Translations under genes and position numbers: made by a program
Assembly: GCF_037902255.1 (NCBI RefSeq)
Contig: NZ_CP147990.1
Coordinates: 930,001-962,000 of the forward strand
DNA length: 32,000 nt
Origin: Candidatus Electrothrix sp. GW3-4
GTDB lineage: Bacteria; Desulfobacterota; Desulfobulbia; Desulfobulbales; Desulfobulbaceae
Direction: 5' to 3'
The notes under the pieces: generated by a model
Told to the model about the DNA's origin: nothing
The model's database searches: none
The model's input: only the letters and a program-made list of their open reading frames with translations
Shown here: positions 1 to 32,000 of the stretch, piece after piece
How positions within the stretch are numbered: position 1 is the first letter of the stretch
How the letters are laid out: the number at the start of each line of letters is the position of its first letter

Positions 1-2087
1 CCTATGCTGCTCTGTGCCTCTATACTGCCGCCCATAAGTTTTGCAAAGGAACGGGAAATGGCCAAGCCGAGACCGGTCCCCTTGCTGTCGCGGCCGCTGC
101 CCGCCTGAAAAAATGGCTTGAAGACAGCCTCCAGATCTTTAGGCGGGATACCAGGACCCGTGTCTTCTATCTCCAGTTCAAGCCGCAGTCCTTGTCCTTG
201 AGCCACGGTCCGGGCCCGCAGGACCACACCGCCCTTGTCGGTGAATTTTACCGCATTACCCAGCAGGTTGATCAGGATCTGGCGCAGTTTGCCCGCATCT
301 CCGTTGACAAAGCGTTCGGTTTTCGGTGCAGTCTCCAGGCTGAACATAAGATTTTTGCTCCTGGCCCGGGAACGCATCATCTCTCCGATTTCCTCCAGCA
401 GCCTCGGCAGTTCAAAGGGTTCAGGATCCAGCTCTGTTCTGCCTGCTTCAATCTTGGAAAGATCAAGGATGTCGTTGATCATCGCCAACAGGTGCGCACC
501 GCTGCGGTTGATAATGGTGAGTTTCTCCTGTTGATTGCCTGTCGTCTGCGGGTCCTTGGCCAACATTCCGGAAAAACCGAGAATGGCGTTCAAGGGAGTA
601 CGCAGCTCATGGGACATGTTGGCCAGGAAGATGCTCTTGGCCAGGTTGGCCGCCTCAGCAGCATCTCTTTCCTTGCGTAATGCTGCCTCGGCGTTTTTGG
701 TATCAGTGATATCATGCATGGAAACAACCGCACCGAGTTTGCGTCCGTTCCTATCATGCATGACTTGCCCCGATGCCAGCAGGGTTCGCCGTTTGCCATG
801 CTCTGGTGCAATAACCATTTCCTGATCTTGCACGACTTCACCACAGAAGGCACGAAACAGCGGAATCTCCTCCTTGCGCATCAGGGTTACTCCGTCGGCT
901 GAATATAGATTATAATGATCCGCCCATTGGTCAGGAGGGATGCTTTTTTCACCTATCCCGTGAAACTTGCGCGTTGACTTATTGAACAAGGTAAGTATGC
1001 CGTGCCTGTCACAGGCCACAATGCCATCCTGGATGTTTTCCAACACCGCCTCAAAAAAAATTTGCTGCTGGGAGAGCTGGTCATTCACCCTGGAAAGTTC
1101 TTTGCTGCGTTTCTGTAAGGCAGAATTCACGATTTCCAATTCAGCAGTACGTTTCTTGACACGCTCCTTGAGTGAACGGTGGGTTTTCCATATTTGATAG
1201 ATATACAACAACATCAGGAAAAGAGCCAAGAGTGAAGTCGCTCCGGCCACACCCTTCAGTAACTGCGTTCGCTGTCGTTCCTTCCTGTCCAGAATTCCCA
1301 GCCATTTCGTGCGCAGATGCTCATAGGTTCCGTCCGCCATGACCACCATCAATCCTTCGTTCAGGAGGGCCAGTAACCCCTTGTCGCCTTCGGTAACAGC
1401 AAAACAGAAATCCTGACGGAGACCCTGGAGCGGTGCAATGGCTGTTTTCAGGTTATCCAGTTGTAAGCGTTCAATCAGATTGAGCCCGACCAGGCGTTGA
1501 ACAACCACTGCATCCAGTTTTCCTGCAGCCAGCTTTTGCATGGCCTCTTCAAAGGTTCGGGTTGTTACCAGCCTGTCCGTGAGCTTTCTTCGGCGCATAA
1601 ATTCTTCGGCATTATCGCCCTGCATCACCCCCACCCGGCGACCTTTGAGGTCTTGAGGCGTTTTGATCCCGTCTTCGTCTTTACGCACAAAAACAGCCCC
1701 GTAAAGTCTGAGATAAGGTACTGTGAAGTCAAATATAGCCTCCCGTTCTGGTGAACGACCGACCAGGGGCAGGGCATCCAGGCGTCCTTGTTCAAGGTCC
1801 TGTTTAATTGTTTCCCAAGGTCCGACAGTGAAAATGACCTTCCGGCCCATGGCCGTCAATGCTGCCCGCATCAGTTCAACCGAAAATCCATCGGCAGAAC
1901 CATCATTCCGCACAATGGAAAAAGGTGGATAATCCAGTTCAGATGCGGATATGACCGGATTTTTGTCCGCTGCTGTGCTGCTCTTGCAACCGATAGCAAG
2001 CGAAAAAATAACACAGACTAGGTGCAAAAATAGCGGCTGGCCTGAGCTGTTTTGTCGGGACGTTTTTCGGTTATTTCTTGTTGTCAT
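1..2087 (-). CDS. Sensor histidine kinase: periplasmic solute-binding-like domain, TM, PAS, HisKA, HATPase_c. The 3' end runs off the window.
   Basis: Absent from the ORF track because there is no stop inside the window. Manual minus-strand translation from ATG 2087..2085 gives MTTRNNRKTSRQNSSGQPLFLHLVCVIFSLAIGC (signal, lipobox-like). It continues with DYPPFSIVRNDGSADGF and GVMQGDNAEEF (amino-acid-binding-protein-like), TM LLALFLMLLYIY, PAS FFEAVLENIQDGIVACD, and H-box FLANMSHELRTPLNAILGF. N/G boxes are LINLLGNAVKFT, DTGPGI and GTGLGLAI. The plus-strand ORFs at 192-1197 are its antisense shadows. Confidence 0.85.
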   Translation of the reverse strand, partial: MTTRNNRKTSRQNSSGQPLFLHLVCVIFSLAIGCKSSTAADKNPVISASELDYPPFSIVRNDGSADGFSVELMRAALTAMGRKVIFTVGPWETIKQDLEQGRLDALPLVGRSPEREAIFDFTVPYLRLYGAVFVRKDEDGIKTPQDLKGRRVGVMQGDNAEEFMRRRKLTDRLVTTRTFEEAMQKLAAGKLDAVVVQRLVGLNLIERLQLDNLKTAIAPLQGLRQDFCFAVTEGDKGLLALLNEGLMVVMADGTYEHLRTKWLGILDRKERQRTQLLKGVAGATSLLALFLMLLYIYQIWKTHRSLKERVKKRTAELEIVNSALQKRSKELSRVNDQLSQQQIFFEAVLENIQDGIVACDRHGILTLFNKSTRKFHGIGEKSIPPDQWADHYNLYSADGVTLMRKEEIPLFRAFCGEVVQDQEMVIAPEHGKRRTLLASGQVMHDRNGRKLGAVVSMHDITDTKNAEAALRKERDAAEAANLAKSIFLANMSHELRTPLNAILGFSGMLAKDPQTTGNQQEKLTIINRSGAHLLAMINDILDLSKIEAGRTELDPEPFELPRLLEEIGEMMRSRARSKNLMFSLETAPKTERFVNGDAGKLRQILINLLGNAVKFTDKGGVVLRARTVAQGQGLRLELEIEDTGPGIPPKDLEAVFKPFFQAGSGRDSKGTGLGLAISRSFAKLMGGSIEAQSSI

Positions 2088-2556
2088 CACTACTCTTTTT
2101 ACCCTCAAGCAGTTTCAGGAGCTGACCAAAGCGGAATGCACGGACCATTTGATGCAGCTCCTCGGCGAGTTCTGGATGATCAGCGTGGATATTGCCGATC
2201 ACCTCTTCTGTCGTTGCGATATCTTGCCTCTGCGCTGCGTTGCGCATTCTTGCTTGCTGTTCAGCCGTGTCGTTCTTTTGTTCCTCCTTATAACGATAGC
2301 GCACACCAAGATATTTTTCCATGACAGAGAAGAGTTCACTGGAGCGGAAGGGTTTATGTACTACTTCGTTACAGCCTGCCGCCAAAATTTTTTCGTGCTG
2401 CTCCTGAAAGACGCTGGCTGTGAGCGTGACAATCGTTACGTTGTCACCACCGGGTTGACATGGGGGGAAGCGAGAACGGCATTGCCGCAAATGACATCTG
2501 CAACAGAAACAGACAGCTGGTAATAAGGAGAACAAGACGGTAGCGTATACTGGTGC
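2071..2556 (-). pseudogene. Remnant of a response-regulator receiver domain (last third only) plus a ~70-aa tail
   Basis: ORF 2071..2691 (-) contains GGDNVTIVTLTASVFQEQHEKILAAGCNEVVHKPFRSSELFSVMEKYL, which matches beta4-alpha4-beta5-alpha5 of a REC domain. The phospho-acceptor Asp region is absent. The only in-frame Met start lies inside the IS. Its stop overlaps the ATG of the downstream kinase by 17 nt (GATGACAACAAGAAATAA), as in a coupled RR-HK pair. Confidence 0.5.
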
Positions 2557-2628
2557 TAGTGCTCTGTAAAATCTAAATTTTAGGGTAGCGTATTTAAAAT
2601 TAATGTAGCATGTTGTCCGAAAAAAAAA

Positions 2629-3087
2629 TTGAAAGAGGATTTCATGCCAAAAAAATACATTGTCCAATTGACTCCAAAAGAACGCTGTCATTTACAGGAG
2701 GTTATCAAAAAGCTTTCGGGGGGCAGCCAAAAAGTCCGTCGTGCTCACATCTTATTGAAAGCTGATGCAAATGGCCCCTGTTGGAAAGACAGCAGGATAG
2801 CAGAAGCATTCAACTGTAGGACAAAAACGGTTGAGAACATCCGTCAAAATTTTGTTTTGCACGGTTTTCAACAGGCTCTTGACGGAAAAAAACGTGCAAC
2901 CCCGCCTACTCCGAAACTATTGAATGGGGAGCAGGAGGTTAAAATCATTGCCACTCGTCTTGGTTCACCTCCGCCGGGATACGCAAATTGGTCACTGCGC
3001 CTTTTAGCCCGACATGTTGTTGAATTGGAAATAGTTCCGTCGATCAGCCATGAAACTATTCGCCAAGTAATAAAAAAAACGGGATGA
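2629..3087 (+). CDS. IS630-family transposase OrfA (HTH DNA-binding part)
   Basis: 152 aa, MPKKYIVQLTPKERCHLQEVIKKLSGGSQKVRRAHILLKAD..., matching the winged-helix/HTH N-terminal half of IS630 transposases. It ends VIKKTG* with a TGA overlapping the orfB ATG. Confidence 0.85.
   Translation: MKEDFMPKKYIVQLTPKERCHLQEVIKKLSGGSQKVRRAHILLKADANGPCWKDSRIAEAFNCRTKTVENIRQNFVLHGFQQALDGKKRATPPTPKLLNGEQEVKIIATRLGSPPPGYANWSLRLLARHVVELEIVPSISHETIRQVIKKTG
3072..3079 (+). promoter_or_regulatory. Probable -1 programmed frameshift site (A8 run) joining orfA and orfB
   Basis: The site is ATAAAAAAAACGGGATGA. orfB (codon phase of 3084) is -1 relative to orfA (phase of 3085). The -1 frame is open across the run (NKKNGMNN). 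A slip gives ...RQVIKKKNGMNNRKIQYWVIPP, which resembles the contiguous KKN-x-KPW-x-WxIPP junction of fused IS630 transposases. Confidence 0.55.
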
Positions 3088-3779
3088 ACAACCGGAAAAT
3101 CCAATACTGGGTTATTCCACCAAAACACGATGCGGAATTCGTGGCCAACATGGAAGATGTGATAGAGGTTTATGAAAGACCGTATAATCCTAATCATCCT
3201 TTTCTTTGTATGGACGAACAACCAGTTCAGCTGATAAAGGAAACTCGTTTACCTATCCCGGCAACTATAAATCATGCTAAACGCGTTGATTATGAGTATG
3301 AGCGTAACGGAACAGCCAGTATTTTCATGTTCACCGAGCCTCTTTCAGGCTGGCGTGAAGCCACAGCTCGTCCTCGGCGGACTAAAACAGATTGGGCGAT
3401 CGAAGTGGCTCGCCTCCTTGAAGGTCGCTATGCAGAATGTGAAAAGATAACGTTGGGTTGCGATAATCTCAACACCCATACAAAGGGAGCTTTTTATGAG
3501 GCTTTTCCTCCTGAACGTGCTCGTGCATTAGTACGCCGGATTGAATTTTGTTACACACCGAAACATGGTAGCTGGCTCAATATAGCAGAAAACGAATTGA
3601 GCTCCATGACTCGACAATGTCTTGCCAATCGTCGTATAGGAGATATCGAGACGTTACAGAAAGAGATTGCCGCATGGTCAAGCGATGTGAATAACACTCA
3701 ACGTGGTGTTGAGTGGCAAATGAAAATTTCTGATGCCCGTTGCAAATTAAAATCCGTTTACCCTAAAATTAAGTCGTGA
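3084..3779 (+). CDS. IS630-family transposase OrfB (DDE catalytic part)
   Basis: 231 aa with LCMDEQP, LGCDNLNTH and SWLNIAENELS, the DDE_3-like triad context. Confidence 0.85.
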   Translation: MNNRKIQYWVIPPKHDAEFVANMEDVIEVYERPYNPNHPFLCMDEQPVQLIKETRLPIPATINHAKRVDYEYERNGTASIFMFTEPLSGWREATARPRRTKTDWAIEVARLLEGRYAECEKITLGCDNLNTHTKGAFYEAFPPERARALVRRIEFCYTPKHGSWLNIAENELSSMTRQCLANRRIGDIETLQKEIAAWSSDVNNTQRGVEWQMKISDARCKLKSVYPKIKS

Positions 3780-3786
3780 CAGAGCA

Positions 3787-6700
3787 CTAGGTGTTATTTC
3801 TCTGTTTCCTGAGATACTTTGACATAACAGTGAACATCTCTTTTTCGTTAAAGGGCTTGCCGATATGTTCATTCATGCCTGCCTCTTTGCTTTTTTTCTG
3901 ATCTCTCGTCAGGACATTGGCAGTGAGAGCAATGACTGGCAGATCTTGATACTGCGGGAACTTACGAATCTCCTGACAGGCGGTGTAGCCATCCATGACC
4001 GGCATTTGGATATCCATCAGCACGCAGTCAAAGCTGGAGGTTTGCAAGATTTCCAGGGCCTCTGCCCCGTTGTTTGCCACCGTGACGACAATTCCCTTGC
4101 GGGTCAGGAGGAGCTTGGCGAGTTCCTGGTTGAGCTCATTATCTTCTACGAGCAGGACCTTGGCGCCCTTGAGATTGAGAAATTCTTCCTCAGAATTTGT
4201 TGCGTTCTTTTTCTTCTGCCTTCCCGGTTGTTCAGGCGAGTAAGCAACAAAGGGCAAGGTGAAATAAAAACGCGATCCTTGACCAGCGCCACTTTCAAAC
4301 CAGATTGTGCCACCCATCATTTCCACCAGTTTTTTACTGATGGAGAGACCGAGGCCGGTTCCTCCGAATTGCCGGGTGGTAGAGCTGTCTCCCTGACTGA
4401 ATGATTTAAACAGCTTGCTTTGTTGTTGGCTGTTCATGCCGATGCCTGTATCTGTAACACAGAACTCAAGTAAGACGATTTCATCCTGCTCATGGAGGCG
4501 TTCAACGTCTATTTTTACGTGGCCTCTGCTGGTGAATTTGACCGCATTATTTCCCAGGTTGATCAATATCTGTCTCAGGCGCAGTGGGTCGCCTTTCAGT
4601 CTTTCCGGTACCTCGGGTGAAATATCGATATCCAGGTGGAGCCCCTTTTCTGAGGCCTTTAATCCGATGATATTGGTAAAATGCTCAAAGACCTTGTCCA
4701 GGCGGAAGGGAATGGTCTCGATTTCAAGTTTTCCCGCCTCTATTTTGGAGAAGTCGAGGATGTCATTAATAATACCGAGAAGAGATTCCGCTGAGCTATA
4801 GACCTTCTCGATATAGTTTTTCTGTTCTGCATCAAGGGTCGTCTCCAGAGCCAGGCTGGACATACCGAGGATTGCATTCATCGGCGTACGAATTTCATGA
4901 CTCATATTGGCAAGAAATTCTGACTTTGCCTTGTTGGCTGCTTCGGCGCGTTGCTGAGCCTCTGCCAGTTTTTCGGTAATGTATTCGTATTCAGTCGTAT
5001 CTTCCAGGATTCCGTTGATGGCTAACAAGGTTCCATCGTCATTATAAACCGGATGGGAGGAGACCCTGATCGTGCGTAACTCACCGCCTGGATGGTGGAA
5101 CTGCATAGCATGCTGGATGAAGTCCGATTTTCCCTCTTTGATTCTGGAAAGATGAAAGCGGTGTTGCTCCAAGGATTCCGGGAGCCAATTGATGATTTTG
5201 CTCCAAGCTATGTTGCTCTTGGTTTTGTCTACTGCGCAGCCAAAGACCGAGCAGAGGCTGTCGCTGGCATAGGTCCAGACCTCCTCATCAGGAGACTGGC
5301 TGAAAACGACGAATTTGTCACCGATATTTTCGACCAGTCTGCGATATTTTTCCTGATTTTCTTGCAGCTGCCTTTCCTTTTTTTTCCGGTCGGTAATATC
5401 ATGGATGACCTGGAGGATTGCAGGGCCCGTGTCATCTTCTGTAAATTTTGTTGAAGTGATTTCAAAGATTCTTTCAGCACCGGAAGAGGGGAGAAAGCAG
5501 ACAGATTTTTCCTGTTCAATAGCGTTTTTTACATATATGCAGTCCCAGGGAGACTGTTGATCATCTGTGAGGAAGCCGCTGTTCTTGCCTGTCATATCGC
5601 CGAACCAGTTCATCATTACCTGATTCATGTAGCGAACCCTATGATTCGAGTCAATGATGATGAGTCCTTCACCTACCCTGGAGAGGGCATTGATAATGGC
5701 TGTGGATCGGGACTGACTCACTTCGAGATTGCTTTTGGCTCGTTGGAGGTCCGTAACCTTGTCATTGAGGAGGGCTGTGCGCTCACGGACCTCCTGTTCA
5801 AGAGCGGAGTTGGCCTCCCACATTTTTTGTTCAACCTTAGCCAGGTTACAGGAAGCATAACAGATAGCCAGGAAGAGAAGGAGAGTAACGCTGATAATCT
5901 TGAGACGGATTGTGGAAGTGAGCTCTGTCAGCTCCTGTTTGCTGATATGGGAGACCACCTTCCAGAGATAGTTGTCCGGTGTGTGGTGGAGAAGATGCAG
6001 CTCGCCAGCCCCACTTGTCTGAATGCCGTCCAGGGGATGTACCGTGCTCCAGATCCATAAACCATCTTTATTCTGCAAGGTACCTTTCTCTGTTTGTTGG
6101 ATTTTTTGCCAGGTTGTGGGGAATTTTTTTTCCAACCTCATATTTCTGAGATTGAACATGAAACCCCATTCATCAGCAGCATTCGGGCTAATCAACCAGT
6201 ACCCCTCCCTATTCAACACAGACACCCGGTTTCTGATTTTGAAGGTGGTGGCGAGAAAATTGTCCAGCATGTACCGGGCCGCGTAATTAATGATCAAAAG
6301 GCCACGTCGTTTGCCTGAGTGGTCGGTAAGGGGGGTGGCTATACGGATTGTCGGTTTAAAGGGGTATTCCAACTGACCACGTTCAATATTGAGGTCAAGA
6401 GGTGAGATGAAGATCTCTCCCAGAGAAAGTTTTAATGTTTCAGTAACATAATAACGACCGTTTTTATTCTGCAAGAGATGTGGCGGTGTCGTCTTGGGAC
6501 CATCAGATGCGTAATCGACACGTACTCGCTCCATCCCTGTTTCGTCGATCCAGCGAATCTGATCGTAATACCCTTTGATCCGAGAAAAATGGATGAAGTT
6601 TTCAGAGAGTCGTTCCAGGTTTTGTTGATCAGGATGTGTTATTTGATCAAGCAGACTGCTTTGACCAGCAAGATAGAGCAGGTCTCTGGAGATTTGTTTG

Positions 6701-6897
6701 AGATTATAGGAGAGGGTGCCCACTCCTTGTCCGATATAAAAGGTATCTTGGTTAACAATCTGGTTTATCTTATTTGTTTCTACAAGATCGCCGTAAAAAA
6801 ATGCCCCGATAAGCAGGAGAAGGGTGAGTGGAACGATACGTTTCAGAAGGAGGACGTTTCGTTTTTTAGAATGTGATTTTTGGTGTCTTTTCTGCAT
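3787..6897 (-). CDS. Hybrid sensor histidine kinase/response regulator: TM, Cache-like extracytoplasmic domain, TM, PAS x2, HisKA, HATPase_c, REC
   Basis: This is ORF 3787..7167 (-). I favour the start at ATG 6897 (MQKRHQKSHSKKRNVLLLKRIVPLTLLLLIGAFF, a basic stretch then TM). The 90 codons upstream look non-coding, but a start as far up as 7167 is not excluded. Motifs: YDQIRWIDETGMERVRV and GEIFISPLDLNIERG (Cache-like), FLANMSHEIRTPMNAILGM (H-box), GNAVKFT, DTGIGM, GTGLGLSI, and REC KVLLVEDNELNQ...CVLMDIQMPVMDG...IALTA...KPF. Confidence 0.9.
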   Translation of the reverse strand: MQKRHQKSHSKKRNVLLLKRIVPLTLLLLIGAFFYGDLVETNKINQIVNQDTFYIGQGVGTLSYNLKQISRDLLYLAGQSSLLDQITHPDQQNLERLSENFIHFSRIKGYYDQIRWIDETGMERVRVDYASDGPKTTPPHLLQNKNGRYYVTETLKLSLGEIFISPLDLNIERGQLEYPFKPTIRIATPLTDHSGKRRGLLIINYAARYMLDNFLATTFKIRNRVSVLNREGYWLISPNAADEWGFMFNLRNMRLEKKFPTTWQKIQQTEKGTLQNKDGLWIWSTVHPLDGIQTSGAGELHLLHHTPDNYLWKVVSHISKQELTELTSTIRLKIISVTLLLFLAICYASCNLAKVEQKMWEANSALEQEVRERTALLNDKVTDLQRAKSNLEVSQSRSTAIINALSRVGEGLIIIDSNHRVRYMNQVMMNWFGDMTGKNSGFLTDDQQSPWDCIYVKNAIEQEKSVCFLPSSGAERIFEITSTKFTEDDTGPAILQVIHDITDRKKKERQLQENQEKYRRLVENIGDKFVVFSQSPDEEVWTYASDSLCSVFGCAVDKTKSNIAWSKIINWLPESLEQHRFHLSRIKEGKSDFIQHAMQFHHPGGELRTIRVSSHPVYNDDGTLLAINGILEDTTEYEYITEKLAEAQQRAEAANKAKSEFLANMSHEIRTPMNAILGMSSLALETTLDAEQKNYIEKVYSSAESLLGIINDILDFSKIEAGKLEIETIPFRLDKVFEHFTNIIGLKASEKGLHLDIDISPEVPERLKGDPLRLRQILINLGNNAVKFTSRGHVKIDVERLHEQDEIVLLEFCVTDTGIGMNSQQQSKLFKSFSQGDSSTTRQFGGTGLGLSISKKLVEMMGGTIWFESGAGQGSRFYFTLPFVAYSPEQPGRQKKKNATNSEEEFLNLKGAKVLLVEDNELNQELAKLLLTRKGIVVTVANNGAEALEILQTSSFDCVLMDIQMPVMDGYTACQEIRKFPQYQDLPVIALTANVLTRDQKKSKEAGMNEHIGKPFNEKEMFTVMSKYLRKQRNNT

Positions 6898-7293
6898 TAT
6901 GTTTTTTGAGGAAGGCTTGCGCAGGAGATGTGGCTTATAGAATGGTATTCTTTTCGGTTTATTAGATAATTGACAAAATAAGACACATGAGTATGTCATG
7001 CTTTCGTCTTTCCCGTCAATAGAATTTTCGATTTTGCAGCAAGTATTGCCTTTTCCAGGAGAGGGGCAGACGTTGGATATCGTGCTCAGAAAAAAGGGGT
7101 GGTTGGCTGTTTTACGAGGATACTCTTCATGCACAACATCATATTCTGTGGAGTATTGGCACCACATCTGATTGCATAATAATGAAAAATGACGTACCGT
7201 GAGAACGCATGTTTTGAGAAATACTGAGGATGCCTGCTCGATAGAACTGGCTCGTCATGAAATGAATAACTTTTTAATCTCTATAATAAAATT

Positions 7294-9162
7294 ATGTGCG
7301 GGATAAGCGGGTTTAACTGGAATGATGAGGCCCTGATTCGGGCCATGACCGATACCCTGGAGCATCGAGGCCCAGACCAGCAGGGCCATTTCTGCTCGGA
7401 CAAGATGAGTCTGGGGTTCCGGCGACTCTCTATTATTGATCTCAGTGAAAACGGGCGCCAGCCCATGTTCAATGAAGACGAGACCGTGGCCCTGGTCTTT
7501 AACGGCGAGATCTATAATTTTCAGGAGCTGCGCAAAGAGCTGAAGGATAAGGGCCATGTTTTTCGTAGTAAGGCCGATTCCGAGGTTATCCTTCATGGCT
7601 ATGAGGAATGGGGTGTGGATGTCATCCATCGGCTGCGGGGCATGTTCGCCTTTGGCCTTTATGATATACCCCGCAAGCGCCTGCTGTTGGTCCGGGACCG
7701 CATCGGTATCAAGCCGCTCTATTATACCTACAAGGACGGGCGCCTCCTCTTTGCCTCGGAGATCAAGGCCATTCTGGAAGACCCGCAGGTGGAGCGGCGG
7801 ATCAACTACCAGGCCATGTACGATTACCTGGGCTTTGAGTTCGTGCCTGCGCCCCAGACCATGTTCGCGGATATCCATAAGCTGCCTGCCGGGCATATGC
7901 TGGTCTTTGAGAACGGCGCCATCCATGAGGAACAGTACTGGGATCTGCACTTCCATCCCGGAGAAAATAAGCTCTCTTTTGATGAGGCCGTGGAAAAGAT
8001 GCGCGAGCATCTGGACTATGCCGTGTCCAGTCACTTGGTCAGTGATGTGCCGTTGGGGGTCTTTCTCTCTGGTGGGCTGGATTCCAGCTGCCTGGTCGCC
8101 CTGATGCGTAAGCATCTGACCGGCTCCTTTAAGACCTTTACCATTGGCTATGAGGACAAGACCTTTAGTGAGCTGGATTACGCCCAGGTCGTGGCTGATC
8201 ATTGCCAGACCGATCACCAGGTCCTGGTCCTGGATACCCTGAAGCCGGAGTACGTGGAAAAGACCCTCTGGCATTTGGATGAACCCATGACCGATCTCTC
8301 CACTGTGCCCCTCTACCTCCTCTGTAAGCAGGCCCGGGAGCACGTCACGGTCTGTCTTTCCGGCGAAGGGGCGGACGAGAGCTTTGCAGGTTATGACCGC
8401 TTCAAGGCCAGCCGCATGAGCAGGTGGTTCAACCTGATGCCCGGCCCGCTGCGCAAGCAGGTGGTTGGTCGCCTTACGGCCATGTTGCCGGATCAACCGC
8501 AGAAGAAGGGGGCAATCAATATGCTCAAGCGCTTTGTTGAGGGCGCGAACCTGGATCCGGCAGGACAGCATCTGCGCTGGCAGTACTTCTTTAATGCTGT
8601 GCTGGAGGCCAATCTCCTCCAGAGCGGCTTTCGCAGCAAGGTTGAGCTGGATCCGTTCCGACAGCTCCGGGACTATAATGCCCGTTGTGATGCGGGCAAG
8701 GACCGGGTGAATCAGGAGATCTACCTGGATATGCGCTTTATGATGACCGACTCGGTGCTGATGAAGGTGGACCGGATGTCCATGGCCAGCTCCCTGGAGG
8801 TCCGGGTGCCTCTGCTTGACCATGTGTTGGTGGAGTTCATGGCCTCCCTGCCCGGCGACTGGAAGCTCAAGGGCATGACCACCAAGTACATCTTTCGCGC
8901 CGCCCTGGAAGGGCTGCTGCCGGATAAGATCGTTAACCGGGGTAAGCAGGGCTACAGCCTGCCGGTCAAGCATCTCCTGCGCGGGGACCTGAAGCAATAC
9001 ATGATCGAGTTGCTCAACGATTCAACCGTAATCCGGGAAAATATGGATCAGAGCTATGTCAAGCGGCTGATTGATGAGCATTGTAGCATGCAGCAGAACC
9101 ATAACCATGTGCTCTGGGCCCTGATCAATATTGCTATCTGGCATAATCGATTTTTTAACTGA
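7294..9162 (+). CDS. asnB: Asparagine synthetase (glutamine-hydrolysing)
   Basis: 622 aa. It has N-terminal MCGISG (Cys2 Ntn amidotransferase), RGPD, the SGGLDSS PP-loop, and a C-terminal synthetase domain. Confidence 0.9.
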   Translation: MCGISGFNWNDEALIRAMTDTLEHRGPDQQGHFCSDKMSLGFRRLSIIDLSENGRQPMFNEDETVALVFNGEIYNFQELRKELKDKGHVFRSKADSEVILHGYEEWGVDVIHRLRGMFAFGLYDIPRKRLLLVRDRIGIKPLYYTYKDGRLLFASEIKAILEDPQVERRINYQAMYDYLGFEFVPAPQTMFADIHKLPAGHMLVFENGAIHEEQYWDLHFHPGENKLSFDEAVEKMREHLDYAVSSHLVSDVPLGVFLSGGLDSSCLVALMRKHLTGSFKTFTIGYEDKTFSELDYAQVVADHCQTDHQVLVLDTLKPEYVEKTLWHLDEPMTDLSTVPLYLLCKQAREHVTVCLSGEGADESFAGYDRFKASRMSRWFNLMPGPLRKQVVGRLTAMLPDQPQKKGAINMLKRFVEGANLDPAGQHLRWQYFFNAVLEANLLQSGFRSKVELDPFRQLRDYNARCDAGKDRVNQEIYLDMRFMMTDSVLMKVDRMSMASSLEVRVPLLDHVLVEFMASLPGDWKLKGMTTKYIFRAALEGLLPDKIVNRGKQGYSLPVKHLLRGDLKQYMIELLNDSTVIRENMDQSYVKRLIDEHCSMQQNHNHVLWALINIAIWHNRFFN

Positions 9163-9474
9163 AGAACAGGAGGGGTGAACACATACGATCTGTTTTTGCT
9201 CCTCCAGAAAGGTCGTTGCATGTTTGACCTGAGCAAGCGCTCGTTGCTCGGGAGCATTCAGACGTGTAACACCGTAAAACCTGCTGAGGAGTGAATGCAA
9301 CAAAGCAGGAGATGTTGATTAACATGGTCAGGGCGATTCATGGGGTGTCCTTGTCCAAGAAACCTTGTCCAAGAGACTGAGACCAGATATTATGATCCTC
9401 GACGACACGCATTGATTGAGGATCAATTCTCCTCAGCGATGTGGAAACGTTTGAGGAGAAAGAGAGAAGGGAGC

Positions 9475-9517
9475 AAAACGAGAAAACCACCGTCTCCAAG
9501 AATAGAGGTCGGTGGTT
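9475..9517 (-). terminator. Rho-independent terminator downstream of purC
   Basis: The minus strand reads AACCACCGA-loop-ACGGTGGTT followed by TTCTCGTTTTG. The stem halves are at 9485-9492 and 9510-9517. Confidence 0.55.
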
Positions 9518-9531
9518 CAAAGGAAAGAAGC

Positions 9532-10422
9532 TTAGGCGGTCAACCGCTCCTGGGCCTCTTTATAACGGGCAGCAGTCTTCTCCACGATCTCTGCGGGCAG
9601 AGGCGGTGGGGGCGGTTGCTTGTCCCAATCCAAAGAGGAGAGATAATCCCGCAGAAACTGTTTGTCAAAGCTGGGCTGTCCCTGGCCTGGTTTGTACTCA
9701 TCCATGGGCCAGAACCGGGAAGAATCCGGGGTCAGGACCTCATCAATCAGGATCAGTTCACCATCGGCCATACCAAGCTCGAACTTGGTGTCCGCAATAA
9801 TGATCCCCTTGCTCCGGGCATATTCAGCAGCCTTCTCGTACAGCCGAACAGAGATGTCCGCCATCTTGTCTGCGACCTCCTTGCCCACGATTTCTTCCAT
9901 CTTGGCCACAGAGATGTTTTCATCGTGCAGCCCCTGTTCCGCCTTGGTGGACGGGGTAAAGAGCGGCTGGGGAAATTTATCCGACTCCTGCATGCCTTGA
10001 GGCAGGGCAAAGCCACAGACCGTGGTGTCTTTCTTATAGGCTGACCAGAAAGAACCGGAGATGTAGCCCCGGACAATGCACTCAATGGGCATAACCTTGG
10101 TGCGGCGCACCAGCATGGAGCGGCCTTCCAGCTGCTCCCGATATTGGTGGCAAACCTCTGGGTACTGCGCAACATCAGCAGAGATCAGGTGGTTGGGCAC
10201 GATATCAGCCAGCAGGTTAAACCAAAACAGGGAAATCTGGGTCAGGACCTTACCCTTGTCGATAATGGGATCATCCATTACCACGTCATAGGCAGAGATC
10301 CTGTCCGTGGCGATCATGAGTAGTTTGTCCTCATGACCGGGGATTTCGTACATATCGCGAACCTTGCCGCGATGGAGCAGATTCAGTTCCGGCAGGTCAG
10401 TCCGGATAACAGGGTTACTCAT
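9532..10422 (-). CDS. purC: Phosphoribosylaminoimidazole-succinocarboxamide (SAICAR) synthase
   Basis: 296 aa, with [12 protein letters not shown]...[16 protein letters not shown]...[10 protein letters not shown]. Confidence 0.92.
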
Positions 10423-10637
10423 GGGTATACACCAAGTGAAGGGGAAATGATGAGGGAAGAAGTATCCCGTTCCTTTATGCTTTTTATGCTACGTGGTCGC
10501 CTTATTTATTCCTATATTTTATAGGGGCAGACACATAGTTCTGTCCCTATAGGATGCAGGCCGATTATAAAACAAAGGAGGGGCGAACCTCTGTGTCCGC
10601 CCTTGGTTAGGCCGCATCAAGGATAAAAAGGCGAACC

Positions 10638-11285
10638 TTACAGGCTCAGCTCTTTTTTCACGGCCTCAATAACCGCGTCGCTGGAGGTCGCCTCAACAGA
10701 GAGCAGCAGACCTTCTTTCTCGTAAAAACCGATCAGCGGTGCAGTCTTCTCGTTATAGGTGGCCAGACGATGGCTGATAGCCTCTTCGGTCTCGTCTTCA
10801 CGCTGTACAACCTTGGCGCCACACTTGTCGCAGATCCCTTCCTGCTTGGGCGGGTTGGACTTGACGTTGTAGATGGCCTGGCAGTCACCGTTCTCACAGG
10901 TACGGCGGGTGCAGAGACGATCCAGGATGATGTCCTTGGGCACATCGATGTTCACTGCCTTGTCCAGGGTGATGTCCAATTTTCCCATCAGCTCTTTCAG
11001 GGCCTCGGCTTGGGGAATGGTGCGCGGGAAGCCGTCCAGCAGGAAACCTTTGGCACAGTCATCTTCCTGAAGACGTTTTTCCATAATGCCCATGATCAGG
11101 GAATCAGGAACCAGGTCACCTCGTTTCATGTAGCCTTCTGCCTCTTTGCCCAGGTCGGTTCCGGCCTGCACTGCACCACGCAGGATGTCGCCAGTAGAGA
11201 TTTGGACAGAACCATCGATAGCGGTCAGCAGTTTAGCAACAGTTCCTTTGCCCGCACCGGGTGCGCCGAGAAGGATAAGTTTCAT
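10638..11285 (-). CDS. adk: Adenylate kinase with a Cys4 zinc lid
   Basis: 215 aa. It has MKLILLGAPGAGKGT (P-loop) and the lid CTRRTCENGDC...CDKCG. Confidence 0.95.
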   Translation of the reverse strand: MKLILLGAPGAGKGTVAKLLTAIDGSVQISTGDILRGAVQAGTDLGKEAEGYMKRGDLVPDSLIMGIMEKRLQEDDCAKGFLLDGFPRTIPQAEALKELMGKLDITLDKAVNIDVPKDIILDRLCTRRTCENGDCQAIYNVKSNPPKQEGICDKCGAKVVQREDETEEAISHRLATYNEKTAPLIGFYEKEGLLLSVEATSSDAVIEAVKKELSL

Positions 11286-11690
11286 GGGATTCTCCTTATA
11301 TGTATTCTTTGTGATTTACTGATAAAGCAGATAGATGAATTGAGCTGCTTTTCTGTTGAATATGAGGGCCAGACTCGCCCAAAAGAAAAAATGATCACTT
11401 TACACTATCTTGGTTATTGATGGTAGGGAAAATGTGGGGGGAGGGGATTTTCAGTCAATCAATCGTCTTTTCGTGAACGTGCGGAATGTTCAGGGGATCT
11501 ACCAAAAGACCGGGGTGCTTTACCGCTGTCAGGGTTATGATCTTCGCTTCGGTGTTCGGAAAACGCTCGGTGCGTCCTCCTTCTCTGATACGGTGTTTTT
11601 TGTCCGACTGCGGCTGAGATGACCTCACTAGCAGGGGATACAAAATAAATATACAGTTTTCACAGGGGATTATACGATTTTCTCCGGCAA

Positions 11691-11984
11691 AATTCATGCC
11701 GGAATCGGTCTGATGTACATTGGAATCGACGTAATTCCAATTGGAATTGCTCTGATTCCAATTGACTTTGGTCCAATTCCAATTGACTTTGCCTTGATTC
11801 CAATTGGAATTGCCCTGATGCAAATTTACTTTGACCCGATTCAAATTGACTTTACCCTGATTGAAGTGTGAATCGTCCCGTTTGAAGTTTAAATCACTCC
11901 GATTCAAATTTAAATTGGCCCGATGTAAGTTTAAATCGTCCTGATTCAAGTGTGAATCGTTTCAATTGAACCGGCAAAAAGACC
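11691..11984. repeat. Tandem array of about 13 strictly phased 21-bp units
   Basis: Units start at 11712, 11733, 11754 ... 11943 with no indels, for example aattccaattggaattgctct, gattccaattgactttggtcc and gattcaaattgactttaccct. Units 11733 and 11796 contain the perfect 14-bp palindrome ATTCCAATTGGAAT. Degenerate units lie at both ends. Confidence 0.9.
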
Positions 11985-12283
11985 GTTGCCGGTCACCTTC
12001 GGGAATTTGTTCCTGCAAAAGTAAGGGAGAATGCTATTGGGATTCGAACCTGAGAGCCCCCTCTGTATACCCCACTGCGCGGTTTGAAAATGGCATGTGA
12101 TACCGGGATGGATACATTCTTTTATTACAACAGCCAGTTTATCCTTGCGTTATGAATGTTCTTTGATTTATTAATTGTATTAGTCACAATTGATTAAGTT
12201 TCCATGTTATCAATAGATAACTGTTGATATCCTGGAAAAGCAAAAAAGAAATTAATAAACTGGAAATATTTTTCCAGTTTTCT

Positions 12284-12367
12284 CGCTTAATATGTAATAG
12301 CCTGGAAAGTTGGTCCATATATAGGGTAATACCCTATCCCGATTCCAGGTTATCCACACTGTTAGCG
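12284..12367 (+). other. Degenerate attC-like (or attI-like) site S0
   Basis: Layout: CGCTTAA tatgtaatag CCTGGAA agttggtccat ATAGGGTAaTACCCTAT cccga TTCCAGG ttatccacact GTTAGCG. The arms match about 16/24. The left box lacks the canonical AAC. Extra CTGGAAA/TTCCAG copies lie upstream at 12231-12280. Confidence 0.4.
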
Positions 12368-12390
12368 CCCAATCAATAAGGAATCAAAGA

Positions 12391-12861
12391 ATGAACCTAG
12401 AAATTAAATGGCATCAGCCAGCCTCACTTGAAGACGGCGACGATGAGAATTTAATTTACTCAGTAGACGGATTAGAAGAGTGGGAAGACTTACCCGCAAT
12501 CTATATGTTTTGTAGAAATTATGGTGGAGTATTGGTTCCATTATACATAGGAAGGTCAAAAAACGTTGGTCAGCGCATTAAACAGCACCTCAATACAACA
12601 AGGATGATGAAATCTATTCAGAAAGCACCCAAAGGAGAGAAAGTGCTAGTTATCGGTGAATTCATCCCAAAGCCAGGTCAAAGTATTGATTCATCGTTAA
12701 AGATACTAGAAAAGACATTGATCGAACATGCACTAACAGAGGGCTATGAACTTATCAATAAATCCGGCACTAAGACTCCGGTACATACCATTTCTTTGAG
12801 TGGATATAAAGCTGCTAAAGATTTCTCTGGCCCTAAAATGTATGCTAAATCAAAGCGCTAA
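12391..12861 (+). CDS. GIY-YIG family nuclease-like protein (cassette A)
   Basis: 156 aa. PAIYMFCRNYGGVLVPLYIGRSKNVGQRIKQHL supplies the GIY...YIG...R motifs. LEKTLIEH supplies the Glu and ELINKSG the Asn. RBS AAGGA lies 8 nt upstream. Confidence 0.7.
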   Translation: MNLEIKWHQPASLEDGDDENLIYSVDGLEEWEDLPAIYMFCRNYGGVLVPLYIGRSKNVGQRIKQHLNTTRMMKSIQKAPKGEKVLVIGEFIPKPGQSIDSSLKILEKTLIEHALTEGYELINKSGTKTPVHTISLSGYKAAKDFSGPKMYAKSKR

Positions 12862-12946
12862 CCATCTAATAAACCTGACCGGGTTAACAGCTGCGGCGCT
12901 GACGCGAATCAACTCCGTGGCCGGCAGGTTATCAGGGTCGTTGGAT
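12856..12946 (+). other. attC site S1
   Basis: R'' CGCTAAC overlaps the stop codon; an alternative register is ATCTAAT at 12864. R' is GTTGGAT at 12940-12946. The arms are TAAACCTG(A)CCGG and CCGGCAGGTTA with an unpaired A. It shares the core GCGGCGCTGACGCG with S2. Confidence 0.7.
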
Positions 12947-12962
12947 GGATGAATAAATAGAT

Positions 12963-13109
12963 ATGAGCCCCGAACTTCTATATTTGCTGTTGTTCCCGCA
13001 GCAGAAAACAACAATGTTACTCTTTATGCATCCCAGGTTTATGTTCGCTATGTGTTATTAGCGTTACTGGTGATCTATCCTTGCGAAAGGTGCGAAGGGA
13101 GGGGCTCAT
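12963..13109 (+). ncRNA. Candidate retron msr-msd non-coding RNA
   Basis: A 9-bp inverted repeat ATGAGCCCC (12963-12971) / GGGGCTCAT (13101-13109) brackets ~129 nt directly upstream of the RT start. A G at 12972 follows the left repeat, the position of the branching G in known retrons. Internal hairpins are TGTTGTT...AACAACA, CCAG..CGCTA-loop-TAGCG..CTGG, and CCTT-GCGA-AAGG. Confidence 0.5.
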
Positions 13110-13120
13110 TCTTTCTTATT

Positions 13121-14650
13121 ATGACTAAACTAAAGTCAAAATTAAACAAAACGGAAGAAGTTGCTACGGATCAGTTTTCTGTTTTAAATTCAGGGCAGGA
13201 TGTCGCAAACTTTCTCGAAATCCCCTATGGCCAATTACTTTACCTTTTGTATAAAAGGCCAGACGAAAAAAAATATATCTCTTTTTATATCCCCAAAAAA
13301 ACAAAAGGCCGCCGTCTGATATCAAAACCGATGAAAGGGATTGATATTTTACAACAAAAATTAAAGCCACATTTAGAATCATTCTACCGCACAAAAGCCC
13401 CTGTTCATGGATTTGTTAAAGGGAAAAGTATAGTTTCAAACGCCTCGGCACACAAAAAGCATAAATACGTTTTAAATGTTGACCTCGCCGATTTTTATGG
13501 AACCATCAATTATGGCCGAGTCCGGGGGGTATTTCTTGCTACACCATTTAAATTTGGAGAGAAAGCTGCAAGTGTTTTAGCTCAGTTAATCTGCTTTCAA
13601 AACAAATTGCCTCAGGGGGCATGTACATCTCCTGTCGTCTCAAATTTAGTTGCATCGAATTTGGATAAAAAGTTGGTCGCCTTGGCCAAAAGGTATCATT
13701 GCCAATACACGAGGTATGCAGACGATATTACAATATCTTGCAACAAAAAAACCTTCCCTCATTCTTTGGCAACATACGAAGGAAACAATCCAATTACTGG
13801 AGAGACAATTATAGGTAAGCTACTAGAAGACACCATTGACAGTGCTGGATTCAGAGTAAACCATTCAAAAGTAAGGCTGCAAATACCATTTATTCGTCAA
13901 TCAGTAACCGGACTTACTGTCAACGAATTCCCAAATGTTAACAGAGATTTCATCAGAAGTGTTCGCGCTATGTTGCATGACTGGAAGACCAATGGCCTAT
14001 TGACAGCCGAAAAAAATTATATATCAAAGCATCCACAAAAGAAAATTGACATTCCAGAAGATAAGTTAGATGGAACTTACTTCTTGAAAGTATTTTACGG
14101 TAAGCTTTCATTTATCAAAATGGTCAGGGCAGATAAAGAGAACAATGACTCAGTAGTTTCTAACTTTGCTCTAAAAGCTGGAGAGCTCGACCCTAATCCT
14201 CCTAAATACATCAAAGAAATTATGAAAAAAAGTGAATCTTTTGACATTTTTATTGGTCACGCTAGTGAAGACAAAGACGAAGTAGCAAGACCATTGTTTG
14301 AGGAATGTGAAAAACAAGGAATTATTGCTTTTATTGATGAAATACATATCTCTTGGGGAGATTCATTAACCGAAAAAATTAATCATGCACTTGGAAAGTC
14401 TAAATATTTTTTGGCCGTTCTGTCTGAAAAATCAATTAAGAAATCTTGGCCAAGAAAAGAGCTTAACAGTGCAGTAGCGAGAGAAATAAGTGGTGAGCAA
14501 AAAGTATTACCTTTAATTGTCGGGGATCACAAAAAAATATTTGCGGAGTTTCCACTCCTAGCGGACAAATTGTTTATCCAATGGGAAGGAGACGTAGAGC
14601 AAATTGTGGATGAAATAAAAAAATTAAAAGCAAAGCATCCAACAAAATAA
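13121..14650 (+). CDS. Retron-type reverse transcriptase fused to a C-terminal TIR domain (cassette B)
   Basis: 509 aa from ATG 13121; the track ORF starts at an upstream GTG at 13052. RT motifs: YISFYIPKKTKGRRLISKP, HGFVKGKSIVSNASAH (NAxxH), LNVDLADFYGTI, LPQGACTSPVVSNL, YTRYADDITIS (YADD at 13715-13726), GFRVNHSKV and SVTGLTVN (VTG). The C-terminal ~130 aa reads FDIFIGHASEDKDEVARPL...GKSKYFLAVLSEKSIKKSWPRKELN, which is TIR-like. Confidence 0.85.
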   Translation: MTKLKSKLNKTEEVATDQFSVLNSGQDVANFLEIPYGQLLYLLYKRPDEKKYISFYIPKKTKGRRLISKPMKGIDILQQKLKPHLESFYRTKAPVHGFVKGKSIVSNASAHKKHKYVLNVDLADFYGTINYGRVRGVFLATPFKFGEKAASVLAQLICFQNKLPQGACTSPVVSNLVASNLDKKLVALAKRYHCQYTRYADDITISCNKKTFPHSLATYEGNNPITGETIIGKLLEDTIDSAGFRVNHSKVRLQIPFIRQSVTGLTVNEFPNVNRDFIRSVRAMLHDWKTNGLLTAEKNYISKHPQKKIDIPEDKLDGTYFLKVFYGKLSFIKMVRADKENNDSVVSNFALKAGELDPNPPKYIKEIMKKSESFDIFIGHASEDKDEVARPLFEECEKQGIIAFIDEIHISWGDSLTEKINHALGKSKYFLAVLSEKSIKKSWPRKELNSAVAREISGEQKVLPLIVGDHKKIFAEFPLLADKLFIQWEGDVEQIVDEIKKLKAKHPTK

Positions 14651-14726
14651 TTCAGCGGATGGCGTTATCGTTGGCGGCGCTGACGCGGTAAGTTCATTGG
14701 CGCCACCGCTGATCATGACGTTAGGC
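14637..14726 (+). other. attC site S2
   Basis: R'' ATCCAAC is a perfect RYYYAAC and lies within the last codons of the RT-TIR ORF. R' is GTTAGGC at 14720-14726. The arms are CAGCGG(A)TGGCG and CGCCACCGCTG with an extrahelical A. Confidence 0.75.
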
Positions 14727-14766
14727 AACTACGGGTTAAAACTATACTCAACTGTGGACTTGAATC

Positions 14767-15240
14767 ATGGAAAGAAAACGGTCACCAACTCCCTTTACAG
14801 ATGACTTTCAAATGCTTTGTGCGTTGATAACTCACCTTGGCTCGCATGAGAAATGGCAATCAAGGACCCCAGCCGAAATTGGTGGTAGTCTTGCTATGGA
14901 TCCGAAAGAAGTTGAAAGAGTGCTCGGCGCCTTCCCTTGCTTTTTTCGAGAGTCAGCTAACAGAAAGAAAGGGCAGCGCTTATTTACGGTTCATCTCCGG
15001 TATGCCCGACGAAAAAAAGATCCTGTCACGGGTTCGCATGTTTCAGAGCCTATGACTCCAGAGGAAATTGGCATTTTAATAGATCTATTGACGCAAATGG
15101 TTTCAATTGAAACACAAGAGTCTCAATTCGTGGTCGAAATGAGAGAGAATAACCGGAGTCATGCGCGAAGTGTGTGGGTCGCTATAGCCATTGCGTTAAT
15201 TTCGTCTATAACATCGGTCGTAGTGTCAATTATAAAATAA
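14767..15240 (+). CDS. Hypothetical protein with an HTH-like N-terminal part and one C-terminal TM helix (cassette C)
   Basis: 157 aa. RTPAEIGGSLAMDPKEVERVLG is HTH-like. The C-terminal VWVAIAIALISSITSVVVSIIK is hydrophobic. Confidence 0.6.
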   Translation: MERKRSPTPFTDDFQMLCALITHLGSHEKWQSRTPAEIGGSLAMDPKEVERVLGAFPCFFRESANRKKGQRLFTVHLRYARRKKDPVTGSHVSEPMTPEEIGILIDLLTQMVSIETQESQFVVEMRENNRSHARSVWVAIAIALISSITSVVVSIIK

Positions 15241-15268
15241 CCATGCCCCATGCTTGGGTCGTTGTGTT

Positions 15269-15664
15269 CTAGTTATGTGCATGGTTTTGATTGGAAAGTT
15301 TATATTTGCGCCTAACAAGGCAAATCCAGCCGACGCGCCAAAGGCGCGCGCGGCTGATTTGCGGCGTTAGAGCATAATAGGGGTCAGAGCCCAATAACTG
15401 GCCAAATATTTTATCGGAACGACCAGGATTATCCATTGCATGGCCCTGCCTTCTTCCAATCCCGTAGAATGCTTCCCGCACATCATTTCCCACTGATTTT
15501 CCCTGCACTGCTGCTTCAAAAAGCAGGATGCACTTCCCCTTCGCAAAATCACATTCCCGCATAAATCTCCATCCCGTACAATCAAAACACATCGCTATAA
15601 ACCTGTCCTTGGGCATTCTCTCGCTGATGTAAAAGAGTTTACTCGCAACATCCTGAAAAGACAT
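15269..15664 (-). CDS. Hypothetical protein whose 3' end reads through attC S3
   Basis: This is a sub-ORF of 15269..15895 (-) from ATG 15664: MSFQDVASKLFYISERMPKDRFIAMCFDCTGWRFMRECDFAKGKCILLFEAAVQGK... It has no convincing RBS. The last ~35 codons are encoded by the reverse complement of attC S3 and the tail of cassette C. Confidence 0.35.
   Translation of the reverse strand: MSFQDVASKLFYISERMPKDRFIAMCFDCTGWRFMRECDFAKGKCILLFEAAVQGKSVGNDVREAFYGIGRRQGHAMDNPGRSDKIFGQLLGSDPYYALTPQISRARLWRVGWICLVRRKYKLSNQNHAHN
15310..15372 (+). other. attC site S3 (63 bp, compact canonical form)
   Basis: Layout: GCCTAAC-aaggcaaatc(c)agccg-ACGCGCC-aaa-GGCGCGC-gcggctgatttgcggc-GTTAGAG. The architecture is symmetric 7-16-7-3-7-16-7 with one extrahelical base. 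Confidence 0.85.
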
Positions 15665-15771
15665 TGGGGAAAAAGCAAAAGAAAAGGGGGAAGCGAAAAT
15701 CAAATTCGTGCAGTTACAAGAATCGAGGAATGTTAAGGAATGGGATTTGTGTTGCAGCAAGGAGGGGGAAA

Positions 15772-15801
15772 TAAAAAAAGCCCGGCATGAACGGCCGGGC
15801 G
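15772..15801 (-). terminator. Rho-independent terminator of amtB
   Basis: Stem GCCCGGC (15780-15786) / GCCGGGC (15794-15800). The A7 run at 15773-15779 gives a U-tract on the minus strand. Confidence 0.75.
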
Positions 15802-15907
15802 CGTACAATTGAACAGATCGGGCCCGCAAAGGGGAGGACGTCTTCCCCGGCCCAGGGGCCGGAGAAGTCTTTGCGAACCGTTTCCGTTCGAACAAGTTGG
15901 GAATAAC

Positions 15908-17209
15908 TTACTTGGTCATGAAGTCAGCGTAGGCATGAGATCCGTGCTCGCCGTAATCCAGCCCCTCAATCTCTTCCTCTTCGGTAACCCGGAGGCCAAC
16001 GGTCATTTTGATGACGGTGAAGAGGATGAACGCGCAACCGAAGCTCCAGGCAAAGGCCGCACCAATACCGATCAGCTGGGTGGTGATGATCTTGGCAGTT
16101 ACCCCTTCCATATTGAACAGGCCCGCAGCCAGGGTACCCCAGGCGCCGCAGACACCGTGGACAGAGACCGCACCCACCGGATCATCAATGTGCATGCGAT
16201 CGATGATGACCACCGAGAGGACCACCAGGACACCAGCGATTGCACCGATAATGGCAGAGCTGGTCGGGCTGACATTGGCACAACCGGCAGTGATACCGAC
16301 CAGGCCAGCCAGGGCACCGTTAAGGCTCATACTGATATCCGGCTTCTTAAACATAACCCAGGAGGTGAGCATACCGGTAACGGCTCCGGCACAGGCAGCC
16401 AGATTGGTGTTGACAAAGATCATGGCGATGTCGGTGATGCCAGCGGTGGTGGAACCGGGGTTGAAGCCGAACCAACCCAGCCAGAGGATAAAGACGCCCA
16501 CAGCTGCCAGCGGGATGTTGTGACCAGGGATGGCCTTTACTTCTCCTTTTTTACCATACTTTCCTACGCGCGGTCCGATAACAATGGCACCGGCCAGGGC
16601 GGCCCAGCCACCGATGGAGTGAACAACCGTGGAGCCAGCAAAGTCGATGAAGCCCATACCTTCGAGCCAACCACCACCGTGGAACAGGCTGCCCCAGGCC
16701 CAGCTCCCGAATACCGGGTAAATAAAGGCGCAGAGTGCCGCGCTGTAGATCAGGTAGCTGGTGAATTTTGTCCGCTCAGCCATTGCCCCGGAAACGATGG
16801 TAGCAGCTGTTGCGGCAAAAACACACTGGAACATCCAGAAGGCAAGGACCCAAGGATCACCGCCAACCTTGAAATCGCTGAGGAAAAAACCGTCGGTTCC
16901 GAACCAACCTGTACCGCTGGTCCCGAACATCAGGCCAAAACCGATGGCCCAGAAGAACAGAGAACCCATGCTGAAGTCCATCAGGTTCTTCATCATGATA
17001 TTAATGGCGTTCTTGGCCCGGGTAAAACCGGCCTCAACCATGGCAAAGCCAGCCTGCATAAAGAAAACCAGGGCGGCAGCGACCAAGGTCCACACGTAGT
17101 CAAGGTTGGTCTGTACACCCTGGGCAGTGGGCTCGTCACCAGCACCAGCAAGGGTTGGTAACAGAGAGAGAGCAAGCAGGGCTCCGGTTAGCAGCGTTTT
17201 TTTCTTCAT
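15908..17209 (-). CDS. amtB: Ammonium transporter
   Basis: 433 aa from ATG 17209 (RBS AGGTGAG); the track ORF uses GTG at 17218. It has a signal peptide, then LDYVWTLVAAALVFFMQAGFAMVEAG, and is polytopic throughout. Confidence 0.93.
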   Translation of the reverse strand: MKKKTLLTGALLALSLLPTLAGAGDEPTAQGVQTNLDYVWTLVAAALVFFMQAGFAMVEAGFTRAKNAINIMMKNLMDFSMGSLFFWAIGFGLMFGTSGTGWFGTDGFFLSDFKVGGDPWVLAFWMFQCVFAATAATIVSGAMAERTKFTSYLIYSAALCAFIYPVFGSWAWGSLFHGGGWLEGMGFIDFAGSTVVHSIGGWAALAGAIVIGPRVGKYGKKGEVKAIPGHNIPLAAVGVFILWLGWFGFNPGSTTAGITDIAMIFVNTNLAACAGAVTGMLTSWVMFKKPDISMSLNGALAGLVGITAGCANVSPTSSAIIGAIAGVLVVLSVVIIDRMHIDDPVGAVSVHGVCGAWGTLAAGLFNMEGVTAKIITTQLIGIGAAFAWSFGCAFILFTVIKMTVGLRVTEEEEIEGLDYGEHGSHAYADFMTK

Positions 17210-17245
17210 TATTCTCACCTTGTTTCTATATATCCTAAGAAAAAA

Positions 17246-17419
17246 TTATATGGTTTTTCGACTTTTCATAAAAAAGATCAAGGCACCGGCGATCAGATTC
17301 CAGATATAATCAAGATTCGTCTGTACAGTCTTCGCAAGGGATTCATCAGCAGGAGCAACAAGGGTCGGTACCAGCGCCAAGGCAATCAGGATTCCTGTTA
17401 TCAGATTCATTTTGTTCAT
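17246..17419 (-). pseudogene. Truncated paralogous amtB 5' fragment (57 codons)
   Basis: Not in the ORF track because it is under 60 aa. Minus-strand translation gives MNKMNLITGILIALALVPTLVAPADESLAKTVQTNLDYIWNLIAGALIFFMKSRKTI*. It aligns with amtB residues ...LLTGALLALSLLPTLAGAGDEPTAQGVQTNLDYVWTLVAAALVFFMQAG. It has a good RBS (GGAG at 17428-17431). Confidence 0.7.
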
Positions 17420-17473
17420 TTTCTTTCTCCTTCACCGAGCAAACAGTGCCTTTGTTCTCTTCTTTTGGCGATG

Positions 17474-17944
<471 letters not shown>

Positions 17945-18246
17945 TCAATGTTATGATGAAAGGGAGAGGAGTTGGCTGGAGTTGTTGTTTCTGGCGCATG
18001 TTTTTCAGTATTGTAATGTTTAGCCAATTTTGAAGCTCTGCTATTTACAAAAGTGTTTAATCATCTACTCTGGTGTAGGTTGGTGTAACGGGGAAGGATG
18101 ATTCAGGGAGGGCTGCAAGAGGGATCCTTTGTTTTGCTGTTGACGTAGGCTTGTTCTGGCTGTATATGCTCCTCAGCATTGTGCAATGTGTATCGTTAAT
18201 GTATACCATAACCCTTCAAGCGAGCGGGCTTTTCCCGTAACATCCT

Positions 18247-18621
18247 ATGGAAACAACCAACCCCTGCCTGACCTGTGGGGCCTGCTGCGCCTTTTATCGG
18301 GCCTCTTTTTACTGGGCAGAAACTGCGTCTGGTACACCTGGCGGCGTCCCGGATCATTTGACGGAAAAAATGAATGACTTCCGGGCCCAGATGAAGGGGA
18401 TGAAAGGACCAACCCCTCGTTGCATTGCCATGACTGGCGAGATCGGGAAAAGTGTGTGTTGCTCAATTTACGAGCAGCGAGCTTCCGTCTGTCGTAATTT
18501 TCCACCATCATTGCTTGACGGGGTGCTCAACGAGCGTTGTGATCGGGCCCGGCTGGCCCACGGGTTGAAGCCGCTTACGCCTGAGGATTGGGGAGTTGAG
18601 GATTTTCCCCGAGCGGCTTGA
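18247..18621 (+). CDS. YkgJ-family Cys-cluster protein (CxxCxxCC type)
   Basis: 124 aa, with N-terminal NPCLTCGACCAF and a later RCIAMTGEIGKSVCCSIYEQRASVCRNF. Confidence 0.75.
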   Translation: METTNPCLTCGACCAFYRASFYWAETASGTPGGVPDHLTEKMNDFRAQMKGMKGPTPRCIAMTGEIGKSVCCSIYEQRASVCRNFPPSLLDGVLNERCDRARLAHGLKPLTPEDWGVEDFPRAA

Positions 18622-18695
18622 GGTGGCAACGTAAGTGTTAAGGAGGGTGTGGAGCGGATATGTTCCGCTGTGAGGATTAATGCGGGTTGCACAAC

Positions 18696-18953
18696 TCACT
18701 GCGGGCGGCTGACGCATTCATACCTCCTTGGAATACCCTTGCTCCTCTTGCCACCAATGACCTTGATGACTTGGCCGATATCACAGCTGCCGTCATTTTC
18801 TACATACACAATTTGCTTATAAGATAGGGTGTACTTCGCAGGTATTTTTTTCAGGATCTTGTTGCGACTGTCCTGCTGACATCCTGTCAGGAAGAGCATG
18901 ACGAGAGGGATGAGCGCTGCATTCGATAGGAAGCACTTCATTGCGTTTTCCAT
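18696..18953 (-). CDS. Small lipoprotein
   Basis: 85 aa from ATG 18953, which is 1 nt after the radical SAM stop, with RBS AGGAG. MENAMKCFLSNAALIPLVMLFLTGC contains the lipobox LTGC. Confidence 0.65.
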   Translation of the reverse strand: MENAMKCFLSNAALIPLVMLFLTGCQQDSRNKILKKIPAKYTLSYKQIVYVENDGSCDIGQVIKVIGGKRSKGIPRRYECVSRPQ

Positions 18954-18954
18954 C

Positions 18955-20829
18955 TCAGGTGTTCTCCTGCCAATAGAACTCGATATTCTGAAAGGGTAAA
19001 TTGATCGCCTGGAGATGATAAAAGGCGTTCTTGCGGTGCTTGCTGTAATGATATTCCCGCAAGGCCTTGGTGGTGATGAAGAAAATATTCCGCACGCCAT
19101 CTATATAGAATGGGGCATGACTGATCAGTAGCTGGGAGATATCCAGCACCGCATAGTTCCCTTCCTGTTGGGCAGCAGCAAGAAAGGCATTTCTGTAGAG
19201 TGAATAGTCAAAGATATGTTCCTGCTTGCTGCGCTGCTCATCGCCATAGACCACGGTGGTATCCCGCAGGAGCATCAGATGAACATAGTTATTGATTTCA
19301 TCGTCGCAGGCAAGGCGGAACACATCCTCACGTACTCCCAGCAGGACCGCACTGCTCTGGTCCAGTACCTCAATATCCATTTCATTTTTCAGGATTGCCG
19401 AGTGCAGACGGTATTCCACTCCGTTTATCCGCAGAAAGAAGAGCTCGTTGCTGTACAGGGCCTGGAGTTTTGCATCACGGCGGATGATCTCATGCAGAGT
19501 ATTGGTGTCAGCAAAGAGCTCCGGGCTGATGACCCGTTCCTTTTTCGTGTAGGGCTGTTTCAGCTTTTTCAGATTATTATTGAGGAAAAGGCGTTGTGCA
19601 TAAGCGGTGATTCTCTCTGGAGGCAGAGGAGGCCAGCGGTCCGGCGCATCCTGATAGAGCTGCTTTTGCAGCAGGCAGGTGTAGCTTTTTGTGAGCCCGG
19701 TTTCCTGGCGGACAAAGGTACAGCCCAGGTTGCAATGCGCTAGCCATGGGCAATGAGCGCAGTTGTCATCAATATCGAGCAGGTTTTCGTTACGCTCCAT
19801 CATATTCCAGCCATTGTCAATCACCGCCTCCACGCCATCTGTGAAGATATTGCCGTAGCGATATGCGGGTGATGACTGACCACGTGGGCAGGAAAAGACC
19901 TCGCCGTCAAACTGGAGCAGGAAGAACTTGCCCCCGCAGTTGACTGAGGAACAGCAATATTCCGGGGTGAACTCTTTGAACCACTCGGTGCGCAAGGCGT
20001 TTTCCAGGGGGGTACCAACAAAGGCCTTTTTCACCGCCTGATAGAATCGGACCTGTTCCGCATCGCTGAGCATGGCCGCCCCTTGGTCCTGTTGCTGAAA
20101 TTTACTTCTGTTTTCACCAGAGTCAAAACCGAACATGACGTTGAAGCGGCTCATGTCCAGGCCGATTTCATCATGGAGATGCCTGATCTCGGCAATGAAG
20201 TCATCAACCGCCTCTAAGTGGGCGCGGGTGACCACGCAGGAAATCTTCTTGTTATGGGGATAGGCGGCCAGCAGCTTAAGGTTCTCGCGGATCTGGTTCA
20301 AGGTCGAACGGCCTTGCTTGTCCCGGCGGAACTGCTCATGCAGGCGGAGGGGCAGATCCACGCTACCGCTGATCGAAACCCGGTGTTTGACAAAGACATC
20401 CCAATGCCGCTGAAAATCAAAGAGGTTGGTCTTGATATGCGGAGGGCTGACCCGGAAGCCCTGAGCCTTAATCTCCTCCCCATAGCTGGCGTAATGGCGG
20501 GCGGCAATGCTGAAGAGGCTGTCAAGCAGCTCTGAGGGAAGGGTGGTGACCTCTCCGCCATGAAAGGAGAGATTAAAGGGCAGGTAACCATGCGCCAGCA
20601 GCTGCTCCAGGGCCGTGTTCAGGGTGCCGAGCACCTTGTCCGGCTCTGGTCTGGCAGCGGTCAGGTCACCCAGATAGCAGTAGCGGCAGCTCATATTGCA
20701 GAATTTAGTCGGCACATAGAGCAGGTGGATAGCCTTGCGGAACGGGCTTGCGGTCTGATGTGTTTTCCGATCTGTTGGTGACGCCAGATCGACTGCTTCC
20801 TCCCGTGTATCAGCTTGTGTATCTGTCAT
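18955..20829 (-). CDS. Radical SAM/SPASM-domain enzyme with a ~220-aa C-terminal extension of unknown function
   Basis: 624 aa. Motifs: CNMSCRYCY (CxxxCxxC), SFHGGEVT, and the SPASM-like CCSSVNCGGKFFLLQFDGEVFSCP...YGNI...CAHCPWLAHCNLGC. The C-terminal third carries no motif I recognise. Confidence 0.85.
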   Translation of the reverse strand: MTDTQADTREEAVDLASPTDRKTHQTASPFRKAIHLLYVPTKFCNMSCRYCYLGDLTAARPEPDKVLGTLNTALEQLLAHGYLPFNLSFHGGEVTTLPSELLDSLFSIAARHYASYGEEIKAQGFRVSPPHIKTNLFDFQRHWDVFVKHRVSISGSVDLPLRLHEQFRRDKQGRSTLNQIRENLKLLAAYPHNKKISCVVTRAHLEAVDDFIAEIRHLHDEIGLDMSRFNVMFGFDSGENRSKFQQQDQGAAMLSDAEQVRFYQAVKKAFVGTPLENALRTEWFKEFTPEYCCSSVNCGGKFFLLQFDGEVFSCPRGQSSPAYRYGNIFTDGVEAVIDNGWNMMERNENLLDIDDNCAHCPWLAHCNLGCTFVRQETGLTKSYTCLLQKQLYQDAPDRWPPLPPERITAYAQRLFLNNNLKKLKQPYTKKERVISPELFADTNTLHEIIRRDAKLQALYSNELFFLRINGVEYRLHSAILKNEMDIEVLDQSSAVLLGVREDVFRLACDDEINNYVHLMLLRDTTVVYGDEQRSKQEHIFDYSLYRNAFLAAAQQEGNYAVLDISQLLISHAPFYIDGVRNIFFITTKALREYHYSKHRKNAFYHLQAINLPFQNIEFYWQENT

Positions 20830-20850
20830 TATCTCTTATTATCTGTCGTC

Positions 20851-21687
20851 TCACGCTGCGAACCACCAGAAGTAGAGCAGGAGCCCCACATTGAGAAGCA
20901 GAAAGGCTACTCGCATTATTTGGTTCCATGCGTCATTCCGGGCTGTTTGGATAATATTTCTTTTGAATTGAATGGCTTCCTTCTGAACAAGGAGGAAAGA
21001 GGGATATCCCAAACGGCGGGTCGGCCTGATGAAGAGGCGGCCATCCCGATTGCGGGTAAGCCTGCCTTGGGCGGTAACACGTTCGTTATGGAGGATAAAG
21101 TGCTCTGTGAGCTGATACTTTTTGTATTTGGTTTTATTCTGAACCTTGACCTGGGGCGGGCATTGCGCCTGGGTCTTTTCCTTGTTGTGGAGAGCGAGGG
21201 CGCTCTTGGTGAACTCATCAACCTGAATATAGACCCGGTGGTCCTTGTCTGCGAGTTCCACCTCGTCAGCAGACTGTTCACGGAGCAGTGGCTTGCGCAC
21301 GGTTTCCCAGCCTCTGCCCGGTTTTTTCGCTTTGACCTCCCATTCAGCAGCCACCAGCGCGCTGTAGTAAGCACACTCTTTGTTGCTCAAGGGCAGGCGC
21401 TGTGTCTGCCCCTCTGTTATCCTGCCTTTGAAGCGGACATAGCAGTCTGTCAGATCCGGGCTGAACGGTGCCGGATTTTCAGCCATCCAGGCCCTTCTTT
21501 TGAATACCCCGATTTTGCGCCATTGGCAGGAGGCTATGATCAGGAACAACGCTGGCAGGACGTACGGGAAGAGGATACTCGGCAACCCGCGTTCAGCACC
21601 GGGGGCGTTATGAGACTGCAAGCTGATGTATTGAAGGACTGCTGTGAGCAGAAGGAAAAGTATGCTTATGAATATGTTCGCGATCAT
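20851..21687 (-). CDS. Membrane protein: 2 N-terminal TM, ~190-aa soluble domain, C-terminal TM (possibly GIDE-like)
   Basis: 278 aa from ATG 21687 (RBS GGAGAA 8 nt upstream); the track ORF uses TTG at 21711. TM segments are IANIFISILFLLLTAVLQYI, ILFPYVLPALFLIIA and VAFLLLNVGLLLYFWWFAA. The core CYVRFKGRITEGQTQRLPLSNKECAYYSALVAAEWE recalls the GIDE-family pattern, recalled from memory only. Confidence 0.6.
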   Translation of the reverse strand: MIANIFISILFLLLTAVLQYISLQSHNAPGAERGLPSILFPYVLPALFLIIASCQWRKIGVFKRRAWMAENPAPFSPDLTDCYVRFKGRITEGQTQRLPLSNKECAYYSALVAAEWEVKAKKPGRGWETVRKPLLREQSADEVELADKDHRVYIQVDEFTKSALALHNKEKTQAQCPPQVKVQNKTKYKKYQLTEHFILHNERVTAQGRLTRNRDGRLFIRPTRRLGYPSFLLVQKEAIQFKRNIIQTARNDAWNQIMRVAFLLLNVGLLLYFWWFAA

Positions 21688-21707
21688 CGTAGCATTCTCC
21701 GGTTTCC

Positions 21708-22148
21708 TCAACCGTTATTTCCGTTGTTTCCGTTATTATTGTTGTTGTTATTGTTATTATTATTGTTGTTGTTATTGTTGTTACTGCTGAAGCCGGAATC
21801 CCAATAGATCCCTGTTGCCCCGCTATTCTTTTCTCCCTCCGGGCCGAGGTAGTAGAGCGGATCAATTCGGGTGATCCGTTTGCCGTCAAAGCGGAGATAG
21901 TCTGTGCCCTTAGCGCCGGGCAGCGTTTTTGCCGTGCTCATGCCATCAGTGGTAAAGAGATAGAGGGTATTATTGCGGAAGAGCACGTAAGGGTAGCGCC
22001 GCTCATAAACACGCAGATGATTGACAATGATATGCCGAGCCCTTGCTGTGTCTTTGATGCCAGTTTGGCGTAGATAGCTGCCCAGCTTTTTTTTCATTAC
22101 CTCCTCATCTTTAATCGCTGAGGATGATTCCATTTCCAGATTTATCAT
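21708..22148 (-). CDS. Hypothetical protein with a C-terminal poly-Asn tail (N17-GNNGNNG)
   Basis: 146 aa. It is the first gene of the operon and lies 20 nt upstream of the next gene. The tail is encoded at 21711-21782 by mixed AAC/AAT codons. Confidence 0.6.
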   Translation of the reverse strand: MINLEMESSSAIKDEEVMKKKLGSYLRQTGIKDTARARHIIVNHLRVYERRYPYVLFRNNTLYLFTTDGMSTAKTLPGAKGTDYLRFDGKRITRIDPLYYLGPEGEKNSGATGIYWDSGFSSNNNNNNNNNNNNNNNNNGNNGNNG

Positions 22149-22204
22149 GACGCGCTCCCCTGCGCTGGGAATGTTATGAGGGAAGAAAGTTTACCGAATA
22201 CCTT

Positions 22205-22233
22205 AGCGTAGGGAGGTGGAGGCTATTTGTCAA
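22205..22233 (-). promoter_or_regulatory. Sigma-70-type promoter of the poly-Asn/radical SAM operon
   Basis: The minus strand reads TTGACA (22233..22228), 17 nt, TACGCT (22210..22205), preceded by AT-rich CAATATATTATTC. It lies ~55 nt upstream of ATG 22148. Confidence 0.55.
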
Positions 22234-22382
22234 GAATAATATATTGTTGCAGTTTAGTGAGAAAGGGTAAGGGGGAATACGTATCGTTTTGAAATTATGT
22301 TTGTAAAATTCAGGATGATTTGATTTTGATATAAGAATGATAATTCTTTCTATGTATCATCTTGATATGAAAGATTTTTTTA

Positions 22383-22411
22383 TTGACAGGGGAGCTGGAA
22401 CACTGTAGGGT
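22383..22411 (+). promoter_or_regulatory. Sigma-70-type promoter
   Basis: TTGACA (22383-22388), 17 nt, TAGGGT (22406-22411), preceded by a T-rich UP-like tract. Confidence 0.5.
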
Positions 22412-22417
22412 CTTTTC

Positions 22418-22750
22418 GCATTGAAGTGGCAGGCGACAGCCGTACCTAAAGGTGTTTTATACTGGGCACAGCTGATGTTTATATCATCCATCGCCATGAA
22501 GAAAACGTTGCTTCAATTCTCTGTCGTCCTTTTTCTCAGGCGACAAAACAGAACGGTCATGAACCGTTCCGTATGCATCATGACAAAGGCAAACCTTAGT
22601 TCAACTAAGCGGGTGCCCTGCTTTCCGATCGGAAACGGAAAGCTGATAAAGCCACAGCCGTCGCGAGGCGGTGTCGGAAAGCCACGGATCTCCAGGGAGG
22701 AGACAGCCGGGTTGCCTGCTTTACCTATAACCTATATCGGGAGGTATGTT
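22418..22750 (+). other. Long structured 5' leader; a possible riboswitch or cis-regulatory RNA, class not identified
   Basis: About 330 nt lie between the predicted promoter and the strong RBS/ATG at 22751. Stable hairpins: GAACGGT/ACCGTTC (22551-22569), CTTAG-TTCAA-CTAAG (22595-22609), GCTTTCCG/CGGAAAGC (22620-22643), and ACA(G)CCG/CGGTGT. The motif AAAGCCAC(A/G)G occurs twice. Confidence 0.3.
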
Positions 22751-23041
22751 ATGAAATCTTTATTCTATTCAAGTACATTTTCCAAACGTAACAACACATC
22801 ACTTGCACCGTCCTCACCTTTGGCTACTCGTACAGTGCCGGTTAGCGGCTTTAAGCTGGATAAAAAGAACAGTGTAGGAAAAGAAAAGAATAATCGGGCA
22901 GTCCGTCGCAATACCCGTTTTTCGCCTGGCCTGCTCCTTGATTACACCCTTTTTTCCTACATATTGGCAGTTGATGCAGGGCTGACAGCAGAAGTATTTC
23001 TCCGCGACCGGCTACGGGGCAAGAGAAGTCTTCCGGCATGA
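22751..23041 (+). CDS. Hypothetical small protein (96 aa)
   Basis: An internal ATG of track ORF 22421..23041, with a strong RBS GGGAGG 6 nt upstream. No recognisable domain. Confidence 0.3.
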   Translation: MKSLFYSSTFSKRNNTSLAPSSPLATRTVPVSGFKLDKKNSVGKEKNNRAVRRNTRFSPGLLLDYTLFSYILAVDAGLTAEVFLRDRLRGKRSLPA

Positions 23042-23198
23042 TAATCAAGTAACACAGTTTAAAGAACTGATCGGGTTTCGATTGCAGTGCCCCGCACCCG
23101 GTCAGTTCAATGGACTTCCCTGCTACCTCCCTATCTCCAAAAGCATTGCTAACAGATACGCAATATTCCAGGTTCAAGGGCGTTTGGACAGAGCCCCA

Positions 23199-23649
23199 TT
23201 AGCCGAAATCAACCTCAAGAAGAACAAGAATACCTGGGGTCCAGCTATGATCCTCCTCCTTGCGCCAGGTAATTCGAGGGGCCACTTCAAACACCAGCCA
23301 TTCACGCCAAAATCGATAGCGGTAACGAACCTGGCAAAGCGTTTCCGAGAGCGCATACGAGGGACGGGAAAGGAAATGGTTGCTTAAGGAGTATTCAAGG
23401 GCCTGATCCTGATTCAGGGGCTGAAATAGAGAAAAGGTGAAGGTGTGAGGATAGCCCAGGGTCTGCTCGTTCCAGTTCCCATCCAGGGTCAAGCGGAGGA
23501 GTTTGTTGGTAAAGACCTCGCGTTCAAGGTCGAAACTGGTCTTGGATTCCCAGCCGCGATTGTCATACCAACGAAGATTTTGGGTTACTATGGCCCGATA
23601 GTCTTTGAGGGGCCAATTTTGCTGATAGTGCAGGCCCAGATAACCATGG
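23199..23649 (-). pseudogene. C-terminal part of a secreted/outer-membrane-like protein gene split by an IS
   Basis: It reads ...HGYLGLHYQQNWPLKDYRAIVTQNLRWYDNRGWESK...LVLLEVDFG*. It is rich in alternating aromatic strands. It joins in frame with 25400-25926 once the IS and one copy of CCATGG are removed. Confidence 0.7.
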
Positions 23650-25399
23650 CCCACATTCCGCACGTTGACACATAAAAAAATATTTTATAACCTGCTGCCT
23701 CAAAAAGACATTTAATAAATCAACCAGGCAGCAGGTATGGAAAACAACACAACGATTTTACCACAGGAATGCTCAAGTAAACTCCTCAATCACTTGGGCC
23801 TAGTCGCGGGTATGTATGACGAACTCGGACTTGGGGAGCTGATTGACAGTCTGATTCATCAGGATAAAGAAAAGCGAGTTGTCTCAGTTGGTCAGGCAGT
23901 TAAGGCAATGGTTCTTAACGGGTTGGGCTTTGCGAATCGGGCATTGTATCTGACCCCGCATTTTTTCCAGGATAAACCGGTAGATCGACTCATCGGAGAA
24001 GGCATTGAGGCCCAGCACCTGAACGATACTGTTTTGGGCCGGGCCTTAGAAGTGATTTACGAGCATAATCCCGAAGAGTTATATTCGCAGCTTGCAGCTA
24101 GGGCAATTGGTCGTCTAGGGCTGCTGGCACGTTTTGGTCACTTGGATTCAACGAGTTTTCATACCGACGGTCGCTATCCAGCCAACGGATCAGAAGAGGA
24201 AGAAGGTGTTATTCGGATCACAAAAGGCTACAGCCGTGATCATCGTCCGGATCTGAACCAGATCGTGTTGCAGCTCATTTGCGAACGACAGGCTGGCATC
24301 CCGCTTCTGATGAAGCCGTTAAGTGGTAACAGTAGCGATAAAACAGATTTTCGGGAAACAGTGCAAGCGCATATTGATCAGATGAAAAACGATTTCAGCC
24401 TGGAATATCTGGTTGCGGATAGTGCGCTCTATACAGCGCAAACATTAAAAGAACTGAGCATGATATTGTGGATTTCCCGTGTACCGGAGACATTGAATCT
24501 GTCCCAGGAGATCATCCATGAAGTAGCTTCAAATCTGATGCAGGATCCTGAAAAAGCAGCATCTCGCAGTCTCGGGGTAGTTTATGGCGATGTCAGGCAG
24601 CGCTGGTTGGTTGTCTATTCGCCTGAAGCATATCAACGGGGACGCAAGACCGTAAACAAAAAATGCCTCAAGCTGAGCACAAATGAATCCAAGCAATTCG
24701 ATAAATTGTGCAAACAGGATTTTGCCTGCGAGGCCGATGCATTGAAAGCACTGTCCCGTTTTGAAAAAAAGCTGAAAATACTCTCAATTCATGACGCTCG
24801 TGTTGTTGCTTTACCTCGCCATAAGGGCAAAGGACGGCCAGCCAAGGGCAAGAAACCGGACTTTTATGTTTACCGCATTGAAGGCAACCCAGCCTCCCTG
24901 CTTCAGGAGAGAACCCGATTGTTGGAACGAAAAAGCTGTTTTATTCTTGCAACGAATCAGTTGGACTGCGAAGAATTGTCCGACGAGGAACTCTTGAAAG
25001 TGTACAAAGATCAGCAAAAGGTTGAACGGGGTTTTCGTTTCCTCAAAGATCCTATGTTTATGGCTTCAACGCTTTTTTTAAAATCCCGAAAACGTATCAT
25101 GGCCCTGATGATGGTTATGACGCTTTGCCTCCTGGTGTACGCCGCGTTGGAATATCGCATCAGACAAGCGCTCGAAATAAATAATGAAACATTTCCCAAC
25201 CAGAAAGGAAAACCTGCCCCTAACCCTACTGCTCGTTGGGTATTTCAGTTTTTTTCAGGAATTCACCTGCTGCTTGTCGGCGGAATGCAACAGCTGGTCC
25301 TGAATTTAAATGAACATCATTTGCGTCTGCTGAAGCTGTTGGGTGGGAGATATGAAAAATTATATTCTGGAAATGGATAGAGGGTATGCTGAATGTGGG
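23650..25399 (+). mobile_element. IS1634-family (IS4-related) insertion sequence, 1750 bp
   Basis: Terminal inverted repeats are CCCACATTCCGCA (left) and TGCTGAATGTGGG (right), matching 12/13. A 6-bp direct repeat CCATGG sits at 23644-23649 and 25400-25405. It carries a single 547-aa transposase. Confidence 0.8.
23737..25380 (+). CDS. IS1634-family transposase
   Basis: 547 aa, with HLDSTSFHTDG...GYSRDHRPDLNQ...VADSALY...YKDQQKVERGFRFLK, motifs typical of IS1634/IS4-group DDE transposases. Confidence 0.8.
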   Translation: MENNTTILPQECSSKLLNHLGLVAGMYDELGLGELIDSLIHQDKEKRVVSVGQAVKAMVLNGLGFANRALYLTPHFFQDKPVDRLIGEGIEAQHLNDTVLGRALEVIYEHNPEELYSQLAARAIGRLGLLARFGHLDSTSFHTDGRYPANGSEEEEGVIRITKGYSRDHRPDLNQIVLQLICERQAGIPLLMKPLSGNSSDKTDFRETVQAHIDQMKNDFSLEYLVADSALYTAQTLKELSMILWISRVPETLNLSQEIIHEVASNLMQDPEKAASRSLGVVYGDVRQRWLVVYSPEAYQRGRKTVNKKCLKLSTNESKQFDKLCKQDFACEADALKALSRFEKKLKILSIHDARVVALPRHKGKGRPAKGKKPDFYVYRIEGNPASLLQERTRLLERKSCFILATNQLDCEELSDEELLKVYKDQQKVERGFRFLKDPMFMASTLFLKSRKRIMALMMVMTLCLLVYAALEYRIRQALEINNETFPNQKGKPAPNPTARWVFQFFSGIHLLLVGGMQQLVLNLNEHHLRLLKLLGGRYEKLYSGNG

Positions 25400-25926
25400 C
25401 CATGGGGTAAAAGCTCATGAAAAGAAAGACCACTGGAAAACCTGAGGTTGAGGTCATCCATCCGGGCTGCATAATAGCGTAACTGTGCAGAGAGATTTCG
25501 TTCTTCCTTATCTGCCATCAGCTCATCAAGCTCATGGGAAGATGATGCTTCATCGGTGAATTCCTCGGCAGAGTGCGTATCAAGAAGAAAATGCATTCGT
25601 TCGTTCAACTTGGGCATAGACAAACGCATCCTGAAATAGGTCTTGAGCTGCACTGCTTTGCCCTCCTCAGCAGTGGATTTCAACCGGAGACGGATACGAG
25701 TACGTTCCTCCTCGTCAAGATAATCCTCATCGCCAAAAAAGGAATCCAGCCAATGGGCCGAGGTGAGCAAGCCCTTGGTGACCAGGGCATGGGTCCGGTC
25801 AAGGGGATGTGGCTCCTCAGGCGAATCGGCTCTGCTGGTAAGGGGAAAGAGGGCGAGCAGGAGGGTGAGCAAGAGGACAAACCAGAAGGGGAAGAGGGTG
25901 TTTGTTGCTGTGCTTTTTGTCTTCAT
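25400..25926 (-). pseudogene. N-terminal part of the IS-disrupted secreted/outer-membrane-like protein gene
   Basis: MKTKSTATNTLFPFWFVLLLTLLLALFPLTSRA is a signal peptide. Track ORF 25360..25926 ends in 12 IS-encoded codons. Confidence 0.7.
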
Positions 25927-26246
25927 GTCCTGTTTTCTCTTGGCTCCTTTGGCTTTCAGTCCATTGCCCCAGGTACATAACTCCCACCATTATTCGTGCA
26001 AAGGTCGGTACGAGGCATCTGTAAAATATCTCATACCATCGGAAAGGGGAAGATGACAATATCATCTTCGCCAGTCTTGGATCTGTCAACCAGTACTTCC
26101 CTCCGGGTTAAGCGGTATAAAAAAAGTATCCTGCCCAAAGGAGATGGGATATTTGCCCGGATAAAATGAGGCGTTCGCCTTATTGCAAGGGCAGGCTCAA
26201 GATGGTTGAGTAGAGACATTATCCCCATCGACTGAAAGGAGTTCCT

Positions 26247-26486
26247 ATGCAAGCTCGACATAGAATCAGCAAGACGTATGACTGTCCTCTGACCAAAAAG
26301 CATGTACATGTACAACTCAAATGCGGTACACAAGCTGTTGGCAAAGAACCTGAAGTTTGCTCAAATATTGGAGAATGTGGATGCGGCGTGATTAAAATTA
26401 TCTATGGTATGAGCTATACTGTGGATTGGAAAAAATGTTGTCTCTATTCAATTCTCAAGGAACAGGGCTGTTGCCTTGAGAATTAA
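26247..26486 (+). CDS. Small cysteine-rich protein (79 aa, 10 Cys)
   Basis: Strong RBS AAAGGAG 6 nt upstream. The sequence is MQARHRISKTYDCPLTKKHVHVQLKCGTQAVGKEPEVCSNIGECGCGV...KKCCLYSILKEQGCCLEN. Confidence 0.55.
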   Translation: MQARHRISKTYDCPLTKKHVHVQLKCGTQAVGKEPEVCSNIGECGCGVIKIIYGMSYTVDWKKCCLYSILKEQGCCLEN

Positions 26487-26571
26487 ATGATGCAGTAAAT
26501 ATCTTGTTGTTGATTCTACACACAAAATAAAACTGCCCAGATAAAATTAGTTTCATCCTCAAGCTTCCTCT

Positions 26572-26617
26572 GCGGCGATCGTGACTCCTCATCTCACGGT
26601 CGCCGCGCCTTTTTTTC
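26572..26617 (+). terminator. Rho-independent terminator
   Basis: GCGGCGATCGTGA-loop-TCACGGTCGCCGC followed by GCCTTTTTTT. Confidence 0.7.
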
Positions 26618-26625
26618 TCTCTTTC

Positions 26626-27697
26626 CTACATCCCCATCTCCAGAATATCCACCATCCTGCCGTTATAGCTGCTACGGATCAGGGAGATGAGATCGGCAGA
26701 GTTATCCACCCGTATCGTGAGGCTGGTCACAGCGGAACCGCTAAAGCCGGGCAGGGTGTAGATGCCGTTGCCTGGTATGGTCACGGCATCACCGGCAATA
26801 CCGCGTTTTTCCATGGCCTGTAAACTCAGGGTGAGGCGATTATCGGTCAGGTCAAAAATGGCCTGGATGCGGATCTGTTCATCCGCGGTCATCTTGGCGT
26901 CGGTGGCAACAACATACGGGGCCGTGGCATTGCCGGTCAGGATGCCGACCTCCTGCGGATTATTGGCACTGAAACCGTTCAGCACCAGGGGCGAGCGCAG
27001 TCTGTTGCCGTAAGTACCGGTACGTATAGAGCCGTTTTCGGTATAGCGGTATGGATGGAGACGGTGTATTCGTTGTTCCACGGGTCATCCTGCGTTGGGA
27101 TGTGCGGAACCAGCAGCACCTCGGTGTTGGAGACGGAAGCAAATTGGGTCTGAGCGGTTTCGCCGCTGCGGGTTCCTTCGATGAGACAGCCGCAGTCCGA
27201 GTCTTTGCGGTCAAAGAGGAGATTGGTCCCGTTGAGGCGGAGCACACCATCGGGGTTGAGCACATCGTTCAGCTCCAGGGTGGTGTCTTCGGCAGACAGC
27301 ATGACCGGGGCTTTTTTTTCGGAGGCAACCGTTCCAGATGGGCGTTCTGCTGAACAGCCCGGACAAAAGGACGGGAGGGCGAAACCTTGACCCGCAGAAG
27401 TTCGTCCATAGGCGGGAGCGGATCATCCGGGGCATCCAGGCGGGCATGAAAGGATAGACGATAGGAAAAGGCGTCCTCCAGAGTAACCTGAGTGCCGTTG
27501 GTGAGCATATCCTTGATCTCCTCATTGGCATCCTGAAGCAGGGTTTTGATCTCATCCGCAGGCCAGCCCGGATGCTTTGCTGCCAAGCGGGCTGCCAGCT
27601 CGTCGTAGCCCGCCACATTATGCGGAACAAAGCGGAGTTGATAAGAACCGGGGGTGGTCAGGTAGTTGGGTTCGGGTCGATATTGCGCAGTAGCCAT
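26626..27697 (-). pseudogene. HU-like DNA-binding / DUF4469-like protein gene interrupted by two -1 frameshifts
   Basis: Three consecutive minus-strand ORFs (27269..27697, 26979..27302, 26626..27081) read as one protein. MATAQYRPEPNYLTTPGSYQLRFVPHNVAGYDELAARLA... is the HU-like part. ...LELNDVLNPDGVLRLNGTNLLFDRKDSDCGC... and ...LTGNATAPYVVATDAKMT... form an Ig-like C-terminal part. The shifts are at the T8/A8 run 27312-27319 and near 27050-27060. Confidence 0.6.
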
Positions 27698-27756
27698 ACT
27701 CTTCTCCTCTTGGGTTTAAGGTATTGATACAACCGGACAATCAATGTGGATGTTCC

Positions 27757-27785
27757 AGAATAGGAGGCATATCCCTGTTTGTCAA
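27757..27785 (-). promoter_or_regulatory. Sigma-70-type promoter of the HU-like gene
   Basis: The minus strand reads TTGACA (27785..27780), 17 nt, TATTCT (27762..27757). The upstream CAATATATTTTC is nearly identical to the one at 22234-22246. Confidence 0.5.
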
Positions 27786-28065
27786 GAAAATATATTGAAT
27801 TATGTGATTTTATGACGATCGGGCAGGGGGTTGAGGGAAAAAGGCGGGGCGGTCCCGGTACGGTGTTGCGGTGGGGCCTGCGTTCGGGATGATTTTCTGC
27901 GCACGATGGAGCGGGAGAAGTACCTACGTATGAGGGAGGAAGATGCCTAGTTAGGAAGGAGGCTCATAAGTAGTTATCTCTCTCCTTCCTACCTAGTGCT
28001 CTGTAAAATCTAAATTTTAGGGTAGCGTATTTAAAATTAATGTAGCATGTTGTCCGAAAAAAAAA

Positions 28066-28524
28066 TTGAAAGAGGATTTCATGCCAAAAAAATACATTGT
28101 CCAATTGACTCCAAAAGAACGCTGTCATTTACAGGAGGTTATCAAAAAGCTTTCGGGGGGCAGCCAGAAAGTCCGTCGTGCTCACATCTTATTGAAAGCT
28201 GATGCAAATGGCCCCTGTTGGAAAGACAGCAGGATAGCAGAAGCATTCAACTGTAGGACAAAAACGGTTGAGAACATCCGTCAAAATTTTGTTTTGCACG
28301 GTTTTCAACAGGCTCTTGACGGAAAAAAACGTGCAACCCCGCCTACTCCGAAACTATTGAATGGGGAGCAGGAGGTTAAAATCATTGCCACTCGTCTTGG
28401 TTCACCTCCGCCGGGATACGCAAATTGGTCACTGCGCCTTTTAGCCCGACATGTTGTTGAATTGGAAATAGTTCCGTCGATCAGCCATGAAACTATTCGC
28501 CAAGTAATAAAAAAAACGGGATGA
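28066..28524 (+). CDS. IS630-family transposase OrfA
   Basis: The protein is identical to 2629..3087. Confidence 0.85.
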   Translation: MKEDFMPKKYIVQLTPKERCHLQEVIKKLSGGSQKVRRAHILLKADANGPCWKDSRIAEAFNCRTKTVENIRQNFVLHGFQQALDGKKRATPPTPKLLNGEQEVKIIATRLGSPPPGYANWSLRLLARHVVELEIVPSISHETIRQVIKKTG

Positions 28525-29216
28525 ACAACCGGAAAATCCAATACTGGGTTATTCCACCAAAACACGATGCGGAATTCGTGGCCAACATGGAAGATGTGAT
28601 AGAGGTTTATGAAAGACCGTATAATCCTAATCATCCTTTTCTTTGTATGGACGAACAACCAGTTCAGCTGATAAAGGAAACTCGTTTACCTATCCCGGCA
28701 ACTAAAAATCATGCTAAACGCGTTGATTATGAGTATGAGCGTAACGGAACAGCCAGTATTTTCATGTTCACCGAGCCTCTTTCAGGCTGGCGTGAAGCCA
28801 CAGCTCGTCCTCGGCGGACTAAAACAGATTGGGCGATCGAAGTGGCTCGCCTCCTTGAAGGTCGCTATGCAGAATGTGAAAAGATAACGTTGGTTTGCGA
28901 TAATCTCAACACCCATACAAAGGGAGCTTTTTATGAGGCTTTTCCTCCTGAACGTGCTCGTGCATTAGTACGCCGGATTGAATTTTGTTACACACCGAAA
29001 CATGGTAGCTGGCTCAATATAGCAGAAAACGAATTGAGCTCCATGACTCGACAATGTCTTGCCAATCGTCGTATAGGAGATATCGAGACGTTACAGAAAG
29101 AGATTGCCGCATGGTCAAGCGATGTGAATAACACTCAACGTGGTGTTGAGTGGCAAATGAAAATTTCTGATGCCCGGTGCAAATTAAAATCCGTTTACCC
29201 TAAAATTAAGTCGTGA
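28521..29216 (+). CDS. IS630-family transposase OrfB
   Basis: It differs from 3084..3779 at two residues: I62K, and G125V next to the second catalytic Asp. Confidence 0.85.
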   Translation: MNNRKIQYWVIPPKHDAEFVANMEDVIEVYERPYNPNHPFLCMDEQPVQLIKETRLPIPATKNHAKRVDYEYERNGTASIFMFTEPLSGWREATARPRRTKTDWAIEVARLLEGRYAECEKITLVCDNLNTHTKGAFYEAFPPERARALVRRIEFCYTPKHGSWLNIAENELSSMTRQCLANRRIGDIETLQKEIAAWSSDVNNTQRGVEWQMKISDARCKLKSVYPKIKS

Positions 29217-29478
29217 CAGAGCACTAGGCAGTTTAGAATCTCACAAACGTTATTGACTTTATCTCATAAGCACTATCGAGATTATCTCATACGTGCTTGT
29301 GAGATGAAGTCACACGGGCGTGTGAGATTGGGTCGAACGTGTTATTGTGGGAAAGGTGGGCGGGTGGTGGAGGTTTTTTCGGAAGGGCTGTTGAGGGAGA
29401 TTGAGGAGATAAAGGGAGCGGTAAAAAGCACATTTTGCAAAGCAGTAAAACACGAAACCTATTTAATCGTTCCTCTAA

Positions 29479-29811
29479 CTACGGTGTAATCTTACCATGA
29501 CGTTGAAGCCTCGCCCTGATTGCACCTTTCTTCCGTTTATGTATTACAGCAATCTCTTTAATTGTCTTGCCTGCGTCAAACTCCTCGCAAAGTTGTTGAT
29601 CCTCAGCTGTATCCCAAGATTTACCGGCACGTTCTGGCAATGCTTCGCGTCTTCGATCACTACGTTCGGCTCGCTCAAGTGCTCTTGCAGCAACGAATAA
29701 TGCACGAGTAACATTAGATTGCTGATACACACCGTCCAGTATTTGACCTGTATTCGGACAACGACCATCCGCTAACGATTCGATAATTTTGAGTGCCTCT
29801 GTATTATTCAT
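29479..29811 (-). CDS. Small DNA-binding-like protein (Myb/SANT- or sigma-70 region 4-like HTH at the C-terminus)
   Basis: 110 aa. The C-terminus SWDTAEDQQLCEEFDAGKTIKEIAVIHKRKKGAIRARLQRHG has a W-x-EED...IA...R-x-GAI-x-RL HTH pattern. Confidence 0.55.
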   Translation of the reverse strand: MNNTEALKIIESLADGRCPNTGQILDGVYQQSNVTRALFVAARALERAERSDRRREALPERAGKSWDTAEDQQLCEEFDAGKTIKEIAVIHKRKKGAIRARLQRHGKITP

Positions 29812-29873
29812 ATTCTGAACTCTTTTCAGTGGGCCTATAGTTTTTCATAATAATTAATTATAATAATGAAGTG

Positions 29874-29979
29874 TAAACGGATTGTCAACAGAAAGGTGTT
29901 TGAAACAAGAAGAGAAGCGCGGTTCAGGATGGCAAAAAAATACCCCCGCCGCAATACTGTGACAGAGGTAGGGTACATC
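29874..29979 (-). repeat. Junction repeat E1 (terminator plus -35 promoter element)
   Basis: One of three ~105-bp homologous elements. The minus strand reads CCUCUGUCAC-aguauu-GCGGCGGGGG-UAUUUUUUU, then GCCATCCTGAACCGCGC, then CTGTTGACAAT. A -10-like TATTAT lies 17 nt downstream of TTGACA. Confidence 0.75.
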
Positions 29980-30019
29980 TTCAGTCACCTTTTCCGTGAC
30001 CAGGAGAGGACACCGGGAG

Positions 30020-30205
30020 TTAAACAGTCTTTTTCCCCGTCTGACCTGATGCTATCCGCTTCGGCGGAAACGATACTTTCGGATGCGTGCTCCTGCTTTC
30101 AGCTTCCTTGAACGCCTTGTAAATGGCATCCAGGTTATAATTATATTTCGCTGCATGAGCTTCCCGACATCTACGAATTTCAGCTACTATTTCATCCTGT
30201 CGCAT
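30020..30205 (-). CDS. Small hypothetical protein, second gene of an overlapping pair
   Basis: 61 aa: MRQDEIVAEIRRCREAHAAKYNYNLDAIYKAFKEAE... Its ATG overlaps the upstream ORF by 19 nt. Confidence 0.5.
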   Translation of the reverse strand: MRQDEIVAEIRRCREAHAAKYNYNLDAIYKAFKEAESRSTHPKVSFPPKRIASGQTGKKTV

Positions 30206-30360
30206 ACCAGAACTTCATCGTCCTCGTCCTTTTCTTCCATCAGACGGTAAAGAGCATGATTCTCAATAACCTCTTCCATCTTCTCAAACGTTTCGATGTC
30301 AAGCAGAACGGCTGTTCTCCGTTCCTGTTCGTTGACTATATACTGACGTGCAATCCGCAT
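30187..30360 (-). CDS. Small antitoxin-like protein, first gene of an overlapping pair
   Basis: Not in the ORF track (57 aa). Minus-strand translation gives MRIARQYIVNEQERRTAVLLDIETFEKMEEVIENHALYRLMEEKDEDDEVLVCDRMK*. It has a strong RBS GGAGG 7 nt upstream. The acidic C-terminus and the LDIETFEKMEE pattern recall Phd/YefM-like antitoxins. Confidence 0.5.
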   Translation of the reverse strand: MRIARQYIVNEQERRTAVLLDIETFEKMEEVIENHALYRLMEEKDEDDEVLVCDRMK

Positions 30361-30413
30361 GATGCTTCCTCCTCACTCTGCAATGAATCGTATGTATTCG
30401 TACAATAGCAGTG

Positions 30414-30521
30414 ATGAAACCTGATTGTCAACAGAGAGGTGCGTGTAATCAGAACAGGTGCGGTTCAGAATGGCAAAAAAATACTCCCGCCGCAAGACTG
30501 CGACAAGGGGTACGGCACATC
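30414..30521 (-). repeat. Junction repeat E2
   Basis: Homologous to E1 and E3. It begins immediately after the XisI stop. It has a hairpin plus U7, and TTGACA followed by 18 nt and TATTGT. Confidence 0.75.
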
Positions 30522-30864
30522 ATCCTTCGGCAAACCCCGTATACTTCCGTTTGTAAGGAGCCTGAAAACCGAGAACAATATCCTCCTTGGGCACACCGAG
30601 ACTCATGAGTTCCTCCGCAATACCTATTTCCGTACCGTTATGCTGCACCCAGATCTTTCCCTCTTTTATATCGAAATGCAGTATACAGCCGTGAATCCAT
30701 TCATATCCGTCCCAACCGACCTGAAACAGCTGGTAATGATTATGCTCTTTATCAAAAATATACTGTTTTTCAATAGAATCGGAGTCGGGTATCTGTTTTC
30801 CCAGCGCAAGAATAACATCCTGAATATAGGCTTGATAGAGAATCATTTTTTCTATTGTATCCAT
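30520..30864 (-). CDS. xisI: XisI-family protein
   Basis: 114 aa, with HYQLFQVGWDGYEWIHGCILHFDIKEGKIWVQHNGTEIGIAEELMSLGVPKEDIVLGF, typical of the XisI family. Confidence 0.8.
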   Translation of the reverse strand: MDTIEKMILYQAYIQDVILALGKQIPDSDSIEKQYIFDKEHNHYQLFQVGWDGYEWIHGCILHFDIKEGKIWVQHNGTEIGIAEELMSLGVPKEDIVLGFQAPYKRKYTGFAEG

Positions 30865-31274
30865 GAACGAATCTCCTCCTTCTCCGGGTCAAAGGTCAGC
30901 AAAGTCACGGCGTACTCACTCAGGACGCTCTGCACGAACGGACGACGAAAGAAGGACTCATAAACATCCAGGGGAACAGCCAAAAACAAGCCGCGTTCCG
31001 GTTCTTTTTGTTTCAAGGCTACCCTGTAGTCTAGGTACTGTCCTAACGCCGTATGAAAGTCTGAAAGAAACGAGGTGCCGAGGAAACTTTTTATTTCCAC
31101 AGCTATTTTCACCCCTTCTTTCTCCGCAGCCAGTACTCGTTCAGCCGCAAGATCAATATATACATTCATATCGCTCCCGGCCAGCTTAATCCAGTACGGA
31201 TCATGCGTAATGCTCCACCCTTCTTTGAATAAGGCATGTTTTACCTGCTGATGAAAAATATCCCGTGCTGACAT
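30852..31274 (-). CDS. xisH: XisH-family protein
   Basis: 140 aa from ATG 31274: MSARDIFHQQVKHALFKEGWSITHDPYWIKL...IAVEIKSFLGTSFLSDFHTALGQYLDYRVALKQKEPERGLFLAVP. It overlaps xisI by 13 nt. Confidence 0.8.
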   Translation of the reverse strand: MSARDIFHQQVKHALFKEGWSITHDPYWIKLAGSDMNVYIDLAAERVLAAEKEGVKIAVEIKSFLGTSFLSDFHTALGQYLDYRVALKQKEPERGLFLAVPLDVYESFFRRPFVQSVLSEYAVTLLTFDPEKEEIRSWIQ

Positions 31275-31325
31275 GCATCCTCTCAATGTTAGAGACCTAT
31301 CTACTTTTTTTACACAGTACCAGCA

Positions 31326-31430
31326 ATGAAACCGTATTGTCAACAGAGGGTTGCATGAAGCAAGAATAGACGCGGTTCAGCAAGGCCAAAAAATACCCCG
31401 CCGCAATGCTGCGACAGGGGCACATACATC
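31326..31430 (-). repeat. Junction repeat E3
   Basis: Homologous to E1 and E2. It begins immediately after the stop of 31429..31998. The hairpin is CCCC(U)GUCGC-agcauu-GCGGCGGGG plus a U-tract, followed by TTGACA, 18 nt and TACTGT. Confidence 0.75.
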
Positions 31431-31998
31431 AAAACAACTCGTAGTATGAGTCTTCACCCAGATGCCGAACATACTTTTTTACCAGTTCATCAAGCCTGTC
31501 CGGCTCCCCGACGTTGGTCCAGTCATCCACCGCTCCCTTGAAACAATACCTTCGAACTATGAACAGCCGTGCTTTATCATCAGTCAAGACAAACTCCATA
31601 TACGGTGAATAGTCGATGGCTAGCATCAGGAGTTTTCGGGCTTCCTTCAGTCCACTTCCGGAGCTGATGATCTCCAGAATTCTGTCAGTATCCTGGTTTG
31701 TTATGAATACACGGATTGTTTTTTGTCGTACATCAATTTTATAATACTCAATCTTTGAAAATCGCTCCATGCCTTGCTCCACGAGAGCAACTTCCTCATC
31801 AGTAATGATTTTCTTGGGTACTTTGCGACAATAAACCTGTCCACTGGGGTTTTCATAAATCTCAAAGCCTTCCGGCATATTGTCAAGGAGCTTCCCTTCG
31901 CTTTTCAGTGAGAAATAATAGCGAGGTTTCCCGGTTTTTGTCACACCTTCATGCAGATAGTATGTTTTTTCGAGACGGTTAACGTATTGTAGTGGCAT
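31429..31998 (-). CDS. Hypothetical protein (189 aa)
   Basis: A complete ORF with ATG at 31998 and no recognisable domain. It is followed directly by junction repeat E3. Confidence 0.6.
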   Translation of the reverse strand: MPLQYVNRLEKTYYLHEGVTKTGKPRYYFSLKSEGKLLDNMPEGFEIYENPSGQVYCRKVPKKIITDEEVALVEQGMERFSKIEYYKIDVRQKTIRVFITNQDTDRILEIISSGSGLKEARKLLMLAIDYSPYMEFVLTDDKARLFIVRRYCFKGAVDDWTNVGEPDRLDELVKKYVRHLGEDSYYELF

Positions 31999-32000
31999 TT

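Follow-up and report, generated by a model that had tools for sequence, protein, structure and literature searches.

CALIN elements, described in 2016 (PMC4889954), and degenerate chromosomal integrons are among the closest described counterparts of the locus reported here, and approximately 95% of CALINs are not near a recognisable intI pseudogene (Loot et al., 10.1101/2022.09.11.507474). A second group is formed by BRiCs, in which one cassette with an attC of its own encodes a defence system (Kieffer et al. 2025, Science eads0915; Darracq et al. 2025, Science eads0768; Getz et al. 2025, Nat Microbiol), and homologs of the cassette proteins have also been found outside integrons without attC (Kieffer et al. 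2025, Science eads0915). No integron cassette holding a retron is described in these three BRiC papers. Type XII retrons, single-gene fusions of RT and TIR_2 with an upstream ncRNA bounded by an a1/a2 repeat, have been reported as anti-phage systems (Mestre et al. 2020, PMC7736814). Finally, the pHRM2a array of Desulforapulum autotrophicum HRM2 (NC_012109), from the same phylum as the host studied here, is a mixed array whose genes include one for a TIR protein and one for a toxin; the features listed at record positions 1-5000 and 56903-68709 include no integrase.

The window analysed here is a 32-kb stretch of DNA from Candidatus Electrothrix sp. GW3-4, an uncultured cable bacterium of the Desulfobulbaceae. 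Like CALINs and degenerate integrons, it contains three attC sites spaced by less than 4 kb, with no intI within reach and with cassettes co-oriented with their attC sites; unlike them, it appears to keep an attI-like site and the first intI codons, so that its origin can be read as integrase loss from a complete integron. Compared with BRiCs, the host is an uncultured cable bacterium rather than a Vibrio or a clinical plasmid, and its cargo, predicted to act in defence, is a retron that has its ncRNA within the cassette; homologs of the cassette proteins likewise occur outside integrons without attC. The retron architecture is no different from that of type XII, whereas its mobile context, with G|TT crossovers at both ends, is new. 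The short attC type of site S3 is shared with pHRM2a (81% identity), whose array is, in contrast, plasmid-borne and longer and carries lnu(F) and a multiplied ORF-less cassette-like element. We consider the locus, with a probability of about 0.8, to be a decayed chromosomal integron in which an attI-like site and three cassettes were kept and intI was lost. This kind of element is already known, and the GW3-4 locus is a clean example of it; the operational label given by IntegronFinder would still be CALIN.

The locus lies between two housekeeping genes, with the following flanks:

10638..11285, minus strand: adk (adenylate kinase), left flank (Pfam ADK, 1.6e-49)
11446..12197, no strand: left island DNA where intI would be, foreign to the empty-site relatives
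15373..15779, no strand: right-hand DNA past the last attC, without counterpart in the empty-site relatives
15780..15800, minus strand: intrinsic terminator of amtB (terminator scan), where host sequence restarts
15908..17218, minus strand: amtB (ammonium transporter), right flank (Pfam Ammonium_transp, 3e-122)

A first-pass annotation of this DNA had expected relatives to show an empty adk-amtB site, and such a site was found: instead of a conserved, syntenic interval, two related Electrothrix genomes (L009 and L010) have adk-amtB gaps of only 405 and 340 bp, against which GW3-4 contains approximately 4.3 kb of extra DNA. The match to these relatives ends at about 11445 on the left and restarts at about 15810 on the right (in comparison with L009). 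The Adk of GW3-4 is 97% identical to those of Ca. Electrothrix sp. YB6 and E. gigas. The patch is also AT-rich, as had been noted, with a GC content of 0.34-0.45 versus 0.49-0.58 in adk and amtB. The integron part is bordered by about 750 bp on its left and 400 bp on its right that have no assigned origin. The left island DNA has no copy in the other sequences compared, and contains a terminator-like hairpin on the minus strand (11981-11994) and the tandem repeat previously noticed in the intI/attI space, which is a 21-nt unit in about 11 copies (11734-11960, TRF). The right-hand DNA gave no attC in the attC-model search, and its sole ORF is an orphan on the minus strand (15269-15562) that runs through the last attC and whose protein has no homolog but itself.

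Two covariance models were used to examine the palindromes. R1 was built from only six attC sites of plasmid cassette arrays with lnu(F) and dfrA6, and was run on both strands of the whole window with filters off. R2 was built from 23 sequences among the matches to a motif derived from S1 and S2; its scores for these two sites are partly circular, while those for S3 and for all R1 matches are independent. Both models are small, and their E-values are therefore rough. The sites are:

12856..12946, plus strand: attC S1, R'' CGCTAAC and R' GTTGGAT (R1 24.8 bits, E 2e-4; R2 69.4 bits, partly circular)
14637..14726, plus strand: attC S2, R'' ATCCAAC and R' GTTAGGC (R1 30.6 bits, E 5e-6; R2 98.6 bits, partly circular)
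15310..15372, plus strand: attC S3, short type, R'' GCCTAAC and R' GTTAGAG (R1 54.8 bits, E 1e-12; R2 27.7 bits, E 8e-6)

Exactly three matches, S3, S2 and S1, were returned by R1 in the window (next best E = 0.08), all well above noise in both models. Their boundaries, identical in the two models and all on the plus strand, agree with the positions and end boxes first proposed by eye. In 186 kb of unrelated loci, neither model gave a match at E <= 0.1. Plus-strand scores for the three sites were far above minus-strand scores with R1 and R2, and in the bottom strand the unpaired bases (T and G in S3) are on the 3' arm. Each end-box heptamer occurs only 1-3 times in 32 kb, and the 14-mer GCGGCGCTGACGCG is common to S1 and S2, as had been observed. 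Among AAC...GTT hairpins, S3 ranks first in the window (DNA fold z = -5.7), and its blastn matches are genuine attC sites of pHRM2a, a K. pneumoniae dfrA6 array and pLNU-11. By folding energy alone, S1 (z = -0.5) and S2 (z = -1.2) are unremarkable, and the significance of these two sites comes from the attC models and the boundary rule described below. S1 is approximately 88% identical (counted by hand) to a metagenome attC in L132, and the interior of S2 is near-identical to an attC in L125. In the S1/S2 family, which occurs on 32 metagenome contigs and takes in 32 of 36 metagenome matches, stems covary, with 95.6% of cells pairing (only 22-49% in slid controls) and changes on both sides in 10 of 17 pairs; members occur in arrays that hold up to 7 attC sites, all on one strand. 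S1, S2 and S3 are thus confirmed as real integron attC sites.

The cassettes defined by these sites are as follows:

12362..12940, plus strand: cassette 1, 579 bp, ORF1 (12391-12861) and attC S1
12941..14720, plus strand: cassette 2, 1780 bp, predicted complete type XII retron and attC S2
14721..15366, plus strand: cassette 3, 646 bp, ORF3 (14767-15240) and attC S3

As first described, each of three plus-strand ORFs is followed near its stop codon by a palindrome ending in GTT, and attC sites are found there; the ORFs are all intact and share the orientation of their attC. If an integron integrase had inserted circular cassettes at the G|TT of attI, as the sequence signature suggests, each cassette would begin with six bases completing its own attC core. 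At 3/3 junctions, the cassette opens with six bases that are reverse-complementary to its own attC inverse core (TTAGCG versus CGCTAA in S1, TTGGAT versus ATCCAA in S2, and TTAGGC versus GCCTAA in S3). All 4 variable positions agree each time, with a chance probability roughly estimated at (1/256)^3, and in control arrays the same complementarity was seen at 19 of 26 junctions.

Cassette 2 contains two components of a predicted retron:

12963..13109, plus strand: candidate msr-msd ncRNA of the retron, with the a1/a2 inverted repeat at its ends
13121..14650, plus strand: RT-TIR, 509 aa, reverse transcriptase and TIR (Pfam RVT_1 and TIR_2)

The protein matches RT-TIR_XII of PADLOC (9.7e-172) and the NCBIfam equivalog Retron_TIR_antiphage (608 bits, cutoff 600). 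The repeats are ATGAGCCCC (a1, 12963-12971) and GGGGCTCAT (a2, 13101-13109); together with the msr hairpin they are kept in 6 homologous loci, across which the central msd hairpin varies in sequence and is retained in form. Rfam gave no match for the candidate msr-msd. Judged from these features, the cassette is very probably a complete type XII retron, whose RT would reverse-transcribe the msd portion of the ncRNA upstream of it into msDNA and whose fused TIR is the presumed effector, acting in anti-phage abortive infection. The first cassette of the metagenome contig L133 is 84.5% identical to cassette 2 over 1709 nt; the alignment begins at window position 12946, the identity extends over the six preceding bases, TTGGAT, as far as the crossover, and the homology breaks exactly at G|TT. 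In addition, a 74%-identical RT-TIR was found in the six-attC array of L135. These two copies are counted as support for the mobility of the retron cassette.

L133 also provides a comparison for the DNA before the first cassette, since its ORF encodes the N-terminal part of an integron integrase (TIGR02249, 3.4e-32):

12198..12363, plus strand: attI-like platform remnant, collinear with the region of L133 from intI start to crossover

Global alignment of 12198-12363 with L133 616-778 gave a score of 33.5 (z = 6.7), which none of 2000 shuffles reached (mean -0.2, sd 5.0, max 20); a local alignment of part of the remnant in this AT-rich DNA was marginal (20 of 1000 shuffles). A vestigial intI start is seen at CAT 12204-12206, where the minus strand reads ATG GAA ACT TAA, and the TGGAAA/TTTCCA motifs, recorded earlier as CTGGAAA/TTCCAG copies in the intI/attI space, are conserved in L133. 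The crossover lies at G12361|T12362, and the core CCAG(G)TTAT-N-ACTG|TT is common to the window, L133 and L135, with a looser form in L097. The stretch is better described as a probable attI-like remnant, with L133 as its one good comparator in AT-rich DNA.

The palindrome S0 (12284-12367), previously proposed as a weaker site preceding the first ORF, falls in this stretch. The palindrome itself is real (z = -3.55) and ends in GTTAGCG, but it starts with CGCTTAA in place of an AAC box. As a weak attC it was ruled out by its position in the attI-like stretch and by the lack of a match from either attC model at E <= 10; the nearest R2 match (12242-12292, E = 0.24) barely reaches its 5' end.

The absence of intI from the window, stated by the first-pass annotation, was borne out. 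No tyrosine recombinase was found by Pfam in 11 of the 23 window ORFs of at least 180 aa (the other 12 overlap identified genes on the opposite strand), the minus-strand frames of 11286-12210 gave nothing relevant and no integrase remnant against Pfam (E <= 10), and a tblastn search for an integrase remnant in the left island DNA was negative. The intI gene appears to have been lost past about its second codon, its place being taken by unrelated DNA that includes the 21-nt repeat. The earlier description of a CALIN-like cluster amid housekeeping genes holds for the attC cassettes and the lack of a nearby integrase, but the locus is probably not a bare attC cluster, given the attI-like remnant (z = 6.7). 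Expression would have to come from a promoter surviving in the platform remnant or from intra-cassette promoters; no sigma-70-like promoter was found on the plus strand of the remnant.

The array would now be frozen unless another part of the genome supplies IntI in trans; S1-S3 would then still serve as substrates in the form of folded bottom strands, since the arm that holds their unpaired bases is the expected one. A live reservoir, in which a complete intI at another position in the 4.64-Mb genome acts on the array in trans, is possible and rather doubtful: the attC sites are well formed and high-scoring, the three ORFs are undamaged, and CALINs and integrons often share one genome, but the literature searched contains no report of an integron in cable bacteria.

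It is improbable that the locus is a true CALIN which never had a platform, formed when an integrase placed a multi-cassette circle or successive cassettes at attG, a non-canonical genomic site, S0 being a chance palindrome in ordinary local DNA. Its left junction G|TT fits the attG consensus GWT, and many small CALINs have been argued to arise in this way (10.1101/2022.09.11.507474); S0 has no attC-model match, and by eye an ORF stays open for about 37 codons across the hypothetical pre-insertion junction. However, the reconstructed junction ORF has no homolog in the search, the 165 bp left of the junction are collinear with L133, including the intI ATG, and the same core precedes the crossover in other arrays. 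That the palindromes are terminators or REP-like hairpins in an ordinary defence island gained otherwise has a very slight chance, since their position just past stop codons, the ordinary folding of S1 and S2 and the ORF1 and ORF3 homologs elsewhere without such sites are outweighed by attC-model matches confined to S1-S3 on the correct strand, boundary complementarity at every junction, a terminator scan that calls none of the three hairpins, the occurrence of these site families next to lnu(F), dfrA6 and integrase fragments in arrays of several cassettes, and cassette homology that ends exactly at G|TT.

Within the probable decayed integron, the remaining cassettes carry the following genes:

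12391-12861, plus strand: ORF1, 156-aa GIY-YIG protein of cassette 1 (Pfam GIY-YIG, 5e-6)
14767-15240, plus strand: ORF3, 157 aa, cassette 3, winged helix and long C-terminal helix with a hydrophobic end (AF2)

The cargo domains read by the first-pass annotation (GIY-YIG, RT with TIR, and a TM-anchored HTH-like protein) were recovered. Its further claim that all cargo is of conflict type is supported for 1/3 cassettes, namely that of the retron RT-TIR, while the PADLOC matches of ORF1 are weak (E ~4e-4) and ORF3 has no family match. None of the examined ORF1 homologs elsewhere is in a cassette, and none of the examined ORF3 homologs adjoins an attC. Both are conserved proteins with no role assigned. 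ORF1 belongs to a family of stand-alone proteins of about 155 aa (415 representatives at E <= 1e-3). The ORF3 model (pLDDT 89.6) has a generic winged-helix fold, its best PDB matches being MarR-like at E ~0.02 only, and homologs up to 81% identical are present in Geotalea daltonii and others.

The genes and sites of the island between adk and amtB are listed below, together with the scores that the three palindromes S1, S2, and S3 received from R1, a covariance model built on plasmid attC sites. These palindromes are judged to be attC sites with a probability of about 0.97.

Features of the island and its flanks
10638-11285, minus strand: adk, left flank of the island
12391-12861, plus strand: ORF1, 156 aa, GIY-YIG domain (Pfam, 5e-6)
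12856-12946, plus strand: S1, R1 24.8 bits, E = 2e-4
13121-14650, plus strand: RT-TIR fusion, between adk and amtB
14637-14726, plus strand: S2, R1 30.6 bits, E = 5e-6
14767-15240, plus strand: ORF3, 157 aa, no family match
15310-15372, plus strand: S3, R1 54.8 bits, E = 1e-12
15780-15800, minus strand: amtB terminator (terminator scan)
15908-17218, minus strand: amtB, right flank of the island

The first-pass annotation had reported these three palindromes and a fourth, S0 (12284-12367), and all four are present at those coordinates. An attC site is an imperfect palindrome bounded on one side by an inverse core that ends in AAC (R'') and on the other by a GTTRRRY core (R'). Such end boxes were found in S1 (CGCTAAC/GTTGGAT), S2 (ATCCAAC/GTTAGGC), and S3 (GCCTAAC/GTTAGAG). 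The S3 core deviates from the consensus at its final base, and the S1 inverse core at its first two. Of all AAC...GTT hairpins in the window, S3 ranked first in a plain hairpin-energy scan (DNA fold z = -5.7); S0 folded with z = -3.55. S1 and S2 folded no better than shuffled sequence, and the energy scan of AAC...GTT pairs selected S3 only; covariance models were therefore used instead. By using blastn against plasmids, matches to S3 were detected just 3' of cassette ORFs in recognised cassette arrays, including pHRM2a of Desulforapulum autotrophicum (which has five S3-like places and carries lnu(F) in a cassette at 99% identity), a dfrA6-bearing IncC plasmid of K. pneumoniae, and C. freundii pLNU-11; the same search gave nothing significant for S1 and S2.

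Six of the S3-matching plasmid sites, with nothing from the window, were used to build R1, and the full window was scanned on both strands without filters. S1, S2, and S3 were the only significant matches and were returned on the plus strand with exactly the boundaries previously proposed for them as attC sites; the next match was the reverse strand of S3 (E = 0.08). A second model, R2, built from a metagenomic attC family, scored S2 at 98.6 bits, S1 at 69.4 bits, and S3 at 27.7 bits (E = 8e-6), of which the first two scores are partly circular because the motif used to collect the family came from S1 and S2, and the match on S3 is independent of that motif. The covariance-model check thus agrees with the proposal for all three sites, with our own two models rather than those of IntegronFinder. 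Across 186 kb of control loci, no match at E <= 0.1 was obtained with either model. Moreover, both scored the plus strand of S1-S3 far above the minus strand. In attC, extrahelical bases, left unpaired on the '' arm when the bottom strand folds, set the strand choice; bulged bases of this kind were found on the 3' arm of all three bottom-strand folds: two T in S1, one T in S2, and T plus G in S3. Rfam searches in gathering and E-value modes gave no attC or retron family and only chance-level matches in the island, and no fourth attC or CTCTAAC was found to the right of S3.

The family behind R2 was collected by scanning metagenomes with the motif common to S1 and S2. Among the 36 stretches obtained, 32 clearly belonged to one attC family of ~91 nt with three stem variants, found on 32 JGI and ENA metagenome contigs (within L097-L132). 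R2 was built on an alignment of 23 family sites, in which 95.6% of the cells pair and changes on both sides occur in 10 of the 17 pairs, compared with a pairing of only 22-49% in slid controls. The sites occur in same-strand arrays mixed with short attC sites (seven in contig L117 and four in L110). The 14-nt loop of the family, GCGGCGCTGACGCG, is retained among covarying stems, which might point to a role that depends on the loop sequence itself; so far its invariance is an artefact, because it was imposed by the search pattern.

The cassette boundaries were also examined. The integrase crossover takes place between G and TT, and the signature of a circular intermediate is a cassette that starts with TTRRRY complementary to its own R''; each cassette's first six bases therefore complete its own attC core. 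Ahead of ORF1, G|TTAGCG corresponds to the inverse core of S1 (CGCTAAC), as G|TTGGAT does to that of S2 (ATCCAAC) and G|TTAGGC to that of S3 (GCCTAAC), so that complementarity holds at all three junctions and at four of four variable positions in each. The same rule held at 19 of 26 junctions in control arrays, and each end-box heptamer occurs one to three times in the 32 kb. These boundaries carry the signature of G|TT crossover, from which we infer recombination by an integron integrase.

The island has a GC content of 0.34-0.45 versus 0.49-0.58 in its flanks, which bears out the earlier remark on an AT-rich patch. The Adk encoded in the window shares 97% identity with the proteins of Ca. 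Electrothrix sp. YB6 and E. gigas. An empty site, whose existence in relatives had been anticipated, was found in two Electrothrix MAGs (L009 and L010) with the gene order glnB-amtB-adk-purC, in which the amtB-adk gap is only 405 and 340 bp, respectively. Homology to L009 ends at ~11445 and restarts at ~15810 in the window, and the position of the amtB terminator (15780-15800) suggests that host sequence restarts slightly before the latter point. With these short gaps and this homology break, the window holds ~4.3 kb of extra DNA between adk and amtB, more than the cassettes account for (3.0 kb). L005-L007, the closest relatives by Adk (97%), have no cassettes at the corresponding place and were ruled out as an empty site, since synteny upstream of adk differs. 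A joined minus-strand ORF, considered as a host gene split by the insertion, was uninformative, as it matched only a 97-aa orphan of the same genome. The two ends of the island (11446-12390 on the left and 15373-15809 on the right) had no BLAST copies in any other sequence collected.

The origin of the cluster was then considered. The first-pass annotation had described an integrase-less, CALIN-like cluster, and by the operational rule of IntegronFinder (two or more attC sites no further than 4 kb apart, without a neighbouring intI) the locus is still a CALIN: its three attC sites are separated by 1.7 kb and 0.6 kb, and the 32 kb yielded no intI. CALINs and their possible origins have been discussed before (PMC4889954; 10.1101/2022.09.11.507474). 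A complete integron would have an adjacent, divergent intI that encodes a tyrosine recombinase with the IntI-specific insertion. Searches of the window agree with the absence of such a gene: the ORFs scanned contained no recombinase domain, the minus-strand frames of 11286-12210 gave no match, and tblastn with the IntI N-terminus of metagenome contig L133 was negative. Nevertheless, the locus is better read as an integron with an attI-like remnant, on the basis of its similarity to L133. This contig encodes the closest RT-TIR homolog (89% identity), which adjoins a divergent 145-aa ORF (186-623, minus strand) that matches TIGR02249, the integron-integrase model, over its first 108 positions (3.4e-32; XerD 1e-3). 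Positions 12198-12363 of the window are collinear with the L133 stretch from the intI start codon to the crossover; their global alignment scored 33.5, compared with a mean of -0.2 (sd 5.0, max 20) in 2000 dinucleotide shuffles (z = 6.7), and local alignment of one part alone was marginal. Both sequences share the integrase ATG and copies of TGGAAA/TTTCCA. The window reads ATG GAA ACT TAA on the minus strand, so that only ATG GAA of intI precedes a stop codon. A core CCAG(G)TTAT-N-ACTG|TT (CCAGGTTAT...ACTG|TT) is present in the window, in L133, and in a further contig, L135, and in a looser form in L097, which has its own IntI fragment.

The proposal that S0 is a weaker attC was not upheld: it had no attC-model match even at E <= 10, the nearest R2 match (12242-12292, E = 0.24) barely touches its 5' end, and it lies in the attI-like region homologous to L133. 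The S0 region would thus represent an attI-like remnant and not an attC. An attG, that is, a GWT crossover in unrelated, non-att DNA, would fit the G|TT present, but the flank is homologous to an integron platform. Given this homology and no integrase remnant further left, loss of intI from an integron is the preferred reading of the locus. An integrase-less attC cluster can sometimes be traced to a complete integron, as this locus appears to show, because the attI-like region and the first intI codons survive.

The DNA replacing intI contains a 21-nt tandem repeat (11734-11960) of ~11 diverged copies with 71-74% matches and a 63-nt super-period of 84%, and a 164-aa minus-strand ORF with 7-residue periodicity and no family match runs through it. 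The DNA around this repeat amounts to ~750 bp, and the stretch after S3 to ~400 bp. For a Pc promoter that would drive the cassettes, no sigma-70 consensus match was found on the plus strand upstream of ORF1 in a crude scan of a host with uncharacterised promoters. As a source of full-length IntI, pHRM2a was inspected and has no integrase among the features listed for positions 1-5000 and 56903-68709. The L133 integrase adjoining the related retron cassette is itself truncated (145 aa of ~315), and in L135 (1-264) the attI-like core is preceded by DNA without an integrase ORF; integrase loss seems to recur in this lineage.

Cassette 2 (12941-14720) is a complete type XII retron, with msDNA synthesis and phage defence as its predicted activities. 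The RT-TIR matched PADLOC RT-TIR_XII (9.7e-172) and NCBIfam NF042941 (Retron_TIR_antiphage; 608 bits versus a cutoff of 600), and it combines a retron-clade RT with a C-terminal TIR, as type XII demands. A type XII retron-TIR has been reported to be anti-phage (PMC7736814). Upstream lies a candidate msr-msd, in which a1 (ATGAGCCCC, 12963-12971) pairs with a2 (GGGGCTCAT, 13101-13109), the latter ending 11 nt before the RT-TIR ATG. The msr hairpin is kept in six homologous loci, and the central msd hairpin persists with varying sequence; a1 and a2 are invariant in the six and therefore offer no compensatory change. Between the window and L133, the retron cassette shows 84.5% identity over 1709 nt. 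In the window the blastn alignment begins at 12946, and the six bases that precede it are shared too, as far as the G|TTGGAT crossover. The same type XII unit (ncRNA plus RT-TIR) occupies a different cassette position in each of three arrays: it is second in the Electrothrix array, first after attI and beside the intI fragment in L133, and in L135 it heads a six-attC array, with a 74%-identical RT-TIR and an attC directly after its stop codon. Two other RT-TIR homologs were not in cassettes.

The claim that the cargo is solely of conflict type is supported for one of three cassettes, that of the retron; ORF1 has only weak matches to defence models, and ORF3 has a generic fold and no family. 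ORF1 belongs to a coherent family of stand-alone ~155-aa proteins (415 representatives), and no attC sites were present in the homolog contexts examined. The structural model of ORF3 (pLDDT 89.6) consists of a winged helix and a long C-terminal helix, with only generic MarR-like matches (E ~0.02), and none of its homologs in Geotalea daltonii, Corallincola, and elsewhere lie next to attC sites. PHROGs gave nothing useful for ORF1, ORF3, and the orphan ORF.

Homologs of ORF1 outside integrons (L140, 103-441; L141, 4456-4785; L142, 3-380) each have a small divergent gene upstream, of XRE type (HTH_3/HTH_31) in L141 and without Pfam annotation in L140 and L142, which suggests a two-gene module absent from the cassette version. 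In two Corallincola genomes (L091/L092, 9438-10471), an AIG2/GGACT-like gene precedes the ORF3 homolog, which overlaps the stop codon of that gene. Both belong to a series of small genes on one strand, and the gene content of this series varies between the genomes. These loci look like variable arrays of small genes, and neither R1 nor R2 detected attC in them.

In 2025, Kieffer et al., Darracq et al., and Getz et al. described integron cassettes for phage defence, and such cassettes have been part of the picture of integrons since then; this locus leaves that picture unchanged. Since no report linking integrons with cable bacteria was found in the literature searched, cable bacteria are added to the hosts stockpiling defence genes in integrons. 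No description of a retron as an integron cassette was found in the literature searched on defence cassettes, and the present case is a natural instance of an entire retron that moves between arrays as a cassette together with its non-coding RNA. A more tentative idea, held at less than even odds, is that integrons might be a route of retron spread and that a possibly undescribed integron lineage exists in sediment Desulfobulbaceae and relatives, with repeated TGGAAA/TTTCCA motifs in its attI region.

Several additional features were observed. On pHRM2a (L093, NC_012109), an ORF-less element of ~190 bp occurs in five copies (~3806-4210, 6096-6300, and 7127-7540), starts with TTGAAT, ends with ...GTTAAACA, and contains a long palindrome. 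An attC crossover marks the beginning of every run of copies, and two copies are consecutive in two places; it looks like a non-coding cassette multiplied within the array. In the window, the neighbourhood is rich in insertion sequences, none of which adjoins the cassette array: two 231-aa DDE_3 transposase ORFs (3084-3779 and 28521-29216, plus strand), which we read as IS630-like, and a DUF4277 plus DDE_Tnp_1 transposase ORF (23737-25380, plus strand). A c-di-GMP-I riboswitch aptamer was found at 22641-22719 on the plus strand (Rfam RF01051, 53.1 bits versus a gathering score of 35). Between glnB and amtB, a 57-aa ORF (17246-17419, minus strand) with 46% identity over 52 aa to the AmtB N-terminus (tblastn) looks like a fragment or partial duplicate of amtB.

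Follow-up and report, generated by a model that had tools for sequence, protein, structure and literature searches.

A type XII retron (Retron-TIR) that probably constitutes one integron gene cassette in Candidatus Electrothrix sp. GW3-4

The DNA analysed here, a stretch of 32,000 nucleotides of Candidatus Electrothrix sp. GW3-4 (hereafter the window), very probably carries a type XII retron (Retron-TIR) packaged as a single integron gene cassette, namely the middle one of three in an attC array that lacks an integrase (a CALIN) and lies between adk and amtB. The observation holds, but it is a further example of known things, as Retron-TIR and integron defence cassettes are both published. Mestre et al. 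2020 classified the type XII retrons (clade 8) with the ncRNA structure given as 'nd', and the preliminary description was right in recalling RT-TIR fusions as a listed retron class. The Retron-TIR of Shigella dysenteriae NCTC2966 was tested by Gao et al. 2020 and is reported to protect against T5. Darracq et al. 2025, Kieffer et al. 2025 ('BRiCs') and Getz et al. revealed that integron cassettes carry small defence systems; retrons are absent from the text and one supplementary file of the Darracq preprint and appear in the Kieffer preprint only as a comparison. The table of Boucher et al. 2011 places 8 retron-type RTs of V. cholerae in cassettes versus 2 outside, an enrichment in cassettes. 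Therefore, the novelty claimed at first was overstated: type XII is classified, Retron-TIR is experimentally anti-phage and the protein had already been named by NCBI, while integron defence cassettes were published in 2025 and retron-type RTs in V. cholerae cassettes were tabulated in 2011. Nothing is overturned by the present locus, both Retron-TIR and integron defence cassettes being already established.

The features of the locus are as follows, in window positions.

10638-11285, minus strand: adk, the flanking gene on one side of the array.
12284..12367, plus strand: S0, a degenerate attC-like (or attI-like) site, proposed from sequence as the array opener, with R''-like CGCTTAAT, L-box CCTGGAA/TTCCAGG and R' G|TTAGCG.
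12362..12940, plus strand: cassette 1, consisting of the gene for a 156-aa GIY-YIG protein (ORF 12391-12861; Pfam GIY-YIG, E 5e-6) and attC S1.
12856..12946, plus strand: attC S1, with R'' CGCTAAC (12856-12862), L-box AACCTG(A)CCGG / CCGGCAGGTT with one extrahelical base, and R' G|TTGGAT.
12941..14720, plus strand: the retron cassette (cassette 2/3), consisting of the ncRNA, the RT-TIR gene and attC S2.
12963-13109, plus strand: the retron ncRNA (msr-msd), 147 nt, assigned from a covarying family and its covariance model.
13121-14650, plus strand: the RT-TIR ORF, 509 aa, with its ATG at 13121, 11 nt after the ncRNA repeat; RT domain at nt 13289-13879, TIR domain at nt 14246-14590.
14637..14726, plus strand: attC S2, with R'' ATCCAAC, L-box TCAGCGG(A)TGGCG / CGCCACCGCTGA with one extrahelical base, and R' G|TTAGGC.
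14721..15366, plus strand: cassette 3, consisting of a 157-aa ORF (14767-15240) with no predicted function and attC S3.
15310..15372, plus strand: attC S3, a canonical 63-nt site with R'' GCCTAAC, R' G|TTAGAG and two bulged bases.
15908-17218, minus strand: amtB, the flanking gene on the other side of the array.

The two flanking genes were confirmed, and neither an integrase ORF nor a tyrosine recombinase was found in the whole 32-kb window, in agreement with the integrase-less cluster between adk and amtB described at first; the locus is therefore filed as a CALIN rather than a complete integron. Over 11500-15400 the GC content is 0.37-0.41, compared with about 0.5 in the flanks. The limits of the attC sites were set by pairing each cassette start with its R''. 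Cassette 1 starts with TTAGCGC, whose reverse complement GCGCTAA is found at 12855-12861 and takes in six bases, the first ones, of the S1 R''; this R'' overlaps the stop codon of the cassette 1 ORF. Similarly, the R'' of S2 (14637-14643) lies within the last codons of the RT-TIR gene, so that the attC sites start further 5' than might be assumed. Cassette 3 starts with GTTAGGC, matched in reverse complement by GCCTAAC at 15310. A 14-nt core, GCGGCGCTGACGCG, is common to S1 and S2. The bottom strand of S3 folds at -22.2 kcal/mol (z = -5.0; 0/200 shuffles equally stable). That of S0 has z = -2.1; as a site, S0 is the weakest among the four. An Rfam search of 12300-15500 at the gathering threshold and at E <= 10 returned nothing, neither an ncRNA nor the attC sites, and the 157-aa ORF of cassette 3 has no match in Pfam, PADLOC or NCBIfam. 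Cassettes 1 and 3 were ruled out as accessories of the retron, as the genes next to it differ in every related locus; we therefore regard them as unlinked to it.

The same cassette is present in other integrons. All six relatives sampled at 64-89% identity are cassette-borne or retain cassette remnants, and remnants of an integron integrase lie beside two of the six. The 89% identical copy (L094) is a first cassette adjoining the N-terminal third of an integron integrase (TIGR02249, E 3e-32), with promoter-like sites facing the cassette, and the 64% identical copy (L090) lies 3' of a C-terminal intI remnant (E 1.4e-39); intI is truncated in both. In L095, the 82%-identical homologue is followed by an attC of S2 type. 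In the cassette of the 77% homologue (L086), the S2-type attC breaks off after TCAGCGGAC, and the 5' boundary of the cassette carries mutations. The 50% relative of Vibrio cholerae (L087) forms one cassette between two VCRs in an array of 8 VCRs. Altogether, attC sites were found at homologous loci in the V. cholerae superintegron and in L082, L084, L090, L094 and L095, as a mobile cassette had led one to expect. The more distant RT-TIR relatives L091, L092, L093 and L001-L008 are in non-integron contexts. A genome scan yielded mainly other retron types, with RT-TIR only at L001-L008 among the matches listed, and a metagenome scan with a single RT-TIR protein yielded one partial locus. No RT-TIR in a plasmid-borne integron was found by tblastn against 72,556 plasmids.

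There are only 22 nt between the cassette boundary and the a1 repeat of the ncRNA, so a full promoter cannot fit in the cassette. Transcription would have to come from upstream, and expression would then depend on the position in the array. This raises a testable question about the expression of a promoterless retron. Across the clade of 64-100% identity, the distance from boundary to a1 is 18-24 nt in three of four measured loci and 63 nt in L090; in the non-cassette relatives, unlike the window copy, a1 is preceded at 35-40 nt by a TTGACA box. We put forward tentatively, as a rather doubtful reading, that this clade is an integron-adapted type XII lineage, whose ncRNA has lost the promoter that it once had and whose msDNA synthesis and TIR arming are switched by the position of the cassette relative to the integron promoter, the 5' end of the msr arising from a processed read-through transcript. 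If true, this would be a retron whose immunity is governed by integron shuffling.

The main rival is that the unit is a genuine cassette but a fossil, neither expressed nor mobile, that is, a silent stored copy or a decaying one. It deserves serious consideration, though it falls clearly short of an even chance. No sigma-70-like promoter was found upstream on the plus strand, so this copy may be silent, and the lack of an integrase in the window means that the cassette may be immobile here. Decay of the same cassette is seen in L086, and the truncated intI of L090 and L094 points the same way. On the other hand, the ORF is intact over its 509 aa and keeps all catalytic and family-invariant residues, and the ncRNA scores 115.7 bits with the covariance model, level with the best family members. 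The G|TT core is kept in all of S1-S3, with each cassette start fitting its own R''. In addition, the 4.6-Mb genome could encode an integrase at another site that acts in trans.

The ends of the unit are genuine cassette boundaries. The crossover points G|TT lie at 12940/12941 (GTTGGAT) and 14720/14721 (GTTAGGC) and enclose 1780 bp; these points, like the 147-nt repeat span, the 11-nt gap and the 509-aa ORF, are exactly as the preliminary description had placed them. The retron cassette opens with G|TTGGATG, which in reverse complement gives the R'' of the cassette's own attC; GTTGGATG at 12940 and CATCCAAC at 14636 are reverse complements of each other. Such complementarity between a start and its own R'' was found in 3/3 cassettes of the window and also in L082, L084, L087 and L090; 3.4% of shuffles also yield a chain of three self-consistent cassettes. 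Comparison by blastn revealed homology to the retron cassette over 12940-14645 in L084 and over 12942-14646 in L082. DNA homology to these loci opens at the G of G|TTGGAT and closes just past R''. Judged by the core consensus R'' RYYYAAC / R' G|TTRRRY, the cassette is bounded by attC cores. These are ATCCAAC and GTTAGGC in S2 and GCCTAAC and GTTAGAG in S3; S1 has R' GTTGGAT, and its R'' CGCTAAC departs from RYYYAAC at two positions.

A reading in which the unit is not a cassette at all, with S1 and S2 being other palindromic repeats, for instance REP-like elements or terminators, and the retron sitting in an ordinary low-GC defence islet, is very unlikely. S1 and S2, whose L-box stems each carry one bulged base, fold no better than shuffles (z = -0.5 and -1.4), and their unpaired spacers of 8-9 nt are unusually long, the spacers of canonical attC sites being shorter. 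The window without an integrase and the several distant RT-TIR relatives outside integrons would suit this reading as well. However, homology to the relatives stops exactly at G|TT and R'', and the boundary GTTGGATG is shared by L094, where it abuts the attI/intI platform, and by L084, where it abuts unrelated attC sites. The R'' and R' cores are present with the extrahelical bases on the expected arm, and the V. cholerae homologue lies between VCRs. The folds of S1 and S2 are weak, yet the boundaries are confirmed by the homology breakpoints and by the relatives in integrons. Searching the window for AAC...GTT pairs under a constrained DNA fold proved unspecific, and its result was not used: long G+C-rich stretches beat the real sites, and per nucleotide only S3 was prominent.

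The 147-nt RNA upstream of the RT is a member of a conserved, covarying family specific to RT-TIR genes. The inverted repeat pairs a1 ATGAGCCCC (12963-12971) with a2 GGGGCTCAT (13101-13109), spanning 147 nt. Inside it, CTTC (12975-12978) pairs with GAAG (13094-13097), the msr hairpin is formed by 12983-12990 with 12998-13005, and a variable msd region occupies about 13019-13090. The 9-bp repeat alone is weak (rough chance expectation of about 0.06 per region), as is the fold of the whole RNA (z = -1.65); what settles the matter is the comparative covariation. The RNA is conserved at 16 loci with 43-100% protein identity, and all homologous loci have the upstream inverted repeat with compensatory changes, which bears out the candidate ncRNA named at first. 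RNAalifold on the 16 sequences independently recovers the a1/a2 helix and the msr hairpin. Pairing is seen in 97% of the cells of the modelled helices, compared with 44-54% when the partners are slid. Compensatory changes were found in 16/21 pairs, 13 of them in a1/a2 and 3 in the msr hairpin, with 62 cells carrying double changes, and none of 500 shuffles was as good. The ends of the RNA alignment were picked via the inverted repeat, which favours the a1/a2 helix in these counts but not the msr hairpin. The window ncRNA is the sole match of the covariance model in the window, with a score as high as that of any family member, and the model also picks up the E. coli plasmid RT-TIR locus, on which it was not trained, with E 1.8e-6 directly 5' of the RT. 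The analysis supplies a consensus structure for the type XII ncRNA that was 'nd' in the 2020 retron classification.

The protein is a retron RT fused to a TIR domain with predicted catalytic residues, as judged from sequence and model. Pfam finds two domains, RVT_1 (residues 57-253, E 1.8e-20) and TIR_2 (residues 376-490, E 1.9e-18). The motifs NASAH (N107-H111), RYADD at 198-202 (Y199-D202), SVTGLTVN (V262-G264) and SWPRKEL (E447) are invariant in a 28-sequence alignment, so the retron hallmarks NASAH, VTG and YADD pointed out earlier are all present. The PADLOC model RT-TIR_XII matches with E 8e-172 over residues 11-503, effectively the full length, and the NCBIfam equivalog NF042941 (Retron_TIR_antiphage) gives 608.2 bits against a cutoff of 600, a narrow margin. 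The rival NCBIfam models are far lower on the same protein, with 47 bits for the group II RT and about 30 bits for Drt2/Drt3a. A 100%-identical NCBI protein of Ca. Electrothrix sp. GW3-4 is named 'TIR domain-containing anti-phage reverse transcriptase'. In the PDB sequence search, Ec67 is the nearest match of the RT (E 7e-57) and AbTir that of the TIR (about E 1e-22). The AF2 model (pLDDT 85.6) finds Eco2 as its best Foldseek match (E 6e-33), and the retrons Eco2, Eco7, Ec86, Ec78, Ec83 and Eco8 rank above the RTs of group II introns, DGRs, Abi and DRT systems. The RT is thus placed with retrons, not with Abi, DRT or group II, by PADLOC, NCBIfam and Foldseek order alike. The C-terminus models as a TIR domain, as had been suggested: superposition on AbTir (7uxu) yields a TM of 0.89 and an rmsd of 1.7 A, and E447 is aligned with the Glu of the AbTir motif WTNYEL, which we take to be the catalytic residue of AbTir.

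It is extremely unlikely that the protein is instead a defence RT of Abi or DRT kind working without msDNA, with the upstream RNA as a leader or regulatory element. Such a reading could draw on the branching guanosine, as there is no invariant G directly 3' of the a1 helix and the first invariant Gs of the RNA alignment fall in the msr hairpin UGCUG (12986 and 12989). The msd hairpin is also weak in the window clade (z = -0.2 against shuffles), compared with z = -4 to -6.5 in alphaproteobacterial relatives, and the type XII structure was 'nd' in Mestre et al. However, the retron motifs are present, the retron HMMs score far above the DRT and group II models, and the nearest structure, Eco2, is an msDNA maker. 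The RNA has the standard retron layout, with an a1/a2 duplex around a conserved 5' part and a variable hairpin. In addition, according to a secondary account, Gao et al. found that msDNA synthesis and structure were needed for defence in the tested retrons including Retron-TIR, for which RT-fused or additional effector domains are likewise reported to be required. The idea that cassette-borne retron RTs are the RT postulated for cassette genesis has no support here, and its probability is minimal.

Returning to the type XII retron, we propose a mechanism modelled on characterised retrons. The RT would bind the msr hairpin and prime at the 2'-OH of a guanosine near the a1/a2 duplex, and the msd part would be copied by the RT into multicopy single-stranded DNA. 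The resulting RT-msDNA complex would hold the TIR effector, fused to the RT, in an inactive state. The effector might then be released when a phage factor binds to the msDNA or damages it, similar to Eco2, in which the msDNA cages the effector until it is degraded by a phage nuclease. The freed TIR domain would destroy NAD+, aborting the infection. As to mobility, S1 and S2, with their bottom strands folded, could be recombined at G|TT by an integron integrase supplied in trans; the unit excised in this way could reinsert at an attI site.

Like type XII Retron-TIR, the window system combines an ncRNA, placed upstream, with a single protein that has a retron RT at its N-terminus and a TIR_2 domain at its C-terminus; it scores above the NCBIfam equivalog cutoff, and its ncRNA family is common to the E. 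coli plasmid RT-TIR locus. It differs from the enterobacterial representative examined in that the protein is only about 43% identical and the host is a cable bacterium. The E. coli plasmid copy has a site-specific integrase and a dinI-like gene as neighbours, whereas the window copy lies between attC sites. Similar to Eco2/Ec67 (type I-C, RT-TOPRIM), which provides the closest solved RT structure and sequence, the system is a single protein with the effector fused in cis. The effector is a TIR domain, a predicted NADase, in place of the TOPRIM RNase, and linker helices are modelled at residues 290-370. Compact single-protein retrons with defined mobile boundaries could serve as portable msDNA producers.

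Like the integron defence cassettes, the unit is a compact, single-gene-sized system between attC sites, predicted here to be anti-phage, and such cassettes reside in sedentary chromosomal arrays including that of V. cholerae. The RT-TIR cassette of V. cholerae (L087, L088) is presumably among the retron-type RT cassettes of Boucher et al. 2011, whose table is a count of protein classes only and does not extend to the ncRNA, the TIR fusion or cassette homology across phyla. The present comparison resolves single bases and crosses phyla (Desulfobulbaceae, Vibrio and several uncultured lineages); it indicates that a whole retron, with template RNA, RT and effector, fits into one cassette and has moved as one. 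Retrons thereby join the defence systems that integrons can stockpile and shuffle. Unlike the published integron defence cassettes, the window cassette combines a predicted non-coding RNA gene with an ORF, and its 1.78 kb is long for an integron cassette.

Crossover points G|TT at 12940/12941 (GTTGGAT) and 14720/14721 (GTTAGGC) bound the interval 12941-14720, in which 147 nt are enclosed by a 9-bp inverted repeat, ATGAGCCCC (12963-12971) and GGGGCTCAT (13101-13109). The RT-TIR ORF starts with the ATG at 13121, 11 nt past the repeat, and runs for 509 codons to 14650. Interval, repeat and ORF are as the preliminary description reported them, with matching coordinates. The cassette lies within a low-GC islet (GC 0.37-0.41 over about 11500-15400, versus about 0.5 around it) flanked by two genes, and no integrase gene is encoded in the 32-kb window.

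10638-11285, minus strand, adk, one flank of the islet
15908-17218, minus strand, amtB, the other flank

Taken at face value, the attC sites at the limits first described folded poorly. Integron recombination falls between G and TT, so the bases that open a cassette used to complete its own attC, and they complement the R'' core site of that attC. The attC limits were therefore reset from the match of each cassette start to its own R'', and the complementarity was found in 3/3 units of the window.

Cassette 1: start TTAGCG(C) at 12362; complement (G)CGCTAA at 12855
Retron cassette: start GTTGGATG at 12940; complement CATCCAAC at 14636
Cassette 3: start GTTAGGC at 14720; complement GCCTAAC at 15310

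The site S2, which ends the retron cassette, reads ATCCAAC - 8 nt - TCAGCGG(A)TGGCG ... CGCCACCGCTGA - 7 nt - GTTAGGC. S1, at the end of cassette 1, has the same build, and S3, at the end of cassette 3, is a canonical 63-nt attC (z = -5.0); all three carry bulged bases on the arm formed by R'' and the inner stem L''. The stability of S1 and S2 is no better than that of shuffles, and a three-link chain of self-consistent cassettes arises in 3.4% of shuffles, a modest result alone. An identical 14-nt core, GCGGCGCTGACGCG, is found in S1 (12893-12906) and S2 (14674-14687), and recurs within GGCGGCGCTGACGCGG (L095, 1796-1812) in the attC of a homologous cassette (82% identical) that comes from a different sample. 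This common core suggests an attC type specific to the array or host, in the manner of the V. cholerae attC repeats (VCRs).

For the cassette boundaries, the comparative evidence is decisive, namely the limits of homology with two loci and the contexts of the relatives. DNA homology extends over 12940-14645 with L084 (74%) and over 12942-14646 with L082 (70%), beginning at the crossover G and ending just past R'', and the DNA beyond is unrelated. The relatives listed below lie beside integrase (intI) remnants, between VCRs or next to attC sequences.

Integron context of RT-TIR relatives, with protein identity to the window protein
L094, 89%: shares the GTTGGATG boundary, preceded by an AT-rich spacer that carries promoter-like sites
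L094, 186-623, minus strand: divergent ORF, an integron integrase (TIGR02249, E 3e-32) reduced to its N-terminal third
L095, 82%: followed by an S2-type attC
L086, 77%: R'' and the start of L'' kept, then divergent; a decayed cassette
L090, 64%: part of an array that follows a C-terminal intI remnant (E 1.4e-39)
L090, 1751-2083, minus strand: intI fragment that matches the model in its C-terminal part alone
L087 (V. cholerae), 50%: a single cassette, holding the gene with its ncRNA, flanked by a VCR on each side

The integrase genes beside RT-TIR cassettes are truncated in both L094 and L090. The array of L087 contains 8 VCRs and also a Phd/ParE pair. More distant RT-TIR relatives outside cassettes were found in Nitrosomonas, V. 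splendidus, an E. coli plasmid copy and L001-L008 (mostly alphaproteobacterial MAGs). With homology breaking at its boundaries and relatives in such contexts, the retron unit is upheld as a single integron cassette.

The 509-aa protein is a standard type XII retron RT, as domain, family, residue and structure comparisons agree. Pfam revealed RVT_1 at residues 57-253 (E 1.8e-20) and TIR_2 at 376-490 (E 1.9e-18), the architecture of type XII (RT with a fused C-terminal TIR_2, clade 8) in Mestre et al. In PADLOC the highest-ranking model, RT-TIR_XII, matches over the full length (E 8e-172); RT-Protease_XI comes next, then RT-Toprim_I-C. The NCBIfam equivalog Retron_TIR_antiphage gives 608.2 bits (cutoff 600), compared with 47 bits for group II intron RT, 34.5 for Drt2 and 29.6 for Drt3a. 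In an alignment of 28 homologues (44-89% identity), the retron hallmarks (N, A and H of NAxxH, and VTG), the ADD of the catalytic motif YADD and the TIR residues W443, P444 and E447 are invariant, and the YADD Tyr is at least 90% conserved. The nearest solved structures are retron Ec67/Eco2 for the RT (E 7e-57) and 7UXR and AbTir for the TIR, and E447 lines up with the Glu in WTNYEL of AbTir. The structure that AlphaFold predicts from the alignment (mean pLDDT 85.6) matches Eco2 best (E 6e-33), then the retron RTs Eco7, Ec86, Ec78, Ec83 and Eco8, with group II intron, DGR, Abi and DRT enzymes ranking below; its C-terminus superposes on AbTir 7uxu at 1.7 Å (TM 0.89). Both the retron RT and the TIR domain of the preliminary description are thus supported.

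The 147-nt segment alone is unremarkable, with a fold z of -1.65 and no matching family in Rfam. Comparison across RT-TIR loci (43% to 89% protein identity) bore out the ncRNA candidate. All collected loci share one upstream layout, a 5' arm (a1), the conserved block CTTCTAYRTYTGCTGTTGATCCTGCGGCAGAA, a variable hairpin, the conserved block AAGGTGCGA and a complementary 3' arm (a2). The arm sequences are wholly different between lineages with complementarity kept: ATGAGCCCC/GGGGCTCAT in the window, and GCATCTCGTCC/GGACGAGATGC, GCCCCCGGACCTTC/GAAGGTCCGGGGGC and TGGTTTCAACCCAA/TTGGGTTGAAACCA elsewhere. RNAalifold on a MAFFT alignment of 16 sequences recovers the a1/a2 helix and a hairpin in the msr, the conserved RNA part. 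In the helices 97% of cells are paired, versus 44-54% with the partners slid, and 16/21 pairs changed on both sides, values reached by 0/500 shuffles; the alignment ends were picked via the inverted repeat, a choice that works in favour of the outer helix and leaves the msr hairpin free of such selection. No invariant G that would mark the branching position follows the a1 helix in the alignment. A covariance model derived from this alignment places a single site in the window, at 12965-13107 with 115.7 bits, and also matches an untrained site directly upstream of the E. coli plasmid RT-TIR gene (E 1.8e-6; arms CGGCTCTGCC/GGCAGAGCCG). The hairpin of the msd, the variable templated part, is highly stable in alphaproteobacterial relatives (z = -4 to -6.5) but not in the window's clade (z about -0.2 to -1.3). 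In the classification of Mestre et al. the ncRNA structure of type XII is given as not determined; the consensus obtained here adds modestly to it.

In L008, a Hyphomonadaceae MAG, two tandem divergent ncRNA copies (3594-3708 and 3795-3910; 88.8 and 84.3 bits) precede a single RT-TIR gene. Weak partial matches, mainly to the msr hairpin region, lie about 50-290 nt upstream of retron RTs without a TIR domain in L010, L011, L013-L016, L023, L027 and L032, which suggests an msr core common to related retron types.

Based on characterised retrons, we propose that the RT would recognise the msr hairpin, prime from the 2'-OH of a guanosine close to the a1/a2 duplex and copy the msd region into msDNA. 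The msDNA-RT complex would restrain the fused effector, here a putative AbTir-like, NAD+-consuming TIR domain, until a phage factor attacking the msDNA frees it. Such a mechanism has been demonstrated for Eco2, the closest solved relative, in which TOPRIM domains are caged by msDNA until the phage nuclease DenB degrades it, whereas the predicted effector here is an NAD+-consuming TIR. Retron-TIR of Shigella dysenteriae protects E. coli from T5, and msDNA synthesis and structure are both needed for defence by the tested retrons according to a secondary account of Gao et al. Mobility of the cassette would require IntI in trans.

Retron expression may depend on position in the array. Non-cassette relatives carry a TTGACA box 35-40 nt upstream of a1, with the sequence TTGACA-16-TATATT in L091. 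The cassette boundary in the window's clade lies 18-24 nt from a1 in 3/4 measured loci (window, L082, L084) and 63 nt in L090; the short gap leaves space for at most a -10-like AATAAA, and no promoter-like site was found upstream of the window's retron. Transcription must therefore come from a neighbouring cassette or integron promoter, as in L094, and the window's copy may be silent.

The unit is real and well bounded, and its first interpretation is correct, with retron, TIR and cassette all supported; its novelty was overstated, since type XII is classified and defence cassettes are published. Retron-TIR has already been tested, 2025 reports describe compact defence systems stored in integron cassettes, and a 2011 table shows retron-type RTs enriched among V. 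cholerae cassette proteins. The identical protein of Candidatus Electrothrix sp. GW3-4, the source of the window, already carries the name 'TIR domain-containing anti-phage reverse transcriptase'. The window's unit joins known kinds and is not a new one. A literature search with 'retron' and integron terms found no paper in which a retron and its RNA are described as a cassette, and the word 'retron' is absent from the text and one supplementary file of the Darracq preprint.

Several other features were observed in the window. The cassette 1 ORF (12391-12861, plus strand) encodes a small GIY-YIG protein with weak similarity (E about 4e-4 to 8e-4) to PDC-S14 and UzuA, both PADLOC candidates, so that cassette 1 may likewise serve in defence. 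The stretch from adk to the cassette array holds, at 11698-11970, about 12 tandem copies of a 21-nt unit, many with the small palindrome AATTCCAATTGGAATT; an overlapping 164-aa ORF has no Pfam match. At about 12041-12051, GGATTCGAACC looks like a tRNA T-arm in reverse complement; ARAGORN called no tRNA there, and it may be an integration-site remnant at the islet edge. A c-di-GMP-I riboswitch aptamer (RF01051) lies at 22641-22719 on the plus strand (53.1 bits, gathering score 35). An IS630-family element is present in two copies (2629-3779 and 28066-29216, plus strand), each with two ORFs of 152 and 231 aa jointly spanning the transposase model, which suggests a frameshift. Together with a 547-aa transposase (23737-25380, plus strand; DUF4277 and DDE_Tnp_1), these copies indicate a neighbourhood rich in mobile elements.

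Follow-up and report, generated by a model that had tools for sequence, protein, structure and literature searches.

The question raised by this locus of Candidatus Electrothrix sp. GW3-4 is whether the 147 nt at positions 12963-13109, which lie directly 5' of a gene for a reverse transcriptase (RT) fused to a TIR domain, are the structured RNA gene of a retron and, if so, between which bases its RT-DNA would be copied and what would prime it. All positions refer to the window, i.e., the whole 32,000-nt stretch of DNA that was analyzed. Type XII retrons are characterized by a clade 8 RT fused C-terminally to a TIR_2 domain, and their structured RNA was listed as not determined by Mestre et al. 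2020 (PMC7736814). RT-DNA of 76 nt each was sequenced by Khan et al. 2024 (PMC10849725) from two type XII retrons, Mestre-1156 (host Salmonella Muenster, RT-DNA yield 0.02x that of Eco1) and Mestre-1195 (host P. aeruginosa, 0.29x Eco1), and the supplement also covers the type XI retron Mestre-1143 as well as Eco2. Based on the comparison of homologous loci described below, 12963-13109 is very probably the msr-msd ncRNA of a type XII (RT-TIR) retron carried in a putative integron-type cassette, and its architecture agrees with that of ncRNAs of type XII, type XI, and I-C that have been studied by experiment.

The RT-TIR gene is located at 13121-14650 on the + strand and codes for a protein of 509 aa (type XII retron RT fused to a TIR effector) that is 100% identical to a Candidatus Electrothrix sp. 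GW3-4 protein listed by NCBI as 'TIR domain-containing anti-phage reverse transcriptase'. It was matched by the PADLOC model RT-TIR_XII (E 8e-172, residues 11-503), and all of its best PADLOC matches were retron RT models. Pfam domains were found at residues 57-253 (RVT_1) and 376-490 (TIR_2, E 1.9e-18; TIR was matched as well), thus both tools point to the C-terminal TIR_2 on a retron-clade RT by which type XII is recognized. The motifs NAxxH (NASAH in the window), VTG, and YADD are invariant in an alignment of 30 sequences.

The DNA of eight loci with RTs 64-89% identical to that of the window was used as the set of close relatives, and a covariance model (R1) was constructed from the window and these eight loci only. 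Further RT-TIR loci were obtained with pattern scans (YTRYADD and FI[GSC]HASED), which yielded about 8 usable loci from genome contigs and about 5 from metagenome contigs, both scans being swamped by unspecific matches as the patterns are generic. The scan of viral contigs provided two loci (L182 and L183), while one frameshifted RT-TIR was found by tblastn against plasmids. In distant RT-TIR loci, which lie on contigs of alphaproteobacterial, Nitrospirales, Nitrosomonas, Vibrio, Pseudoalteromonas, and viral origin, R1 matches directly 5' of the RT, and it also matches just 5' of the RT in four further ones (L178, L179, L180, and L181). The consensus of the family reads, in its first half, extended a2, 4-nt linker, 8-bp hairpin with the loop YGWUCCY, and A-rich linker ending in AAUG, and in its second half U..CUUUAY, variable region, GYAAGGWRC, and extended a1. 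In one Hyphomonadaceae locus (L008) two R1 matches are arranged in tandem 5' of a single RT-TIR (2589-2719 and 2787-2920, 26 and 40 bits), which may represent a duplicated ncRNA. Rfam, including the msr and RT-1 to RT-19 motifs, gave no match between 12700 and 13300, either at the gathering thresholds or in a permissive scan (E values up to 10), except for a chance one on the minus strand within 13115-13193.

At the two ends of the element, a perfect inverted repeat is read in the sequence, ATGAGCCCC at 12963-12971 and GGGGCTCAT at 13101-13109, with 129 nt in between and the right arm ending 11 nt 5' of the RT-TIR start codon (ATG at 13121). These figures of the original prediction, which had been made from the sequence without database searches, proved exact on re-reading. 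The whole 147-nt element has a folding energy of -46 kcal/mol (z -2.7). Perfect 9-bp inverted repeats with a spacing of 100-160 nt are found 13 times in the window vs. a mean of 7.6 (maximum 16) in shuffled sequences, thus the repeat by itself does not exceed the chance level and was rejected as stand-alone evidence, and the case rests on its position and context, its conservation, and its covariation.

The closing helix formed by these arms exceeds 9 bp. Its 5' strand, a2 (12963-12978, + strand), is composed of the core ATGAGCCCC, the internal-loop bases GAA (12972-12974), and CTTC (12975-12978), and its 3' strand, a1 (13094-13109, + strand), of GAAG (13094-13097), the loop bases GGA (13098-13100), and the core GGGGCTCAT, so that CTTC pairs with GAAG past the internal loop and C13093 faces the first base of the following linker (U12979). 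The 3x3 purine loop interrupts the helix in the subgroup to which the window belongs (GAA/GGA in the window, AAA/GGC in six relatives), and distant relatives have an uninterrupted a2/a1 helix of 14-18 bp. In the alignment fitted to R1, 94.8% of the cells are paired (80% in shuffles and 43-54% with slid partners), 28 of the 36 pairs change on both sides, and so do all nine pairs of the a2/a1 core, counts that come from model-fitted alignments and hence lean towards R1. For this reason the repeat was tested again without alignment or model: the best terminal repeat was determined for every one of 19 relatives separately, a procedure by which the 12963/13101 arm pair of the window was also recovered independently. 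All 20 tabulated RT-TIR loci have a terminal repeat at the same place; it occurs in 15 sequence versions and measures 7-18 bp across the 19 relatives. The check named by the original prediction, i.e., whether the a1/a2-type repeats are conserved and covary in homologous RT-TIR loci, thus came out in its favor, and the covarying repeats strongly support its proposal of a retron msr-msd RNA bounded by a1 and a2 directly 5' of the RT-TIR gene.

Among the eight close relatives, the conservation upstream of the gene starts exactly at a2 and stops at a1, and it is unevenly distributed between these points. Identity to the window amounts to 85-97% for the 5' msr-like part, 78-100% for the 3' part of the element, 66-85% for the RT gene at the nucleotide level, 52-71% for the central msd part, and 42-62% for the unrelated upstream flank. 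Conserved ends around a fast-diverging center are the usual pattern of retron ncRNAs. The center of the predicted template (13030-13078, compared with relatives L161-L173 and set against the msr part) diverges at nearly the rate of the unrelated flank, possibly a sign that the msDNA is under diversifying pressure.

The msr part begins with a single-stranded linker, TATA (12979-12982, + strand), which occupies the 4 nt between a2 and the msr hairpin SL1. It is 4 nt long in 19 of 20 loci, in the versions UAUA, CAUA, UAUG, UACG, UAAG, AAAA, and AAUU, and from the analogy with Eco2 and type XI one would expect to find the priming nucleotide at or beside it. SL1 itself (12983-13005, + strand) has an 8-bp stem, TTTGCTGT/GCAGCAGA, and a 7-nt loop, TGTTCCC. 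Its stem covaries, as seen in UUUGCUGU/GCAGCAGA, UCCGCUGU/GCGGCGGA, UUUGCCGU/GCGGCAGA, and UUUGCGGU/GCCGCAGA, the loop consensus YGWUCCY is kept across the family, and by analogy with Eco2 this hairpin is the probable RT recognition element. An A-rich linker, AAACAACAAT (13006-13015, + strand), closes the msr part and precedes G13016; the ..AAUG motif at its end is kept family-wide. A different msr hairpin, TGTTGTT/AACAACA, had been proposed. Although it is present in the sequence, it competes with the conserved and covarying TTTGCTGT/GCAGCAGA and its 3' arm varies in relatives (AACGAAA, AACAGAA, AACAAAA), hence it was rejected. The SL1 part of R1 alone (model positions 30-50) also gave weak matches 5' of other clade 8 RTs (loci L010, L012, L014, L015, L016, and L022, at about 2714-2863, mostly cyanobacterial), where RT matches to the query stop short of the TIR part; the SL1 hairpin motif may be common to clade 8.

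For the msd part, a template of about 77 nt is predicted at 13016-13092 (+ strand), with RT-DNA ends carried over from relatives. In four of four mapped retrons the RT-DNA 5' end lies 2-3 nt past an AAGG/AAAG core, the mapped starts being at the end of AAAGUG in Mestre-1156, AAGGUA in Mestre-1195, AAGGCG in Mestre-1143, and AAGGA in Ec67, and the RT-DNAs of Mestre-1156 and Mestre-1195 both terminate at the G in the corresponding AUG. The viral-contig locus L182 provides the bridge to the former, as its RT-TIR is 45% identical to that of the window and the Mestre-1156 ncRNA shares 97% identity with its bases 1116-1256. R1 aligned to this locus in register (1109-1269), as the top match of the search (16.3 bits, E 6e-4), placing GCGAAAGGTG of the window on UGCAUAGAGUG of L182 and AATGTTAC on UAUGUUAG. 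The limits of the template follow from this in-register transfer, made by homology from RT-DNA-mapped relatives that are only 45-50% identical in the RT, and the cDNA is predicted to be started at G13092 and extended as far as G13016 (the G of ATG), which would be the last templated base.

Within the template, CTTTATGC (13022-13029) pairs with GCGAAAGG (13083-13090); this pairing closes the central region and is conserved. The inner stems are CCAGG/CTGG and CGCTA/TAGCG, the former with modest compensatory support (e.g., CCGG/CCGG in L161 and L162), and in close relatives there is some support for the basal pairs CUUU/AAGG as well as for the CCAGG/CUGG stem. Of the three hairpins originally proposed, only the msd-like CCAG/CTGG one is therefore retained, with this modest comparative support; the GNRA-capped CCTT-GCGA-AAGG is lost in L172 and L166 and falls away together with the TGTTGTT/AACAACA pairing. 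A long stable msd stem-loop is a hallmark of retrons. In the subgroup of the window the msd fold is no stabler than shuffled sequences (z -0.9 to +0.3), thus this hallmark is weak here, and distant (alphaproteobacterial) relatives have perfect msd hairpins of 13-16 bp (z -2.5 to -8).

The closest characterized counterparts are Mestre-1156 and Mestre-1195. They share with the window an RT with a C-terminal TIR_2, an ncRNA placed directly 5' of it and closed by a1/a2, a single msr hairpin followed by ..AUG, a template that ends in AA(A/G)GU(G/A) a few nt 5' of a1, and the absence of a G right after a2 (both have U), and the cDNA of about 77 nt predicted here compares with 76 nt measured in each. 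They differ in the RT (~45-50% identical to that of the window), in the hairpin loop (UGUUCCC in the window), and in the a2/a1 sequences, while the window has in addition the 3x3 purine internal loop in its helix, a cable bacterium (Desulfobulbaceae) as host, and an attC-bounded cassette as context. Outside type XII, the RT of Retron-Eco2 (Ec67, type I-C1, RT-Toprim) belongs to the same clade 8. In Eco2, rG15 directly follows a2 and is succeeded by 4 single-stranded nt and the stem-loop G20-U42 (PMC12405507, PMC12916289), which has an 8-bp stem and a 7-nt loop according to cryo-EM (PMC12405507). The order a2, ~4 unpaired nt, a hairpin of 8 bp whose loop has 7 nt (UGAAUCG vs. UGUUCCC in the window), and template is thus common to both, and so are the fusion of the effector domain to the RT, which makes each a single-gene system, and the sequence GUGCGAAGG before a1. 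The effector, however, is Toprim in Eco2 and TIR in the window, and rG15 after a2 faces a G, whereas the equivalent pair in the window is U12979 and C13093. The Ec67 ncRNA sequence was found at 100% identity, adjoining an Ec67-family RT, in 14 genomes of E. coli. R1 did not detect the Ec67 ncRNA, therefore this comparison rests on reading the sequences. Finally, Mestre-1143 (type XI, Nitrospira, RT-protease) has a near-identical msr hairpin and loop (UCUGUUGU-UGAUCCU-GCGACAGG) and an RT-DNA that starts at AAGGCG beside a1, but it differs in its protease effector, in the G right after a2 that faces a G, and in lacking the ..AUG termination motif.

The retron is bounded on both sides by attC-like sites. 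The upstream one (12864-12946, + strand), with the R' core GTTGGAT at 12940-12946, would mark the 5' cassette boundary, and the downstream one (14637-14726, + strand), with R'' ATCCAAC at 14637-14643 and R' GTTAGGC at 14720-14726, the 3' boundary. When folded (as the bottom strand in the case of the upstream site), both form an L''/L' stem from which one base is extrahelical, and they share the exact 14-mer GCGGCGCTGACGCG at 12893 and 14674. The downstream R'' box overlaps the last RT codons (His-Pro-Thr). In close relatives, ATCCAAC or ATACAAC is likewise found in the last RT codons, with an attC-like stem particular to each locus and GTTRRRY further downstream, and in nearly all of them GTTRRRY also occurs ~20 nt 5' of a2; their cassettes are located in different neighborhoods, some near tyrosine-recombinase genes. 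Conservation begins at 12963, past the attC core GTTGGAT, and the cassette boundary that had been drawn just outside the RNA holds. No integrase was found within the 32-kb window. No sigma-70-like promoter was found 5' of the RNA by a scan that is uninformative for this phylum, and such an absence would be expected if the cassette is read from upstream. The unit resembles integron-borne defence cassettes (bioRxiv 2024.07.02.601719) in being compact, attC-bounded, and without a detected promoter of its own, and differs from them in containing an ncRNA gene plus an ORF and in the overlap of R'' with the RT codons; a limited search of the integron-defence literature found no mention of a retron as an integron cassette.

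A third attC-like site of textbook form, likewise showing L stem and extrahelical base, is present at 15306-15376 (GTTAGAG core). Together, the three sites bound a GIY-YIG ORF (12391-12861), the retron, and a 157-aa unknown ORF (14767-15240), a group that lies between adk and amtB-glnK and resembles an attC cluster without integrase. Between adk and the cassettes, at 11734-11960, a 21-nt unit (71-74% matches; ATTCCAATTGAAATTGCCCTG and one variant) is repeated ~11 times in tandem, and the repeats are spanned by a 164-aa minus-strand ORF with no Pfam match. Elsewhere in the window we observed a c-di-GMP-I riboswitch aptamer (22641-22719, + strand; Rfam RF01051, 53.1 bits vs. a gathering score of 35) and transposase ORFs, namely two DDE_3 of 231 aa each (3084-3779 and 28521-29216) and one DUF4277/DDE_Tnp_1 (23737-25380), that point to several insertion sequences.

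The most serious alternative concerns the geometry of the RNA and not its nature. The original prediction had drawn a retron ncRNA closed by the 9-bp helix only, with G12972, the base right after the left arm, as the branching guanosine, which would have the cDNA start from ~G13099 and include a copy of CGAAGGG. G12972 is unpaired, being part of the 3x3 internal loop, its equivalent is G in roughly half of the tabulated loci, and in Ec67 rG15 does directly follow a2; yet the position is A in six of the eight close relatives, whose msr part is otherwise little changed, and in distant relatives it is taken by an ordinary G-C or A-U pair within a continuous helix. G12972 is not conserved, then, and is probably not the priming nucleotide. 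As for the start of the cDNA, a second AAGG copy, GTGCGAAGGGA at 13090-13100, contains 9 nt (GTGCGAAGG, 13090-13098) identical to the sequence that precedes a1 in Ec67, where the RT-DNA starts within AAGGA, and because of this identity the earlier geometry survives as a minority alternative. The start motif of the family, however, as defined by the AAGG of the four mapped relatives, aligns to 13087-13092 and not to 13094-13100, the mapped 5' ends of relatives imply a template start ~8 nt 5' of the 9-nt right arm, beside the extended helix, and the RT-DNA of Mestre-1195 begins 6 nt before the core a1, past the helix extension. Taken together, the evidence makes the 9-bp geometry unlikely.

Explanations that dispense with a retron RNA are weaker still. 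A structured 5' leader that controls only the translation or stability of the RT-TIR mRNA, without reverse transcription, would fit the location of the element 11 nt 5' of the start codon and an msd region that is not unusually stable, and a purine-rich GGAGG (13098-13102) is indeed buried in the closing helix. This motif, however, is 18 nt from the ATG and therefore too far for a ribosome-binding site, a variable center between conserved ends is the pattern of a retron and not of a leader, and the RT is of a retron clade, with RT-DNA being made from an RNA of matching layout in two relatives of type XII, hence we regard such a leader as very improbable. Practically negligible is the chance that the element is a fortuitous repeat, a part of the attC site, or the beginning of a longer RT. 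Such repeats number 13 in the window vs. ~8 by chance and an attC-like site lies immediately 5', but the arms covary and the conservation, which sets in after GTTGGAT, stays with the RT gene when the attC surroundings differ. A 532-aa ORF from GTG 13052 does extend the RT frame upstream, and the CDS that NCBI annotates at Ec67 is over-long in a similar way and runs across the ncRNA; the extension nevertheless shows stops or frameshifts in six of nine relatives and no shared peptide, by which an N-terminal coding extension was ruled out. Since the upstream frame is broken or shifted and its peptide not conserved, 12963-13109 is not coding, as the original prediction had supposed when it saw no protein in the element. 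With regard to such gene calls, the RefSeq CDS of the Ec67 RT (L177, 2490-4430) starts inside the known ncRNA, to which the ORF from GTG 13052 is comparable, and P0003 is likewise over-extended by gene callers.

In the retron ncRNA with the extended closing helix, several bases may be considered as the one from which priming would occur. In no type XII locus tabulated is there a G at the inner end of the full helix, the base being U, A, or C, and the base opposite the first post-helix base is C, A, or U (U12979 vs. C13093 in the window), whereas Ec67 and Mestre-1143 have G facing G at the branching position. Priming in the window might start from U12979, from A12982, the fourth linker base, where alphaproteobacterial relatives have G, or from G12986, which is invariant. 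We tentatively raise the possibility, itself rather doubtful, that type XII is a class without the canonical branching G, in which a non-G 2'-OH might serve, a displaced base (A12982 or G12986) might take over, or the DNA might be unbranched.

Put together, these elements suggest a sequence of events in which the RNA and the RT-TIR gene would be transcribed together, after which the ends of the ncRNA would be paired by the 9-bp core, the 3x3 purine loop, and CUUC/GAAG, as the covariation indicates. The RT domain would dock on the hairpin with the 8-bp stem and 7-nt loop (12983-13005), in the way seen in the Eco2 structures of the same design, a 2'-OH where the helix ends on its inner side would act as primer, and copying from ~G13092 to ~G13016 would produce ~77 nt of ssDNA, as extrapolated from the four RT-DNA-mapped relatives. 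In line with general retron and TIR biology, the complex of msDNA and RT-TIR should hold the TIR NADase inactive until it is disturbed by a phage, upon which NAD+ would be depleted and the infection aborted.

The window and its relatives provide a consensus for the ncRNA of type XII, of which two members had previously been tested, in one survey, and this consensus could become a covariance model for the annotation of RT-TIR retrons, which are now single-gene calls in PADLOC. The template region of this retron diverges far faster than its other parts. Two aspects appear worth following, i.e., the apparent lack of a canonical branching G throughout the class, by which type XII loci raise the question of whether retron priming always needs guanosine, and the probable mobility of the whole retron, in which a complete retron, including its RNA gene, would move as an integron cassette of ~1.8 kb.

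Follow-up and report, generated by a model that had tools for sequence, protein, structure and literature searches.

What could connect a radical SAM/SPASM enzyme with a neighbouring protein that ends in a run of 17 asparagines? The question is raised by an operon of Candidatus Electrothrix sp. GW3-4, within the 32,000-nucleotide stretch of DNA analysed here (the window). Judged from the sequences of this locus and its relatives, the enzyme and the Asn-tailed protein are probably responsible for a protein modification of a new kind.

Four genes behind a promoter-like site

The operon comprises four open reading frames, g1, g2, the radical SAM/SPASM gene and g4, all on the minus strand and separated by 20, 21 and 1 nt (Table 1); strand, coordinates and gaps are as an earlier note on this DNA had given them. 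The promoter reported in that note is present as a sequence, with a perfect −35 element and a spacing of 17 nt, but its −10 element fits the consensus in three of six positions (TAnnnT) and falls below the scan threshold, which leaves it a plausible candidate for the promoter of the operon. Scanning of the minus strand 3′ of g4 revealed no terminator-like site.

Table 1 Features of the operon, in positions of the window
Feature	Position	Strand	Basis and remarks
g4 lipoprotein, 85 aa, DUF6719	18696..18953	-	PF20477, 35.5 bits against a cut-off of 27
Radical SAM/SPASM enzyme, 624 aa	18955..20829	-	Pfam and TIGR04085 matches
C-terminal domain of enzyme, residues 395–624, β-rich	18958..19647	-	Family alignment, HMMER, AlphaFold2
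SPASM region of enzyme, residues 292–385	19675..19956	-	Translation; CC...C-x10-G-x4-C...CxxCx5Cx3C...C
CNMSCRYC (CX3CX2C), radical SAM [4Fe-4S] cluster motif	20677..20700	-	Translation; C44, C48, C51
g2 membrane protein, 278 aa from ATG (MIANIF)	20851..21687	-	Open reading frame; hydropathy
g1 carrier protein, 146 aa	21708..22148	-	Open reading frame; folded ~90-aa domain, disordered linker, poly-Asn tail
Poly-Asn tail, N17-G-NN-G-NN-G, after Ser-Ser	21711..21782	-	Translation; proposed substrate segment
Promoter-like site	22205..22233	-	Read from sequence; TTGACA (22233–22228), 17-nt spacer, TACGCT (22210–22205)

The g2 protein, 100% identical to the annotated protein P0121 of this organism, has Kyte–Doolittle hydrophobic segments at residues 5–23, 34–52 and 260–278. 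These fit the layout read earlier, in which two N-terminal transmembrane (TM) segments and one C-terminal TM segment enclose a central domain of ~200 residues. The family shares the motif CYVKFxG...WxTKxKKPxKGMET. The GIDE profile (PF12483) gave 12 bits on g2 against a cut-off of 23.6 (aligned positions 13–133 of 160) and weak, sub-threshold matches in 3 of 24 family members, and the precomputed Pfam annotation of 48 g2 homologues contains neither GIDE nor any other entry. The g4 sequence reads as a signal peptide followed by the lipobox LFLTG-C.

The enzyme and its tailed partner

The radical SAM/SPASM class assigned to the enzyme at the outset is borne out by the CX3CX2C motif, the SPASM cysteines and the profile matches (Pfam Radical_SAM, E = 3.5e-6; SPASM TIGR04085, 37.5 against a cut-off of 27); a GGE motif is also present. 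In family alignment A1, C48 and C51 are invariant and C44 nearly so. The SPASM set C292/C293...C385 is complete, its nine cysteines all invariant in the same alignment, a count that would leave room for two fully cysteine-ligated auxiliary clusters. The viral family phrog_1802 matches the enzyme over its full length (E = 2.5e-49), and its best solved relative is the anaerobic sulfatase maturase anSME (4k36; E = 4e-17 over the core and SPASM regions). The C-terminal extension of some 220–230 residues, to which the earlier note could put no name, proved real, well conserved and restricted to this family: an exhaustive HMMER search recovered it only from these enzymes (80 representatives, ~600-residue radical SAM proteins or fragments), the segments YGDExRxKQEH and NAFYHxQAINLPF are invariant in A1, and the AlphaFold2 model of the domain (pLDDT 85) found nothing in the PDB by Foldseek at E ≤ 1e-3, with a best TM-score of about 0.3. 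The enzyme carries no RRE/PqqD-like domain, nor is there an RRE elsewhere in the system. Protein and peptide maturases (DynA, anSME, DarW and cyclophane formers) are the closest families by sequence, with DynA (86 bits; cut-off, 450) and anSME (78.5 bits; cut-off, 349) as the two best NCBIfam matches. Scores so far under the cut-offs led us to reject DynA, DarE and the anaerobic sulfatase maturases as its family. As no characterised family, sulfatase maturases included, reaches its cut-off in the subfamily HMM comparison, the enzyme belongs, by sequence, to no characterised radical SAM/SPASM family.

Translation confirmed the 146 residues of g1 and its C terminus, SGFSS-N17-GNNGNNG, both as noted earlier; its start at the ATG at 22148 is supported by conservation of the N terminus, MINLEMESS..., in other cable bacteria. 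In an AlphaFold2 model of a 128-residue construct, residues 1–89 form two helices and five strands (pLDDT > 86) and the tail is disordered. This N-terminal α/β fold has no match in the PDB, and g1 has none in Pfam, NCBIfam or PHROG. The 78 tails of the family contain 7–21 asparagines and a terminal glycine without exception, and their asparagine run follows serine in 63 cases, cysteine in 5 and threonine in 5 (73/78 together), the other five having phenylalanine or alanine at this position. AAT and AAC codons are mixed in every homologous tail (78/78; median longest single-codon run, 3), which indicates that the poly-Asn tail is not an artefact of chance or of DNA repeats and is maintained at the protein level.

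The residue preceding the run echoes Ser- and Cys-type sulfatases. Conceivably, although we find this quite improbable, it is oxidized to formylglycine or another carbonyl as by anSME, with the asparagines serving solely as flexible or recognition context. The standing of anSME as best solved relative and second-best NCBIfam match is consistent with such chemistry, as is a number of cysteines sufficient to ligate two auxiliary clusters fully, like those of anSME. Against it, the score lies far under the equivalog cut-off, the C/S-x-P/A-x-R motif is absent, five tails have phenylalanine or alanine at the site, and the HMMER alignment places an invariant proline (in CPRGQS) opposite Asp277, the proposed catalytic residue of anSME. 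The conservation of the long asparagine run and terminal glycine would also be left unaccounted for.

Conservation of the pair in cellular and phage genomes

A g1 homologue, with its folded domain of ~90 residues and Asn tail, lies on the same strand as the ~600-residue enzyme, and mostly adjacent to it, in 75 of 80 genomes that encode the enzyme. These represent at least eight phyla, with members in Desulfobulbia, Myxococcota, Gamma- and Betaproteobacteria, Campylobacterota, Geobacterales, Bacteroidota and Spirochaetota. Linkage persists through changes of gene order (g1-g2-rSAM or rSAM-g1-g2, where rSAM is the enzyme gene), and two genomes (L029 and L036) have no tailed protein within 8 kb of the enzyme. 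The co-localisation anticipated by the earlier note thus holds for this pair but not for all four genes together, and the four-gene system that it described is not conserved as such; its core is the enzyme and the tailed protein. Neither g2 nor the lipoprotein could be retained as a general part: homologues of g2 adjoin g1 in 30 of the 80 genomes, all in subclade 1, outside which a non-homologous two-TM protein or a GNAT (Acetyltransf_3) takes its place, and g4, which directly follows the enzyme gene in all five cable-bacterial loci and in no other locus of the 80-genome survey, is a cable-bacterial add-on. The note's statement that no such system had been described still stands, as a description of it was found neither among curated families and solved structures nor in the literature.

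The window operon is immediately followed by genes for Amt and GlnK, and AsnB is encoded ~10 kb away, which would suit a run of Asn codons that senses asparagine or nitrogen supply during translation and controls the genes that follow. Loci L023 and L049 likewise have Amt or GlnK in the vicinity of the system, but such a neighbourhood is found in only 3 of 81 loci. As the enzyme gene precedes g1 in 66 of 78 loci, as g1 is often the last gene in subclade 2, with nothing beyond it to regulate, and as the invariant glycine and the S/T/C flank suggest that the protein itself is under constraint, we give this proposal almost no credence.

Phage and viral relatives of the enzyme (28–40% identity, phrog_1802) are encoded in tail-fibre modules, at loci without g1, g2 or the two-TM protein. 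There, an unrelated tail-fibre or small protein with a shorter asparagine run is encoded two genes upstream of the enzyme, and is followed by a fibre chaperone of DUF4376 type (identity taken from PMC11464564) and then by the enzyme gene; CAM-P21 has tail fibre (phrog_1162), chaperone (phrog_10241) and radical SAM gene in succession. These carriers end in STNNNNY, SCNNNNN, TSSN6RG, YN5GNNH, FSN6LAGNV and similar sequences, with only 3–6 asparagines. Tails of this type occur in 15 of 231 open reading frames of the viral loci, nearly all at the carrier position; an Asn tail is lacking in the viral locus L103, and three further loci have only GNN-F/S. Some phages appear, from these sequences, to apply the same modification to the tips of their tail fibres. 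A point against the proposed tail modification is that Campylobacter H-fibres, which may or may not be Asn-tailed and enzyme-linked, function heterologously with the chaperone alone (PMC11464564).

Since Asn tails are found on carriers with no relation to one another, the tail is most probably what the enzyme acts on, an idea of the earlier note that the 75/80 co-localisation and the phage tails strongly back. The tail might instead be passive, serving aggregation, tethering or a prion-like function, while the enzyme acts elsewhere and g1 assists or regulates it as a subunit; its predicted disorder would agree with this, and poly-Asn tracts of eukaryotes provide a precedent as aggregation-prone or phase-separating modules. 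Yet the tail is the sole feature common to the neighbours of cellular and phage enzymes, whose carriers are unrelated, its extreme C-terminal position, S/T/C flank and glycine are conserved, and 3–6 asparagines in phages are too few for aggregation. We therefore hold a passive tail to be very unlikely.

A rather unlikely alternative is a classical RiPP cluster, in which the N-terminal domain of g1 (~100 residues) would be a leader, the modified poly-Asn core would be cleaved and exported as a bioactive peptide, and the membrane proteins or GNAT would confer immunity or tailoring. The layout of g1 resembles leader plus core, the enzyme finds its closest relatives among RiPP maturases, for example DynA, DarW, PapB and the cyclophane formers, and the accessory genes are not constant: they encode either of two unrelated membrane proteins or the Acetyltransf_3 GNAT, a variability typical of immunity and tailoring factors. 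Against this, the N-terminal domain is confidently folded in the AlphaFold2 model, an RRE is lacking, and the tailed protein of phages is a structural fibre that must stay intact. When the genes near the pair were clustered over about 80 loci, no protease or transporter/exporter proved to be conserved with it; we therefore think a modified tail that stays on the protein more likely than a secreted peptide.

We consider it probable that the enzyme and its Asn-tailed substrate form a two-component protein-modification system. The enzyme would dock on the folded part of the carrier, probably through its C-terminal domain; the recognition element may be a conserved carrier hairpin (RFDG...YYLG in g1 and INGK-like in phages, noticed post hoc). 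The disordered tail would then enter the active site, where reductive cleavage of SAM would yield a 5′-deoxyadenosyl radical that takes a hydrogen atom from a tail residue, the electron being handled by two auxiliary clusters, apparently fully cysteine-ligated. The likeliest products would be a (thio)ether or a C–C/C–N cross-link, or dehydrogenation, at Asn Cβ or Cα, with epimerization as an alternative. To this pair the window operon adds the cable-bacterial lipoprotein and the membrane protein g2; with its central domain expected on the cytoplasmic side, g2 would anchor the complex at the inner membrane. The two-component reading gives no account of the 7–21 asparagines and invariant glycine of cellular tails.

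Comparison with known systems

The g2 protein shares its layout of TM segment, domain of ~160–200 residues and TM segment with GIDE proteins (PF12483; MUL1/MAPL-type and bacterial TM-domain-TM forms), but lacks a RING or other ligase domain. The phage arrangement corresponds to the H-fibre and DUF4376 module of CJIE1/Mu-like Campylobacter prophages, which the phage enzyme gene follows (PMC7882524, PMC11464564); neither paper mentions a radical SAM gene or an Asn-rich fibre C terminus, and the window system differs in having no phage genes and another carrier.

Like the Electrothrix enzyme, anSME (TIGR03942, 4k36) belongs to the radical SAM/SPASM class and has no RRE. Its two auxiliary clusters match the number that the cysteines of the Electrothrix enzyme would allow, and it targets Ser or Cys in proteins, not in small peptides; the Electrothrix system has no sulfatase, and anSME lacks the extra C-terminal domain of 230 residues. 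The NHLP/Nif11 precursors and the substrates of proteusin radical SAM epimerases likewise join a conserved N-terminal part of ~100 residues to a C-terminal segment modified by a radical SAM enzyme, repeatedly along the core. To none of these is g1 related by sequence or profile; its N-terminal domain is an α/β fold without a PDB match, and no leader protease or exporter is conserved with the pair.

DynA (NF041298; E = 2.4e-24), DarW (NF041300) and DarE (NF038005), among the top NCBIfam matches, are also SPASM enzymes without an RRE, although the Electrothrix enzyme scores 49–86 bits against their cut-offs of 450–650. Dynobactin and darobactin maturases abstract hydrogen from side-chain β-carbons of a neighbouring ribosomal precursor, and dynobactin contains a Trp–Asn Cβ link. 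Their cores are short, aromatic-rich heptapeptides to decapeptides, whereas the proposed Electrothrix core is an asparagine homopolymer with no obligatory aromatic residue, its carrier is a folded domain of ~90 residues and its enzyme possesses a C-terminal domain of its own.

Operon structure and the radical SAM enzyme

The operon is composed of four consecutive minus-strand ORFs at exactly the positions first assigned to them in the earlier note, separated, as described there, by gaps of 20, 21 and 1 nt. They encode a poly-Asn-tailed carrier (g1), a membrane protein with a central domain (g2), a radical SAM/SPASM enzyme (rSAM) and a small lipoprotein (g4). The sequence proposed as the operon promoter is present, with a −10 element that falls below the threshold of a consensus scan. 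The earlier reading of the four genes as one unit stands for rSAM and g1, the linkage of which is kept across loci; g2 and g4 are accessory and lineage-limited. The strand of the operon carries no riboswitch, and the operon is not flanked by inverted repeats.

Features of the window (nucleotide positions within the 32,000-nt stretch)
Feature	Position	Strand	Remarks
g1, carrier	21708–22148	minus	146 aa, ending SGFSS-N17-GNNGNNG
g2, membrane protein	20851–21687	minus	278 aa from the ATG giving MIANIF
rSAM, radical SAM protein	18955–20829	minus	624 aa
g4, lipoprotein	18696–18953	minus	85 aa
Promoter-like element	22233–22205	minus	TTGACA, 17-nt spacer, TACGCT; −10 weak
Amt and GlnK	15908–17902	minus	directly downstream of the operon
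ORF between Amt and GlnK	17246–17419	minus	57 aa; matches Amt (phmmer E = 1.7e-15), possibly an Amt remnant
AsnB, glutamine-dependent asparagine synthase	7294–9162	plus	~10 kb from the operon
c-di-GMP-I-type riboswitch-like element	22642–22720	plus	intergenic, upstream of the operon
Insertion sequence, DDE_3, first copy	2629–3779	plus	
Insertion sequence, DDE_3, second copy	28066–29216	plus	99.65% identical to the first over 1151 nt
Insertion sequence, DUF4277 and DDE_Tnp_1 transposase	23737–25380	plus	~1.5 kb upstream of the operon
RVT_1–TIR protein	13052–14650	plus	532 aa; low-GC stretch
CxxCxxCC protein (PF03692, YkgJ-like)	18247–18621	plus	124 aa; convergent with the operon end

The riboswitch-like element, on the strand opposite to the operon, matches RF03167 with E = 4.8e-11 and 54.3 bits, narrowly missing the gathering score of 59. 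It may have been orphaned by an insertion, as no convincing ORF lies between it and the insertion sequence beginning at 23737. The RVT_1–TIR protein, in which a reverse transcriptase domain is followed by a C-terminal TIR domain, could be retron-like or related to defence. The YkgJ-like protein, putatively zinc- or iron-chelating, is absent from the neighbourhood of the system elsewhere. Amt or GlnK also adjoins the system in loci L023 and L049.

The CxxxCxxC motif and SPASM-type region attributed to rSAM were confirmed as C44-x3-C48-x2-C51 and a complete set of SPASM cysteines. In 20 diverse homologues, C44-x3-C48-x2-C51 and the SAM-binding GGE motif (H90-G-G-E93) are invariant or nearly so, and the SPASM cysteines (C298-x10-G309-x4-C314, C357xxC360x5C366x3C370 and C385) are all invariant. 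The enzyme scores 37.5 against the SPASM profile TIGR04085 (cut-off 27) and 27.7 bits against Pfam Radical_SAM, slightly below the gathering score of 29.5; phage members of the family reach 38.7–45.6 bits. Residues 25–622 align with positions 35–553 of the 556 in phrog_1802 (E = 2.5e-49), a phage ‘radical SAM domain-containing protein’ that carries no functional annotation in PHROGs.

The unnamed C-terminal extension of ~220 residues corresponds to the last ~230 residues of rSAM, which form a strongly conserved domain restricted to this family. Two motifs in it, YGDExRxKQEH and NAFYHxQAINLPF, are invariant. HMMER, run exhaustively over 1.84 billion representative proteins, returned 80 representatives, all of them ~600-aa rSAM-family enzymes or their fragments. 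AlphaFold2 predicts a beta-rich fold with confidence (pLDDT 85), for which Foldseek found no PDB match at E ≤ 1e-3, the best being weak (TM ~0.3).

A search with radical SAM subfamily HMMs reached no NCBIfam equivalog cut-off, placing rSAM outside the characterised families, and database homologues of the system’s proteins are all labelled hypothetical or generic radical SAM. Among the NCBIfam profiles, DynA, the dynobactin maturase, scored highest (86 bits for a cut-off of 450), ahead of the anaerobic sulfatase maturase profile TIGR03942; DarW scored 66 against 650 and DarE 49 against 650. Assignment to the dynobactin/darobactin-type maturases was rejected. Those maturases act on a short aromatic-rich core, whereas the protein adjoining rSAM ends in a poly-Asn tail that lacks conserved aromatic residues. 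Nor does rSAM fall into the anaerobic sulfatase-maturating enzymes (anSME), a membership the earlier note had named as counting against its proposal (TIGR03942, 78.5 bits against 349.45; PRK13758, 51.5 against 441). PADLOC yielded weak viperin-core matches only and thus no evidence for a defence system.

Asn-tailed partners in bacteria and phages

A pattern scan over a collection in which each species is represented by a single genome identified relatives of rSAM in at least 163 species, from which 80 loci were retrieved, covering Desulfobulbia, Myxococcota, Gamma- and Betaproteobacteria, Campylobacterota, Geobacterales, Bacteroidota and Spirochaetota/Leptospirales. When homologues of g1 were sought with an iterative HMM built from its N-terminal 120 residues, excluding the tail, a same-strand homologue was found in 75 of the 80 loci, bearing out the co-localisation expected of the two genes; of the five exceptions, three are loci with flanks that are too short. 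Two loci with an rSAM relative, L029 (Ca. Electronema halotolerans) and L036 (a Desulfuromonadales MAG), contain no Asn-tailed protein within 8 kb, which may reflect loss, relocation or assembly gaps. L029 also encodes the DUF6719 lipoprotein, and in L036 two inserted genes separate a gene for a protein with two TM segments (2-TM protein) from the rSAM relative.

The 75 genome loci, the window and two duplicate loci together provide 78 tailed g1 proteins. Every one is encoded on the strand of the enzyme gene, with a gap of at most 150 nt in 60 pairs and with g2 or another ORF in between in the remaining 18. All 78 tails consist of a run of 7–21 Asn with a terminal Gly, and the run directly follows Ser in 63 tails and Thr or Cys in 5 each. 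The tails mix AAT and AAC codons in all cases, which means that slippage did not produce the repeat and that it is kept at the protein level. Gene order varies with lineage, being for example g1–g2–rSAM in the window and Pseudoalteromonas and rSAM–g1–g2 in Thiothrix, with linkage kept throughout. These varying orders speak against an Asn codon run that acts as a nitrogen sensor, as does the presence of Amt/GlnK neighbours in just 3 of 81 loci, and such a role is unlikely; on the same count, a link to nitrogen metabolism (Amt/GlnK/AsnB) was dropped as a general explanation.

The carrier of the window, with the length and C terminus previously given for it, is predicted with confidence to have an alpha/beta fold over ~90 residues, behind which the linker and the tail are disordered. 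It has no match in Pfam, NCBIfam, PHROG or a profile search of PDB sequences, and Foldseek found no PDB fold match at E ≤ 1e-3 (best weak, TM ~0.3). Many g1 proteins that accompany the more distant enzymes of subclade 2 have a Gly/Ala-rich hydrophobic segment and a Lys/Arg-rich stretch ahead of the tail. In the g1 homologues of Geobacterales and Betaproteobacteria (L040–L082, for example L067 9840–10271), this segment measures 17–20 residues and lies, with the Lys/Arg-rich stretch, just ahead of the Ser-poly-Asn tail, features by which these carriers may themselves be membrane-embedded.

With the C-terminal domain of rSAM as query, tblastn found a match in the Mu-like Campylobacter phage CAM-P21, in which the gene for a tail fibre is followed by that for a DUF4376-type protein (phrog_10241), a fibre chaperone (PMC11464564), and then by the rSAM relative. 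The fibre ends in ...SGSTNNNNY, and no reading frame of the phage contains another stretch of at least four Asn. At L083 6569–7965, just after the enzyme gene, CAM-P21 encodes a DUF1353/tail-assembly-chaperone-like protein (phrog_1158) and a second fibre-like protein (phrog_5132/16233); the enzyme thus sits between two fibre–chaperone pairs. Papers on the Campylobacter H-fibre, a prophage tail fibre with a DUF4376 chaperone module, do not mention the enzyme (PMC7882524, PMC11464564).

Four more loci with divergent relatives of the enzyme have the same arrangement, with upstream proteins ending in TSSNNNNNNRG, YNNNNNGNNH (a collagen-like fibre fragment), GGGGHSGNNNSKCSG and GGGSGPNNNF. IMG/VR contributed 17 full-length relatives, some near-identical: the ORF before the chaperone-like gene has a run of at least three Asn within its last 15 residues in 13 of the 17 loci, the tail GNN-F/S in three and no Asn tail in one. 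Among all ORFs of the IMG/VR loci, 15 of 231 are Asn-tailed. These phage tails are short, which makes a passive aggregation tail unlikely.

HMMs for g1, g2 and the 2-TM protein had no match in CAM-P21, and the other phages described here likewise encode none of the three. Many phage carriers have a hairpin-like motif 15–35 residues before the Asn run (VVINGKAVTNW, FYINGK, KVNGVASNT) that, on a post hoc comparison, resembles RFDGxRIxRI, which together with YYLG makes up the invariant positions of the g1 fold. What the contexts of the enzyme family have in common is a C-terminal Asn run on a neighbouring protein, on unrelated scaffolds; of the arguments for the tail as the substrate, this recurrence is the strongest.

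Accessory proteins

Clustering of proteins encoded within 5 kb of the enzyme gene identified g1, g2, the 2-TM protein and a GNAT as the only recurrent neighbour families. The g2 gene lies beside g1 in 30 of the 80 loci, exclusively in the subclade with enzymes at least 50% identical to rSAM of the window. In subclade 2, the position upstream of the enzyme gene is occupied by a ~160-aa protein with two TM segments (29 loci) or by an Acetyltransf_3 GNAT (six loci). Compared with hhalign, the C-terminal domain of rSAM, g1, g2 and the 2-TM protein show no relation to one another (probability ≤2%); there is therefore no detectable homology between g2 and the 2-TM protein as membrane partners.

The topology noted for g2, with two N-terminal TM helices and one C-terminal, is borne out by hydrophobic segments at residues 5–23, 34–52 and 260–278; most homologues have one N-terminal segment and one or two C-terminal segments. 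The g2 protein of the operon is 100% identical to one from Candidatus Electrothrix sp. GW3-4, which assigns the window to a cable bacterium. A profile search of PDB sequences with g2 gave no match. The resemblance to GIDE (PF12483) raised in the earlier note amounts to 12.1–12.2 bits against a gathering score of 23.6, and to sub-threshold matches in 3 of 24 diverse g2 members (best E = 0.033), making GIDE the most frequent family, tied with DUF4131 (also three members). The TM–central domain–TM topology of GIDE proteins also occurs in g2.

The g4 protein matches DUF6719 (PF20477; 35.5 bits against 27, E = 8.8e-9) and is a predicted lipoprotein, with a hydrophobic segment at residues 8–22 and a sequence, MENAMKCFLSNAALIPLVMLFL-TGC, that fits the lipobox [LVI][ASTVI][GAS]C. 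Its gene lies directly behind that of the enzyme in each of the five cable-bacterial loci, and in none outside them. In the close relative Ca. Electrothrix sp. YB6, a 323-aa ORF (L004 7004–7975) lies between g2 and the enzyme gene, and the operon therefore tolerates insertions.

Proposed modification and relation to known maturases

A secreted RiPP, with the tail as the core of a released peptide, is a possible reading. The precursor-like g1 beside a maturase, sharing its strand in all 78 cases, resembles a RiPP cluster, and the variable, immunity-like partners and the GNAT agree with it. A released product fits poorly with structural tail fibres, and no protease or transporter/exporter was recognised as conserved with the rSAM–g1 pair; the next neighbour cluster comprises 17 loci and proteins of 300–940 aa. 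An RRE (PqqD-like) domain, sought in Pfam and NCBIfam, is absent from all four operon proteins, and the C-terminal domain of rSAM has no fold match in the PDB.

Oxidation of the Ser or Cys flanking the Asn run, in the manner of anSME, would agree with the position of these residues before the run, and anSME (PDB 4k36) is the best solved relative of rSAM (E = 4e-17). In the HMMER alignment to 4k36, anSME C276-D277 corresponds to rSAM C314-P315, and P315 is invariant in the rSAM family; Asp277, after the second Aux-I cysteine, is the proposed catalytic residue of the Clostridium perfringens enzyme. This active-site residue does not fit such an oxidation, and neither does the conserved Asn run. 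The anSME substrate is a sulfatase with a C/S-x-P/A-x-R motif; the tails associated with rSAM read S-N-N-N. No sulfatase family is conserved among the neighbour clusters.

Modification of the Asn tail itself, the most probable of these readings, would proceed as follows. In the absence of an RRE, the enzyme would dock on the carrier via its C-terminal domain and abstract a hydrogen atom from a residue of the tail, giving a cross-link, a dehydrogenation or an epimerisation; the modified product would remain on the protein. The positive-inside rule predicts that g2 exposes its central domain, and the 2-TM protein its C-terminal domain, to the cytoplasm, in which case the cellular complex would be anchored on the inner side of the membrane. 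We tentatively propose, as a reading that may well prove wrong, that radical SAM chemistry on homopolymeric Asn is an unrecognised class of post-translational modification with its product kept on the protein, acting on small membrane-associated proteins in bacteria of many phyla and on tail-fibre tips in temperate phages. If so, the reaction could be, for example, iterative Asn cross-linking or backbone or side-chain rewiring, and temperate phages would chemically harden or functionalise their receptor-binding fibre tips.

Campylobacter H-fibres are already used in campycins, and the phage branch, if confirmed, would bear on host recognition and the engineering of receptor-binding proteins; we know of no earlier case of a tail fibre modified by a radical SAM enzyme. 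Confirmation would also provide a function for three unannotated protein families and one PHROG. Carriers of the system, found in at least 163 species, include the tractable hosts Pseudoalteromonas, Psychromonas, Thiothrix and Trichlorobacter.

The earlier note knew of no described system with this combination, and full-text literature searches for radical SAM enzymes that act on poly-Asn or are encoded within tail-fibre modules likewise yielded none; Pfam, NCBIfam and PADLOC contain no family for g1, g2 or rSAM, and in PHROGs the enzyme is represented solely by the unannotated phrog_1802. Much new peptide and protein chemistry comes from radical SAM/SPASM maturases, and, to our knowledge, those characterised all act on sequence-diverse cores. 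An enzyme family dedicated to a plain C-terminal Asn run would be a new substrate logic and probably a new reaction too. We class the system with a known kind, the radical SAM/SPASM maturases that have a ribosomal substrate of their own; new here are the type of substrate, the extra C-terminal domain and the phage tail-fibre context.

Follow-up and report, generated by a model that had tools for sequence, protein, structure and literature searches.

Described systems of cassettes and short repeats

Integron arrays and their attC sites (sedentary chromosomal integrons, the VCRs of Vibrio and CALINs) hold small, co-oriented cassettes rich in toxin-antitoxin (TA) genes, which are separated by a lineage-specific repeat of ~100 bp, vary in content among relatives and are mostly promoterless. 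Phage ‘morons’ are autonomous promoter-gene-terminator units inserted between genes. In Neisseria, the Correia elements, NIMEs/dRS3 and MMEs comprise short intergenic repeats with promoter or terminator content, as well as cassettes whose conserved flanks allow exchange by homologous recombination. REP/BIME palindromes act as terminators or mRNA stabilisers, while certain genomic islands at the 3' ends of genes are bordered by direct repeats. An element of ~110 nt, present at three junctions of the window (the whole 32-kb stretch of cable-bacterium DNA that was analysed), can be compared with all of these. It consists of a predicted terminator (T), a middle block (M) and a predicted promoter (P).

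The cable-bacterium array shares with integrons the small, co-oriented, TA-rich cassettes, the lineage-specific repeat and the content varying among relatives. However, its repeat lacks the R''/L''-L'/R' architecture and an end-to-end single-stranded DNA (ssDNA) fold, no IntI or attI was seen in the sequences scanned, each cassette possesses its own predicted promoter and terminator, and the two halves of the repeat, unlike those of attC, also occur separately. The morons are matched by the organisation of the cassette (promoter, one to four genes, and a predicted intrinsic terminator between neighbours) and by a GC content below that of the host; unlike morons, the array does not lie in a prophage, the promoters and terminators of its units are mutually homologous, and the arrays occupy fixed chromosomal sites. 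With the Neisseria repeats the element shares its short intergenic form and its predicted promoter and terminator, and its cassettes, too, may be exchanged by homologous recombination; it differs in having neither terminal inverted repeats nor an uptake sequence, its M block is not enriched elsewhere in the window, its copy number is low and its orientation is strictly uniform, and no target duplications were seen among the loci compared. T resembles REP/BIME palindromes in being a conserved imperfect palindrome just past stop codons that is also found solo after unrelated genes, but each genome has no more than 1-2 exact copies of it, a U-tract comes after it and it is coupled to a conserved predicted promoter; no RAYT gene was present in the sequences examined. 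Similar to 3'-end islands with direct repeats, one unit (in L043) lies between two copies of the end of mnmG, yet it spans only ~1.3 kb and carries no integrase, and inspection by eye revealed no duplicated gene end at the other array site, the nif11 locus. Literature searches on cable bacteria with integrons or TA systems, and on XisH/XisI, returned nothing relevant.

Anatomy of the element and its cassettes

E1, E2 and E3 are three co-oriented, minus-strand copies of one ~110-nt element. An earlier note on this DNA had claimed three homologous junction copies, and these were confirmed by a repeat search of the window (families D4, D5 and D6), a MAFFT alignment (mean column identity of 81%) and a covariance model (R1). 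A fourth copy lies just outside the window, downstream of the nif11 gene, at L001:7867-7986. The array and its surroundings comprise the following features:

27878..27992, minus strand: flank X, right part, resuming past the IS630 element
27993..29228, plus strand: IS630-family insertion sequence (Pfam HTH_32 and DDE_3)
29229..29406, minus strand: flank X, left part, a non-coding boundary at the far side of the array
29479..29811, minus strand: 110-aa gene, putative HTH; the last array cassette, with no T copy after it
29858..29968, minus strand: E1, between the RelB-like/61-aa cassette and the 110-aa cassette (R1 covariance model, 104.9 bits; promoter scan 11/12; alignment); hairpin 29968-29943, T-run 29942-29934, M 29933-29917, putative -35 29888-29883 and -10 29865-29860
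30020..30360, minus strand: RelB-like 57-aa gene (30187-30360) overlapping a 61-aa gene (30020-30205)
30400..30509, minus strand: E2, between the XisH-XisI cassette and the RelB-like/61-aa cassette (R1 covariance model, 116 bits; terminator and promoter scans); hairpin 30509-30484, T-run 30483-30475, M 30474-30458, putative -35 30431-30426 and -10 30407-30402
30520..31274, minus strand: XisH-XisI cassette (XisH 30852-31274, XisI 30520-30864)
31312..31420, minus strand: E3, between a four-gene cassette ending in the 189-aa gene and the XisH-XisI cassette (R1 covariance model, 116.6 bits; terminator scan; -10 taken from the alignment); hairpin 31420-31396, T-run 31395-31388, M 31386-31370, putative -35 31343-31338 and extended -10 (TGgTACTGT) 31322-31314
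31429..31998, minus strand: 189-aa hypothetical protein, last gene of the four-gene cassette, without a Pfam family

The spans given earlier identified the same copies, but took in ~10 nt upstream of the hairpin and ended before the -10 box; likewise, in E2 and E3 the hairpin had been placed directly at the stop codon, and in E1 ~40 nt past it, while the actual distances are ~10 nt and ~51 nt, respectively. A 24-nt core, TTGCGGCGGGGGTATTTTTTTGCC, searched with up to 3 mismatches, matches E1 and E2 only (0 expected from 100 shuffles), and E3 escapes this ungapped pattern because it has a 1-nt deletion; CTCTGTTGACAAT is present in all three copies. Each copy runs in the order T (hairpin and U-tract), M (block GCCnTnCTGAACCGC, beginning at 29933, 30474 and 31386 in E1, E2 and E3) and P, so that the proposed anatomy of terminator, conserved block and promoter between co-oriented small modules is borne out at the level of sequence.

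T combines an 11-bp G+C hairpin with a U-tract downstream of stop codons, as expected of a Rho-independent (intrinsic) terminator. The terminator scan called the hairpin and T-run in E2 and E3, while the E1 hairpin was not called, as its stem carries one A.C mismatch. Across 18 copies, the hairpin columns are paired in 97% of cells, compared with 46-73% after sliding of the partner columns. Variation is one-sided in nine of the 11 pairs, and almost all such changes produce wobble pairs valid on the sense strand only; double compensatory changes were absent among the 18 copies, which show low variation. The consensus folds at -20 kcal/mol on the sense strand versus -9.8 on the antisense strand (RNAalifold).

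P comprises TTGACA, a spacer of 17-18 nt and an extended -10 (TGnTAnnnT), and the next start codon follows 30-45 nt downstream. The -10 box reads TATTAT in E1 (11/12 match) and TATTGT in E2 (10/12) in the promoter scan; that of E3, TACTGT preceded by TGn, falls below the scan level, yet equals the family consensus. In the alignments this consensus is TTGACAAT, spacer and TGnTAcTGT, in agreement with the -35, -10 and spacing of a putative sigma-70 promoter. The spacer between -35 and -10 is conserved, as is an upstream TTTCATGC repeat, and together they suggest an operator. We infer that T would stop transcription of the upstream module and that P would restart it for the next.

The M block is replaced in the nif11-proximal copy and absent from solo T and solo P copies. 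Being dispensable, it is a weak candidate for a key regulatory or recombination site, which had been the suggestion made for it. It was also considered as a DNA-uptake sequence, owing to its resemblance to the Neisseria DUS, and rejected, CTGAACCG being confined to the three elements within the 32-kb window.

Among the cassettes, that of four genes (195 aa, PilP-like 165 aa, 196 aa and 189 aa) starts beyond the window at the fourth copy. XisH and XisI are well matched in Pfam (E = 1.7e-54 and E = 1.1e-41, respectively), and their cassette is bordered by element copies in L008 as well. The overlapping 57/61-aa genes had been described as a TA-like pair; of the two, the 57-aa protein alone is a recognisable antitoxin (Pfam RelB-like, E = 1.1e-17). 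In L043 and L095, a counterpart of the 61-aa gene with its T, here partnered by a PIN-like gene, lies past mnmG; it shares 89-90% identity with that of the window. For the 110-aa ‘HTH protein’, that assignment rests on a sub-threshold match to sigma-70 region 4 (Sigma70_r4_2, E = 0.037); its position is taken by a HEPN gene in L095 and by a 96-aa gene in L057. The cassette families are XisHI, RelB-like and HEPN/PDC-M34B, with weak PIN and MqsA matches, and the genes have a GC content of 42-47% (one 50%) versus 53-56% for most housekeeping genes sampled.

The array is closed by flank X. Its left part is ~80% identical to L043:5804-5939 and L095:11338-11497, and contains AATCTCACA/TGTGAGATT motifs within an imperfect palindrome of 93 bp; its right part is 84-91% identical to L043:5922-6017 and to L095:11480-11544 and 11789-11843. 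The same conserved non-coding flank is met at every readable array end of both loci (nif11 and mnmG). In the window it is split at CTAG by the IS630 copy, which is 99.7% identical to another copy at 2556-3791 and does not belong to the cassette system.

Distribution and cassette variation

In covariance-model searches, the element is confined to marine cable bacteria, namely Ca. Electrothrix spp. and one Desulfobulbaceae MAG, the comparison sample being about 6-8 fragmentary genomes. Full copies number four in L001/window, three in L008 and one each in L030, L031, L049, L057 and L095, while a GTDB scan yielded 1-2 exact T cores per Ca. Electrothrix species genome. The model copies occur only inside arrays, all in the orientation of the flanking genes, and the covariance model recovered no further copies from the remainder of the 32-kb window or from a 20-kb stretch of L095. 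The arrays occupy two places in the chromosome, one past nif11 and the other past mnmG. In all, ~11 different cassettes are bordered by the element in at least six genomes, including XisHI, RelB-like/61-aa, PIN-like/61-aa, HEPN, MqsA-like and PilP-like cassettes. Thus, the search for further copies that the earlier note had proposed gave a fourth copy beyond the window and others from further Ca. Electrothrix genomes, where the neighbouring genes are different. The element was absent from the nif11 loci of other Desulfobulbales (the homologous loci found belong to non-cable bacteria with intact nif operons) and from the vicinity of more distant 61-aa homologues (L100-L105). A scan of JGI metagenomes gave two matches only; T is intact in each, and P is degenerate or lacking. 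Exact-protein look-ups with the 189-aa, XisI, RelB-like and 110-aa proteins returned the same strain only. A plasmid or phage origin was rejected, as blastn gave no match in PLSDB or INPHARED; two IMG/VR matches to a 19-nt core are attributed to chance, the covariance model matching neither. A known RNA family or riboswitch was likewise rejected, with no Rfam match at E <= 1 in 29200-32000. At gathering level, the window's sole Rfam match is a c-di-GMP-I riboswitch, unrelated to the element.

The earlier note had asked for a search for polymorphism in module content, and genomes do vary in the modules they carry, the breakpoints being located at the repeat or within it. The majority map to the T end or within P; the positions seen are the T end, after the -35 and at the -10. 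The gene following the nif11-proximal element differs among the window strain, L049 and L057. After XisI and its element, the window has RelB/61-aa, while L008 has a pair formed by a 119-aa gene and an MqsA-like gene; after the 61-aa gene and its element come the 110-aa gene in the window, a HEPN gene in L095 and nothing in L043, where T abuts X. The two halves are also separable: solo T occurs in L043 and L074, and also in L060 and L073 with weaker M- or P-like remnants, and solo P is found in L043 and L095 immediately past the mnmG stop codon. The P-cassette-T-X unit of L043 is flanked on either side by a copy of the final ~85 bp of mnmG, the two copies being ~80% identical. Certain array indels lie away from the element (the 195-aa gene is absent in E. 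aarhusensis, and a partner swap occurs at the 61-aa start codon), and the difference between L043 and L095 is not a clean element-by-element deletion. Element copies are 63-97% identical per segment, and paralogous copies are no more alike than orthologous ones, both comparisons being made over segments of 36-60 nt with few differences.

Competing explanations and their significance

The element is probably a composite junction that separates self-contained expression cassettes within a variable gene array specific to cable bacteria. Expression of each module would then be independent, driven by a promoter that the modules have in common and that is probably co-regulated, since T would end upstream transcription and P restart it. 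The repeats may have been kept since cassettes would be gained, lost and shuffled via recombination between element copies, the favoured route being that RecA-type recombination of two direct copies excises a circle, which then re-inserts at any other copy in the Campbell manner. Homologous recombination between element copies is our best guess for cassette movement; no dedicated recombinase was seen in the window ORFs scanned or in the Pfam-annotated gene calls of L001 and L095. Copies of ~110 bp that are only 63-97% identical form a poor RecA substrate, and such recombination would therefore be rare. An account without mobility is improbable; it holds that an old tandem duplication of a promoter-gene-terminator unit has been maintained by purifying selection and occasional gene conversion, with genes replaced piecemeal. 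The equal likeness of paralogous and orthologous copies agrees with it, as do the focus of conservation on functional motifs (hairpin, -35, spacer and -10) and the indels away from the element. However, the genes between copies are unrelated, so that their replacement would still need recombination at conserved ends, the same element and 61-aa-plus-T segment occur at both nif11 and mnmG loci with different partners, and close relatives differ in cassette sets.

An integron-like, site-specific system is unlikely, in which an unrecognised recombinase would act on the element or the T hairpin as recombination site and flank X would be an attI-like platform. The tandem, co-oriented array of tiny accessory or TA-like cassettes with a lineage-specific repeat of ~110 bp between them speaks for it, together with the order of anchor gene, cassettes and X at two loci, the variability of the X-adjacent cassette, which is the highest in the array (110-aa gene, HEPN, 96-aa gene or none), the res- or att-like clustered inverted repeats of X with their palindromic motifs, and the location of the L043 array and X between two mnmG 3' ends, as expected of an integrated island. 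Against this, no integrase or recombinase domain (IntI or Phage_integrase included) was found in the ORFs and gene calls named above, breakpoint positions vary, T and P are also found apart, and R''/L''-L'/R' boxes were not seen on reading the sequence. The earlier view that the element is not an attC holds: ssDNA folds of E1-E3 on both strands have z-scores of -1.1 to +0.8 with no end-to-end stem, and the consensus fold shows only the T hairpin. Of the attC core sites R'' (RYYYAAC) and R' (GTTRRRY), the alignments offer a sole AAC...GTT pair (CTGAAC ... GTTGACA), complementary over 3 nt only, ~35 nt apart and with no inner repeats; moreover, the cassettes, although co-oriented, are each preceded by a near-consensus predicted promoter, contrary to the mostly promoterless cassettes of integrons. 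It is rather unlikely that an unlinked or unrecognised type of recombinase drives an undescribed gene-capture platform, where expression-ready cassettes, each bringing the shared promoter and terminator, would be inserted beside the palindrome-rich flank X at a minimum of two chromosomal sites, forming a functional analogue of the integron from different parts. The possibility that a non-autonomous mobile repeat, akin to MITE, Correia or REP elements, with a terminator and an outward promoter was inserted independently between existing genes is highly doubtful. The ~110 bp size, intergenic site and promoter/terminator content recall Correia and ERIC-type elements, and solo T follows unrelated genes (L074, L060), but terminal inverted repeats are not above shuffled background (best end-to-end inverted alignments score 5-8 versus a shuffled mean of 6.2-6.8 in 8 copies), and the flanking genes are themselves variable accessory genes. 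Rather than many dispersed copies in either orientation, as expected of MITEs, there are few (1-2 exact T cores per genome), clustered in arrays at two loci and all oriented like the flanking genes; an empty site differing only by the element was not found among the loci compared, which form a small sample.

If the element is merely conserved regulatory DNA, it would be a useful regulon marker and otherwise ordinary. If the reading as a boundary between expression cassettes is true, it would mark variable regions in fragmented cable-bacterium assemblies, which are prone to break at these repeats, and would provide a natural ‘insulator’ part (terminator and regulated promoter) from an uncultured, electrically conductive lineage. 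It would also make it feasible to ask if homologous recombination alone, acting on short functional repeats, is enough to maintain a system of cassettes. Small genes would be gained and lost in modular fashion as in integrons, with expression signals added to each cassette and no attC or IntI seen, and cable bacteria would thus keep part of their accessory and TA gene pool as plug-in transcription units with standard boundaries.

Anatomy of the junction element

Three homologous copies of an element of ~110 nt lie on the minus strand, which carries every gene in the array region. A repeat search recovered them as the direct-repeat families D4-D6, at the following positions:

29872-29964 (-), E1
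30415-30505 (-), E2
31327-31416 (-), E3

Their mean column identity of 81% in a three-way alignment bears out the homology claimed in the earlier note, and the order proposed there (terminator, conserved block, promoter) can be read on the minus strand in each copy. The terminator part (T) comprises an 11-bp G+C hairpin, CCCCTGTCGCA-nnnn-TGCGGCGGGGG, followed by TATTTTTT(T); the middle block (M), GCCnTnCTGAACCGC, lies 3' of T; the promoter part (P) consists of CTCTGTTGACAAT (present in 3/3 copies) ~25 nt past M, a spacer of 17-18 nt and TAnnnT, the latter 30-45 nt upstream of the next start codon. A pattern search with the 24-nt terminator core matched E1 and E2 (0 expected by chance) and missed E3 because of a 1-nt deletion. 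Consensus scans called a terminator in E2 and E3 and a promoter in E1 (11/12) and E2 (10/12); the E1 stem holds one A.C mismatch, and the E3 -10 box, TACTGT preceded by TGn, is the consensus of the element family. At the sequence level, the features of an intrinsic terminator and a sigma-70 promoter are thus present in the element.

Over 18 copies, the hairpin pairs in 97% of cells, against 46-73% with the partners slid. One-sided variation is seen at nine of the 11 pairs, and nearly all of these changes lead to wobble pairs (C-G to U.G, A-U to G.U, G.U to A-U), which would be mismatches if read on the opposite strand; the consensus folds at -20 kcal/mol on the sense strand vs -9.8 on the antisense strand. 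This fits a terminator acting at the RNA level, with support that is only moderate because double compensatory changes are absent. In P, conservation extends to the -35/-10 spacer (GGTTTCATTGCTG), and immediately 5' of the -35 box there is a similar TTTCATGCAAC. Such conservation is unusual for a plain promoter, and P may possibly include an operator.

The element is modular, with separable halves. At other loci (L numbers), T may stand by itself behind unrelated genes (L074) or be accompanied by weaker M- or P-like remnants, as in L060 and, following nif11, in L073; it also makes up the last junction of L043. In L043 and L095 the mnmG stop codon is directly followed by a solitary P. M is found in most full copies, is replaced in L030 and in a fourth copy of the window strain (E4), and is absent in L031. 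In pairwise comparison of the copies, T segments are 75-97% identical and M segments mostly 69-88%; for P the range is 63-86% among the typical copies. The genes flanking the copies are unrelated to one another.

None of the known classes compared accommodates the element. As an attC site, which the earlier note had already denied, it is contradicted by ssDNA folds of both strands that are no better than shuffles, by the absence of an end-to-end stem and of R/L boxes on reading the sequence, and by the lack of an integrase domain in the window ORFs scanned and in the annotated gene calls of L095 and of L001, a contig of the window strain reaching past the window. The array, which like that of an integron consists of repeat-delimited cassettes, would work in the manner of an integron array that carries built-in expression signals, but all tests for integron membership were negative. 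A MITE is disfavoured by terminal inverted repeats not above background, uniform orientation and low copy number, and an uptake signal by the confinement of CTGAACCG in the window to the three elements. Rfam gave no match.

Cassette arrays in the window strain and its relatives

L001 (Logan assembly of SRR28154589) shows the array continuing beyond the window to E4 (L001:7867-7986), whose hairpin and promoter are as in E1-E3. In gene orientation, amtB/glnK, NifB-like radical-SAM, ferredoxin-like and GNAT genes, two small genes and nif11 precede E4, and the modules follow:

E4 to E3: 195-aa, PilP-like and 196-aa genes, then a 189-aa hypothetical protein upstream of E3
E3 to E2: XisH and XisI (Pfam E = 1e-54 and 1e-41)
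E2 to E1: RelB-like 57-aa protein (E = 1e-17) and an overlapping 61-aa ORF without assigned family
after E1: 110-aa protein

In the module list of the earlier note, XisH-XisI stands; the toxin-antitoxin-like pair holds for the RelB-like member only, and the supposed HTH protein (110 aa) has only a sub-threshold match to sigma-70 region 4. The GC content of cassette genes is 42-47% (one 50%), vs 53-56% for most housekeeping genes sampled.

The anchor cluster from NifB-like radical SAM to nif11 (L001:4732-7837) lies upstream of the window's end. In other Desulfobulbales (L077/L085) such a cluster is the tail of the nifHDK operon; L001 retains the tail, but with amtB/glnK upstream instead of nifHDK. 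An XisH/XisI cassette beside a nif-operon tail recalls the excision genes of the Anabaena fdxN element, probably by coincidence.

Elsewhere, the window holds:

11698-11970, 21-nt tandem repeat, ~12 units (AATTG/CTTTG...GATTCCA), inside ORF 11455-11949 (-), where it would encode a 7-residue protein repeat
12391-12861 (+), GIY-YIG ORF just upstream of the next feature
13052-14650 (+), reverse transcriptase-TIR fusion matching the PADLOC RT-TIR type XII retron model (E = 1e-171)
22641-22719 (+), c-di-GMP-I riboswitch aptamer (Rfam RF01051, 53 bits vs gathering score 35), contained in a mechanically listed ORF (22421-23041) that lacks a Pfam family and is perhaps not a genuine gene
23737-25380 (+), IS4-like transposase with N-terminal DUF4277 domain

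Further copies, which the earlier note had proposed to seek, were found beyond the window (E4) and in other Electrothrix genomes. A GTDB-wide scan with a 19-nt core gave 71 matches, those in unrelated phyla being taken as chance; inspection of Electrothrix/Desulfobulbaceae loci and a covariance-model search, including three other deltaproteobacterial matches, confirmed 7, in Ca. Electrothrix marina, E. aarhusensis (two), E. gigas, Electrothrix sp. and the Desulfobulbaceae MAG S24.Bin023 (two). The covariance model R1, built from nine copies, found full copies in L001 (four), L008 (three in tandem, with XisH'/XisI, 119 aa plus MqsA-like 79 aa, and 96+ aa) and L030, L031, L049, L057 and L095 (one each), and partial copies in L043, L060, L073, L074 and L095. 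It found none when applied to 14 nif11 loci from other Desulfobulbales, where nifHDK persist, and no significant match in the two IMG/VR contigs that matched the 19-nt core; plasmid and phage collections and the surroundings of more distant 61-aa homologues held no copy, and a JGI metagenome scan added two T copies only. Across these collections the element is restricted to one lineage. The window strain and the E. marina representative are ~91% identical over 2.6 kb, which places the former in Ca. Electrothrix.

Comparison of the array with the other loci by BLAST, together with direct reading, revealed a common plan: anchor gene, (T)P, cassettes joined by T-M-P, a last cassette without T, and a conserved non-coding flank, X.

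Arrays by genome, in gene order
Window strain: nif11, four cassettes, X split by IS630 at a CTAG
Electrothrix sp. (L057): nif11, element, one 96-aa cassette, start of X
E. aarhusensis: nif11, element, PilP-like gene, T with variant promoter, 583-aa gene (adjacency inferred, as two contig ends abut)
S24.Bin023 (L043): mnmG, P, PIN-like gene, 61 aa, T, X, second mnmG 3' end
E. marina samples (L095-L099): mnmG, P, PIN-like gene (disrupted by ISAzo13 in L095), 61 aa, full element, HEPN_Swt1-like/PDC-M34B 291-aa gene, X

The element and the 61-aa-plus-T segment (89-90% identical between the two chromosomal sites) thus occur both at nif11 and at mnmG, with different partners. The X-proximal cassette differs in every genome (110-aa gene, HEPN, 96-aa gene or none). 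Homology breakpoints fall mostly at the T end, just after the -35 box or at the -10 box; those off the element include an indel of the 195-aa gene inside a cassette and a RelB-like/PIN-like swap at the 61-aa start codon. Module presence/absence, suggested earlier as a test, does vary between genomes, and at both loci the accessory cassettes with which the element is associated are variable.

The 61-aa protein is the second gene of an overlapping pair wherever a partner is visible:

window 30020-30205 (-), with the RelB-like 57-aa partner
L043:5482-5646 and L095:10001-10186 (mnmG arrays), with a PIN-like partner (~133-172 aa)
L101, L104 and L105, likewise PIN-like; L100, L102 and L103, no partner visible

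The homology break exactly at its start codon suggests partner swapping inside a toxin-antitoxin-like module.

Flank X and a proposed mechanism of cassette exchange

Flank X ends every array with a readable distal end, at nif11 and mnmG loci alike:

window 29229-29406 (-) and 27878-27992 (-)
L043:5800-6110
L095:11330-11843
L096:1490-1857
L057:~150-200

It contains two palindromes, of which one is imperfect, measures 93 bp and includes four or five AATCTCACA/TGTGAGATT motifs, and the other has 34-nt arms bounded by CCTAGG. Repeats of ~45 nt are present in variable number. Flank X has no Rfam match and is possibly an att/res-like site, a nested MITE or an ncRNA. Two IS630-family copies (window 2556-3791 and 27993-29228; 1236 bp, 99.7% identical, each with two ORFs overlapping by 4 nt) were observed. 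The second is inserted at a CTAG in X and coincides with the break of the Logan contig; in L095, a 135-bp MITE (11545-11680) occupies another CTAG of X.

In the proposed mechanism, T would end the upstream unit and P start the next one, so that each cassette would be expressed autonomously and probably co-regulated. The likeness of the junctions would be kept by selection on terminator and promoter functions, and also by recombination between copies, excising and re-inserting cassettes. Homologous (Campbell-type) recombination is favoured, since no recombinase is in view and the breakpoints are not fixed; this step is weak because the repeats are short and only ~80% alike. The main rival is a site-specific system using the element and/or flank X, to which both palindromes of X point, together with L043, where the last ~85 bp of mnmG occur twice (4760-4849 and 6117-6199, ~80% identical) around a 1.3-kb P-PIN-61aa-T-X unit. 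Such a duplication is characteristic of an island that has integrated into the mnmG 3' end, and it shows that at least one island-type integration event happened; no integrase is present.

Neither the element nor any cassette array of cable bacteria was found described in the literature. The parts are ordinary (terminator and promoter); what is new among repeat-delimited cassette arrays is their arrangement. The function and mobility of the element are read from a handful of fragmentary genomes and stay putative. The pattern itself is solid, reproducible and lineage-specific, and the mechanism of mobility is potentially new.
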